From NCBI GenBank assembly GCA_977017645.1, contig OZ360225.1, positions 170,004,001 through 170,068,000 of the forward strand: a DNA stretch of 64,000 nt, in the 5' to 3' direction. A program made the position numbers and the translations under genes. Positions 1-64,000 of this stretch are shown one piece after another. The notes beneath the pieces are model-generated. The model searched no databases and was not told where the DNA came from. It saw only the letters and a list, made by a program, of their open reading frames with translations. Origin of the DNA: Torpedo marmorata (lineage: Eukaryota). Within the stretch, counting starts at the first letter, position 1. Every line of letters starts with the position of its first letter.

Positions 1-323
1 AAAAACACGACAGGCAAGGTGTACACAGAATGCTCTCAGAAAATGATTAAAGTAGAAAAGGTCACTTAATTTTAAGAAAAAATGTAGATTGATGGATCAA
101 TGTTGGCCATCATTTGGGGAAATACCTGTCACCTCCTCATGCTGCATCCAATTGAAATGGCAGATTGGGTCTCTTTCCAATCCTACATTTGTTAGACAGC
201 TCTTCAAAAATGCAATACTTACTGCACAAGAGTGTCAATGCAGGATTATGCTGAGAAAGGATTGGCAGAGATAGCTGGAAACTTATTTTTGCTGAAGAGT
301 GCCTCTGCTGAGCTAGAGATGTA

Positions 324-520
324 CAAGAGACTGCAGATCCTGGAAGCCAGAACAACACACAATCTGCTGGAGGAACTCAGCGGGTTGAACAGCATCAGTG
401 GGAGAAAAGGAATAGCCAGCGATTCGGGCCGGAACCAGGTTCTGACCTGAAACGTTAACAATTCTTTTTCTCCTATTGATGTTGCTTGACCTGCTGTGTT
501 CCTGCAGCAAATTGTGTGTC
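324..520. mobile_element. Old Penelope-derived short foldback element (inverted 3'-end fragments)
   Basis: Imperfect inverted arms (tgctggaggaactcagcggg...cctgctgtgttcctgcagca) around a degenerate ...cctgaaacgtt core; homologous to the Penelope 3' end at 50490-50600. Confidence 0.65.
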
Positions 521-562
521 GCATTCATGAGCTAATTAGGTGGAAAATCGTTTGTCAGTTCA

Positions 563-596
<34 letters not shown>

Positions 597-2898
597 GGTC
601 AAAGTGGCATAAACAGGCTCACTATCAGAGAAATTACAAACATGGTATAACATTGTAAATCAGTAGAGAGAGCACCGTTGATAATCTTTATGATGCAAGG
701 AAAATAATGAACTTGTGGACCAAGGATGCTGTCTCCAAAGAACGCTATCAGCGCTACCTCAGGGTTCCAATGACTGGCTTTGATCCCAACTGCTACCTTG
801 TAAGTCATACTTTTTGAACCTGACCACCTGAGTAGTTTTCTTTTTACCTCCATTCATCTTAAGCTCCATGGTTTTACGTTTGGTTAAATACTGACTTTTT
901 GCTGAGGTTACTCACTCTTGCCTGTTCTCTGGTCTTCAGTGTCAGAATCAATAATGAAACAATGTAATGGTCAAAGTAGTTTTTAGTGGAAACTAAAGTG
1001 ACTGCCAGCAAACAGATTTTGGGTGAGTAAGTGTTGATGACACCACTGATGGATTTCTTTCATCACTGAAGATTGGTGTCATGGACTTGATGTCTGTTAC
1101 TGTGCAAGAGAACAGCCTTCAACAGCATTTAAATCATTGCTCTTGTTCTGCACAGAGCACATCTTAGGAGTAAGAAGCCAAGACACAGCATCAAAAGTAA
1201 AATGTAGTCCTATCAATCGGATTTTTCTCCCCCCAGAGTATCACTTTTCCCTCCAAAAGAAATGCTAACATTTTTATGTTTTATTTGACACTAAGTTACA
1301 ACTGGGAGAGGGCAATTCCCTCTGGTAATGTTGGCAGTCAGTCCTTTCCTTCCTGGCCTTAATCCAAAACAGATGGAGCCTCTGGATTCAGAATCTAGGG
1401 TTTGTGGCATATAGGTGCCTCATTGTGAAAAATATTAACAGTGCCAGATCTGAACACAATTTTCCATATGTGATACCCAAATCTAATTTATTTTTATTTT
1501 TTTTAAATGAAGGTTTCCTAACTTTTACCAATTAGTTTAAATTCGGGTCTAAAAATTATAAGACGGGCAGAATAAATTGTTCCATAGACACTGCCCTCTG
1601 GTGGAATAAACTGCATCATTTTTAACAGGACAAAAAAAATTGCTTTCTACCCTGACTTTTGACTGCCAAAGAACATTCTGTTCCTTGGCTTCATTTAAAC
1701 TGTCTGTTTTAGTAAAAATAAACAGTGGAACAGATAAAACCCACAGGAATTTTGTGCTGGCTCTATGATTCCCACTCTGCCTGGAACAGTGCATTACAAG
1801 TATTGCACCCATATGGGTTTGATATTTCCTTTGTATGAAGGGGGCGGTGGCACAGTAAGGCAGAAAGAAGATTGCAAGGCAGTGCAACTTATTTAAGATA
1901 GGGTATGGCCAATTGGGATCTACTCTTGCTCTAACAAGGAACGAGCTCTGGCTTTTATAATGAACTGCATCACACCCTCAAGATATCCCAAAACACTTCA
2001 CAGTCAATTAACTTCCTGAAGCCATCCACAACTATGTACACACAAACTACGTGGCACAGTGTGATCCCACACTTGGCTAATGAGATAAGTCATTTTTATG
2101 GTGGTGGTGGTGAAGCCGAAAATTTAAGGAAATCTTCTTGCTTGTTTGCCAGCAACAGTCAAAGTTTAAAGTTGCTTCAGACACCTCCTCAGCCAAAACC
2201 TCGTGCTGTGCTAGATCAGTGTAGATTATATACTTAAGTCTCTGGGGTTGTCCTTAATCAGTTATCAAGAGGGAAAATGATTCAAAAGCTGTCTCTGAAC
2301 AGCTGCACCAACGATACAATTTTTATTTGTTATGGAAGGAGGTTCAACTTTGAGCCTCTCACTTCTGATGAGATGCAAGGTACAAGAGAATGTGGAATAT
2401 GTTCTCATTCTAGGCAAGGCAGCAAGCATATAGGAGTCAGACACTGGCCCTTTCAGCCAGCTCTACCATTCAACACAGTCATAACTACTCTTCCAAAATT
2501 GAATATTCTGGTCCTTCCCCCAATCACCACCCTCCCCCCCCCCCCCAACCCCGACATATCTCTAGAAGTTTGCACTTTTTTTTTTAATGAGACACCGCAC
2601 CATTTGTGTATGCTTATTCATGGAATAATCAGGTGTACAAGAACCTGAAGGAACCTGCTCTTGAAGCTATTCGACTCTCAAGGGCACCACACATGTGAAA
2701 TATTCTTCCAACGTGACTGCAAGAGAAACCATTCCTCTCAAATCACAGGATTATGAAGCTTAGAGGAAAGATAATTGATCAACTCGAACCCAAAGTAATG
2801 GAAAAGGGACAAAGAAATCTTTTGACTGCACACACTGTTCCAGAGCAGCAATAAACCTTGGGGTTCTGAATGACAGTGAAAGACTGCTACAGTAAGAA

Positions 2899-3750
2899 AA
2901 TGGCGGCGCTGCCAGAGCCGCTGTAGCGGCAGCACTGCCGCTGTAGCGGACCCGCGGGGAGCAAGGGAGCGGAGATGCAGCACTCCCATGGGGTCCAGCC
3001 GCCCAGTCAACTGCCGTTGGCTCCGCACGGGCTTTGACTGCCGTCGGCTCCGCATGGGCATTGAGGGAGCCGATGGTGGTTTTGTTTGAGATCCCACGAC
3101 CGTGGGGTCTGTGCCCAACATGGCAGCGCCTATCAATCGGCAGCAGCCACGAGGTGCTGCAAACTCCGGGGAAGTGGAGGACTGGAGCAGGGCACCAGAG
3201 GACGGAAAGATCACCCCCCCCCCCATCTAAGAAGGAGAGGCGGAGGAGACGACCCACGGGACGGTGACCATGGCGGCAGACCAGTGAGGGGCTCTGAGGC
3301 TGAAGGACCAGTGCATGCGGCGGGCTGCTGGCGACTTGAGGCGGAGGCTGTGGGCTGCTGGAGACTGCTGTCGGGAGACTCGTGCCGGGCTGCGGACTGC
3401 TGGAGACTGGCTCGAACTGTCTGGAGGAGTACCAGGTATCGGAACCGGGATGCGAGGGCGCCAAAGGGTTCCTGACCGTGGCGGAGGTTCGGATCTGGAG
3501 CTCAGGTTGCCGATTGTTTGGACTGGACTCTGTGTGGCTGCGGAAGCGCTGGAGGCGAATCTACGGACACTCAGTGACTCTGGGGGGACTCCCTTTTGCT
3601 TCTCTTTCTCTGACTGTAAGGAATGTTAGAGGCACTTAGGCAGTTTCTGCCGGTGGCAAATCTGTCTGCCTTGCAGCAGGCAAAAAGAAATTTCATGTAA
3701 TATGACACTGTTTTATTACTATGACAATAAATTGAATCTTGATCTTGAAT
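2899..3750 (+). mobile_element. GC-rich non-autonomous retroposon, full-length copy 1 (Rex1-like 3' tail)
   Basis: Near-identical to 18851-19600 and 26213-27068; starts aatggcggcgc, ends gacaataaattgaatcttga. Confidence 0.9.
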
Positions 3751-5101
3751 TTATCTGTATTACAAGATACAGTACATTGCAGACTTGAATTGCATTCCAG
3801 AGCATGTGTTATCCAACATAAATGCCAACTTCTTAAAGAAACCCCTCCCAACTCTTCAGATCTAACCATGCCTTGTGGCAAGCACTCCTGCACCTCAGGG
3901 CAGTCTATTGAGCTTTGTGATAGCACTGGTTTAGTAAGCTCTTTTGCCTTCTAGGCCAACATCCTGCTATCCCATCCTATGAACACAAGACTTTTAAGCT
4001 ACTTTATTACAATTAAAATAAAACAAGAATCTATCTTTCATTGTGAGTATACATTTCTTCTTTCCCCCGCCAACTGTATTCATTGCCAAGGTGGCCCCTT
4101 TCAACTCAAGGAAACACCTTCCATTTGGGTTTGATAATGATTTGCATCAATTTCCTGACTAGAATTCAGAAGAATGCCAGTTATAAAACTACTTTTGTAT
4201 GTGCGCAGTACTTCAAATAAATTCCAGCACAATTTAAGATCGCAAACTTATACATTTATGCACAAATCAAGCACAGTTAACTAATGCAAATGTTCTTACT
4301 CTCATTTTAATCAGGCTTCCCTTCTTGCTTCCTTACCTGTCACAAGTTGCCTTGGCGTATCCCCCCCATGTGTAGCACCATCATTGCTCAGGCGTTAAAT
4401 GCTAATTGGAAAATCTTTTTCTGCTCACCTAAGCTTCTGTTCCATCCCAAAGTAAAGCTGCTCCCCTCAAATGGAGAACTTCACATCCTTGTAAAATAGT
4501 AATCGATAAATGCGAAAACCTATGTATTCTCTTCCTTCTCTCCCAATGTACTTTATTGCATACTGGTTGATGGGAATTCCTAATCTATCTTCGGCGCATT
4601 TTTCAGAGGTAGAAGTTGGACATGGGTGGTCGAGAAGGGAGAAAGATTTGGAGTTTCTGTCCCACCCCCAACCACTAAGACTCCAATTAAAACCTTCCTC
4701 TTTGACCAGCACTTAGTCAACTGTCTTAATACTTGTGTCACTTTGATTTGATCCTCTTATGAAGAAGCACCTTGGGATGAATCTCTGCACTGAAAGCACA
4801 ATGTAAACCAAGTTACTGGTAGCTAGAGAAATACTTTTAAAATGAACTGCACGCATGTGGTGAATGGAAAATGCCAACAAATGTACTTTTAAGACTAGGA
4901 GAGTGTATTAGTTAATGAGCAACTTCCCCAGTCATTGGATGTACCTGTAAATATGAAACACAACCTTTCCAGTTATGGCTTAATAGGAGACTTGCAAACT
5001 GGACTATCTACATTTGAGTTATACCCAGTCTTTTAATCGTACAAGGCAGGACTATGGGTGCACGTTTATAACATCACTGTCAGTCAAGTCATGCAGATTG
5101 A

Positions 5102-6300
5102 AGCTCTTTTCACATTGGCTAAACAGTAAATTGGCGGTTCAACGAACCGGTTCAAAATGCTGTTTTTGCCGTTCACACTGGACCAATGTTAACCGGTTCT
5201 CTGCGCCCTTTCACACTCACCACCCGGCATTCCAGAGCAGAGGGGCGCCTATCCTCCATTGATGACGTCCTGAGTGACGCATCGAGTGATGCGGACCTGC
5301 CCTCCCAGAATTCAGTGCGGCAGAGAAACCCCTCCATGAGTGCTCCGTGCATATAGCCCTTTCATTATGCCAAGGCACAATGGGACATGAGGGCTTTAAA
5401 GGAAAAGGTGGTCAGTTCCTTGCCTACCCGCAGTCTCTCTCACTGTCTCTCCCTTCCCTCTGTCTCTCACAGACATATCTATCTATCCTTGATTGTTGTA
5501 TGTACCCAGTTCGTTGTGTGTGTACACGCGTGTATTTCATCCCTGCTGTGACTTTCCCACGCTTGCTATAAATTGTGCGCCTATGTATTTTATTGCCGCT
5601 ACTACTTTCCCATGGTCCTTTATAAATTGCGCGCGTATGTTTTATTAAATTGTGCGCATATTTTCCCACGCTCTTATTCGTGTTTGTTTTCTTCCCGCTA
5701 CGATTTTCTGATACTGGAGTAGGTTTACATAGGTCGGCACAACAACATGGGCCTGAATACGACTGGGATTGTCTGATCTCGGAAGCTAAGCAGGCACAGG
5801 ACTGGTCAGTACTTGGAGGGGAGACTGCCAAGGAACACCAGGTGCTGTCGGCTTCTCTCTGCCTTACGGTAGACAAAAAATTAAAGAATTTCATGTATGT
5901 TACATTCAAAATGTAGTATTACGTGACAATAATGGAATGGAACCTTTATACTGTGCTGTACATAATGCTTAATTATGTTTTAATTAAGCATGAATAATTT
6001 TGTTTACATACAAGATCATAATACATTGATCAGGATTTAGTAAATTTAATACAAAGTTTATACGCTTTGAATCTTTTGTTTCCTTCACGTTTCTGCACGC
6101 ACGCAAGTACGTCATCAACGTGTCACTAATTGGCCCCAGGATACCCCTGTCCCTTTCACACTGGGCTGATACACCCTACGTAGGCAGTTCATCCCCGGGG
6201 CGATCTGACGCCTCCGAGCCGATTCACGAGCGTTCAACTGGCACGTTAACCGGTAGATTGGCAGTTAATTACTAGGTTAAAGTGCCAGTGTGAAGAGGCT
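5102..6300. mobile_element. Non-autonomous DNA transposon, PIF/Harbinger-like MITE (copy A)
   Basis: Imperfect TIRs agctcttttcacattggc / gccagtgtgaagaggct; repeated subterminal ttcacactgg motifs; related to 12724-13584. Confidence 0.65.
5752..5947 (+). mobile_element. 5S rRNA-derived SINE (SINE3-type), 5'-truncated, with Rex1-like tail
   Basis: gtctgatctcggaagctaagcagg...tggtcagtacttggaggggagactgcc...caccaggtgctgtcggctt matches 5S rRNA (boxes A, IE, C); followed by a non-5S tail ending gtgacaataatggaatggaaccttt. Confidence 0.85.
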
Positions 6301-7642
6301 CTAGTCAGAGAATAAAATTATCGGTACTCATCCACAAAAGGCATTTTGGTGCCCAAATATCTAATTGGAAATTAGAACTAATGGAGAGTTTTTCTTTAAT
6401 TTAGTGGCACCCTTAGCTCCTCTGTTTTGAAACCTGAGTTCCTATCAGCTGCAGAAGCTTTGTGAGGGTGTGGTTGCACAAGTAGATAAACCTGTTTCTC
6501 CATGCACATGGAAGTTCATTGCCAGACGTTTATTCATACATTTACTGTCAGGTCTCTGAATTCAAATACTGTACTGTACTTGGTCAAAGGGAAGGCTGTT
6601 TTTTTTTTTAAACATCATGCACCTGCACTGTGACATAAAAATAAATGCCAATCTGCAAAAGGATTCCCAAATAGTAGAAAAAGATACTATTAGAGAGGGA
6701 GAAACAAAATTCCAATGTCAGATGATTAATTTTATAGCTTACCACCTTCAAATAGCTTCATAAATCAACTGCCTTTGTAGTACCTCGCATACATTTTTCA
6801 TTAAAAAGAACACAATGGGAAAAACAAAGTAGCCTGCAAACATACCGTGCCAAGGGCAATATGTTCGATGACTATAAAAGCATTTACAGAACCATAAACC
6901 TGAAGTGGTTGGGAAATTTACTGTGGTTTTAATAAAACTGCAAATGATGCACAAGTGCGACATCACAATTAAAAAAATAGAATTTTCTGAATACATCAGT
7001 AAGGTACCAAGCTATACAAAGCAGAAAATACTTGGAATCTACCTGCCCCTAAACAATGCAGAATGATGCAAAAATGCTTAGAACAGTTTTGCTGGCACTG
7101 AGTTTAGTGCATCAATGACGATGAAACAAAAATAATTGTAAAATAACTATACTGTATATGGACAGGTTTTACACATGCAGATAATTTGGATTCACATCTT
7201 TCACATTAGTCAAGCTCTCTCTGACGAATTCTGGTAGATCTGAGGGACATGGTCTCTTCAAATGCATTTTAATGCTTTTTCTAAAGCCAATTAAAAACAG
7301 AGCATCTCAAAGCCAGCAACACTGTGTTGCATCTCAGAAACTTCACATGTAATGGGTCTCACTTGTGAGCTGCTGACAATCCTTTCATTATGGCAATCGG
7401 TTCATTTAATGTCCACCCTAAAAGCTGTTGGGGTCAATGATGTTAGCATGGATCCAGAGTCACATAGGGCCAGGTGAGCAAGGACAATTGGATTCTTTAC
7501 CTGAAAATTGTTAGGGTTTTCATAACTTTCAGACAACATTTCTCCATCACACTAAATTTCCCGGTTTTTTTATTAAACTTGCATTTAAAATAAATCAAAT
7601 ATGACCATAAAATAACATTCTTTGGAGTATTAAAAATTTTTA

Positions 7643-7890
7643 AAAACGCAATGCTGGAGAATCTTTATACAACAAAGATAAAGATACATAACCAATGTTT
7701 CGGGCTTGAGCCCTTCATCAAGGTATGAGCAAAAAAATGCCCCCCACCCCACCATTTTTTCAGGCACCTGCCTACATTTTGCTCATACCTTGATGAAGGT
7801 ATGAGCTCTATACAGTACACTGACCTGCTGAGATTCTCCAGCATTGTGTTTTTACTTCAATCACGGTGTCTGCAGACTTTTGTGTTTTAT
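7643..7890. mobile_element. Penelope-derived inverted 3'-end fragments with hammerhead motif
   Basis: Minus strand catacc-ttgatga-agggctcaagccc-gaaac at ~7687-7727; plus strand ccttgatgaagg and terminal ttcaatcacggtgtctgcagac. Confidence 0.8.
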
Positions 7891-10813
7891 TCTTTGGAAT
7901 ATTATTCAGGTAACTTTGCCATTTTACCACTTGTACCAAAATGTTCCCACTTTTCTTTTGCACCTCATCTCAAAAAAAAACACAGCTAACACATAAAAAT
8001 GGTAACAAATTACACATTGTTAAGCTACAATGTCATACAACATTCTTCTGAAAAAGAAAATGTGACAAGATACAGGAATAAGCAGCCAATAAGCTTGACG
8101 ATGTCTTTGAAAAAATGAGAACACTTAGAAGGGAATGCTAAAGGCAATTAAAAGGAAACGTTATGTTGCGCCTCCTATTGTTATGGTCAGCAGATTTCCT
8201 CCCTTCGATCTCTGCCAAAAAACTGCACACTTTCGTTCCTACTGCAGAACAGAATGAGTCTCTTGTTGAGACAGCTGGCTCCGAACCAACTAGCACGAGA
8301 CTTCAGTTCCTTTCTACCCTCCTCACTCCAGCTGTGTGCACCAAATGAGGAGAAAAAAAGGCTGAATTTAGAAGGAAATATAAAAGCAATTTGTTGAAAA
8401 ATAAAGGGCAATGTAGATTATAAGAGGGAAAGAGTACTCAAGAAATGAGGAGGAACTGGGTGGAGAGAAAAGGAGTGGGAGGGTGGTTGTGGAATGCACA
8501 GTATCTCTACTGAAACAGATTGAACAGTGCTCTTGGGATTAATAACTATCATGTTCCACTGCTGATTAATTATTTAGTCAGGTCAAACTGTAATTACAGC
8601 TGTTTCTCACAAGGTGCCACAAACACATCTTACAAACTACCATGAGCTCTACCCACTGCCCTATATTTAAGGGCAAATGCTTTCCCAGATCTCTTCTGCT
8701 AAATTTAGAACAGATTGTTCTGAAGTCAGTCTCAATAAATGTCCATCAGTCACTCTGGTGAAATGCTACTGACACCTCGCCCAACCAGAAACCACTCAAA
8801 GTCCAACAGCCTGAAAATGTATAAAGTCCCCGGTACTTCACAGAGGCACAAGGAAAGACAAAAAACATATGAATAGTAACACAAGAAATACTGGGAAGGT
8901 TAACTACTAGCTCAGCCAAGGAGGTCATTTTACAGAGGGTCAAGAGAGAGAAGGGATTTCCAAATTATAATAGTTGGGGAAATGAAGGAGTGATGAGCAA
9001 AGTGGGGGCAATTGACAAAGGGGCAGTCCAGGAAAGAGTGGGGGTGGGGTGGCAAGGGTGTTAGGGTGATTGCAGCATTCTTTGTGAAATTGAGACTCAA
9101 ATCTTCATGGACTTCCAACATGGCTAGCTATCTAAGGCAATCTCCATTACACCTCCAGTGGGCCTCTTCCTGAGTTGGTAACACTTGTCAAGTTAGTTAA
9201 GAACACAAACTCTTATTCCCTGTAATTTCAATCCTCAAGGTACTGTAATTTTCATTTTGATTTAAGCAAAGTTGCTAACTTTGCAGCAAGATTCACAGAA
9301 TAAAAATAACTCCAATTCCTTTCTTTTTTTGGGGGGAGGGGGTGGTGGAACATCATTGGACCACATCTAGCATTTTATCTCAGCTCCATGCTTTTTGTTC
9401 CTCTTGTAACAAAGTCAATGACATTTGCTCCAATATTCTGGAAATCTCCTCACTAAATCCCTTTCTCAAAATGTCAATTTTCCATCAAGCCTCTAATCCT
9501 CTCTCCTCCCCCCCCCCCCAAATTTCTGATCATTGCCCTCTTAGAGGCACCTGTGGTCAACTTTTAAAAAATAGAAAAAGTCTGCTGTTACTTTGGTGAT
9601 TGATTGAATTAATCACAAATGATAAATTGGGAAAATTTAATTTTTATAGTGGTAGATTTTCAGAAACACATCTTTGCTGAAAATGTTACATCACAAACAA
9701 ACCTTTACTCCAACAGTAAAGAACCAATTCACCTCAGTAGAAAAGAGATCAGTAAAGGTCGAGGGATTGAAACAATAAAATGGAAGTGGATGTGGATTAG
9801 AGTTGGGAAGAAGAAAATTCCCAAAAAACAGTCCAGCCAACCTGCAACCAAGAACTCAATAGACAGAAAAATTCACAATGATTTGTTAATTTGCACAGTA
9901 GAACTGACTCAGCCAGAAGAACAGACACAGCGTGGAACTTAAGTCTCTTCAAGACTGATCATTATCTCCCATCACTGCTGACTGAGGCAGCTTAATTAAC
10001 CTCCTTTGAAGTCAACCTTTCAAATACCTCTGCATTACACAGGCAGAAAACACAAACCTGACACAATCAGAAACATGTCTGTGAGGATATTAATGGCAAG
10101 GTGATCATAGTACCAGTTAGAGATCAGATGATCACCATTGTTTACAAATTATTTGAGTCAATTTACAACAAAATGTGGGCTCTTGAAATATAGCACATTA
10201 ACAACACAATTTATTCCGTTTATTCTATTGCCTCAAAACATGCTGATTTAAAATACTTATTTCCACTGTAACCCAAATTTCAAAATGAAAATGAGTATTT
10301 CAGAAAGTATTCAGTTACAATCACTGATCCTTTCAATAAAATGTAATCATGACAGTACATGTGTATAAAATTTAATTTATCTGGAGTGTGTGAAATGAAA
10401 AACTAGTCTTGAAGATATGTGCTTATGAATCTTGCTATACTGTGCAGTACTTCCACTCAGCATAAACTCAGACATCCTACTACTCCAGGTTACTAAGGCA
10501 ACATATTTTTTCTGTCTAGCAACTCGCAGGAACAGTCTGAACCTACTGAATAAGCACTTTTTGGAACAAGAACAAAATTACATTCACTGTGTTCCAGACA
10601 CAAATAAATGTTTTTTTTTTAAAAAACAGATACGCAGACATGTAAAGATATAAATATGCATTCATAGCATAGCTACTTCACATTAAAGCAATACTGTAAC
10701 ATCATATTTGACAAGTAGTGCTCATACATACCATCCAAGTGCACTATCTAACTCCGCCAGGCAGATTACATACCAGAAATTCTATGAAATCTTATAAGCG
10801 AAAAAAAACTTAC

Positions 10814-11250
10814 CTCTTGAGAATTTTCAGGGGCTTGACAAGGACTTTAAAAATATTTAAAAATAGTAGACTGTCTTTTTTTTTAATATAATTATGGTTT
10901 TATGCTCTCATGTTGGCCGTGATTTTAACTGGCGAAGGATGAAGAAGGGTAATGAGAATTGGGTGATCCCTGAACCTTAACGGGAATGAGGGGGAGAAGC
11001 GGGAGCTACCGCCGGCGCCGAAGAGCGACAGCTTCTGCCGGTTGCTCCAATCGCTGCCGAGGTGCTGGCGCCGCCGCCGCTGCTCCTGCCGGGGACCGAG
11101 TGACGAGGAGCTGCCGCTGGAGCTGCGAGCGCACTGAAGGGGGACGGAGCTACGGCTCAAGCCTCGCCAGTGACTGGCTCCGACTGAAGTGACTCAGTCC
11201 GTCCCCCCCACCGCTCGCTCGCACTCCTTGCCTTGCTTTCGCCACCCAGC
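10814..11250 (-). other. Candidate non-coding first exon (5' UTR) of a host gene in a CpG-rich promoter
   Basis: Non-repetitive CpG-rich stretch 10960-11280 (gcggcggcggcg); strong donor GAG|GTAAGT at 10814/10813; only a 3-codon uORF; 5' boundary uncertain. Confidence 0.55.
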
Positions 11251-12285
11251 GGAAAAAAAAGACTTACTGCTAAACTGACGCACATTCTGACAATCTCCAA
11301 CCCACTGCTTCCTGTTTCCAGTAAAACATTTTTTTTTCTTCTTCTCCAACCAAGTCATATTTTATTTTTTAATTAATGCATGATTGTGCGATATTTATCA
11401 CCCTTCAAGGTAATCTACGAGGAAAACTGCAGCGTGGAAATAAAATTATTGTAAAATCAAGCAGAGGCATAATTTTTTGGAACTTTTTAAAAAGATTTGT
11501 TGAGTGTAGCTGCAAAAAGAAGCTCCACTCCATTCACGACAAAACTACCTACCCGAGTTTTGACCTTCACCCTATTCCAGCGTCCTGAACTCTCCTCCCA
11601 GTACCGGCACTGTCTGCAATGAGTAGTTACCAGATGGAAGTCCACAGCAAAAAAAAAAAGCCTGCCTTGACTGTACCTTTCAATGGCAAGACCTCTGCTG
11701 CTTTGATGGACCAACACCAATCTTATGGTTACCCCCAACTACTAGCTCCTTTCCAAGTCACACATCATCCTGACTTTGAAATGTATTGTAAAAACACAAA
11801 ATGCTGGAGAAGCACAGCAGGTCAAACAGTGTCCTTTATGTTACAAAGGTAAAGATACATAACTGACGTTTCGGGCTTGAGCCCTTCATAAAATGTATTG
11901 TGGTCCATTCATCAAAACTGCTTGAATTCCCTGGCTAAGATCTCTGGAATTGCCTTTACCTTATGGGACAGCTGAGGGAGATAGCTCAACAGCGGCTTGC
12001 CATTGGGGATGAACAATAAATGCCTTTACATTACCCCCCACCCACCAATGGAAAAAGAAAGCAATATCAAATTCTTTTGGATATACAAAACTCTTTATTT
12101 CTATTTCCTACCTCCACCTCAGACAAAACATGGCACCAAAACTGAGATTAAAGTCTCTGCCACCTGGCATGTTTTGCCACAGCCATATTTGACAAACACA
12201 ACCAATAGCTTGTCAGAAATTGGCTCAAATCCAACAAACGGAGGCACTGACTAAACCTTGTGCGTGTCTCCTCTGACGTCATCTA
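11185..12285. promoter_or_regulatory. Candidate promoter elements: AP-1 (TGACTCA ~11190), ETS-like GGAA (~11310), full CRE TGACGTCA (12274-12281)
   Basis: Motif matches next to the CpG-rich exon; function not shown. Confidence 0.35.
11789..11889 (-). mobile_element. Penelope 3'-end fragment with partial hammerhead motif
   Basis: Minus strand atgaagggctcaagcccgaaacgtc...ctccagcattttgtgttttt. Confidence 0.8.
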
Positions 12286-12723
12286 TGTACAAGAGAAAAG
12301 GTTTCTTTTTCCTCTTAACACATTGAGGAAATGTGATGCAGTCTCTGTCAACCTCTTGTGTCAGATTACACAGCGCTGAGGTAACAGCATTGAAACGGAG
12401 CATGATATATAAAACCCTGTGGTTCTAATGCACCGATTAGCCAGATCCATTGCACAGGGTGTTACATTTATATTCTACTTTCAACTGAAGTGTTTTACTT
12501 TGTTCAATTTTTGCTGTACAAATGGCCAAATGTAAATCCCTATGATAAATTTCACAAGTTTTTACACAGCAAGGAATGAATTATGAAATTTTACAGCATG
12601 TAGTGTGATCATTTGGTTTTTCTAAATCAATCTTCAGAAATGTGAATCACATGCACAAAGCTGTCTTTTACTCTCGCCCTTGAATGGCTCCAGTCCTTGT
12701 AGTAAGTCTGGCAACTCCCCATT

Positions 12724-13584
12724 CCCCTTTCACACTGGCAACCCACTAAATAGGTGAGTAAACGACCCGGGTAGCAGTACCCGGTGAGCTGTTCACACTG
12801 GACCATGAATTACCTGGTTCATGCGGATATCTTGGATCTAAGGGGGGGCCCAACCTCCAGTGGTGACGTCCCGAGTGACGTATTACATAGTCGCAGGGCA
12901 GTGAAATCGTAGTGGGAATAAAGCACATAAGCGCGCAATGTATAAAAGAGCGTGGGAAAAAACACGCACAATTTAATAAGACATACGCGCGCAATGTATA
13001 AAAGACCGTGGGAAAATTACTGCAGTGGGCTTCAGACTGTTTAAACTTGGGAACTGAGAGGTCATTGGGCTGAGCACTAATGCTAGTTCTGTGATCATAC
13101 TGGGTAAAGAAGAACAACCTAGCATTTACATTGTATTAGGTATTATAAGTAATCTTGAGATGATTTAAAGCACAGGTACGCGCTGACAGCTCCACCGGCC
13201 TCCCTGTGACAACTCCACCGGCCGCGCGCTGACAGCCCCACCGGCCGCTCTGTGACAGCTCCGCCAGTCACTCTGTGACAGCTCCACCGGCCTCCCTGTG
13301 AAATATAACTGCACTGATATTAAAACTATCAGACTGACGCACGCACGCAGGCACTGATGTACCCGGTAGAGCCGGTTGGCCATTCTCATTGCAGTCTACC
13401 AGATACCAAGTCAATTCCGAGTTAACTCGGCCGGGCTCTGATACAACTCCCTACCAAGTGTCAGAGCCTGGTTGATTTTTACCCCCCCTGCCCGGTTGGG
13501 AGCGTTCACACAGGCAGGTGACCTGCTAAATACCTACTAAATTGCCTGGTTCAACCCACGTTATTTGGCAGTGTGAAAGGGGCT
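12724..13584. mobile_element. PIF/Harbinger-like MITE (copy B) with internal tandem repeats
   Basis: TIRs cccctttcacactg / cagtgtgaaagggg; internal gacagctccaccggcc repeats at 13180-13300; homologous to 5102-6300. Confidence 0.7.
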
Positions 13585-15060
13585 ACTGTTAGGTGGGGAG
13601 TTGCCAGATTTTTGAACCAGAGGCGATAAAGGAATAGTGATACTTATGCAAGACAATACAGCATGTGAGCTTGGAGTGGTGATAACTTGGGTGAAAGTAT
13701 TTCCTCCACTTCTCTTAGCTTTCAGAGTTCCAGTCATCTGCTCTTTTCCGATAACACTTGATATTCCTCCTTTTCAAGAATAATATAAATTTGAATATTA
13801 TTCTGAATCTGTTTTTACCATCCTTACTCTAAAAATTTGGTGTGAAAATGTTTTGATCTCTCTAGTCTTTGACTTAAATATTATAACTTTGTTTTAAAAA
13901 GCTCTAGAAAAGGTAAAAATTGTAACTTTATAAACATATTGAACAACATTGAATACAAACCTACTATAAGGTGGAAACCTACAGTTTTGTTTTTGTTTTG
14001 CACATGGCTTCAAAGACATTTGATTCAAGGATACACAAAAAGACATGAATATCTAATTCAGGACTCTGACCTCTCTCATGCAAATAACAAGATCAGAAAT
14101 CATGCAAAGAACACCAACTTATGCCTGTTGCTGTCTTTTTTGTAGAAAACAACTCAAGGTATTTCAGAGAGGGGTAATCAAAAAAAAAGCTGAGCCATAA
14201 ATCTTAGAAAGGTCTTAGAGAAGGTAAACAAGGTGAGAGGCAAAAAGTCGGTTCTAACTGGCCAAAACCAATTCCAAAATTAGTGGATGAAAGGGATGTG
14301 CCAGTCTTAGAGGAACACACAGATCTCAGGAGCTTCTAAGATGTAGGAGGTAATACAGCAAAGTAGGTTTGTGGTCTTAGGTAATTTAAGGGGAAATTAA
14401 GGATGAGTATATTTAGTGTGTAACATTGGAGGATTTATTGCCATTTTAAATTAATGGGCTCGGGAATATTTGCAGGAATGGTTTGCAGATCAAGCAAATT
14501 TGTAACGTATGGTCAAATCCAATGGAGAACCTAAATGATGGCAAAGGAAATCTGAACTATTGGAGGTCCAGACCTGAAGTTTAGATCCACTTCACTGTCA
14601 CTTCTCTTCCATGAATGTCAACCTTGAAGTATCTGCCTCTCTCACAGTTCTGATGGGTCTTAACATTTAATAACACTTCATTTCTCTTTCACTTTCTTCT
14701 ATCTAGCTGCTTTCAGAGCTTTCTGTTTTTATTAAAGAAGTTTAGTACATGAGTTGATGTCTCTGGTTCAGAAGATCATGATACATACTGGATGTTTGCT
14801 GGCTTGTGCAGTACAGAGGTACTTGTGCATTGTTAGAGGTTCTGTTTTTAGAGAGTTTGTGAGACTGAGGCCTCGGCTTCCCTCTTTAACATAAAAGATA
14901 AAAAGACACCATCTGAAGAGGAGTTTTCCTCATACTGTAGACTATGTTAACCCCTCAATGAACATCATTAAATTAACAGTACTGCACAGACTAGCTAGAC
15001 TCACTTATTTATGTACAATAATCTTCTGAACCAGAGACATCAGTGCTACTAACTAGTGCA

Positions 15061-16398
15061 CTGAATTCAGATTTCAGATTTCAGATTTATTGTCAGAGGA
15101 CATACATGACGTCACATACAACCCTGAGATTCTTTTTCCTGCGGGCACAGCAGAATTACCACTAATTGGTAGTGCAAAAGTAAACTGTACACAGAGTAAA
15201 CAAGTAAACAATCAAAAGAACTGCCAACAGGTAACAAATGAAACTGAAAATGGAACTGACTGTGCAATACAGAGAGAGCAAAGAAAAATCAATAAAGTGC
15301 ACGGTTAAGAGTCCTTAAATGAGCCTCTGATTTGACTTTGTCGTGGAGGATTCTGATGGTAGAGGGGTAGCAGCTGTTCCTAAATCTGGTGGTGTGAGTT
15401 TTCTGGCACCTATACCTCTCTTCTGATGGCAGCAGTGAGAGCAGAGCGTGCGCTGGGTGGTGTGGGTCTTTGATGGTTGCTGCTGCCCTCCGACGGCAGC
15501 ATTCCCTGTAGATGTACTCAATAGTGGGGAGGGTTTTGCCAGTAATGTCCTGGGCTGTGTCCATACCTTTTGGAGGGCTTTACGCTCAGGGGTATTGGTG
15601 TTCCCATACCACACCATGATGCAGCCGGTCAGCATACTTTCCACCACACATCTGTAGAAATTTGCCAGGGTTTCTGGTGTCATACCAAACCTTTGCAAGC
15701 TCCTGAGGAAATAGAGGCGCTGACGTGCTTTCTTCACGATGGCATTGGTGTGTTGGGTCCAGGAAAAATCCTCCGAGATAGTGACTCCCAAGAACCTAAA
15801 TTTGCTCACCCTCTCCACCTCTGATCCCCCAATGATCACTGGATTGTATACCTCTGGCTTTCCTTTCCTGAAGTCAACAATCAGCTCCTTAGTTTTAGTG
15901 ACATTGAGTGCAAGGTTGTTGTTGGTGCACCATTCAGCCAGGTTTTCAATCTCCATCCTGTATGCTGACTCATCCCCTTCTTTTATACAACCTACTACCA
16001 TGGTATCGTCGGCAAATTTGTAGATGGTGTTATTGTCATACCGAGCTACACAGTCATAGATGTAAAGTGAGTAGAGCAGGGGGCTAAGAACACAGCCCTG
16101 TGGTGCTCCGGTACTGATGGAGATTGTGGAGGAGAAGTTCTTACTTCAACCACGGTGTCTACAGATTTTCGTGTTTACTTTTCTTACCAATCTGCACTGA
16201 TTGTGGTCTGGAGGTGAAGAAATCCATGATCCAATTACGCAGTGGGGTGTTAACTCTCAGGTCTTGGAGTTTGCTGATCAGTTTTGAGGGGATGATGGTC
16301 TTAAATGCCGAACTGTAGTTGATAAAGAGCATTCTGATGTATGCATCTTTGCTGTCCAGGTATTCCAGGGCTTTGTGTAGGGCCAGTGAGATAGCCCT
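15061..16398 (-). mobile_element. Rex1/Babar LINE, 5'-truncated (RT and C-terminal domain)
   Basis: ORFs GAPQGCVLSP, KFADDT, KTKELIVDF, KARQRLYFLR; 3' tail gacaataaa(tctgaaa)n. Confidence 0.9.
16141..16180 (+). mobile_element. 40-bp Penelope extreme 3' end inserted in Rex1
   Basis: ttacttcaaccacggtgtctacagattttcgtgtttact flanked by duplicated ttcttac. Confidence 0.7.
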
Positions 16399-16856
16399 AC
16401 ACAATTATTGTAATGCTCATTTATTTCATTTACATTAATGGCACTTAGCCATACATTATTTGGATTTTGGTCTTTGCTACAATTTTAAACTAACTGCACT
16501 TCATTAATGTTCAGTTGGATGTAAAGCATTTTGAGGTGTCTTAAAGCTGTAAAAGATACAATGTAAGTGTAAAATTTCTCTGTATATGCTGATAGATTGG
16601 AACAGTCTTCTGTATCCAGAAAAATGCTAAAGAAATATTTTCTATTGTAACATTGCATAATCAAGCAGTACTTGTACTGATAAAAAAATATCCATTATGT
16701 ATTTTATTCCTCCATGCTTCACTTCTCCTCATTATCCAGTGTCAGAAACCCTTGCATCATGCAGAAAATGTAAGAGCAGAAGAGAATTGGACATGGGTAA
16801 TAACAGCTGCTCTTCATTGTTAAAATTAACTGGTGCACAGGCTGGGACCAGTTAAT

Positions 16857-17180
16857 TATGTAGATAATAGACAATAGGTGCAGGAGTAGACCATTCGGCC
16901 CCAAGCCAGCACCGCCATTCACTGTGATCATGGCTGATCATCCACTATCAGTACCCCGTTCCTGCCTTCTCCCCATATCCCTTGACTCCGCTATCTTTAA
17001 GAGCTCTGTCTAATTCTTTCTTGAAAGCATCCAGAGAATTGGCCTCCACTGCCTTCTGAGGCAGAGCATTCCACAGATCCACAACTCTCTGGGTGAAAAG
17101 GTTTTTCCTCAACTCCGTTCTAAATGGCCTACCCCTTATTCTTAAACTGTGGCCTCTGGTGCTCGACTCCCCCAACATCG
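16857..17180 (-). mobile_element. CR1-type LINE 3' end
   Basis: ORF TRGHSLRI...FTQRVVDLWNALP...FKKELD; 3' UTR ggccgaatggtctactcctgcacc. Confidence 0.9.
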
Positions 17181-17359
17181 AGATCTTGTAGACTTATACA
17201 GAAAGGTCACATACTTTCCTGGAATCTGTACATTTAAGTTTAAGTAAAAATAAACGTAGAACTACCATCATCACAGATTACATGAACTCAACACAAGTCA
17301 GAGGAACAGCTCCTCACCTTCAAACCCAGGGCTATTACAATCTTCTAGATTCAACTCTT

Positions 17360-19935
17360 GAGTTCAACAACTTTGATAAATTGCATTTCATGCTCCCCAA
17401 AATGGGCTTTGGGGTGGGAATCCGAAATTGGATTCAACTGCTCTACACGGACATCCATAGTGCAGTTCAAATCAATGGGTGGGAAACAGAGCTTCCTCAA
17501 AAAGTCTAGAGTCAGGCAGGGTTGCCCGTTCTCTCCAGTCTTATTTGTACGCTGCATGGAGCACTTTGCTGAATCTATCAGTAGGCATGAGGGCATAAGA
17601 AGGGTGACGTTGCCAGGCAGTGGAGGCACTCAGGTCAAAGTCTCACTGTACATGGACGACGTTGCTGTCTTCTGTTCAGACACATGATCAGTTCGTAGAC
17701 TGATCAGCATCGGAGGCCAGTTTGAGTTGGCATCGGGTGCCAGGGTAAACCAGCAGAGTGAGGCAATGCTCTTTGATAACTGGTCTGACCAGTCTGTCAT
17801 CCGCTTCACAGTCAGATCTGACCACCTGAAGGTGTTGGGGATCTGGTTTAGAGACGCTGAGGTGTGCAACAAAAATTGGTTGGAGCAGATTGCACAGGTC
17901 CACCAGAAAATGGGTCTGTGGGTGTGGTGCTACCTCTCAACAACAGTGAAGAACCTGGTCATCGGGTGTGAAGTGCTCTCGGTACTGCTGTACGTGGCGC
18001 AGGAGTGGCCCATTCCCCACACCTCCACCCTGGAGGTCACCAGAGCAGTCTTCCGGTTCATATGGGGATCCAAAATGGAAAGTGTCCAAAGGATCACCAT
18101 GCACAAGTGGCCAGACAACGGGAGCAAGGGCATACCCCATGTGGCCCTCATCCTGATGACCACCTTTGTGTGTGGCTGCATCAGGCTGGGCATGGAACCA
18201 AAGTACAAGGGCAACAAATGCTACTCTGTGCTGATGTTCTACCTGTCCCAGGTGTTGCAAAGGTTGGGCCTGGACCCATTGCTGCACACTGTCCCAGTCA
18301 TTACCACACTACCTATCCTTTGTGGAAAAGTTTTTCCAGACAAATACCTTTGACTGGAAGTCCATCAGGCAGTGGTCAGCACGGAAGATGCTGCAGACAA
18401 TCAGGGACAAGGATTTGATGGATACTGTGGGTGGGTCCCTGAGCAGACTGTCCAGGTCATCTGGTGAATGCCTCATTGCCAGTGCTCACTGATAAGCACC
18501 AGGACTTGACCTGGCTGGCAGTGAGAGGAGCCCTCCCAGTCAGATCCTTCCTGTACGACCGGAACATCACCAACAACTTACATTGTCCCCGAGATAACTG
18601 CAGTGGAGTGGAGAGAGTAACTGGAGGCAGAATGCGGATTCACTATGAGTGTGCGGAGAAGGATGCAAGGGTCCTTGTCACTGTTCATCCTCAGCAGCAA
18701 CGTGACAGAGGAATCTGATTATTTTCAGGCTGTTCTCGGGGATGCATGCAGAGACAGACATCCGGAGCTGCTGTAAGATCATCAACAAAGGTGCCCTTTG
18801 GTCTCCCCAAAACTTGCTTGTCTTTCAGCACACGGAGATGTCGGTGAGGGCAGCCGCCCAGTCGACTGCTGTCAGTTCCGCACGGGCTTTGAACGGCCCG
18901 TTAAAGGAGCCGACGGTGGTTTTATTCAAGATCCCGCGACCGCGGTGTCTGCGCCCAAGATGGCAGCGCCTTTTAACCGGCAGCAGCCACGAGGGGCTGC
19001 AGACTCCGGGGAAGCGGAGGACTGGAGCAGGGCACCAGAGGACAGGAAGATCACCCCCCGTCTGAGAAGAAGAAGCGGAGGAGACGACCCACGGGACGGT
19101 GACCACGGCGGCGGACCGGTGAGGGGTTCTGAGGCTGAAGGACTAGTGCATGCGGCAGGCTGCTGGCGACTCGAGGCAAGGAACCCGCGGAGGCTGTGGG
19201 CTGCTGGAGACTGCTGTCGGGGGTCTCACGCCGGGCTGCGGACTGCTGGAGGTTGGCTCGAACTGGCTGGAGGAGTACCAGGTATCGGAACCGGGATGCG
19301 AGGGGGTGCCAAGGGCGCCCTGACCGTGTTGGAGGTTCGGATCTGGAGCTTGGGTTGCCGATGGTTTGGACTGGACTCTGTGTGGCTGTGGAGGCCGCGG
19401 AAGCGCTGGAGGCGAATCTACGGACACTCGGTGACTCTGGGGGGACTCTCTTTTGCTTCTCTTTCTCTGACTGTAAGGAATGTTAGAGGTGCTTAGGCAA
19501 TTTCTGCTGGTGGCGAATCTGTCTGCCTTGCAGCAGGCAAAAAGAAATTTCATGGATAATGACACTGTCTTATTACTATGACAATGAATTGAATCTTGAA
19601 TGCTGCCGACTGGCACATTCCATTCTGCAGGAGTAATTGCTGAGGGACGCACTGAGGCTTGATGCAGTCAACGCAAGAGCGCTGAATGGAAGGATCACAG
19701 TCCAGAGTCCTTCTGTTGTTGGGTATTGAGGGGCTGAGACCGAGGAGAAGTCCCTCAAACAACAGAGGGGAAGCAACTACAAGGTGCCACAGTGGTGGCA
19801 ACAGTGCTAAATAGAGAATGAATGTAACAATGTACATTAATGGAAATGTATGGATATGACAGTAAGGATGTGAAACAACTTTGGTTTTCTTTTTTGTAAA
19901 TCACTTATTATGAATAAAGTTTATTTTGGGGGGAA
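17360..19935 (+). mobile_element. Tx1-like (L1 group) LINE fragment, interrupted by GC-rich copy 2
   Basis: VRQGCPFSP, LYMDDV, ASGARVN, C-terminal Cys motif; 3' UTR with aataaag. Confidence 0.85.
18851..19600 (+). mobile_element. GC-rich retroposon copy 2 (5'-truncated)
   Basis: Homology to copies 1 and 3; splits the Tx1 site gtgaggg|aatgctgccg (empty site visible at ~20730-20760). Confidence 0.9.
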
Positions 19936-20235
19936 AGATTCTCACATTCTGTTTCAAATTTACTGCAGTCACTTCACATACTTCTGGCAATTTCAGGCAA
20001 TTCGTCTACATTAACACCTTTTTTGGATGATCCTTTATTTCTTACATTATGGAAACTGACCCCTTGGCCCAACTTGTCTATGCCAACCTAGTGTCTACCT
20101 AACCTAATTCCATTTTTCTTGCGTTTGGCCCATATTCCCCTAAATCTTAAGACACACTGATGGTAGAATTTGGAGCAACAAGCAACCTGCAGGAGGAACT
20201 CAGTAGGTCGAGTAGCATCAGTGGTAGGAAAAGAT

Positions 20236-21175
20236 TCATTTTCCAAAAATAAACTTTATTCACAATAAAATTATGTACAAAAGAAAACCATGCAAAGTTT
20301 TTTTGCATCCTTAGTGTCACATTCATGCATTCCATTGCTGTATATTGTTACATTCATTCTTTAATTTGATACATAGCCCTGTTGCCACTTGTGTGGGAGA
20401 ATTTTTTTTTACCAAAAATAGACTTTATTCACAATAGCATTTACAAACAGAAAACTGTTGAAAGTCTCTTCCCACCATTGGTTTTGTATCCATACATTTC
20501 CATCACTGTACATTGTTACATTCATTTCTATTTAGCAGCATTGCCACCACTGTGGCACCTTGTCGTTACTCCTCCCTCTGTTGTTTGAGGGGCTTCCCCT
20601 TGGCCTCAGACCCTCAATGCCCAGTAATAGAAGGATTCTAGACTGCGGTCCTTCCCCACAGGGCTCTTGCGTTGGCCGCGCCAAGCCTCAGTGCGTCCCT
20701 AAGCACGTACTCCTGCAACCTGGAATGTGCCAGTCGGCAGCATTCCCGCACTGACATCTCAGTGTGCTGAAAGGCCAACAGGTTTTCTGGCAGATCAAAG
20801 TTTGTCTTTCGCCGAGTACATGGTCTTCCAGCAATTCTCGACGTCTGACTCTGTGTGCACCCCGGGGAACAGCCCGTAAATCAGAGAGTCCTCTGTCACA
20901 CTGCTGCTGGAGATAAACCGTGACAAGGACCCTTGCATCCCTCTCCACACACTCTTTGCGAATCTCCATTCTGCAAAAAGGTGGGCGACTGTCTCCACTC
21001 CACCGCAGTCATCTCGGGGACAATGTGCGTTGTGGGCGATGTTCTAGTTCTACATGAAGGATCCAACTGGAAGGGCCCCTCTCACCACCAGCCAGGCCAC
21101 ATCCTGGTGCTTGTTCGTGAGCACTGGCGATGAGGCATTCCGTCAGATGAACTGGATGGTCTGCTCCAGGAACTA
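20236..21175 (-). mobile_element. Tx1-like LINE 3' fragments
   Basis: METVAHLFAEW...CWKT; homologous to 18440-19930; two tandem 3' UTR pieces. Confidence 0.8.
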
Positions 21176-21189
21176 CCCCTCTGTGTCTG

Positions 21190-22197
21190 ATCCTCATCTC
21201 TCAGTGTTTTGCAGGAGAAAAGGAATGGTTAATGTTTCATTCCGGAACCCTTGATCAAGACTGAGAGTGCAGAGGGGAAGATAGCCAGTATAACACAGAC
21301 AGGGTAGGAGGGGTTGAATAGGGACCATTGGGGGATAGGTGAGCTGGGGAGGGATGAAGGATGACACACAGAGGCATTTAATTAGCAGGACCCAGTCAAA
21401 GGGAGAGAGAGGTAAGGGAATCAAAAAGGGGTCAATTGGAAGATGAGTATACAGAGTGGAGCGGGATAATAACACTGGACAATGAAGATTTTGCTTCCTG
21501 AACACTTGTGCATTTTCTTGATTTTGGGCTGCTGATCACGAAAATTACCTTAAAATTTTCCTATCACGAACCATTTTTTAGATATAACCTATTTCTGTGA
21601 TTTCCTGTCATATTTTTAACAGGCAAAACATTTTTAGGTCAGTTGAACTAATGCAATGTGTCAGCATTATTATGCGATTAAACATACTAAATTTAATAAA
21701 AGTTAATTTAATGTTTTTCCAACTTCTTACGTGATATAGCAAATCTGAAATTATCTTTGTGTTCAGCTTGAAGGTGTCTATCACAATCCTCATTTTTTTT
21801 CAGGAAGCAAACCTTTTGAAAAAAATTGTTGTCCAGTGTAAGTGGAGACAAAGGCTGCAGGTTCTGGAATCTGATAAGGAGAAGGTGACAATAGTGGTAT
21901 AATGACAGCTATTAGGGAAGAACTGCTGGCGAAGGACAGACAGGACCAGGTGAACCCGAAGAGGGGGAGGGGGGTAGAATTCTGCAGGAAAATGTGGGTG
22001 GAAGAGAGTGGAACCAGAGAGGTAGGGGGATGGGTGAGTGGGGGGGAGGGGGGAGGCTGCGTGGGAAAGGGGACAAAAATGGGACCGGGAGAGGGGGAAG
22101 AACGGAAACAGCTCAGAAGAAAACTCATTGCCTGAAATTGAAAAATTCAATATTCATACATTGAGCCCATTTTCTCCTACTAAAATGCTGCTCTACC
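21190..22197 (-). mobile_element. Old Penelope-like 3' region, interrupted by a MITE
   Basis: Degenerate cttgatcaagggttccggaatgaaac motif; pyrimidine-rich body; atgaatattgaatttttc similar to the Penelope ORF end. Confidence 0.55.
21473..21838. mobile_element. TIR DNA transposon remnant (MITE)
   Basis: TIRs cactggacaa / ttgtccagtg plus subterminal ttgcttcctga / tcaggaagcaa. Confidence 0.65.
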
Positions 22198-22393
22198 TGA
22201 GTACAGTTTTTACACTACAAAAAAAGAAAAAAAAGGAAAAGAAGAAAAAAAAGAAAAAAAAGAAAAAAAAAGAAAAAAAAGAAAAAAAAAGAAAAAAGTG
22301 GTAATTCTGCCTCACTCACAGGAATAAAGAATCTAAGGGTTGTATGTGATATCATGTATGTACTCTGAAAATAAATCTGAACTTTGAACTTTT
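22198..22393 (+). mobile_element. Rex1 3' UTR fragment with expanded (A)nG purine tract (22219-22297)
   Basis: Matches the Rex1 3' UTR at 29440-29561; tail aataaatctgaactttgaacttt. Confidence 0.8.
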
Positions 22394-22549
22394 TAAATAT
22401 GAACTTTGGAATCAAATTTCAGAAACAGAGTAATATGTAGCAGCTGCCATAAAATAAAACATTTAGCACAAACAATGCAGATCAAATCTTTACCCAAAGA
22501 ATATGTGCATGGGATTGCAGAGAGCTGTGGAAAGTGGCAGGCATAGATA

Positions 22550-22970
22550 GTCACATCCATCAGGGTCACTGACCTCGCGTCCATTAAAGTCATCTCTGTG
22601 AGGCGCTGCCTCCAGAAGGTAGTCAATATCACAAAGGATTCCCCATCACCCTGGTCACATTGTCTTCTTGCTGTTACCTTCAGATAGAAGGTACAGAAGT
22701 CTAAAATATGGAACCCCAAAATTCAAGAACAGATTTTGTTTTACAAAGCTCTTGAACCTCCCTGCGCTACCCTCAACATGATACGATTCCAAGGCCACCA
22801 AAGCTCTGTCTGCACCATTGAAACAGCACTGAAACTGTGAGTATTTACTGAATCTATTTATACTTTTATATTTATTTAACTTTTTCTCTTGTGGTGCATT
22901 GTGTTAATTTAATTTATTCTTATTGCTTGTTTTTCCTACCTGTATAGTTACAGCAAGCATGAATTTCACA
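22550..22970 (+). mobile_element. Old Rex1-like LINE 3' fragment
   Basis: Decayed RRCLQK...ITKDS.HPGH...F.NRFF motifs. Confidence 0.6.
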
Positions 22971-22986
22971 GTATCCATGCCAGGAC

Positions 22987-23230
22987 GGCATGGTTAGCAT
23001 AGCAGTTAGCGCAATGCTGCAACATGGCTGCAATCGGGACCAGGGTTCGAATCCCGCACTGACTGTAAGGAGTTTGTACGTTCTCCCCGTGTCTGCATGG
23101 GTTTCCCTGGGAGCTCCGGTTTGCTCCCAACCTTTAAAACATACTGGGGGTTGTAGGTCAATTGGGTGTACTGGGCGGCACGGGCTAATGTGCTGAAAGG
23201 GCCTGTCACCGTGCTGTATGTCTAAATTTT
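22987..23230 (+). mobile_element. tRNA-derived V-SINE (HE1-like)
   Basis: B box ggttcgaatccc; V-domain gtttgtacgttctccccgtgtctgc; CR1-like tail aagggcctgtcaccgtgctgtatgtcta. Confidence 0.9.
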
Positions 23231-23267
23231 TTTTTTAAATGATTGATGTATATGGCTTCGAGGGCTT

Positions 23268-23408
23268 CATACCTCGAAGAAGGGCTCAGGCCTGAAACGT
23301 CGGGTAATATATCTTTACCTCCTATGGATGCTGCGAGACCGGCTGAGTTCCTCCAGCATTTCTGTGTTTTTACTACAATCACAGTATCTGCAGACTTTCA
23401 TCTTTCAC
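23268..23408 (+). mobile_element. Penelope 3' end with variant hammerhead motif
   Basis: catacc-tcgaaga-agggctcaggcct-gaaacgtc...ctccagcatttctgtg. Confidence 0.75.
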
Positions 23409-23784
23409 ATTTGCGCAGGGCCTGGTTATTTATCCGCCATATGTCTTTTAAGATTTTCAGTACCTCCTCTTCTATAATGTGAACCCTCCACGACATCACT
23501 ATTTATCTCCCTGAATTTCCCTAGCATTAATGTCTTTCTTCACAGTAATTACAGATAAGAAATATTTGTTTAAGACCTTGCTCATCTCCTGTGGCTGGAC
23601 ACATAGAAAGCTACATTAATCCTTAAAGGGCCCTATTTTCTCTCTGGTTTATCATGTAATTTAATCTTTTTTATCTTTCATCCTATCCCTTTGGTTCTTT
23701 CTATCCCCTGTGCTCTCACTGTAGCTTAGAATGTGTTTCAGTTATTTCTATTCACTGCTCTTTCAAAAAGAATTAACTTGAAAC

Positions 23785-23975
23785 AACAGACCCAACCACC
23801 ACCCTTCTCCGGCTGGCAGAACGTGTCCTCACCCTCAATAACTTCTCCTTTGACTTATCCCACTTTCTCCAAATCAAAGTGGTAGCCATGGGTCTCTGCA
23901 TGGGCCACAGATATGCCTGCCTTTTTGTTGGCTATGTTGAACAATCCATGCTACAAGCCAACACAGGCAAGGCTC
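23785..23975 (+). mobile_element. Penelope RT fragment
   Basis: LAERVLTLNNFSF...VAMG..MG..YACLFVG; homologous to 49040-49215. Confidence 0.8.
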
Positions 23976-24484
23976 ACAAAAAACCACCAGGACTTGGCCT
24001 GGCTGGCGGTGAGAGGAGCCTTCCCACTCAGATCCTTCCTGTACGACCGGAACATCACCCACTACCATGTGTCCCCGAGATGACTTCAGTGGAGTGGAGA
24101 CAGTCCCCCACCTCTTTGCTGAATGCAGATTCGCTAAGAGTGTGTGGAGAAGGACGTGAGGGTCCTTGACACATTTCATCCCCAGCAGCAGCATGATAGG
24201 GGCCACTCTGATCTACGGGCTGTACCCGGGGAAGCACACAGAGTTAGACATCCAGAACTGCTGGAAGACCATCAACTCGGTGAAAGACGCACTTTGGTCT
24301 GCCCGACTGGCGCATTCCAGGCTGCAGGAGTATGTGCTGAGGGACGCACTGAGGGTTGGTGCAGTCAATACGAGGGTGCTTTGGGGAAGGACCGCAGTCT
24401 ACAGTCCTCTCATTACCGGGCAGTGAGGGGCTGAGACCGAGGGGAAGTCCCTCAAACAACAGAAGGGGGCGAACTGACAAGGTG

Positions 24485-25132
24485 GCACAGCGATGGCAAT
24501 GGTGTAATTAAATGTAACAATGCACAGCGAAGGTAATGGTGTAATCAAATGTAACAATGCACAGCAGTAAAACACGAAAATCTGTAGACACCATGGTTGA
24601 AGTAAAAAACACAAATGCTGGAGAACTCAGCAGGTCAAACAGTGTCTTTTATGTAGCAAAGGTAGAAATACATAAGCGACGTTTCGGGCTTGAAGGGCTC
24701 AAGCCCGAAACGTCGCTTATGTATTTCTACCTTTGCTACATAAAAGACACTGTTTGACCTGCTGAGTTCTCCAGCATTTGTGTTTTTAACAATGCACAGC
24801 GATGGTAATGGTGTAATCAAATGTAACAACGCACAGCGATGGTAATGGTGTAATCAAATGTAACAATGCACAGCGAAGGTAATGGTGTAATCAAATGTAA
24901 CAATGCACAGCGATGGTAATGGTGTAATCAAATGTAACAACGCACAGCGATGGTAATGGTGTAATCAAATGTAACAATGCACAGCGATGGTAATGGTGTA
25001 ATCAAATGTAACAACGCACAGCGATGGTAATGGTGTAATCAAATGTAACAATGCACAGCGAAGGTAATGGTGTAATCAAATGTAACAATGCACAGCGATG
25101 GTAATGGTGTAATCAAATGTAACAATGCACAG
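24485..25132 (+). repeat. 37-bp minisatellite (aacaatgcacagcgatggtaatggtgtaatcaaatgt), ~11 units, split by the Penelope hairpin
   Basis: Direct tandem units at 24788, 24825, 24862 and onward; no spacers. Confidence 0.95.
24567..24787. mobile_element. Perfect-hairpin Penelope insertion (inverted 3' ends)
   Basis: ~88-bp perfect inverted arms around aggg; flanked by aacaatgcacagc on both sides. Confidence 0.9.
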
Positions 25133-25239
25133 TGGCGGGAATGTATGGATATGAAAGTAAGGGTGGGATCAGACCGAACGGTTTTCCTTTTGTAAATAAT
25201 TTATTGTGAATAGAGTCTATTTTTGGTGTAAAAAAAAGG

Positions 25240-27570
25240 TTGGGGGGGAGGGGAGGGTAGGAGGAGCAGCACAGACCAATAGGCAAGCGGTCATAGGTGG
25301 TTAAGGGTGGGAGGGCAGAAGAGAAAAAAGTTGAGAATTGATAGGGGGTGGCGGTTGCTCTCTGAATGGAAAAGTGATGGGGAGCTGGATGGAAGGAAAC
25401 AGAGGGATAGGGAAGAGAGAGAGACGGGGGAAGGGCCAAACAGAATCTGGAGGTCGATGTTCATACCATGTGGTTGGAAAGTACCCAGATTGAATATCCG
25501 GTGTTGTCCCTTCAATTTGCGAGTGGCCTCGGTTTGGCAGTGTATGAGTTCATGGACAGACATGCCGGCGTAGGAATGAGGTGTGGAATTTAAATGGTTG
25601 GCCACTGTGAGGTTCCCGTTATTGCAGCGGACTGAGCTAAGGTGCTCAACAAAACAATCTCCCCGTCCGCGTCCAGTCTTTCTGATGTAGAGGAGGCCAC
25701 AAGGGGAGCACCAGGTGCAGTGGATGACCCCTGCAGATTCACAAGTGAAGTGTTGCTTCACTTGGAAAGGCTGTTTGGGGCCCAGAATGGTGGTGTGGGA
25801 GGAGGTGTGGGCGCAGGTGTGGCATTTCCTGTGGTCACAGAGGTTGGTGCCGAAGGGGATGATTAGTGGGAAGGGATGAGTGGATGAGGGAGTAACGGAG
25901 GGAGCAGTCACTGCAGAGAGCAGAGAGAGAGAGGGGAGAGGGGAGATGGTGGGATCATGTTGTAGGTGATGGAAATTGCAGAGGATAATGTGTTGGTTGC
26001 GGAGGCTGGTGGGATGGTAGGTGAGGAAAAGGGGAATCCTGTTGTTGCATCTAGGGGCAGAGTTGATGGTAGTAGAGGGGAAGCCACATTTTTTGAAGAA
26101 GGAGGACATCTCAGATGATCTGGAATGGAAGTCTTCATCCTGGGAGCAGATGCGATGGAGACGGAGGAATTGAGAGAAAGGAATGTATCCTTACAGGGGA
26201 CAGGGTGTGAAGTAATGGCGGCATTGCCGGAGCCGCTGTAGCGGCAGCGCTGCCGCTGGTGCGGACCCGCGGGAAGCGAGGGAGCGGAGATACAGCGCTC
26301 CCGCGGGATCCAGCCGCCCAGTCGACTGCCGTCGATTCCGCACGGGCTTTGAACGGCCCGTTAAAGGAGCCGACGGTGGTTTTATTTGAGATCCCGCAAC
26401 CGCGGGGTCTGCGCCCAAGATGGCAGCGCCTATTAACTGGCAGCAGCCACGAGGGGCTGCAGACTCTGGGGAAGCGGGTGACTGGAGCAGGGCACCAGAG
26501 GACAGGAAGATCACCCCCCCGTCTGAGAAGGAGAAGCAGAGGAAACGACCCATGGGACGGTGACCACAGCGGCGGACCGGTGAGGGGCTCTGAGGCTGAA
26601 GGACCAGTGCATGCGGCGGGCTGCTGGCGACTCGAGGCGAGGAACCCGCGGAGGCTGTGGGCTGCTGGAGACTGCTGTCGGGGGACTCACGCCAGGCTGC
26701 GGACTACTGGAGGCTGGCTCGAACTGGCTGGAGGAGTACCAGGTATCGGAACCGGGATGCGAGGGGGTGCTGAGGGCGACCTGACCGTGTTGGAGGTTCG
26801 GATCTGCAGCTCGGGATGCCGATGGTTTGGACTGGACTCTGTGTGGCTGCGGAGGCTGCGGAAGCGCTGGAGGCGAATCTACGGACACTCGGTGTCTCTG
26901 GGGGGATTCTCTTTTGCTTCTCTTTCTCTGACTGTAAGGAATGTTAGAGGCGCTGAGGCAATTTCTGCCGGTGGCAAATCTGTCTGCCTTGCAGCAGGCA
27001 AAAAGAAATCTCATGGAATATGACACTGTCTTATTACTATGACAATAAATTGAATCTTGAATCTTGAAGAGGTTTAGTCGAAGTAACTATGGGAGTTGAT
27101 AGCTTGTTGATGATGTCTGTGGAAAGTTTGTCTCCCAAGATGGAGACAGAGAGATCAAGAAAGGGGAGAGTGTTGCCAGAGATGGACCAAGTGAATTTGA
27201 GGTCAGGGGGAAAGTTAGCTGCAAAATGGATAAAGTTGACGAGCTCATTATGGGTTCATGAGGCAGCATCAATGTAGTCATCAATGAAATTTGGGAAGGT
27301 TTGAGCAGCCTTGCCTGTGTAGGCTTTCAGCACGGATTGCTCCACATAGCCAACAAAAAGGCAGGCATAGCTGGGACCCATGCGGGTACCCATCGCCACC
27401 CCTTTGACTTGGAGAAAGTAGAATGAGTCAAAGAAGAAGTTATTGAGGGTGAGAACAAGTTCTGCCAGGCAGAGGAAGGCGGTTGTGGAGGGGGACTGGT
27501 TGGGTCTGTTGCTGAGAAAGAAAAGAAGGTGTTTGAGGCCTTCGGTATGGGGGATGGAGGTGTATAAAGA
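25240..27570 (-). mobile_element. Penelope-like element (RT + GIY-YIG), decayed, interrupted by GC-rich copy 3
   Basis: SLYTSIPH, GVAMGTRMGPSYA, FIDD; VIHCTWCSPCGLLYI. Confidence 0.9.
26213..27068 (+). mobile_element. GC-rich retroposon, full-length copy 3
   Basis: Same 5' start (aatggcggc) as copy 1; tail (tcttgaa)n; tgaag at both junctions. Confidence 0.9.
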
Positions 27571-27974
27571 TTGGCTATACACATATGAAGACTTTTTACC
27601 CCTCTGTTATTCAATATTCTTCACCCTATTGATTGGTACTTGCATAAAGGAAGTGGACCTTTTTGACATGATGCATGATGCAGATTGATTGTTTGGGATA
27701 AGCGCCTTATTTAAAACATTGCTGGAAGACTTGTTTCCTGGTTAAGGTGCTGTTCAAAAAGATCTCAAATGGGAAAATAAATAATGGAGTCTGAATACTT
27801 ATTGGTACTAGGTTTAACACTCACTCTGTTCTTTGAAGTAGACATTCAGGTTTAGAATATGATACTCACAAACTAGGATGTTGTAATTCTGTATTATTAA
27901 AAATGTCTACTCTTTTTACATCAGATATATCTGTGTCTTATGATTATAAAATAAAGTGCCTTTCCAGTGCAGTT

Positions 27975-29561
27975 GGAGATAGCCCAGGTGAACTCAATGC
28001 CTTCTACACCCAATTTGACCACCAGAACAAGGAAGACCCACTGTGCACCCCCATGTCCCCTGATGATCTCTACTGTCAGTATCCGAGGATGACGTGCGGG
28101 TTGACTTCAGGAGAGTGAATCCAAGGAAAGCATCCAGTCCGGATGGCGTACCTGGCTGAGCATTGAAAACCTGTGCTGACCAACTTGCCAATGTATTTAC
28201 GGATATTTTCAACATCTCACTTCAGCAGGACGTAGTACCCACCTATTTCAAACAGGCCTCAATCGTACCTGCGCCCAAGAAAAGTGTGGTAACCTGCCTA
28301 AATGACTATCGACCAGTGGCACTCACATCCAAAGTGATGAAGTGTTTTGAGAGGCTGGTGTTGAAACATATCAGCTCCTGTCTGAGTGGTGACATGGATC
28401 CATTCCAATTTGCTTACCACAGCAACAAGTCTGGAGCAGATGCCATCTCACTGGCTCTATACAAAGCCCTGGACAGCTAAAAATGCAGACATCAGGATGC
28501 TCTTTATCGGTTCGGCATTCAACACCATCATCCCCTCAAATCTGATCTGCAAACTCCAAGACCTGGGCCTCAACACCCCACTGTGTATTTGGATCCTGGA
28601 TTTCCTCACCTCCAGACCCCAATCAGTGAGGATTAGTAAGAACATTTTGTCAACAATCTCCATCTGTACCAGAGCACCACGGGGCTGCGTTCTTAGCCCC
28701 CTGCTCGACTCGTTTTACACGTTATTGCTGTGTGGCTCGGTACGACAATAACACCATCTAAAAATTTGCTGACGATACCACAGTAGTGGGTTGTATAAAA
28801 AGAGCGATGAGTCAGCATACAGGAGGGAGATTGAAAACTTGGCTGAATAGTGTACAAACAACAACCTCGTACTCAAGGTCACCAAAACCAAAGAGCTGAT
28901 TGTGGACTTTGGGAAGCGAAAACCAGAGGTGTACAATCCAGTGATCATTGGGGGATCAGAGGTGGAGAGGGTGAGCAAATTTAAATTCCTCAGAGTCACT
29001 ATCTCAGAGGACATTTCCTGAACCCAACATACAAATGTCATCATGAAGAGAGCACGTCAGCACCTCTACTTTCTCAGGAGTTTGCGGAGGTTTGGTATGA
29101 CATCGGAAACCTTGGCAAATTTGTACAGACGTGTTGTGGAATGTGTGCTGACCGACTGCATCACGGTCTGGTATGGGGGCACCAATACCTCTGAGCAAGT
29201 AAAGCCCTCGCTGCTGCCTTCAGCAAAGAGGTACAAGTGTCATAAGACTCGTACCACCAGGTTCAGAAACAGTTGTTACCCCATCCACCATTAGACTCCT
29301 AAACAACAAACTCAATCAGAGACTCATTTAAGGACTCTTGCTTTGGACATTATTTATTATTGAATAGTTCTGTATTGCACAGTTTGTTTACATTTCTTTC
29401 TTTATTTACATTTCTCTCTTTTGTATACGTATCTTTTCTTGAGTACAGTTTTTTGCTCTACCAATAAATGGAAATTTGGCCTGCGGCGCAGGAATAAGAA
29501 TCTCAGGGTTGTATGTGATGTCATGTATGTACTCTGACAATAAATCTGAACTTTGAACTTT
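27975..29561 (+). mobile_element. Rex1/Babar LINE, decayed
   Basis: [36 protein letters not shown]; tail aataaatctgaactttgaacttt. Confidence 0.9.
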
Positions 29562-29677
29562 GATGTCCCCAAGACACATAAACCCAATGATGAATAATAT
29601 GGTGATTATTTGTTGGCACACAACAAATATGATGAGTTAGAAAGTAAAGAGTTGATATCTCTCTCTAGTCTGGCTCC

Positions 29678-30550
29678 TGTTACAAAATCAAACCAGCAAC
29701 GACAGAAGACGCAATGCAAAAGGGGGAAAATTGAAATTTATATTTATTAAATACAATTAAACATATAATTTCACAACAATTAACCCCACTATAAACGTCT
29801 ATAAACACTATTCTTATCTAAAAGGTGTGTGTGTGTGTGTGTGTAAAGCCCAGACCATTACAGTCTGTGCCAAACCCTCATGTAAAAATGGAAAAACTTT
29901 CCCCAAAAACCCCAGGTCAGTCATAAAAACAAGTCAGTCAAAAAAATATAATACAGTCCACAAAAATTCACTCTCTAAGTTCAGGTTCCAAATTCAGCTC
30001 TGTGTGCAGGGAGAAGGACTTTTCAATGCACGTTGGAGAGAGACAATAACTGTTTATGCTTACGAATACTTGGCTTGTTTTTTTCTTCTCTGATGACTTT
30101 CCCTTTTGGTAGAGATTCACGAGGATTGCGACTCCAAATCAGTATACCACTGATTGAGGCGTGTGCTTGGATCTCACAGCTGGTCTCGCTGATCTCACGC
30201 CTGTTCTCCACAAAAGTTGCTTTAACTCAGGATTTCTCTGAGACAGGAGGCCATGTGCTATCCTTTCAACCTTTTCCTCTGGGATGCACAAGCCTGGATT
30301 TTGCTGTGTTCTCTAGCCTTTGCAACTCCAAAACTGCCTGCTTTTTGCAGAGGTCTGCACCTGCTTTTGCAAAAGTGCAACAAAGTATCTTTTCCACAGC
30401 CTGTCTCTCTCTGCTCTCTCTCTCTCTCTGGGTACACCAAGGCCTGGGCAAGTTAACTCTTTCAGTACCTGGTCCCAGTGTGTACTCCAAAAGACTTCAT
30501 CCTTCCTGCTGACCGTCTGCTGTCCAAATGGTCAGTCATGGTCCATAACA
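29678..30550 (-). mobile_element. Probable solo LTR
   Basis: Termini tgtta...taaca; near 4-bp TSD ctcc/gtcc; AATAAA on the minus strand near 29745. Confidence 0.6.
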
Positions 30551-31891
30551 GTCCATAGAGCTCACTCTGGACCTATATGTTGTCCTCACCCAATCTGCTC
30601 ACTCTGGGGTCTTATACTTTGCCCTCAGCAGCGCTGGTCCCTCTGGTTTTCCCTTTACCCCCCACTCACTCTGCTCACTGGTCCTAACCCTTGTTGTCAC
30701 CCCGCCCCTTCCCCCCACCACCCCCACCCCCCCCTCCCCACCCCGCTCACTCTGGCCATCCCCAATCATGTTCTCTCTAGCCATTGCCCAGCCTACTTGC
30801 TGTTCTCTACTGCTCCTATTCAGCACCCTGTGGCTTGGCCCCATTCTGGCTGTTCCAGCCTGCTATTATCCTGCTCTCTTTGATGTACGCATTCATGCTC
30901 ACCGACCTACTCTATCCTGCTCGCTCTTGCCTGCTATTATCTTGCTCACCCTAACTTGTTCAGTTCTGCTTACACTGCTCTCATTCTGACCTGCCCCTGT
31001 CTGTACACTTTGCTCCTATTGTTCCATTGGTGTGTCCCACTGAACCCTCTGGCTGCCTTTGGATTTCCACCCCAATTTTACATCTTTTATTTAATCTCCA
31101 CAGTGTTTGCAATGTACAGCTTTCTGCATTTATCCAGCCAGGCAGTATCACATTACCAGCCATCATATTGCTAATGCCTCGGGCACAGCAGGAGAAGCCA
31201 ATGGAGAGTCAGGGAAAGTCTATTTATGCATACTTGATTTTGATCCAATAACTTGAGGAAGATATTATTTTCAAAATGCTTAATCAATGTTTGGAAGAGA
31301 ATGTTATCATTTAAGAAAAGCTCTTTTCCATTAAAGTCATTGGAACCCTGGTCTCCTTTACACTGTTAATTTAATAGCAAGATGATAAAGGACTCAGAAG
31401 AAAGGTTGCATGTGCCCCATGTTTATAATCAAAGGAATGCTGGCATGAAGAAGGAAAGCCTGTTTTTCTGTGCATTATTTGGAAAATCCATAATGCATTG
31501 GTGATATAAATTTCATTGGAATGTGTCCTTATTTCTATAATTAAAAATTTGAGCCACATACATTCAGAAAGAAATTGATGAGCAGATTTTCAGCTAATTT
31601 TTCTTCAGGTCTAAAGTACACAATTTCTAATAACGATGATGATGATGATGAGATTATTGTTGTATACATAGTACAATAGTACCCATGACTGTGTGGCCAG
31701 GCACAATTCCAATGCCATCTACAAGTTTGCCGATGACACCACAGTTGTCAGCAGAATCACAAACGGCAATGAGGAAGCGTACAGGAGGGAGATAGATCAG
31801 CTCGTTGAATGGTGTAATGGCAACAACCTTGAGTCCAACGTCAGCAAAACCAAGGAGATGATTGTGAACTTCAGGAGGAAGTCAGGGGAAC

Positions 31892-32139
31892 TGTGGTAAA
31901 CCACTTTGTATGTATTGTGGCCTGAGGCAAGAATGACCATGACCTGTCTGTCTGTCCCGGTGACCCCTCCCCCTTTACATGGAATAAAGGCATTGAGCCA
32001 GCTACTCCTCCCCCAGTTCCGGGACAATCCAGCAGGGATCATCAGGTCAAGGTGTATTAGCCCTGGCTTTGATTCTGGTAATAAAAGCCTATTAATTCCT
32101 GCACGTCTAGACTCGCGTCTGTCATTGATAGGTATATCA
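31892..32139 (+). mobile_element. 5' LTR of Gypsy-type retrotransposon
   Basis: TG...CA ends; AATAAA at 32080; directly upstream of the gag ATG. Confidence 0.75.
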
Positions 32140-32172
32140 ATTTTATTACCAGTTTCAACAAAATCCGAATCG

Positions 32173-34182
32173 ATGGAGAATTTGTTAAAGCCAGATAAGC
32201 TAGACATCGACCCCCTGGCCCAAGACGCTGCAAGCGATTTCGAACTTTGGCAACGCTGCTTCGTAGCCTACATGAGGTCGTCCGGAGCAGCTACTGACGA
32301 GCAGAAACTCGATATCCTCATGTCCAGGGTAAGCAAGCGAGTGTATGGCGCCGTCAGGGACTGTGAGACTTTTGATAATGCCTTGGACGCCCTCCGAAAG
32401 CTGTACCTGACGCCAGCGAACGAGATTTTCGCAAGGCACCGGATATCGCAGCGGTACCAGCGACCCGGAGAGTCGGTCTCCGAATACATCCAGGACGTGA
32501 TGCTCCTGGTGCGGGCGTGTGACTGTCGAGCCCTGACGGCCGAGCAACACGCCGAAATACTGGCAAGGGACACAATCATAAGGGGGATCAGGTCGGGCTA
32601 CATCCGCCAGCGATTGCTGGAACACGCCGACCTGACCCTGAAATCGACCGTCCAGAACATCCTTAATCTGGACTCGGCCCTAAAGAACGCTGACGCTATG
32701 CAGGCGCAGCCTGCTTCTTGGATCGCCCCAACCGCCAGCCCTGCAAGAAACGCGACGGCCGCTGCCGTCTACCGGGACCAGCGCTCCGTCGCTTTCATGT
32801 TTAACAGCCAGCAGCGGGGTAAAATTAAAAATGACAAGATCATGAGGTGGAGAATAGAACTCTCCACCTACAATTACGACATCCTTTACCGGCCCGGGAA
32901 GCTCAACGAGCCCCCTGACGCTCTATCCCGGGGATCGTGCGCCAGCGCGCAGATCGACCGGTTATACTCCCTACATAATGACCTCTGCCACCCAGGAGTT
33001 ACCAGGCTGTTCCACTTCATTAAAGCACGGAACCTGCCTTTCTCCCTGGATGAGGTCAAGACCATGACCAGCAGCTGCCGAGTCTGTGCGGAGTGCAAAC
33101 CGCAGTACTACCGCCCCGACAGAGCACAGCTGGTCAAAGCCACCCGCCCGTTTGAACGTCTCAGTATAGACTTCAAGGGCCCCCTTCCCTCCACGAACCG
33201 CAATGTGTACTTCCTCAACATCATCGATGAGTACTCGCGGTTCCCCTTTGCCATCCCCTGCCCAGATACCTCGGCGGCGTCGGCTATCAAGGCTCTCCAC
33301 CAGGTTTTCACCGTGTTCGGGTTCCCCAGATATGTCCATAGCGACTGGGGATCCGCTTTCATGAGCGGGGAGCTGCGACAGCACTTGCAGACCCGAGGCA
33401 TCGCTACCAGTAGGACCACGGGTTACAACCCACGGGGGAACGGACAGGTGGAGAGGGAGAACGCCACAGTATGGACAGCGACACTACTGGCCCTGAAAGC
33501 AAAAGGGTGGCCAGTGGCTCACTGGCAGGAGGTTCTCCCGGACGCCCTCCACTCCATACGATCCCTTCTGTGTACTGCCACTAACACTACCCCTCACGAA
33601 CGTATCTTTTCCTTCCCCAGAAAATCGACCACCGGGACTACACTCCCTGCCTGGCTGACGTCCCCGGGGCCGGTGCTACTCCGCAAACATCTTCGGAGTA
33701 GCAAGTACGAGCCCTTGGTCGAGAGGGTGCAGCTGATCCATGCGAACCCGCAGTACGCATTCGTGGTTTTCCCCGACGGGCGGGAAGACACGGTGTCAAT
33801 ACGGGACCTGGCGCCTGCAGGAGCGTCAGAAGAGGTCCCCGACAGCGGGAACGCCGGGTCGCAGCTGCCCCCTCCGGCCCATCCGCCTCCCAGCACGGCG
33901 TTGTCCCGGTCACAGCTGGACAGGCCACTAGCCAGGCAGGAGGCGAACCAGACCCAGATCCACCCTACTGTACCTACTCCCGTTCCACAACCACAACCGC
34001 CTCCGCAGGTATCACGTACTCTCACTCGTACCTTCATTCCACAACCACTATGTGAACTTCAGGAGGAAGTCAGGGGAACACGACCCAGTCCTCATCGAGG
34101 GCTCAGTCGTGGAGAGGGTCAAGAACTTCAAATTCCTGGGTGTCAACATCTCCGAGGATCTGTCCTGGAGCATCCACGTTGA
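32173..34182 (+). CDS. In-frame Gag - RNase H C-terminus - integrase fusion ORF (PR/RT deleted); last ~43 codons run into Rex1 sequence
   Basis: Gag-like FARHR...YQRPGESVSEY; RH tail WRIELSTYNYDILYRPG..N...DALSR; IN HHCC and D(IDFKG), D(HSDWG), E(NGQVER); no stops. Confidence 0.8.
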   Translation: MENLLKPDKLDIDPLAQDAASDFELWQRCFVAYMRSSGAATDEQKLDILMSRVSKRVYGAVRDCETFDNALDALRKLYLTPANEIFARHRISQRYQRPGESVSEYIQDVMLLVRACDCRALTAEQHAEILARDTIIRGIRSGYIRQRLLEHADLTLKSTVQNILNLDSALKNADAMQAQPASWIAPTASPARNATAAAVYRDQRSVAFMFNSQQRGKIKNDKIMRWRIELSTYNYDILYRPGKLNEPPDALSRGSCASAQIDRLYSLHNDLCHPGVTRLFHFIKARNLPFSLDEVKTMTSSCRVCAECKPQYYRPDRAQLVKATRPFERLSIDFKGPLPSTNRNVYFLNIIDEYSRFPFAIPCPDTSAASAIKALHQVFTVFGFPRYVHSDWGSAFMSGELRQHLQTRGIATSRTTGYNPRGNGQVERENATVWTATLLALKAKGWPVAHWQEVLPDALHSIRSLLCTATNTTPHERIFSFPRKSTTGTTLPAWLTSPGPVLLRKHLRSSKYEPLVERVQLIHANPQYAFVVFPDGREDTVSIRDLAPAGASEEVPDSGNAGSQLPPPAHPPPSTALSRSQLDRPLARQEANQTQIHPTVPTPVPQPQPPPQVSRTLTRTFIPQPLCELQEEVRGTRPSPHRGLSRGEGQELQIPGCQHLRGSVLEHPR

Positions 34183-34792
34183 TGCAATCACAAAGAAGGC
34201 TCGTCAGCGGCTATATTTTGTGAGATGTCTGCGGAGATTCGGTATGTTACCAAAGACTCTCGTAAACTTCTACAGGTTTACCGTGGAGAGCATTCTGGCT
34301 GGTTGCATCACTGCCTGGTATGGAGGCGCCAACTCCCAGGACAAGAGTAAACTCCAGAAGGTTGTTAACTCGGCATGTGACATCACAGGCACCAAACTTC
34401 ACTCCATCAAGGACAGCTACATGAGGCGGTGTCTTAAAAAAGCAGCCTCTATCCTCAAAGACCCCCACCACCCAGGCCATGCCCTCTTCACTCTGCTTCC
34501 ATCGGGAAAAAGGCACAGAAGACTAAAGACGAGCACTCAACGGCACAAGGACAGCTTCTTCCACGCTGCCATCAGATTCCTGAATAATCAATGAACCAAA
34601 GACACTGCCTTACTTTTCGTGCACTATTGTTTATAATTTTTTATAGTAATGTCGTTAGATGGTTAATATGAATGTTAATTGCACTATGATGCTGCCGCAA
34701 AACACCGAATTTCATGACTTGTTCATTACAATAAATTCTGATTCTGATTCTGATTTATTTTTTCTCTATTTGCGCAGTTGGTTGTTTACATT

Positions 34793-35550
34793 TCAGAATC
34801 AGAATCAGAATTTATTGTCATGAACAAGTCATGAAATTCGGTGTTTTGCGGTAGCATCATAGTGCAAACATTCATATTATAACCATCTTACGACATTACT
34901 ATAAAAAAAAGTATAAATAATAGTGCACAAAAAGTAAGGCAGTGTCTTTGGTTCATTGATTATTCAGGAATCTGATGGCAGCGGGGAAGAAGCTGTCCTT
35001 GTGCCGTTGGGTGCTCATCTTTAGGCTCCTGTACCTTTTTCCCAAGGGTAGCAGAGTGAAGAGGGCATGGCCTGGGTGGTGGGGGTCTTTGAGGACAGAG
35101 GCTGCTTTTTTAAAACACCGTCTCTTGTAGATGTCCTTGATGGAGTGAAGTCTGGTGCCTGTGATGTCACAGGCCGAGTTAACAACCCTCTGGAGTTTAT
35201 TCTTGTCCTGAGAGTTAGCGCATCCATACCAGGTAGTGATGCAACCAGCCAGAATGCTCTCCACGGTACACCTGTAGAAGTTTACGAGAGTCTTCGGTGA
35301 CATACCGAATCTCCTCAGACACTTCACAAAGTATATCCATTGGCGAGCCTTCTTTGTGATTGCATCAATGTGGAGGCTTCAGGACAGATCCTCGGAGATG
35401 TTGACACCCAGGACTTTAAAGTTCTTGACCCTCTCCACTACTGAGCCCTCGATGAGGACTGGGTCGTGTTCTCCTGACTTCCTCCTGAAGTCCACAATCA
35501 TCTCCTTGGTTTTGCTGAAGTTGAGCGCAAGGTTGTGGTCGTTACACCAT
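34793..35550 (-). mobile_element. Rex1/Babar LINE 3' part, tail-to-tail with the previous copy
   Basis: ORF 34953-35327; tail (tctgat)n. Confidence 0.9.
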
Positions 35551-37623
35551 TCAATGAGTATTTGTTAACAATTATGTGTGCAGCCACCAGATTTCCAGAG
35601 GCCATTCCTCTGAGAAACATTAAAGCACAAGCAATTGTAAAGGCTATGGTAAAGTTTTTCACCTTGGTAGGTTTGCCAAGGGAAATTCAATCAGATCAGG
35701 GTAGTAATTTCATGTCAGGAGTATTCCAACAAGTGGTTGATAGACTTGGAGTTAAACAGATTGTATCCTCTTCGTACCATCCAGAAAATCAAGGGGCCTT
35801 TGAGAGGTTCCATTCGACTTTGAAAAACATGATTAGAACCTATTGTTGCGAGAAGGAAAAGGATTGGGATGAGGTGGTTCATTTGTTGTTATTTGCAGCG
35901 AGTGAGTCTGTCCAAGAATCACTTGGTTTTAGTCCATTCGAGTTAGTTTTCGGACACGAGATGAGAGGTCCTTTAAGGTTATTAAAAGAACAGTGGATTA
36001 ATAGTGATGTGCATTTAAATCTGTTAGATTACTTTTCCAAATTTAAGGATCGGTTGCATAAAACTTGTGAGATGGCAAAAGAGACTTTAAAGGCCACTCA
36101 ACAGAGAATGAAGGTTTGGTACGATCGAAAGGCCAAGATGAGAACTTTTAAACCTGTTGAGAACATATTAGTTCTGTTTCCCACACATTTAAATCCTCTT
36201 AGGGCTAGGTTTTCAGGACCCTATAGAGTTAAGGCAAAAATTAATGAGGTCACCTATGTAATAGAAACACCTAATCGCAGACGAGACACACAGGTCTGCC
36301 ATGTGAATATGATTAAGCCATATTTTGAACAGGTGCCACACAAAGAGACTGAACATTTACCAGAAGTGCTGGTTATCGATCAGGGTAAGGAGGAGACAGA
36401 TAAATCCAGTTTCAGAGAGGGTCATGCGACACAGAAATTGATAAGCCCGAGATTAGAAAATTCTATGATTTTGCGCAATCTGAGACAAAGTTGGCTCATC
36501 TCAAAACTTCTGAAAAGGAAGAGATGAGTGAGTTATTTTTAAAATTTACAAATTTATTTCCCGATGTGCCTCAGAAAATTTCTATCGCTTATCATGATGT
36601 GGATATAGGAGATGCAAGACCGATAAAACAGCATCCCTATCGAATAAATGTGGAAAAGTGCAAACTGGTAGATCAGGAAATTGACTACATGGTAAAGAAC
36701 AATATCATTCGAAAGTCTACTTCCAATTGGAGTTCCCCTTGAGTTTTGGTGCCTAAGCCTGATGGAAGGGTAAGGTTTTGCACTGATTATAGGAAAGTAA
36801 ATTCTGTGAAAAAGACAGATGCTTATCCTATTCAAAGAATAGATAAGGTGGGGAAGGCCAAATTTCTTACAAAAATTGTCTTATTGAACGGGTACTGGTG
36901 TGTTCCTTTGACAAAAAGGGCAAGGGTGATTTCTGCATTCGTAACACCTTTTGGGCTGTATGAGTATAATGTTATGCCTTTTGGTATGAAGAATGCTCCA
37001 GGAACATTTCAGAGAATGATTAATTCAGTAATTCAAGGGTTGAAAAACACAGGTGCTTACATTGATGATTTAATTGTAAGTAGTGACACCTGGGAAGAGC
37101 ATGTATTTGAGTTAAAACAATTGTTTGAACGACTGTCAAAAGTAAATCTCACAGTTAATTTAAGTAAAAGTGAGTTTGGACATGCGACTGTTATTTATCT
37201 GAGTTATGTAGTAGGACAGGGGCAGTTGGCGCCAGTAGAGGCAAAGGTTGTGACTATTTCCGAGTTTCTTGTTCCAACTGGTAAGAAAACTCTGAGGAGG
37301 TTCCTGGGAATGATTGGCTACTACCGCAAGTTCTGTAAAAATTTTGCAGATCTTGCGCTCCCTCTCACAAATTTGGTTAGAAAGGGAGAAAAATTTGTAT
37401 GGTCAACAGGTTGTCAGGAAGCATTTGCCAAATTGAAAGCCATTTTATGTCACCAATTTGTGCTTAAGTCACCTGATATAGAAAAGCCATTTTCTTTAGC
37501 CGTGGATGCCAGCGATGAAGCTGTGGGTGCGGTGCTGTTACAGAGGAAGAACGAAGAGGACATTGACCATCCAGTATCCTACTTCTCTAAGAAGTTCAAT
37601 GATCATCAAAGGAATTATTCAAC
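35551..37623 (+). mobile_element. Gmr1-like Gypsy pol fragment with integrase upstream of RT-RNase H
   Basis: IN (TRFPEAIP, SDQGSNF, YHPENQG..ER, GPY) precedes RT (PIKQHPYR, MPFGMKNAP, YIDD) and RH (AVDASD..VGAVL). Confidence 0.85.
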
Positions 37624-38546
37624 TGTAGCCGACTGCTACGAAGAAACACACACACGCAGTGTGGAAGGTTTAAGCTCTCTGCTTTAATGAGGCTGGAAAT
37701 GCTTCTTTCATACAGTTGGAGTTCCCGCCGTTTGGTTGATTGGTTGACATCAGCCACATGAATAACAATAGCGGGCGGGAACGTTCTTGCATATGAATAC
37801 CCTTCTTCCCCAGCCTGGTATTGATCTGTTAGCTGGGCAGCTTGGCAAGTGCCATTTTAGGGCTGCTTGTCTTGAACTGCTCCAGCTTTCAACCGTGCTG
37901 GTTCGCTATGCTATGGGTCGCGTTACAGTGAGTTATGCCGCTGTTTACTACCGCGCGCGCCGCGCGATGTGCCGGCTCGATCTCCGCGGTGGCGGGCCGC
38001 CACATGACCCCCCCCAAAAACCGGTGCTACAGTTCATAGTGTTCATGGATGCAGTCCCCAATGTCTTTGGTGGTCTGCCTCTGCGCCGAGGTGCTGGCGT
38101 CTCCACGGGTTGTGTCAGGTCCGTGTGTGCCGGCTTGAGCCTGTCTGCGGTGAAGACCTCTGGTTTGCCACCGATGTCCAGTTCGAAGGTGGCCCCGTTG
38201 TTCCGGACGACTCAGAAAGGGTCCTTCGTAGGGCTTCTGTAGCGGTGGACGGTGTGGCCCTCTGCGTACGATCACATACAGTCTTGGAGTTCTTTAGGGA
38301 TGTTGAACTTGGCTTGCCCGTGTCTGGAGGGTGGGATCGGAGCCAGGTTACCGACCTTTTCCCGTAGCCTGTCCAGGAAGGTGGTTGTATCCTCCTGTTG
38401 ACCTCTGGGCGGTGGGACGAAATCCCCAGGGACCATGAGTGGAGCTCCGTAGACGAGCTCGGTGGAGGATGTGTGGAGGTCTTCCTTCGGGGCTGTACGA
38501 ATCCCCAGCAGTGCCCATGGCAGTTCGTCAACCCAGTTGGGGCCCT
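37624..38546 (-). mobile_element. Gypsy (CsRN1-like) 3' LTR (37624-38004), PPT and integrase C-terminus
   Basis: TGT...ACA termini; ggggggggtca PPT; GPNWVDELPWALLGIRTAPKEDL on the minus strand. Confidence 0.8.
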
Positions 38547-41500
38547 GGGAATCAGATTTGAATGGAACAATTGATGAAGATCATCGGAAAGAATTATGTC
38601 AATTAAGCATGACGAAAATTATTAATGTTAGATATAGATTAGTTCAATATAATTTTTTTCACCAACTATATTTAACGCCTAAAAAAATTAAAGAATTAAA
38701 AAAAAAAAATATTTTATTAAAAATTTTTAAATCACAAAATACATAAAATAAAATATAAAATTATCAAATTATTTGTGATACATTTTCACCCCCCTCCCTC
38801 TCTCCCCTCCCCAACCCTCCCAACCCCACTAATCTAATAAAAAATAAAAATATAAAGTAAAAATAGAAAAAGAAGAAGAAAAAGAAAGAAAAAGATAGAG
38901 TAAGGAGAATGCCAATCTATAAACTAATTCTATTATGGAGGTCAAGTATGCCAGTAGATCCGATATCCAGAGATCTTCAAATCCTTAAACCAACAGCTTT
39001 CATATATGGGCTCCAAATTTTTAAGAAGAAATGATATTTATTACGTAAATTATAAGTAATTTTTTCAAGTGGCATACACGAACGAAGTTCTGCATGCCAT
39101 CTTTCTAATCCTAAATCTAAATCAGATTTCCAAGTAATAGCAATGCATTTCTTTTAAACAGCTAAAGCAATTCGCAAAAATTCTATTTGATACATATTTA
39201 ATTTCATCTTAATACTAAATTTTCTAATATCTCCAAACAAAAATATCATAGGATCCATTGGAAATGTAATCTTAAATACTTTATCTAAAAATTTTTTAAC
39301 TTTCAACCAAAAATCATAAACTTTTGGACAAAACCATGTAGAATGTACAAAAGACCCTTCCTCTTTATTACATCTAAAACATAAACCTGATAGTGTCGGA
39401 TTAAATTTCTTTAGTTTTTTAGGTGTTAAATATAATTGATGAAAAAAATTATATTGTACTAATCTATATCTAACATTAATAATCTTCGTCATACTTAATT
39501 TACATAATTCTTTCCAATGATTTTCATCTATTCTTACATTCAAATCTAATTCCCATTTTAATCTTGATTTATGCAATCCTACTTTAGGCATTTTCCTCTG
39601 AAACAATTTATACATTTGAGAAATAAATTTATTAACATCTCCATTAGTAACTAATAATTCTAATTCATTCTGTCTTGGTAAAATCAAAGCATAACCTAAT
39701 TTCTCAATCAAAAAAGATCTAATTTGATAATAAGCAAAAAGTGTATTATCTAATATATTAAATTTATCTTTCATTCTTTGAAAAGTAATAAATTTCCCAG
39801 CTTCAAAACAATCATTGATCTTCTTAATTCCTTTTTGAAACCAAATTTTAAATAATTGATTATTAATAGTAAATGGAATAAGTCCATTTTGATATAAAGG
39901 GATCCTTAAAGAAATCAATCCTTTTCCTCCTATTTCCTTATCCGTCTTATTCCATATTTCTAACAAATGTTTAAAAATAGGTGAATTTTTCTTTCTTATT
40001 GATATTAATTTAGAATCCCATTTATAAATAATGTCTTCTTTGGAATCTTCTCCTATATTATTTAATTCTATTTTAATCCAAGCAGAAGATTTAGTTGAAT
40101 CAAAAAATTCATTAACAAATTTTAGTTGAGCTGCTTTATAATAATTTTGGAAATTAGGAAGTTGTAAACCACCCATTTCATAATTCCAAGTTAATTTTTC
40201 CATACCTACTCTTGCTAACTTTCCTTTCCATAAAATTTTTCTAATAATTGAATTTAAATCTTTAAAAACGTTTTGAGGAATTCCATAAGGAATTGATTGA
40301 AAAAAATATTGAATTCTTGGAAAAACATTCATTTTAATACAGTTTACTCTTCCCATTAAAGTTATAGGTAAATCTTTCCAATTTTCTAAAATTTTCTTTA
40401 TTCTAACAAATAATGGTAGATAACTTAATTTGTATAAATTAGCCAATTTTGTGTCAACCCTTATTCCCAAATATTTAATTCCTTCCTTTTCCCATTTAAA
40501 TTGTGTAATTTCTTTACATCTACTATAATCCCCTTGTGATAATGCCATAATTTCACTTTTATCAGAATTAATTTTATATCCAGATATTTCCCCATATTCT
40601 CTCAATAACACAGACAATTGTACTAAGGATGTAATAGATTTTGTCATATATATCAATACATCATCTGCAAACAAACTAATTTTATGTTCTTCCATTCCAA
40701 CTTTATACCAACTATTTTAGGATCTTTTCTAACTAATTCTGCCAAAGGTTCTATCGCCAAAATAAATAATGCTGGTGACAAAGGACATCCTTGTCTAGTA
40801 GAGCGAGTCAAAGGAAATTTTGAAGAAATTTGTCCATTTGTAACTACTTTAGCAGATGGTTCTTTATATATAGTTTTAATCCAATTAATAAATGTATTTC
40901 CAAAACCAAATTTCTCCAATACCTTAAATAAAAAATTCCACTCTAATCTATCAAAAGCCTTTTCAGCGTCTAAAGTTAAAACTAATGGTAAATCTTCCTT
41001 CTTTTTATGTAAATTAATTAAACTAATCAATCTAGCTATATTATCTTTTGAATATCTATTTTTAATAAAACCAGCTTGATCTACATGGATTAAATCTGGT
41101 AAATAATTAGCCATTCTATTTGCTAAAATTTTTAAATTAAATAAATTTAACACGACATTATCAGGCTTATGTTTTAGATGTAATAGAGAGGAAGGTTCTT
41201 TTGAACATTCTACATGGTTTTGTCCAAAGGTTTATGATTTTTGGTTGAAAGTTAAAAAGGTTTTAGATAAAGTATTAAAAATTACATTCCCAATGGACCC
41301 TATCATATTTTTATTTGGAGATATTAAAAGAGTTAGTATTAAGATGAAATTAAATTTGCATCAAATAGAATTTTTGTGAAATGCTTTAGCTGTTTCTGAG
41401 AAGTGTATTGCTATTACTTGGAAATCTGATGTAGATTTAGGGTTAGAAAGATGGCATGCAGAACTTCGTTCATGTATACCACTTGAAAAAATTACTTATA

Positions 41501-41843
41501 ATTTACGTAATAAGTATCATTTCTTTTTGAAAATATGGAGACCTTATATGAAGGTTGTTGGTTTAAGGATTTGAAGATCTCTGGACATTGGATCTGACCA
41601 GCAAACCTATCCTCCATAATAAAATTAGTTATTGATGTATTTTTTTAGATTGACATTCACCTAATACAATCTTTTTCTTTCTTTCTTTCTTTTTATCTTT
41701 ATTAGATGAGAAGGGGTCGGTGGGTTAGGGAGGGGAGGGAGGCAGGGGGGGTGAAAATTTATCACATGTAGTTTGATAATTTTATATTTTATCTTATGTA
41801 TTTTGTGATTTAAAATTTTAAATAAAATATATTTTTTTAAAAA
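38547..41843 (+). mobile_element. 5'-truncated L1 with 14-bp TSD (ccagttggggccct), itself interrupted by an antisense L1
   Basis: TSD at 38533-38546 and 41844-41857; plus-strand pieces 38547-38697 and ~41133-41843. Confidence 0.85.
38698..41132 (-). mobile_element. L1 ORF2 (RT to 3' end), antisense insertion
   Basis: DAEKAFD, QGCPLSP, FADD, CFRC..H..C; G-rich 3' UTR. Confidence 0.9.
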
Positions 41844-42300
41844 CCAGTTGGGGCCCTTGAGTCTGGTCATAAGGGCGGCCTTGAGGTGCCTGTGGAAGCG
41901 CTTAACCAGCCCGTAAGAATGCGGGTGGTATGCTGTTGTGTGGTGTAGCTGAGCGCCCCACAGGTTGGCAACGTCGGTCCACAGGCTGGAGGTAAATTGT
42001 GCACCTCTGTCGGAGGTTATGTGGCGTGGTAGCCCGAACCTTGCTACCCAGGATGAGATGAGTGCCTTGGCGCAGGACCTGGTGGATGTGTCAGCCAGGG
42101 GGATTGCTTCTGGCCACCGGGTGAAACGGTCGACCACTGTGAACAGGTAGCGGAAACCGTGTGAGACTGGTAAGGGTCCCACTATGTCCATGTGAATGTG
42201 GTTAAACCTTTGCTCGAAAGGCTGCGGGGTCCTTGGTGTGCCGCTGTACCTTTGCTGTTTGGCACTGTGTGCATGTCTTGGCCAACCCGCTGACTTGTTT
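41844..42300 (-). mobile_element. Gypsy (CsRN1-like) integrase core, N-terminal partner of 37624-38546
   Basis: HMDIVGPLP, DRFTRWPEA, TSDRGAQF, TTAYHP; ends LKGPNW. Confidence 0.85.
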
Positions 42301-42304
42301 CCAT

Positions 42305-44152
42305 CCATACTATCTTGACATAAATCCGACCATCTTTTTTCATCAATTGTAACATTAAGATCTTGCTCCCATCTTTGTCTAGATTTATGAAGTCCTCGTT
42401 TTGAGGCTCCCCTTTGTAGCAAAGAATACATTATAGAAGTGAATTTTTTAATATTTCCTTTCCTAATAAGGGTTTCTACCTCACTACAATCTTGTAACAA
42501 CATATCTGGACCTAGTTTTTCTCTTAAATAACCTCTTAATTGAAAATAACAAAAGAGAGTGTTATTGGGTATTCCATATTTATTCCGTAATTGTACAAAC
42601 GACATCAGCTGGTTCCCTTCATAACAATCTTCTATCTTCTTTATTCCTTTCTGTGACCATATATTTAAAAATTGATTATCTTTTGTAAATGGTATAAGAT
42701 TATTCTGTATCAAAGACATTTTGGGTGATATGTTTCCTTTCATCCCTATCTCATCATTAATCTTGTTCCAAGCATTAATCAAATGTTTTAACAACGGTGT
42801 TTCTTTAGCACCTTTCAATCATTTTGAGTTCCATTTGTATATAAATTCTTCTGGTACCTTTTCTCCTATTTCTCCTAGCTCTATTCCAACCCATGCAGGT
42901 CTTCCTTCACTTTCAAAAAAAGAAGTAACAAATCTCATTTGTGCCGCTCGATAATAATTCTTAAAATTAGGGAGTTGTAGACCTCCCAGTTCATATTTCC
43001 ATGTTAGACGTTCCATAGAAACTCTTGACATTTTACCTTTCCAAAGAAATTTTCACACTTGTTTATTTAAATTCTGAAAAAAAGCCTGTGGTAATAAAAT
43101 AGGTATAGTTTGATACAAGTACTGTATCCTTGGAAATATATTCATTTTAATACAGTTAACTCTTCCAATCAGTGTGATGGGTAAATTAATCCATTTCTCC
43201 AACTCTTCTTTAATTTTTTAAGCAATGGTATATAATTCAATTTATATAAATTTTTTAATTTATTATCTGTTCGAACCCCAAGATTCCCTTATGTGGCCAT
43301 TTAAACTGGGTACTTCTTTTACATAAAGTATAATCTCCCTCTGTAAGGGGCATAATTTCACTTTTATCCCAGTTTATCTTATAACCAGAGACTTTCCCAT
43401 ATTCCTCCAATTTAAAATGTAATCTTTGCAAAGAAGTCTCAGGCTCCGTCAAGTATATTAAGACATCATCCGCAAATAAACTAATTTTATGTTGCTCTTG
43501 ACCAACTGTAAATCCCTTAATTGCCAAATCACTTCTAATTGCCTCTGCTAACGGTTCTATAGCTAATATAAATAAAGCTGGTGACAACGGGCATCCCTGT
43601 CGGCTAGACCTTGTCAGGCAAAACGAAGTTGATATTTGTCCATTTGTCACTACTTTAGCTTTTGGAGCATTATATAATGCTTTAATCCAATCTATATAAG
43701 TCTTCCCAAATCCAAATTTCTCCAATACTTTAAACAAAAAGTCCCACTCCAATCTATCAAAAGCTTTCTCTGCATCTAGTGCCACTGCTACACTTAGTAC
43801 TTTCCTTTTTTGAGCTAAATGAATAATACTAAGTAACCTTGCTACATTGTCAGCTGCTTGTCTCTTTTTTACAAAGCCTGTTTGATCCATGTTTACTAAT
43901 TTTGGCAAAAATTTTGTTATCCTATTTGCCAAGATTTTCGCCACAATCTTATAATCTGCATTCAGTAATGAAATTGGCCTATATGATGAAGGTTTCAAAG
44001 GGTCTCTATCTTTTTTTGGTATTACTGTAATTATTGCAGTAGAAAAAGATTCTGGAAGTGTATGCGTCACAGACGCTTGTTGTAACATATCCATGAAAAT
44101 AGGAATTAATAATTCCTTAAATTCTTTATAAAACTCTGGTGGAAAACCAATC
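42305..44152 (-). mobile_element. L1 ORF2 fragment of a second, distinct L1 family
   Basis: YRPISLLN, DAEKAFD, QGCPLSP, FADD; sequence diverges from the 52807 family. Confidence 0.85.
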
Positions 44153-44460
44153 CACGTAGGTCTTGATGAAGTCGGTGACACCTGTTGCATATTCATTCAG
44201 GTCTATGGATGAGTTCTTGAATATGTTCCAGTCCTGCAGACGCTCCTCCGCCTCCCTCGACCATACTTTAGTCGTCCTCACCACTGGTGCTTTGTTTGTA
44301 TACATTCCTCTCTTTTGTAGACATATCTTTCTTCTTGAGTACAGTTTACAGTTAACGATCAGTAGAAATTCTGCCTGGCCCACAGGAAAAAGAATCTCAT
44401 GGTTGTGTGTGATGTCGTGCATGTATTCTGACAATAAATTTTGAACTTTTAACTTTGAAC
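44153..44460. mobile_element. Rex1 fragments (minus-strand ORF piece and plus-strand 3' UTR)
   Basis: WSREAEERLQD...VTDFI; tail gacaataaattttgaactttt. Confidence 0.7.
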
Positions 44461-45059
44461 AATGTACATAGGCACTGAAATTATTACTTGCTGTAGCCAA
44501 ATAAATACTTCAGCAACAAAAAGAACTACAATAGTATTTGTTAAATTAAAAATAGATTTAAAAAATAGACATGGTCATTCCTGTTGATTTAGTGACTTTA
44601 AAGCGTGAATATCTTTCAATGTACACCACAACACTGTCACATTTGATCTGAGATATTGTATTGAATTTGCTAAGCAAGACTGCTGCAAATGTGTGTGACT
44701 GCTGTTCAGAGTCATAGTGCAAAAAACCATAAAACGTCAGAGCAGATTAGGCCATTCAGCCCATCGAGACTGCTCTGCCAATCAAATCATAGCTGATGTA
44801 TTTTTCCTCTCAACCCCATTCACCACTTTCTCCCCATAACCTTTGACATACTTACTAATCAAGAACCTATCGACCTCCATTTTAAATCTACCCAATGACT
44901 TAACGTCCACAGACATCTGTGGCAACAAATTCCACAGATTCACCACCCTCTGGCTGAAGAAATTTATCTTCATCTCTGTTCTAAAGGGTTATTCTTTCAT
45001 TTTGAGGTTGTGCCCTCTGGTCCTTGACATGAGAAATATCTACTCCACTCTATCTAGCC

Positions 45060-45198
45060 CAGTGGTTCTCAACCTTTTTTTTTCACTCACATACCACCTT
45101 AAGTAATCCCTTAGAACCACTGCCATAGGTGCTTTGTGGTTAGTAAGGGATTACTTAAGGTGGTATGTGAGTGGAAAAAGAAAGGTTGAGGAGCACTG
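45060..45198. mobile_element. hAT (Charlie-like) MITE with 8-bp TSD atctagcc
   Basis: TIR cagtggttctcaacct; exact TSD at 45052-45059 and 45199-45206. Confidence 0.9.
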
Positions 45199-45599
45199 AT
45201 CTAGCCCTTTCAATATTTGGTAGATTTGAATGAGATTCCCCGATCCTTCTAATCTCCAGAGCTATCAAACGCTCCTCATACCATAACCCTGTCATCCCCA
45301 GGATTATTCTAGTAAAGCTCTTCTCTCTGGACCCTCATGAACGCCAGCACATCCTTCCTTAGATATGTGGCTCAAAATTGCTCATAATGCCTCAAATGTG
45401 GTCTGACAAATGCCTTATAAAGTGTGAGGATTACATCTTTGCTTTTATATTCTAGTCCTCACAAAATGAATTGCATTTGCCTTCCTTACTACTGATTCAA
45501 TCTGCAAGTTAACCTTTAGGGAACCCTGCACAAGGACTCCCAAGTCCGCTTGGACCTCCACTTTATGAATTTTCTACTCATTTAGAAAATAATCTATGC

Positions 45600-45699
45600 C
45601 AGTGGTTCTCAAACTTTTTTCACACTCACATACTATCTATTAACCAATGGCATACTTAAGGTGGTATGTGAGTGGAAAGAAAAAGGTTGAGAACCACTG
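45600..45699. mobile_element. hAT MITE, shorter copy of the same family
   Basis: TIRs cagtggttctcaa / ttgagaaccactg. Confidence 0.85.
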
Positions 45700-46477
45700 A
45701 CCTATGGCATCGTCTATGCCTTTATTCCTTCAACTGAAATGCATGACCATACACTTCCCTGCTCTGAATTGCATCTACCACTTCTTTGTCCATTCTCCCA
45801 AACTGTCCAAGTCCTCTGCGGACTCACTGCTTCCTTAACACTACCCACCCCTTCACCTATCTTTGTATCATGCACAAACTTGGGTAAAAAGCCATCAATT
45901 CTGTCATCCAAATCGTTAACATAACATGGAAAATTAGCGGACCCAACACCGACCCCTCCATAACATCATGAGTCATCAGCAGCCAGGCAGAAAAAGCCTC
46001 CTTTATTCCCACTCTTTATCTCCTGCCAGTCAGCCAATCTATCCATGCTAATACCTTTCCTGTGTAAACCATGGGCTCCTATCTTGTTTAGCAACTTCAT
46101 GTGCAGACCTTTTCAAAGGCCTTCTGAAAATCCAAGTAAACAACATCCACTGAGTCTCCTTTGTCTATCTTGCTTGTTACTTCCTCAAAGTATTTCCTCT
46201 TTCATTTGCTGGAGTGTATTCCACCTGGTCCAGGTAACTTATCCACCTTCAGCCCCTTCAGGCTCCAAAACACCTTCTCCTTATTAATAGTGAGTACACC
46301 CACTTCTGGCCCCTGACTCTCTCAAATTTCTGACGTTGCTGCTGTCTTCCACAGTGAAGACTGAAGCAAAATGCCTATTCAGTTCATCCCCATTTCTTTG
46401 TTCCCCATTACCACTTCTCCAGCGTAATTTTACAACGGTCCGATGTACACTCTTGCCTCTCTTTTACTCTTCACATA

Positions 46478-46702
46478 AAGTAAAACCCCTGGTATAAAGT
46501 AAAACCCTATGGGGATTGGTAAATGCCGAATAAGTAAATTTTCCAGTTGCTTGAGATTGCGTGTTGCGTGGATTGGCGAACTAATGACAAGGCGCGACAA
46601 TTTTAAACTTCCGTAGTTTTTGCCTATTTATTTTCCGTGATAATTTTTTAGGCTGCTTGAGGTTGCCGGTTGCTTGAATTCTGGATAACAGGGGTTTTAC
46701 TG
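46478..46702. mobile_element. Tc1/mariner (pogo/Tigger-like) MITE
   Basis: TIR (c)agtaaaacccctg; TA on both sides. Confidence 0.7.
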
Positions 46703-47234
46703 TATCTGAACAAAAATCTTTTGGCATCTTTTCTATTTCTGGCTAGCTTATTTTCATATTTCACCTTTTTCCCCCTTTTTGCTTTTTTAGTTATCTTCTG
46801 TTGGTTTTTAAAAACTTTCAAATTCTCTAGCTTCACACTATTTTTTGAAATATTGTATTTTGTTTTTATGCCATCTTTGACTTCGCTTGTCAGCCACAGT
46901 TGCCTCACCCTCCCTTCAGAATGGTTCTCCTTTGGGATGAAATGATGCTGTGTGTTCTGAATTACTCCCAGAAACTCCTGCCATTGTTGCTCTACCAGTA
47001 TCTGTGCTAGGATCCCCTTCCAATCAACTCTGAAGCTCAAAACACTGACCATAATGCCCCTTATTTGGATATCTTTAACATGCTCAATGATTTTGGGTGT
47101 GGGGTAAATGCAGTCTGATTGGTTACTACACCCTATTTCTCCCCGTACACTTTTTGTGTGGTCAAAGAGTAAAAAATAAAAATAATGCATGCTAACATAA
47201 AAAATGCATTTGCTTTAGGGTAATTTGCTGCTTA

Positions 47235-47650
47235 CCAGAGCTCCCGACGCCTCGGCTGCCGACTAGAAACCCTGGCCCCGGCCGCCTACCCACCGGAGTT
47301 CCCGACGCGTTGGCCACCGACTGGAACCCTGGCCCCCTACTCACTGGAGCTCCTGACGCCTCGGCAGCTGATTCCAGCCCTGGCCTCGGCCGCCTGCTTA
47401 CTGGAGCTCCCGACGCCTCGGCCGCTGACTGGAACCCTGGCCCCGGTCGCCTACGCACCAGAGCTCCTGACGCATTGGCCGCCAATTCCAGCCCTGGCCC
47501 CGGCCGCCCACTTACCGGAGCTCCCGACGCCTTGGCCGTCGACTCCAGCATGGATCCCAACCACCTACCTCCAGGAGATTCCGATGCTTCGGCCGCCGAC
47601 TCTCACCTGAGCCCCGGCCGCCCTTGGGCCGGAGTTTCCCACGCTGACTT
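47235..47650 (+). repeat. ~57-60-bp GC-rich tandem repeat in the Penelope 5' region
   Basis: ggagctcccgacgcctcggccgccgac...ccctggccccggccgcc, ~6-7 units. Confidence 0.85.
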
Positions 47651-50489
47651 CAACCACGTAGCTCCCGACATAGATGCCTACCGTGGTCCCAACATCGCTG
47701 CTGGATCCCACTGGCTCATCCCCCCCACCACCCCTCACCCTTCCATATCCCCTACACTTCTCCCTACTCTTCCCCCATCTCCCCCTCTCAGCTCCCCTCA
47801 TCTTCCCAACCCCTAACCCTCAGACCCTCTCATCTCCCTCCTTCTCTCTAGTTACCCCTACACTCCTCCTCCTCCCTCTGACCTCCCCATCCCCACTTCC
47901 CCCCTGTGACCCCCACCCTCCACCACCCCCCCTCTAACTTCTCCCACCCCCCACCTCCACCCTCGGACCTCCACAACACTCTCCCTCCACCCTCCGACCT
48001 CCCCAACCCTCCACCTCCCCCCTCTGACCTCCCCAACCCTCCACCTCCTCCCAACACCCTCCACCACACCGAATCCCACTCTGACCCCTGCTTGGTCTTT
48101 ACCATCCCCTCTGACCTTCCCCTCCCTGAGACGGAGTGCTCAGTCCTCAGTAGAGGCCTTACCTTCGTCCCCCTCCGCCCACACCTTAATGAGTTCCGCG
48201 CATGCCACGATGCCGAACTCTTCTTCTGTCGCCTCCGTCTCCAGGCTTACTTTCACGACCATGACTCTCCACCCTCCACTCAAGACCCCTTCTCCTGCTT
48301 TAAGCCTTCTTCCTCCTCTTGGACACCTCGTCGTGGTCAGCTGCCTGCTCTGGAACTTTTTATTTCCAATTGCCGCCAAGACATCAACCATCTTAACTTC
48401 ACCACTCCCCCCTCTTATTCTAATCTTACTTCCTCTGAACACTCTGCCCTCCACTCTCTCCACAACAATCCCAATCTCAGCATCAAACCCGCAGACAAGG
48501 GTGGTACTGTTGTGGTCTGGCGCACTGACCTCTATCTTGCTGAGGCCAGGCGACAGCTCTCAGACATCTCCTCCTACTTGCCCCTTGCACAGGACCCACC
48601 ACACCTCATCAAGCCACCGTCTCCAACACCATCTCCAACCCCATCACCTCTGGTCACCTCCCTCCCACAGCCTCCAACTTCATTGTCTCCCATCCCTGCA
48701 CTGCCCGTTTCTACCTTTTACCCAAGATACATAAACCCAACCATCTGGGTAGACCCATTGTTTCTGCTTGCTCTTGCCCCATTGAACTAGTTTTGTCTTG
48801 ACTTATCTTTGACTTACCTTGACTTGTCTTATCTTTTTCAACCTGATCCAAATCCTCCCACCTATATCCGCGATACCTCATATGCCCTTCATTTCTTCAA
48901 TGACTTCAGGTTCCCTGAAGTGGACTGCCTCATCTTCACGATGAATGTCCAATCCCTTTAGACCACCATCTCCCATACAGAAGATCTTAAAGCACTTCAC
49001 TTCTTTCTGGACCAGACACCCTACCAGTCACCCTCTACCTCCATACTCCTCCGACTGGCAGAACTTGTCCTCACTCTAAACAACTTCTCCTTTAACTCAT
49101 CTCACTTCCTCCAAATCAAAGGAGCAACCATGGGTACCCGCATGGGTCCCAGCTACGCCTGCCTGTTTGTGGGTTTTGTGGAGCAATCCATGCTGCAAGC
49201 CTACACAGGCAAGGCCCCTCAACTCTTCCTCCATTATATTGATGACTACATCGGGGCTACCTCATGCACCCGCGACGAGCTCGTCAACTTCATTTGCTTT
49301 GCAGCTAACTTCCGCCCCAATTTCAAACTCACCTGGTCCATCTCCGATAACACTCTACCCTTTCTGGATCTCTCTGTCTCCATCTCAGGAGACAAGCTTT
49401 CCACTGACATATATTACAAACCCTCCAACTCCCACAACTATCTGGACTACACTTCCTCACACCCTGTCCCCTGCAAGGATTCTATTCCTTTCTCGCAATT
49501 TCTCCGTCTTCTCCGCATCTGTTCCCAAGATGAAGTCTTCCTGTCCAGGTCTTCTGAAATGTCTGCCTTCTTCCACAAACGTGGCTTCCCCTCCACCACC
49601 ATCAACTCAGACCTCACCTGCATCTCCTCCATTTCCCGCTCATCTGGCCTGGCCCCCTCTGCCCCCAGACGCAACAAACACAGGATTCCCCTTATCCTCA
49701 CCTACCACCCCACCAGCCTCTGCATCCAACATATTATCCTCTGGAATTTCCGGCACTTACAACAGGATCCCACTACCAGCCACATCTTCCCCTCTCCTCC
49801 CCTCTCTGCCTTCTGTAGGGACCGCTCCCTCCATGACTCCCTCGTGCACTCATCCCTCTGTACCAATTGCCCTCCGGCACTTTCCCCTGTAGGAGGTGCC
49901 ACACTTGTGCCCACACCTCCTCCCTCAGCACAATCCAGGGCCCCAAACAGGTCTTTCAAGTGAAGCAACACTTCACTTGTGTAGCCGCAGGATTGATTTA
50001 CTGCATCCGGTGCTCCCTTTGTGGCCTTCTCTACATCGGAGAGACTGGGCGCAGACTGGGAGATCACTTCACTGAGCACCTTCGCTCTGTCCGCACCAGT
50101 GACAGAGACCTCCCAGTGGCCAACCATTTCAGTTCTGTGTCCCACTCCCATACTCACATGTCTGTCCATGGCCTTATGTACTGTCCCACCAAGACCACCC
50201 ATAAATTGGAGGAACAACACCTGATTTTCCGTCTGGGCACTTTCCAGCCAGATGGCATTAACATCGACTTTTCTAGTTTCTGCTAACCTGCTCTCCTTTC
50301 CCCCTCCCTTCCCTTCTGCCTGTTTTCTTTCTCTCAGCTCTCCACCCCCTTCCCTCTCTATTCACCTAGCCATTCCTCCCTCCCCTTGCTTGCTGCTGTG
50401 CCCTCCCCCCTTCTCCACCTATTACCTCCTGCCTTTGCGACCACGGCTCCCCCCTTACCTTTTTATTCGGACTCCTACCGATATTTTTC

Positions 50490-50530
50490 CATACCTTGAT
50501 GAAGGGCTCAAGCCCGAAACGTCGGTTATG
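50490..50530 (+). ncRNA. Minimal type I hammerhead ribozyme motif (U3 variant)
   Basis: Stem I catacc/ggttatg; core UUGAUGA; stem II gggc-tcaa-gccc; GAAAC-GUC with palindromic ACGU stem III. Confidence 0.75.
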
Positions 50531-51279
50531 TATTTTTATCTTTGATATATAAAGGACACTGTTTGACCCGCTGAGTTTCTCCAGCATTGTGTTTTTACTA
50601 GCTGCTTTTCTTTTCTGAAATACAGCCTCCTTGACGGTATTAGATAGATTTCAGAAATGCCGTAAGCGGAGCCACTAGCAGGAAGAGCAACCTCAGGAAA
50701 TGATGACAGGGTCTTGCTGATATCAAGAGTTGAAGGCAACATCATTTACCGGCTGACTACATTTCACACTGGGAGATGTCTGCTACTACATGTGAAGAAT
50801 CTCAGCAAACTGCTTTGTGCAGAGTGCTGACTTGTTTGCACCTTTGGTTCTCAAAGCCGTGGTTTTTTTTTGCCTCACTTCACAAGTTGAGTTCACAACC
50901 TATCTCTGATGTGGACTGCTATAAGGAGTGATGAAAATTGGATAGACACCCAAAATGAAGACATTGTAATGGCTCTGGGGAATAGAGCTATGAGTGAAAA
51001 TGATTTATTATCTCTTTCAAAAAGCCAGCACAAGACAATGGCTGAATGACCACCTTCTGTGCTTAAGATTGTATGATTCTTTCAGTTTGGCATGTAGTAC
51101 AGCACCGTGGGGCATTGACTCATTAGAGGTCAATGTTTTTGTCCAAATCATCTGGATGCCCTGTTTTCCAACACCTTGTGCCTTGTACTTTGACAATATT
51201 TTGCCTCTCTCTCTTACCTCAGTGGGTTAGTGCTCATTGAGAAACTTCTAAAATGTTGAGTGGGTCTCTGTCTCCATAA

Positions 51280-51640
51280 TCTCCTAAGAGTTGTTCCAGA
51301 TTTCAATCACCCATTGGGTGAAGAAAGTTCTCCCTCAAATCCCCACTGAATCTTATACCCCTTAGCCTACGTCTACGATCTGGAGCTATATACACCTGTC
51401 ATATGGAGACAAGTTTCTTTCTGCCAATCCTATCTATGTACCTCATAATTTTGAATAGCTCAGTCAACTTTCTCTCTCAACTTCCTTTCCTTAAAGGAAA
51501 ACAGAGCTTACTCTGTCTTTCCTCATAACTGAAACTCTCCTTCCCAGGCAACATCAGGTTGAATCTCTTCTGCAACCTCTGTAATGAATCACATCCTTCC
51601 TACAGAGCTGTGCACCATACTCCAGCTGTGGCCTAATCAA
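51280..51640 (-). mobile_element. Old CR1 LINE fragment
   Basis: Similar to CR1 at 52500-52800 and 59720-59830. Confidence 0.6.
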
Positions 51641-51674
51641 AGCATTTTTTTATTGGTGACAAATATCACTGATG

Positions 51675-51903
51675 TTTTTAGACATACAGCACAGTAACAG
51701 GCCCTTTTGGCCCACGAGCCCGTGTCGCCCAATTACACCCAATTGACCTACAACCCCAGTACATTTTTGACCGGTGGGAGGAAACTGGAGCAGCCAGAGG
51801 AAACCCACGCAAACACGGGGAGAACGTACCAACTCCTTACAGACAGCGCCGGATTCGAACCCCGGTCGCTGGCGCTGTAATAGTGTTGCGCTAACCACTA
51901 CGC
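51675..51903 (-). mobile_element. V-SINE (HE1-like)
   Basis: A box tggttagcgcaac; B box gggttcgaatcc; V-domain; tail gctgtatgtctaaaa. Confidence 0.9.
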
Positions 51904-52939
51904 TTGGAGGTGCTCTCAATGAATAGTAGCAGTACATTTTACAGATAGTACACACCACAGCCGTAGACAACCACTGGTGGAGCACGTAAATGTTTAATGA
52001 GTAGAAGGTGTGCCAGTCATGTGGACTGTTTTGTCCAGGATGGTGTTGAAGTTTCTTGAGTGTTGGAGATGCACTCATTCAGGCAAGCTAAGAGATTCCA
52101 TTGCAGGATTAATATGATGTCTTTAAGCTATAGGATGTGCCAAGGCTCATGAACAATAATGACACGTCACTAGATGACAATTAATACTTGTGGAATGATT
52201 TCTGACTGATTCTCACATCATTACGGTTGACTATGTTCCAAACTGGCCTAGCTGCACTTAGTTCTATGATACGCTATTTGAAAAAAGATCCAACATTAGA
52301 TTCCAAAGGGCAGCTAAGGCTGTACAATAAATGCATTATTTACCAGATAGAACCATAGAACAATACAGCACAGAAAGAGGCCCTTCGGTACATCTAGGCT
52401 GTGTTGAATGATTTTTCTGCCAAGTCCTATTGACCTGCACAAGGACCATAACCCTCCATACCTCTCTTATCTGTGTACCTATCCACACTTCCCTTAAATG
52501 TTGAAATCAAACCAGCATCCACCACCTCCACTGGCAGCTCATTCCACACTCTCACTACCCTCTGAATGAAGAAGTTCCCCCTAATGTTCCCCTTAAACAT
52601 TTCACCTTTCACCATTAACCCATGTCCTCTCATTCTTGTCTCACCCAACCTCAATGGAAAAAAAGCCTGTTTGCATTTACCCTATGTATAACCCTCATAA
52701 TTGTGTACACCTCTATCAAATCCCGCTCATTTTCCAACGTTCCATGGAATAAAGTCCTAACCTATTCAACCTTTCCCTCTAACTCAGCTCCTCAAGTAAC
52801 TGCAACGGGGGGCGTGGCGTGATGGCGTAGGTTGGAGACGTGAGAATACACCTTTCCCCACAGATTTAGTTAAAAAGTGTATATAAATAACTTTACATAG
52901 CTTAAAAATAGATTAAAAGTTTCTATTAAATACTTAGCA

Positions 52940-54452
52940 ATGACCTCTAGAAAAATGAGAGAACAGAAAGCAAAGAAAGCAATGTTTCAACCAATTTTAC
53001 TTCAAGAAGAAGAAAGGCCTACCTGTCCGATGGAGCCTGAGACTCAGGTAATTCTCCCTCCGAAGTCTGCACGATCGAGGACGCCGAGAGTGACTGCAGC
53101 GCCGGCGCTGCTCTCCCAGGGAGCTGGGGAAGATGGCGCCGGCCCTCGAAGGAAAACTACAAGAATGATGACGGAACAACCGCGCATGCGCGAAAAGACG
53201 CGCATGCGCGATAGACAACGCGAACTGTCAGACAAATCTGACAGCAAAAGAGACATCCCACAGACGTTGCAATATGCTGTTGGACTTGAAACATCTTCAG
53301 ATTCAGATGAAAAAGTGAAAGAAAAGAAACAAATGTTGGAGCAAGAAATGGAAGAACTGGAGGGAGACCCTGAGGACTCAACTGATGAAGACCAGTCAAC
53401 AAGGCAAACTCAACAAATACTTCAGGCTATTTCAAAACTGGAATCTCATATGCAATCTACATTTAATGTAATTGAAGAAGAGATTAAAGATGTGAAACAA
53501 GATATGAAAGGTCTGAAAAATACTGTGAGTGCAGTGAAAATGCAAGTTCAAGAAATTGATAAAGAAGTTAAAGAAAATTATGAAGAAATGGTGGATTATA
53601 AGGATAGAGTTGATAAAATAGAAGATTCATTCACAGGTTGGGAACAACAAAGAAATCAACTTTTACAAAAATTGGATGTATTGGAAAATCAAAGCTGGAG
53701 GAATAATATTAAAATTGTGGGACTTCCTGAAAATTTTGAAAAATATGATACAACTGAATGTTTTCAGAATTGGCTTTTGGAGGTTCTGGATTTAGATATG
53801 TCAGTGGAGTGAGAGAGAGCACATAGAATTGGAAGACGGAATCAATATGCGGATCAAAGACCACGTTCAGTTCTGATTAAATGTCTTCGATATCAAGACA
53901 GAGAAAAAATATTAAGAGCAGCTATTCAAAATGCGAAAACGAATAAATCTCCACTGAAGGTTAATGATAACAGAGTTTTCTTTTATCCTGATTTGAGTTC
54001 AACTATAGTTAAAAGTTTGGGGGGGAGAAAATGTATCACATGTATTTTGATAATTTTATATTTTGCCTTATGTACTTTGTGATTTAAAATTTGAAATAAA
54101 ATATTTTTTTTAAAAAACAAACAAAAAAAAACTATAGTTAAAAGTCAGAAAGAATCCAGCAAGAGCGATTCTTTGGAAAAAGGGATATAAGTTTTCCTTT
54201 AGATATCCTGCGGTTCTGAACGTTCAAACTGAAGAAAATCAATTTTGTTCTTTTACGGACTGCCAACAAGCGCTACAATATGCAAATTCTCTTCCTTATT
54301 TGAAGAAAGATCAAGATTTGATGGTCTATCAACAAGTTCAAGGGATTTCACCATCGCAAGTTTCTTTGCCAAGTACTTCAGGAAAAGAGGAGGAAGCCGA
54401 GGTCGAGATTGATGAAGATCAAGATATTGTGGACTCTGAAAAAGCTAAATGA
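52940..54452 (+). pseudogene. L1 ORF1p (coiled coil, RRM, CTD), disrupted
   Basis: ENQSWRNNIKIVGLPE, ERAHR, FYPDLS; stop at 53812 and insertion at 54017. Confidence 0.85.
54017..54129 (+). mobile_element. ~110-bp L1 3'-terminal fragment inserted into L1 ORF1
   Basis: 16-bp TSD aactatagttaaaagt; matches 59610-59708. Confidence 0.85.
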
Positions 54453-54727
54453 AGTTATGATTATAAATGTTGTGTAAAATCTGTTGGGGGAGGTGGACTT
54501 TTTGTTTCTCCTTCCTAGCCACATACCACCTTAGTGGCGAGGGCCACTTTTCGAGTAATGGAGGGGGGTAATACTGGGGTAATTTCACCAGTATTTTATT
54601 CATTGGGGTTTTGTTTTTTCTTTTTCTTTTTTTTCTTTTTTCTTTTCAAGGAGATGTCAAATAGACTACGACTTTGGAGGAAGGTGCTGGTGGATTTGAT
54701 CGAAAGAGATTTAATAAAATTTAGTAA

Positions 54728-57700
54728 TGATGGATAGTAAAACAATAAATGTTGTAAGTATTAATATAAATGGGCTTAATAATCCAATTAAAAGAAAGAA
54801 AACTTTAGCGTATATTAAAAAATTGAATGTAGATATAACTTTTTTACAAGAGACGCATTTGACAGATTTGGAACATCAGAAGTTAAAAAGAGAATGAGTT
54901 GGCCAAGTGGTAGCTTCCTCATTTAATTCTAAAGCAAGAGGAGTAGCTATACTAGTTAATAAAAAGTTACCTTTTAAAATACAATCTGTAGTTATAGATG
55001 TGGCAGGTAGATATGTTTTAATACATTGCCAGATATATTCAGAATTTTGGACACTTATGAATTTGTATGTACCAAATGCGGATGATGAACAATTTATTCA
55101 AGACTCTTTTTTACATTTGTCAGAAGCTAATGAGAATATTTTAATTGGTGGGGATTTTAATTGTTGTTTAGATCCAATAATGGATAAAACATCAAGATCA
55201 TTTGTTAAAACTAAAATTGCTAAAAGAGTTCTCACTTTGATGAAAGATTTAAATTTAATAGATATTTGGAGAAAATTGAATCCTAGAGAAAAAGATTATT
55301 CTTTTTATTCTTTTAGACACGATTCATACTCTAGGATAGATCTATTTTTATTGTCTTCACAGGTTCAAGATAGAATAACGCAAGCATCTTATAAAGCGAG
55401 AATAATTTCTGATCATTCACCTTTATTAATATCTTGTATAATTCCGGAACAAGAGAAAACTGTATATAGCTGGAGATTTAATTCTTCTTTATTAAAAAGA
55501 AAAGATTTTTGTGATTATATGAGAAGGGAAATTCAGGAATTTTTACAAATAAATTCTAATTCTACTGATAATAAATTTATTATTTGGGAAGCTTTAAAGG
55601 CTTATTTAAGAGGTCAAATAATAAGTTATTCAGCTAAAATTAAGAAGGATTATCTTCGGGAGGTAGACAATTTACAGAAGGAGATTGAATACTTGGAGAA
55701 AGATTTGCAAAAAAATAGATCAGATCAAAAAAGGAATAATTTAGTTGGAAAAAAATTACATTATAATTTATAACAAACATATAAAATGGAAAAATTAATT
55801 GAAAGAACTAAACAAAGATATTATGAATTAGGGGAAAGAGCACATAAAGTTTTGGCATGGCAATTAAAAAAAGATCAAACTTCTAGAACTATAAATGCTA
55901 TAAAAAAAAGAATTCTAGGGAAATAACGTATAAACCTCGAGAAATAAATGATTCTTTTAAAGACTATTATTTGAATTTATATAAATCTCAGATTGATCAA
56001 GATGATTCTAAAATTAATAGATTCTTATCTAAAATTACATTACCTAAATTAAATACTCAAAGTAGGGATTTTTTGGATTTACCTTTCTCAATGAGGGAAG
56101 TTAATGAGGTTCTTACTTCTTTAACGAGTGGTAAATCTCCAGGGGAAGATGGATTTCCATCAGAATTTTATAAAGAGTTTAAAGATTTATTGATACCTCC
56201 ATATATGGATGTATTGAAACAAATTACGGAAACTTATTCGTTACCGGATACATTTTTGAACACAATAATCACAGTTATACCTAAAAAAGACAGAGACGTA
56301 TTGAAAACAGAATCATGTAGACCTATTTCATTGTTAAATGTAGACTATAATATAATGGCAAAAATTTTAGCAAATAGAATGGCTAATTATTTACCAGATT
56401 TAATTCATGTAGATCAAGCTGGTTTTATTAAAAATAGATATTCAAAAGATAATATAGCTAGATTAATTAGTTTAATTAATGTGCATAAAAAGAAGGAAGA
56501 TTTACCATTAGTATTAACGTTAGATGCTGAAAAGGCTTTTGATAGATTAAAGTGGAATTTTTTATTTAAGGTATTGGAGAAATTTGGTTTCGGAACTACA
56601 TTTATTAATTGGATTAAAACTATATATAAAGAACCATCTGCTAAAGTAGTTACAAATGGACAAATTTCTTCAAGATTTCCCCTGACTAAATCTACTAGAC
56701 AAGGATGTCCTTTGTCACCACAGGCGCACCCCAAGGATGCGTGCTTAGTCCACTGCTCTACTTGTTATACACTCATGACTGTGTGGCCAGGCACAATTCC
56801 AATGCCATATACAAGTTTGACGATGACACCACAGTTGTCGGCAGAATCACAAACGGCAATGAGGAAGCGTACAGGAGAGAGATAGATCAGCTCATTGAAT
56901 GGTGTAATGGCAACAATCTTGAGCTCAACGTCAGCAAAACCAAGGAGATGATTGTGGACTTCAGGAGGAATTCAGGGGAACACGACCCAGTCCTCATCGA
57001 GGGCTCAGTCGTGGAGAGGGTCAAGAACTTCAAATTCCTGGGTGTCAACATCTCTGAGGATCTGTCCTGGAGCATCCACGTGGATGCAATCACAAAGAAG
57101 GCTCGTCAGCGGCTATACTTTGTGAGGTGTTTGCGGAGATTCGGTATGTCACCAAAGACTCTCGTAAACTTCTACAGGTGTACCGTGGAGAGCATTCTGG
57201 CTGTTTGCATCACTGCCTGGTATGGAGGCGCCAACTCCCAGGACAAGAGTAAACTCCAGAAGGTTGTTAACTCGGCCTGTGACATCACAGGCACCAAACT
57301 TCACTCCATCGAGGACATCTACATGAGGCGGTGTCTTAAAAAAGCAGCCTCTATCCTCAAGGACCCCCACCACCCAGGCCATGCCCTCTTCACTCTGCTT
57401 CCATCCGGAAAAAGGTACAGGAGCCTAAAGACGAGCACTCAACGGCACAAGGACAGCTTCTTCCCCGCTGCCATCAGATTCCTGAATAATCAATGAACCA
57501 AAGACACTGCCTTACTTTTCGTGCACTATTGTTTATAATTTTTTATAGTAATGTTGTTAGATGGTTAATATGAATGTTAATTGCACTATGATGCTGCCGC
57601 AAAACACCGAATTTCATGACTTGTTCATGACAATAAATTCTGATTCTGATTCTGATTTACTTTAGCGATAGAACCTTTGGCAGAATTAGTTAGAAAAGAT

Positions 57701-59446
57701 GTTAAAATTGTAGGTATTAAAGTTGGAACGGAAGAACATAAAATTAATTTATTTGCAGATGATGTATTGATATATATGACAAAACTTATTACATCTTTAG
57801 TACAATTCTCTGCTTTATTGAGAGAATATGGGGAAATATCTGCATATAAGATTAATTCTGATAAAAGTGAAATTATGGCATTAACGCAAGGGGATTATAG
57901 TAAATGTAAAGAAATTACACAATTTAAATGGTCAAAAGAAGGAATTAAATATTTGGGAATAAAGATTGATACAAAATTGGCTAATTTATATAAATTAAAT
58001 TATTTACCATTGTGTATGAAAATTAAAAAAGATTTAGAAAATTGGAAAGATTTACCTATAACTTTGGTGGGAAGGGTAAATTGTATTAAAATGAATGTTT
58101 TTCCAAGAATTCAATATCTTTTTCAATCAATTCCTTATGAAATTCCTCAAAAATGTTTTAAAGATTTAAATTCAATTATTAAGAAGTTTTTATGGAAAGG
58201 AAAGTTGGCAAGGGTAGGTATAGAAAAATTAACTTGGAATTATGAAATGGGTGGTTTACAACTTCCTAATTTTCAAAATTATTATAAAGCAGCTCAATTA
58301 AAATTTGTTAATGAATTTTTTGATTTAACTAAATCTTCTGCTTGGATTAGAATAGAATTAAATAATATAGGAGAAGATTCTAAAGAAGAGGTTATTTATA
58401 AATGGGATTCTAAATTAATATCAACAAGAAGAAAAAATTCTCCTATTCTTAAACATTTGTTAGAAATATGGAACAAGACGGATAAGGAAATAGGAGGAAA
58501 AGGAACGATTTCTCCAAAGATGCTTTTATATCAAAATGAACTTATTCCATTTACTATTAATAATCAATTATTTAAAATTTAGTTTCAAAAAGGAATTAAG
58601 AAAATAAATGACTGTTTTGAAGCTGGGAAATTTATTACTTTTCAAAGAATGAAAGATAAATTCAATATATTGGATAATACACTTTTTGCTTATTATCAAA
58701 TTAGAGCATTTTTGGTTGGGAAATTAGGTTATAGTTTGATCTTACCAAGACAGAATGAATTAGAATTATTAGTTACTAAAGGAGATGTAAATAAATTTAT
58801 TGCTCAAATGTATAGATTGTTCCAGAGAAAAATTCCTAAAGTAGGAATTCATAAATCAAGATTAAAATGGGAATTAGATTTGAATGTAACAATAGATGAA
58901 AATCATTGAAAAGAATTATGTAAATTAAGTATGACGAAGATTATTAATGTTAGATATAGATTAGTACAATATAATTTTTTTCATCAATTATATTTAACAC
59001 CTAAAAAACTAAAGAAATTTAATCCGACATTATCAGGTTTATGTTTTAGATGTAATAAAGAGGAAGGTTCTTTCATACATTCTACATGGTTTTGTCCAAA
59101 AGTTTATGATTTTTGGTTGAAAGTTAAAAATTTTTTAGATAAAGTATTAAAGATCACATTTCCAATGGATCCTATGATATTTTTGTTTGGAGATATTAAA
59201 AAATTTAGTATTAAGATGAAATTAAATATGTATCAAATATAATTTTTACGAATTGCTCTAGCTGTTTCTAAGAAATGCATTGCTATTACATGGAAATCTG
59301 ATGTAGATTTAGGGTTAGATAGATGGCACGCAGAACTTCGTTCATGCATACCACTTGAAAAAATTACTTATAATTTACGTAATAAGTATCATTTCTTTTT
59401 TAAAATTTGGAGCCTTTATATGAAAGTTGTTGGTTTAAGGATTTGA
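54728..59446 (+). pseudogene. L1 ORF2p (APE endonuclease, RT, Cys-rich domain), with stops, frameshifts and a Rex1 insertion
   Basis: NINGLN, LQETHL, GGDFN, SRID, SDH; KSPGEDG, DAEKAFD, QGCPLSP, FADD; CFRC. Confidence 0.9.
56721..57657 (+). mobile_element. Young 5'-truncated Rex1/Babar LINE inserted in the L1 RT
   Basis: Open ORF GAPQGCVLSP...AIRFLNNQ; tail (tctgat)n. Confidence 0.92.
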
Positions 59447-60590
59447 AGATCTCTGGACATCGGATCTACTGGCGAACCTAACCTCCATAATAGAATTAGT
59501 TTATAGATTTAATTTTTAGATTGACATTCTCCTTACTCTATGTTTTTCTTTCTTTATATTTTTATTTTATTAGAATAGTAGGCATGGGAGGGTTAGGGAG
59601 GGGAGGGTGGGAGGGGGGGTGAAAATATATCACAAGTATTTTGATAATTTTATATTTTATCTTATGTATTTTTTGATTTAAAATTTTAAATAAAATATTT
59701 TTTTTTTAAAGTAACCGCAACATCCTTGCAAATTTTCTCTGCACTCCTTCAATCTTATTTATATCTTTCCTGTAGTTAAGTTACCAAAACTGCACACAAT
59801 ACTCCAAATTTGGCCTCACCAATGTCTCATACAACTTCAACATAACATCCCAACTCCTGTAGTTACTACTTTGATTTATGGAGGCTAATGTGACAAAAGC
59901 TCTCTTTACGACCCTATCTACCTTGATGCCACTTTCAAGGAATTATGTATCTGTTTTCCCAGATCTCTCTGTTTTACCATGCTCCACAGTGCCCTACCTT
60001 TTACCGTGTAAGTCCTACCCTGGTTTGTCCTCCCAATGTGCAACACATCACACGTCCACAATCTTGAGATTTATTATGTGCAAATAAAATGGAATAATTG
60101 ATTGGTTAAACACAGATATTAGTATGTGTTTCTACTGAAAGGATGTAAACCTAATGTCACAATGGAATCCCTGCTTTGTTATTTATGCTTTCTCTGATGC
60201 ACAACACAGCAGAAATTGTAATCTTAGTAATAACAAAATGCCAAAAAAAGTCCGTTGTGGTTTGGTTTAGTTTAACAATTCTACCATATAAAATGACTTT
60301 CCAAGAGAAAATTCTGCTTTCTCAGGGTATAGATGAACATAATTGTGCTTCTAATTGCTAACTGCAAAAGCAAATACAATAAAAAATGTAAAAATCCCCA
60401 AAGTTAGGAAAATTGCCATGATCATGTTCCCAAGTGAGTCTCCTGCGCTGAGCAAGAGGGCCAGTGGAAAGGTCTTTCATGTTGATGGGCCAAGTCAGTG
60501 TAATTGCCATTTTCAGAAGTTCTTGAAATCTAAATCCCATGTGTACCATGTTGGGCATGGTAGGGTTGAATGAGTTATGTTTACACTTAC

Positions 60591-60678
60591 CTCTGTACAC
60601 CACAGTTCAGGATCCGTGTAGGAGCTCCAGCATTAGATTGACCAGACTCCCTCCAAATGAACAGCCTTCCACTGCTCA
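60591..60678 (-). other. Candidate exon (unassigned)
   Basis: tttgtaaatag| acceptor and GAG|GTAAGT donor; one open frame with no recognisable protein. Confidence 0.25.
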
Positions 60679-61394
60679 CTATTTACAAATGAAACAAATG
60701 ATGTCACATCGACTTCAAATTGTGCTTAATGGGAAAAAAAATTAAAGGTGGTATAGCCAATCAATCCAAGCTTCTTGAATATCCCTTGACATCATACATT
60801 ATATTTTTGTCTTCCATGATGATACCTTAGTTGTTTTGAACCTTATACATTTTTTGTGTGGATTAAATCACTCAAAATAATTATTTCCTCAGACCTTTGC
60901 TGCTGTAACTTTGCCAAATCCCATGAGTCTGCTGTAAAAAATATCTGGTAATGTAGCAGCAGTAGTGTGGAGGAAATATGCTCCAGTTTCCTTCCTTCTT
61001 CTCCTGAATGGAATGACTCATGCTAGGGAATATTCCATGGATACCAAATGGTATCCAGTACCCCTCCCATGAGGCCTCATCTCAACTTTGATATAGAGTA
61101 CTGAAAGAAAGAAGTTAGGTTAATTTTTCTTTTGTGTAGTGCAATCTCCGAAGGAATTCAATCTAATCTTAGTCAGATTGCTTGAAAACAAGTCTCACAA
61201 CTTCCAAAATTTGTCTGGTTGTGAGTGATATATGGTTATACAGAGGCTATTGGCATGTTCAGAGATGTTAAAAAATTATTTGCACAATTGATATCAGCAA
61301 ACAGTATGGTCAGAGTGGGCCACTTATATGAAAGAATATCTTAGCAAGAGGATTAGGGACTAAAATAAAATTATTTAAAAATGTCCTGTCTTAC

Positions 61395-61487
61395 CTGGGC
61401 CATTGATGTTGAGTCTAAGGCATTAATCTTCTGTCAGGCAGGTTCTGTTTTATGAATTCCATTCCCCTTTTCCTCAGCACTCACCAT
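61395..61487 (-). other. Candidate non-coding exon
   Basis: ctgctttcag| acceptor and CAG|GTAAGA donor; stops in all frames. Confidence 0.25.
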
Positions 61488-62689
61488 CTGAAAGCAGATA
61501 CTCCAACTACTTATTCGATTCCCCACATCCCCTTGTCTCCATTTGAGCCTCTAACCAACCATTCCACTACTTGATTATATCTCTCATACTCTCTACCCCA
61601 ATGTTTGAAGTGCAAGTTCTCAGAGTCCCATTCTTTGATGCCTGACCCCCTATGCCCTGATTCTTGAAATCTTGACCCTTGACCCTTTGGGATTCCAAAC
61701 TTCAATGTCACAAATCCAATCAACTCCAGGTCTAACTCAGACTCCAACTCCTAACAACAGTTCTGTTTCAATTCCTCCCATAGAGATGCTGGAATCTGTG
61801 ACCTACCTATTCTCTGTTTTCAGTTCTCATTGCACACATGTTATTCTCACATGAAAGGCCTTTTGTCCCTTGCAATACTGTAGCCTCATGCTTGAAAGAA
61901 TATTACCAACAGTGGGATGTGGACAAAACTTTTCCTCATCCCTTAGACCATTGCTTTAAAGTGTCTATTTCTGTGCTAAAGAATTGGTGAGCTCAGTTTC
62001 TAATTAAGCCACACTTTTACTACCTCAGAATCACCCAACCATCTTAGATTTAAAAAAAAAAATGCTGTACAGAGGAGATGTGACTGTTCATCTACACGTG
62101 CAGTAATGTGATAATGATCAAATGACATTTTTAAAAGTTGATGTGGAAATATTGGCCAGGATATCGGAGGAGGATGCACGTGTTTTTCTTCGAAACACTG
62201 CCAGTCAAGTGATTTCCCCATCTTAAGTACTGGATGAAGCAAAGGTTTCCTCCAATTATATACTGGAATGTTCTGAGGTTATGTCCCCATCACAATCCCA
62301 GTTCAATGGATTGAACCATCTGTTCTCAGCTTTGCAATCATTTTACTCCCAAATTGATCTGTGGGCTACACATTTGTAGCATCGCAAACTGCATGTTTCT
62401 ACCTTCCAACATCACTTTAGTCTGCTCATGCATCAGTTCCTGTGCTAGTGAAATCATTACCCATGTCTTTGTTACCTCTACTCATGAATATTTTGATGTA
62501 AGGTTTTCTGTCTTCCCTCATTTCATTCCCTGTAAACTTGTCATGTAAAACTCTCTATCATTGTCATGTAAGTTGCACTGCCCCGATAGTCCATCATCTT
62601 TAAGATATCAGGGCTGTTCAGTTGCTTTAACAGCAGTACTGCTGGTGTAGACTCAGAAGGAGTGGGGAGCAGGGCCTTTTAGCCTTGGA

Positions 62690-62880
62690 GTGGACCTTTC
62701 AGAACAGGAAACCACAGCAGGAGACCAGTCTCCAACTCAGGGCTCAGCAGCTGAAGGCTTCATACCAGGCCGCAGGCTGCTGGTGGCCAGCTTCTGGGAA
62801 CCAGGTATTGAGTCTAAGATTTGCGAAGAAGCGATGGCGAGCAGGTTTCCCGAAGGATACCAGGCGCTGACAGCTTCCCA
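62690..62880 (+). mobile_element. Old decayed relative of the GC-rich retroposon
   Basis: agggctcagcagctgaagg...caggctgctgg...gggaaccaggtat motifs. Confidence 0.5.
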
Positions 62881-62974
62881 ATGCTTCGTGGGTTTGGAAG
62901 CAGGGATTGAGGAGATGCAACTTGGATGCCTCCATCTCGATTCTACCTTTAGGCAGAAGATAAAGAAACCTGAA

Positions 62975-63240
62975 GTCCAGCACCTCTAGATTGAAGAACA
63001 GTTTTTATCCAATAGCTATTAGGCTCTTGAACTTCTCCGTACTACCCTAACCATAACCATAAACTAGGATCACCAAAAGATCTGTTTGGACTATTGTAGA
63101 GTCAGTTTTACTTCTTCTGCTACCTGCATCTGTAAATATTTATCTGTCTATCCTTTTATATTTATTATATTTTTTCTGTCTTGGCATATTGTGTTAATTT
63201 AATGTATACGATAGTAGTTGGTGTATCTTACGTATCTGTT
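62975..63240 (+). mobile_element. Old Rex1-like 3' fragment
   Basis: Similar to 22700-22960 (aagaacagttttt...ctcttgaact). Confidence 0.5.
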
Positions 63241-63242
63241 TG

Positions 63243-63880
63243 GTTCAAAGGATCAAAGGTTCCTTTTATTGTCACATAATAATACTTTAAAATGTAATGT
63301 ACATGATATATTTTAACTTTTGTCTGTCATAAGGCAAACAAAGAGTCACCATGAGCATTGTCCAGTGCCTCTAACAATAGGAGAAAGATAAGCAAAAGAG
63401 AGTCCCTTCAGAGTCACTGAGTGTCCATGGATTCGCCTCCAGTGCTCGCTCTGCGTCTGTAGCCGCACAGACTCCAGTTCAAACCATCGGCAAACTGAGC
63501 TCTAGATCCAAACCTCTGATATGATCAGGAACCCTTCAGCACCCGAGGCCTTTCGGGAGCCCTTCTTGCCTTCAGCACCCTCTCGAATCCCGGTTCCGAT
63601 ACCTGGTTCCCATGAGCCAGTCCCCAGCAGCCCACAGCCGCTGTAAGCCCTTTGACTGCAAATCGCCAACAGCCCGCAGCCTGTGTGGGTCTGTCAGCCA
63701 CTGAGCCCTCGTCGGTCCGCTGCCAAGGCTCCTAAGCTTCTCCTTCTAAAAGGGGCGTGTTCATCCTGTTTCTGGTGCCCTCAGTGGATCCACTGCTCCC
63801 CCAGATTCTGCAACCCCTCGTGGTGTGCTGCCCAGCATAGGCGCCGTTATCTTGGGCACAGACCATGAGGTTGCAGGATT
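63243..63880 (-). mobile_element. Diverged subfamily of the GC-rich retroposon with a ggaaccttt-type tail
   Basis: Shares accaggtatcggaaccggga, tggaggcgaatc, ggacactcagtgactctg; tail gtgacaataaaaggaacctttgatcctttgaacc. Confidence 0.8.
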
Positions 63881-64000
63881 TTAAAAAAAGCACTGTTGAC
63901 TGCAGCATGTAAGAATTTTGGTACATTATGAATCATTATTCATTAGATCCTATTACTCTCAATCCTCAATTTTTAAATTTTTTATTTATTTTAGACATAC

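What the first reader, a model, noticed from the sequence alone, without database searches (positions are those of the whole stretch)
2899..3750. Multi-copy ~850-bp GC-rich, structured, non-coding retroposon with no Pol III head, using Rex1-like tails
Seen: three young copies (2899-3750, 18851-19600, 26213-27068) and two older relatives (62690-62880, 63243-63880) in 64 kb. Two copies start at the same base (aatggcggc) and one is 5'-truncated. All young copies end in gaaatt(t/c)catg…gacaat(a/g)aa + (tcttgaa)n, like the local Rex1 ends (gaatttcatg…acaataaa + (tctgat)n). Insertions show microhomology to the tail rather than long TSDs. There are no tRNA, 5S or 7SL boxes. The 5' part has YY1-like motifs (aaaatggcggc, caagatggc) and stacked hairpins (gcggcagcgctgccgc, ccgtcg…cgacgg, cgggc…gcccg, gcagcc…ggctgc). 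Inference: a possibly undescribed Pol II-driven non-autonomous element mobilised by Rex1/Babar that disperses CpG-island-like sequence and may carry a structured or ribozyme 5' end.
Basis: partly seen in the sequence, partly recalled or inferred. Interest (0 to 1): 0.7.

Follow-up and report, generated by a model that had tools for sequence, protein, structure and literature searches.

The report
Rex1 parasite with hairpin-rich head
This is a very abundant 855-base non-coding jumping element, probably of a ray, that starts and ends like the host's Rex1 retrotransposons and so likely borrows their enzyme and their promoter signal instead of the small-RNA promoter that ordinary SINEs use.

Summary
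The element is a dispersed family of about 855 bp, 1.8% of 400 kb of blindly placed genome samples (roughly 100,000-350,000 young copies by extrapolation). It has a sharp 5' end at ATGGCGGC, frequent 5' truncation, no long target duplications, no conserved reading frame and no Pol III head. Three subfamilies succeed each other. It is not a LINE 3' UTR: 0 of 48 unselected tails have a Rex1 ORF as their own upstream part. Full-length Rex1-type LINEs of three families, and one copy of a fourth, start with the same A(A/G)ATGGCG motif. It matches the TISU/YY1 element, and in two families the single ORF opens at that ATG. All share a 3' stem-loop + CAATAAA + repeat layout, but no autonomous element with the same tail sequence was found. 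The first 260 nt fold strongly; no ribozyme was found. 5S- and tRNA-headed SINEs carry the same tail. Pol II transcription and Rex1 mobilisation are inferred. The kind is known (bipartite non-autonomous LINEs, GC-headed AviRTE SINEs, Sadhu); a Rex1 version was not found in the papers searched. Dfam and Repbase could not be checked. The scan noted similar elements in other genomes.

The parts
26214..27068 (+). Full-length young (Y) copy
   Evidence: GC 0.61, CpG o/e 0.84
2899..3750 (+). Full-length young-type copy, more diverged, with a small duplication in hairpin 3
   Evidence: GC 0.60, CpG o/e 0.69
18851..19601 (+). 5'-truncated young copy (lacks the first 98 nt)
63243..63890 (-). 5'-truncated copy of the oldest (O) subfamily
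   Evidence: 86% to the O consensus over 668 nt
62680..62900 (+). Decayed internal fragment of an old relative
   Evidence: 70% over 135 nt to the O consensus, E 5e-12
26214..26222 (+). 5'-terminal TISU/YY1-like motif (ATGGCGGC), the start of full-length copies
   Evidence: same kind of motif starts Rex1-type families A, B, C, E
26217..26254 (+). Predicted hairpin 1 (13-bp stem) over the bases that follow the first ATG; stem unchanged in all three subfamily consensuses
26263..26311 (+). Predicted hairpin 2
26325..26381 (+). Predicted hairpin 3, with the one two-sided change (G-C versus A-U) between subfamilies
26416..26427 (+). Second TISU/YY1-like motif; in the older subfamilies it is a full TISU match and 18 of 19 nt equal the first bases of Rex1-type family E
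26480..26940 (+). GC-rich body without excess folding; internal segments gained and lost between subfamilies
26983..27000 (+). Small predicted hairpin before the terminal stem-loop
27010..27049 (+). Predicted terminal stem-loop (TCA...TGA) followed by CAATAAA, the layout of Rex1-type 3' ends
27051..27068 (+). Heptamer repeat tail (TCTTGAA)n, 5-32 nt of unbroken repeat in 28 copies
5733..5940 (+). 5S rRNA-headed SINE that shares the O-type tail (related element, not a member)
   Evidence: Rfam 5S match 5733-5853, E 2e-6; 82% over 88 nt to the O tail
56699..57655 (+). 5'-truncated Rex1-type family A copy (RT end, 3' UTR, (TCTGAT)n tail): candidate enzyme source

Best explanation
[quoted passage not shown] Steps: (1) shown: fixed 5' end, 5' truncations, variable repeat tail, short or no target duplications, i.e. 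the marks of target-primed reverse transcription; (2) shown: no conserved ORF, no Pol III boxes, internal T runs; (3) shown: the 5' motif type and the 3' layout are shared with autonomous Rex1-type LINEs of this genome; (4) inferred: YY1 binding at the motif starts a Pol II transcript a few bases upstream of the ATG; (5) predicted by folding: hairpins in the first 260 nt and at the 3' end; inferred: hairpin 1 dampens translation from the TISU ATG, and the 3' stem-loop is what the enzyme binds; (6) inferred: the partner changed over time, since the old subfamilies date with family B and the young one with families A, E and F, none of which has its tail sequence. The origin of the body is unresolved; at least the second motif looks like a captured Rex1 5' end.
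For: 40 of 40 scored matches are near full length at 94-100%; flanks are unrelated in 29 loci. In contigs of a DNA-like run, depth rises from about 1.3 million near the 5' end to 4-5.8 million at the 3' end and falls to 421 just behind the tail; 267 contigs go loose at the 5' base. Frames from the second ATG are 178, 53 and 99 aa in the three consensuses; no Pfam match in the three longest frames tested. All 5 full-length family A copies and 5 of 10 family E loci start at an AGATGGCG-type motif; the ORF from that ATG is 1019 aa in 1 of 5 A copies and 994 aa in 4 of 5 E copies. 9 of 11 family B 5' ends start at or near AAATGGCGCC. TISU is SAASATGGCGGC, lies just downstream of the start site and acts through YY1 (PMC3177215, passages). 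The terminal stem-loop + CAATAAA + repeat is predicted for Y, M, O and families A, B, B2, C, E, F. Paired head positions differ less between subfamilies than unpaired ones (19 of 176 against 22 of 84, p 0.003).
Against: No autonomous element with this tail sequence was found among six Rex1-type families sampled. Only the young tail is significantly like a Rex1 tail in sequence (family B, 0 of 500 shuffles), and B looks older (7.5% against 2.7%); the M and O tails are not (108 and 63 of 500). Family F starts without the ATG motif. Apart from the 19-nt match to E, the body does not align to full-length A, E or F. Covariation is thin: one two-sided change in 85 head pairs, 2 of 17 tail pairs; the stem effect loses significance for G/C positions when the O fold is used (p 0.14). 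ATGGCGGC is a common motif in GC-rich DNA. The label 'Rex1' rests on structure, not on a comparison with a named Rex1 sequence.
Confidence: 0.7

Rival explanations
1. It is a plain internal-deletion derivative of one Rex1 family, now rare or extinct, whose GC-rich 5' region and 3' end were joined (a classic bipartite non-autonomous LINE).
For: Both ends are Rex1-like. The second motif matches the first 19 nt of family E at 18 positions (chance about 8e-4 after allowing for the shared 9-mer and 10 comparisons). A short piece at the start of the O tail weakly resembles the A and B 5' ends (3-11 of 500 shuffles for three A copies).
Against: Families A and E have almost no 5' UTR and F about 114 nt, so 740 nt of non-coding head and body has no evident source. 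No alignment to full-length A, E or F beyond short words. 116 of 118 head matches run on into the body, none into an ORF, though most of these loci were chosen for full-length copies.
Confidence: 0.14
2. The head is a captured CpG-island promoter or first exon of a host gene with a TISU start, joined to a Rex1-type tail module, in the way 5S and tRNA heads were joined to the same tail.
For: TISU occurs in 4.5% of human protein genes (PMC3177215). CpG o/e of the consensuses is 0.87-0.93. The last ~125 nt are shared with a 5S-headed SINE and, in one locus, a tRNA-like head.
Against: No conserved frame; long hairpins are unusual for such exons (own knowledge); the motif is as easily explained by Rex1 itself. 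No host source was searched for, because thousands of copies fill the result list.
Confidence: 0.08
3. The fixed 5' end is made by self-cleavage or by Pol III, not by Pol II initiation.
For: Strong 5' folding; a relaxed HDV-like descriptor gives 7 overlapping matches in M and O starting at positions 6-9.
Against: Strict descriptor: 0 matches in all three; relaxed: 0 in Y; hammerhead core only in M. No Rfam ribozyme match. No box B, no box A before position 200, and T4+ runs at about 175 in all three. My descriptor was written from memory and had no positive control.
Confidence: 0.06
4. It is the long 3' UTR of an autonomous LINE.
For: LINE-type tail and 5' truncations.
Against: Fixed 5' end with unrelated flanks. 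Of 48 tails outside the loci chosen for them, 32 follow the body, 5 a 5S head, 10 are stubs or other heads, and 1 lies behind a Rex1 copy that has its own complete tail.
Confidence: 0.02

Closest known systems
Bipartite ORF-less non-autonomous LINEs (RIME, NARTc, Bov-A, RTE-N, Vingi and R2 derivatives; PMC5786205, parts 1-4 of 5 read)
   Same: Non-coding, LINE-like 5' and 3' termini, thought to be Pol II transcripts moved by the parent LINE.
   Different: That 2018 paper lists only RTE, Ingi, Vingi and R2 as producing them. Here the partner type is Rex1, the shared sequence is short (motif, 19 nt, tail layout), and most of the element has no LINE source.
BuceSINE and ManaSINE2, GC-rich-headed elements moved by AviRTE (PMC4844689, passages)
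   Same: GC-rich head of unknown origin on a LINE-derived tail that is also used by tRNA- and 5S-headed SINEs.
   Different: RTE clade, birds, head motif GGCCCCGG; here Rex1-type tail, TISU/YY1-like motif, about 855 nt.
Sadhu (Arabidopsis) and SVA (primates), as described in PMC4494074 (passages)
   Same: Sadhu: about 900 bp, non-coding, no recognisable Pol III promoter. SVA: composite, Pol II, moved in trans.
   Different: SVA is moved by L1 (same passage); poly(A) tails for both are recalled. No long tandem repeat here and no known component parts.
Rex1/Babar LINEs (PMC6274825 section 4; PMC13343379 passages)
   Same: 3' UTR followed by an oligonucleotide repeat; Rex1 coverage is reported highest in rays; no ORF1.
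   Different: The element encodes nothing. The only Rex1-tailed SINE in the table of PMC3747384 (passages) is tRNA-headed (SINE2-5_NV).
TISU element (PMC3177215, passages) and the YY1 site of L1 (PMC11602158, passages)
   Same: Motif at the very 5' end; in L1 the YY1 site sets the start of transcription.
   Different: In L1 it precedes a long UTR. In Rex1-type families A and E the motif's ATG opens the ORF. Function is untested here.

Membership tests
Non-autonomous non-LTR retroposon | Dispersed copies with fixed 3' end, 5' truncation and variable repeat tail | tested here: met
Non-autonomous non-LTR retroposon | No conserved protein-coding frame | tested here: met
Non-autonomous non-LTR retroposon | Mobilisation in trans by a LINE protein | not testable with these tools
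   needs a cell assay
SINE in the strict sense (SINE1/2/3) | Head derived from tRNA, 5S or 7SL RNA with internal Pol III boxes | tested here: not met
SINE in the strict sense (SINE1/2/3) | 3' end shared with a partner LINE | tested here: inconclusive
   layout shared, sequence only partly; no exact partner
Bipartite non-autonomous LINE | 5' part homologous to the 5' end of an autonomous LINE | tested here: inconclusive
   shared start motif and one internal 18-of-19 match to family E; nothing longer
Bipartite non-autonomous LINE | 3' part homologous to the same LINE family as the 5' part | tested here: not met
   best 5' match is E, best 3' match is B; an unsampled family cannot be excluded
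Bipartite non-autonomous LINE | Pol II transcription | not testable with these tools
   needs capped-end or inhibitor data
Rex1/Babar (the candidate partners) | Single ORF with AP endonuclease and RT, no ORF1, oligonucleotide-repeat tail | tested here: met
   994-aa and 1019-aa ORFs opening at the 5' end; RVT_1 and PF09004 in both, endonuclease family hit in E only
Rex1/Babar (the candidate partners) | RT groups with named Rex1 sequences in a tree | not tested
   no named reference at hand
TISU element | Consensus SAASATGGCGGC | tested here: inconclusive
   full match at the second motif of M and O and in an E copy; first motif matches only the ATGGCGGC part; Y second motif has one change
HDV-like or hammerhead ribozyme | Nested double pseudoknot or hammerhead core near the 5' end | tested here: not met
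   descriptor recalled, no positive control
A family already in Dfam or Repbase | Sequence match to a database entry | not testable with these tools
   databases not available

The most novel reading that the evidence does not exclude
Rex1 LINEs are leaderless elements that use one TISU/YY1 motif as both promoter and start codon, and cartilaginous fishes carry a long-lived class of Pol II parasites that keep this motif, cover its ATG with a conserved hairpin, and survive by presenting a shape-conserved 3' stem-loop to successive Rex1 families; the same tail then served as the base on which 5S and tRNA heads made new SINEs.
Probability: 0.3. Interest if true: 0.7.

Novelty: new variant of a known kind. 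Interest (0 to 1): 0.46.

Why it matters
If true, it adds Rex1 to the short list of LINE clades with ORF-less Pol II parasites, and explains about 1.8% of a 6.2-Gb genome as CpG-rich, promoter-like insertions. It offers a natural test set for two open points: how Rex1, which lacks ORF1 and here almost lacks a 5' UTR, is transcribed and translated, and whether its enzyme reads a shape rather than a sequence. One tail under three kinds of head fits the proposed route from non-autonomous LINE to SINE (PMC5786205).

Tried and rejected
Exact autonomous partner: protein searches with six Rex1-type queries, a DNA search with the old tail (none of 29 loci had an ORF running into the tail), and contigs laid on the tail (the listed loose ends upstream were variants of the element itself or short, 24 of about 360 shown) found none. 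A rare partner is not excluded. Second motif as a separate start: 4 truncated copies begin at 185-230, about what an even spread gives; rejected. The 178-aa frame of Y is not kept in M or O; rejected as coding. Expression: no RNA holder listed; two runs guessed to be RNA were contigs only and cannot show start, strand or level. Rfam matches inside or beside the element were far below threshold. The bacterial promoter scan is irrelevant. Row L097x had wrong coordinates and was ignored. A shared TTTAAACGGCC word with family A (E 0.7) is not significant. Paper searches listed no paper whose title or abstract describes this family; only the papers cited were opened, no supplements were read, and subscription journals and Repbase Reports are not covered, so a description there may exist.

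Full report
Setting. The window lies in a 6.2-Gb assembly. I take it to be a cartilaginous fish, probably a ray; that rests on the repeat content as I recall it and on other notes of the scan, and I did not test it.

Observation. Self-comparison finds the three young copies at 86-94% identity and, with subfamily consensuses, both older pieces. A search of the genome gave 8,417 candidates; all 40 scored cover nearly the whole query at 94-100%. In 29 fetched loci the copies begin at or next to ATGGCGGC, end in GACAATAAAT + (TGAATCT)n, and have unrelated flanks. These loci were chosen for full length, so I also took 40 stretches of 10 kb at round coordinates on large contigs. They hold 19 matching places, 7,111 of 400,000 bases (1.8%); 13 match the young subfamily best, which extrapolates to about 108,000-346,000. 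Two of the 13 are probably one split copy, and one of the 19 is a 5S-SINE tail. Four of the 13 reach the 5' end. Contigs of a DNA-like run show depth rising about three- to fourfold from 5' to 3', and 267 contigs going loose at the first base. Related sequence is held by runs of ten coded organisms, four of them only at small shares.

Insertion marks. In 28 of 29 young copies whose junctions could be read, no duplication exceeds 7 nt; 5 have 5 nt or more, against 4.4% of mismatched pairs.

History. Copies fall into three groups, O, M and Y, at 9.8%, 9.0% and 2.7% non-CpG distance from their consensuses (30, 30 and 29 best hits to one query each). The tree is a ladder from O through M to Y. Frames are not kept between them, so the element is non-coding. 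Young-type copies in unselected DNA have a median distance of 2.7% (13 copies), family A of the LINEs 3.0% (10) and family B 7.5% (8).

No Pol III head, no ribozyme. ARAGORN finds nothing in the window, Rfam nothing credible in the element. There is no box B, no box A near the 5' end, and T runs lie at about 175. A recalled HDV-like descriptor gave no strict match; a relaxed one matched M and O but not Y.

Structure. The first 180 nt of one copy fold at z -7.4. In 120-nt windows the first 240-300 nt of the consensuses score z -2 to -7 (one O window -0.6), mostly better on the sense strand; the middle scores near zero; the 3' end -2 to -5. Paired positions differ less between subfamilies (Y fold 19 of 176 against 22 of 84; M fold 13 of 171 against 28 of 89; O fold 21 of 175 against 21 of 86). 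Of 85 head pairs 72 are unchanged, 5 change on one side and keep pairing, 1 changes on both sides, 7 break. So the stems are conserved, but covariation proper is thin.

The link to Rex1. I recovered full-length or near full-length LINEs of families I call A, B, C, E and F. A and E are 3.2 kb with one ORF of 1019 and 994 aa carrying RVT_1 and PF09004, plus an endonuclease hit in E. That fits Rex1 as described (PMC6274825 section 4; PMC13343379 passages), but I had no named Rex1 to compare. All 5 full-length A copies among 20 loci and 5 of 10 E loci start at an AGATGGCG-type motif, and the long ORF opens at that ATG in 1 of 5 and 4 of 5 of them. 9 of 11 B ends and the one C end seen start with a like motif; F does not. 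The motif agrees with TISU, SAASATGGCGGC, a YY1-dependent element that directs transcription and translation from leaders as short as 5 nt (PMC3177215, passages); I recalled the motif first and then checked it there. The element carries the motif twice. The second, in M and O, equals the first 19 nt of E at 18 positions. The same paper reports that a hairpin 6 nt behind the AUG cut TISU translation by about 60%; hairpin 1 here starts within the ATG and Y and O stop after 8 codons, so I infer weak translation.

The tail. Folding predicts a terminal stem-loop with TCA...TGA-type base, then CAATAAA and repeats, in Y, M, O and in A, B, B2, C, E, F. In sequence only Y against B stands out (0 of 500 shuffles; A 34, F 111, C 362; M and O against B 108 and 63); Y against E gives 81% over the last 37 nt. 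A joint fold of 13 tails keeps 17 pairs, 2 with two-sided changes. No LINE with the element's tail turned up: in 1.56 Mb, 48 tails outside chosen loci divide into 32 behind the body, 5 behind a 5S head, 10 stubs or other heads and 1 behind a finished Rex1 tail. The young subfamily therefore likely uses an enzyme that tolerates a different tail sequence, or a rare family I did not sample.

Shared tail. A 5S-headed SINE in the window and in several loci shares the last ~125 nt with O, and one locus shows a tRNA-like head on it (by eye). Which came first is not settled.

Comparison. It works like a bipartite non-autonomous LINE or a GC-headed AviRTE element, but fails strict SINE membership and does not meet the test that both ends come from one family. 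PMC5786205 (2018) names only RTE, Ingi, Vingi and R2 as sources of ORF-less bipartite elements. Ten paper searches showed no description of this family (listed under Tried and rejected); a preprint on shark and ray genome size had no whole-word mention of Rex or SINE. A look-up of earlier scan notes by sequence found nothing; by words it returned four unchecked notes on similar elements in other genomes, which are not independent evidence.

Verdict. A real, very abundant, ordinary-in-kind but well-defined parasite of Rex1-type LINEs; a new variant of a known kind. The most useful lead is the TISU-like start shared with nearly leaderless Rex1 ORFs.

Noticed in passing
L272-L276, L280 (oriented ~1260-4510); L081 5770-8826: Rex1-type families E and A have their single ~1000-aa ORF opening at an ATG about 3-4 nt from the element's 5' end, in a TISU-like context. 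Several E copies are 99.4-99.9% identical, so E is very young.
   Followed up: partly
window 5733-5940; L185 2349-2572; L115 near 2173 (- strand): 5S-headed and tRNA-like-headed SINEs share the O-type tail of the element.
   Followed up: partly
L050 ~2515-2625: A stretch that looks like U6 snRNA plus an A-rich tail (recognised from memory) is inserted just inside the 5' end of a family E copy.
   Followed up: no
window 25291-27574 and 47882-50361: Two Penelope-like RT elements (by eye; no Pfam match for the one frame tested); the 26214 copy is inserted into one of them.
   Followed up: no
window 31900-34182 and 35478-37687: LTR-retrotransposon-type gag, integrase and RT frames, described only.
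   Followed up: no
window 38700-44200 and 52900-59700: Several AT-rich L1-type elements, with Rex1-type copies inserted in them.
   Followed up: no
window 24787-25132; 47234-47622: Minisatellites of 37 nt (9.4 copies, 96% matches) and 57 nt (6.9 copies).
   Followed up: no
L011, L227, L254, L088: Copies or tail stubs of the family sit in or right behind the 3' ends of other Rex1-type elements, which may reflect priming on similar repeats.
   Followed up: no
run X19 laid on window 26208-26351: In another organism's contigs the first ~140 nt are covered about tenfold less than the next part, so the head may differ there.
   Followed up: no
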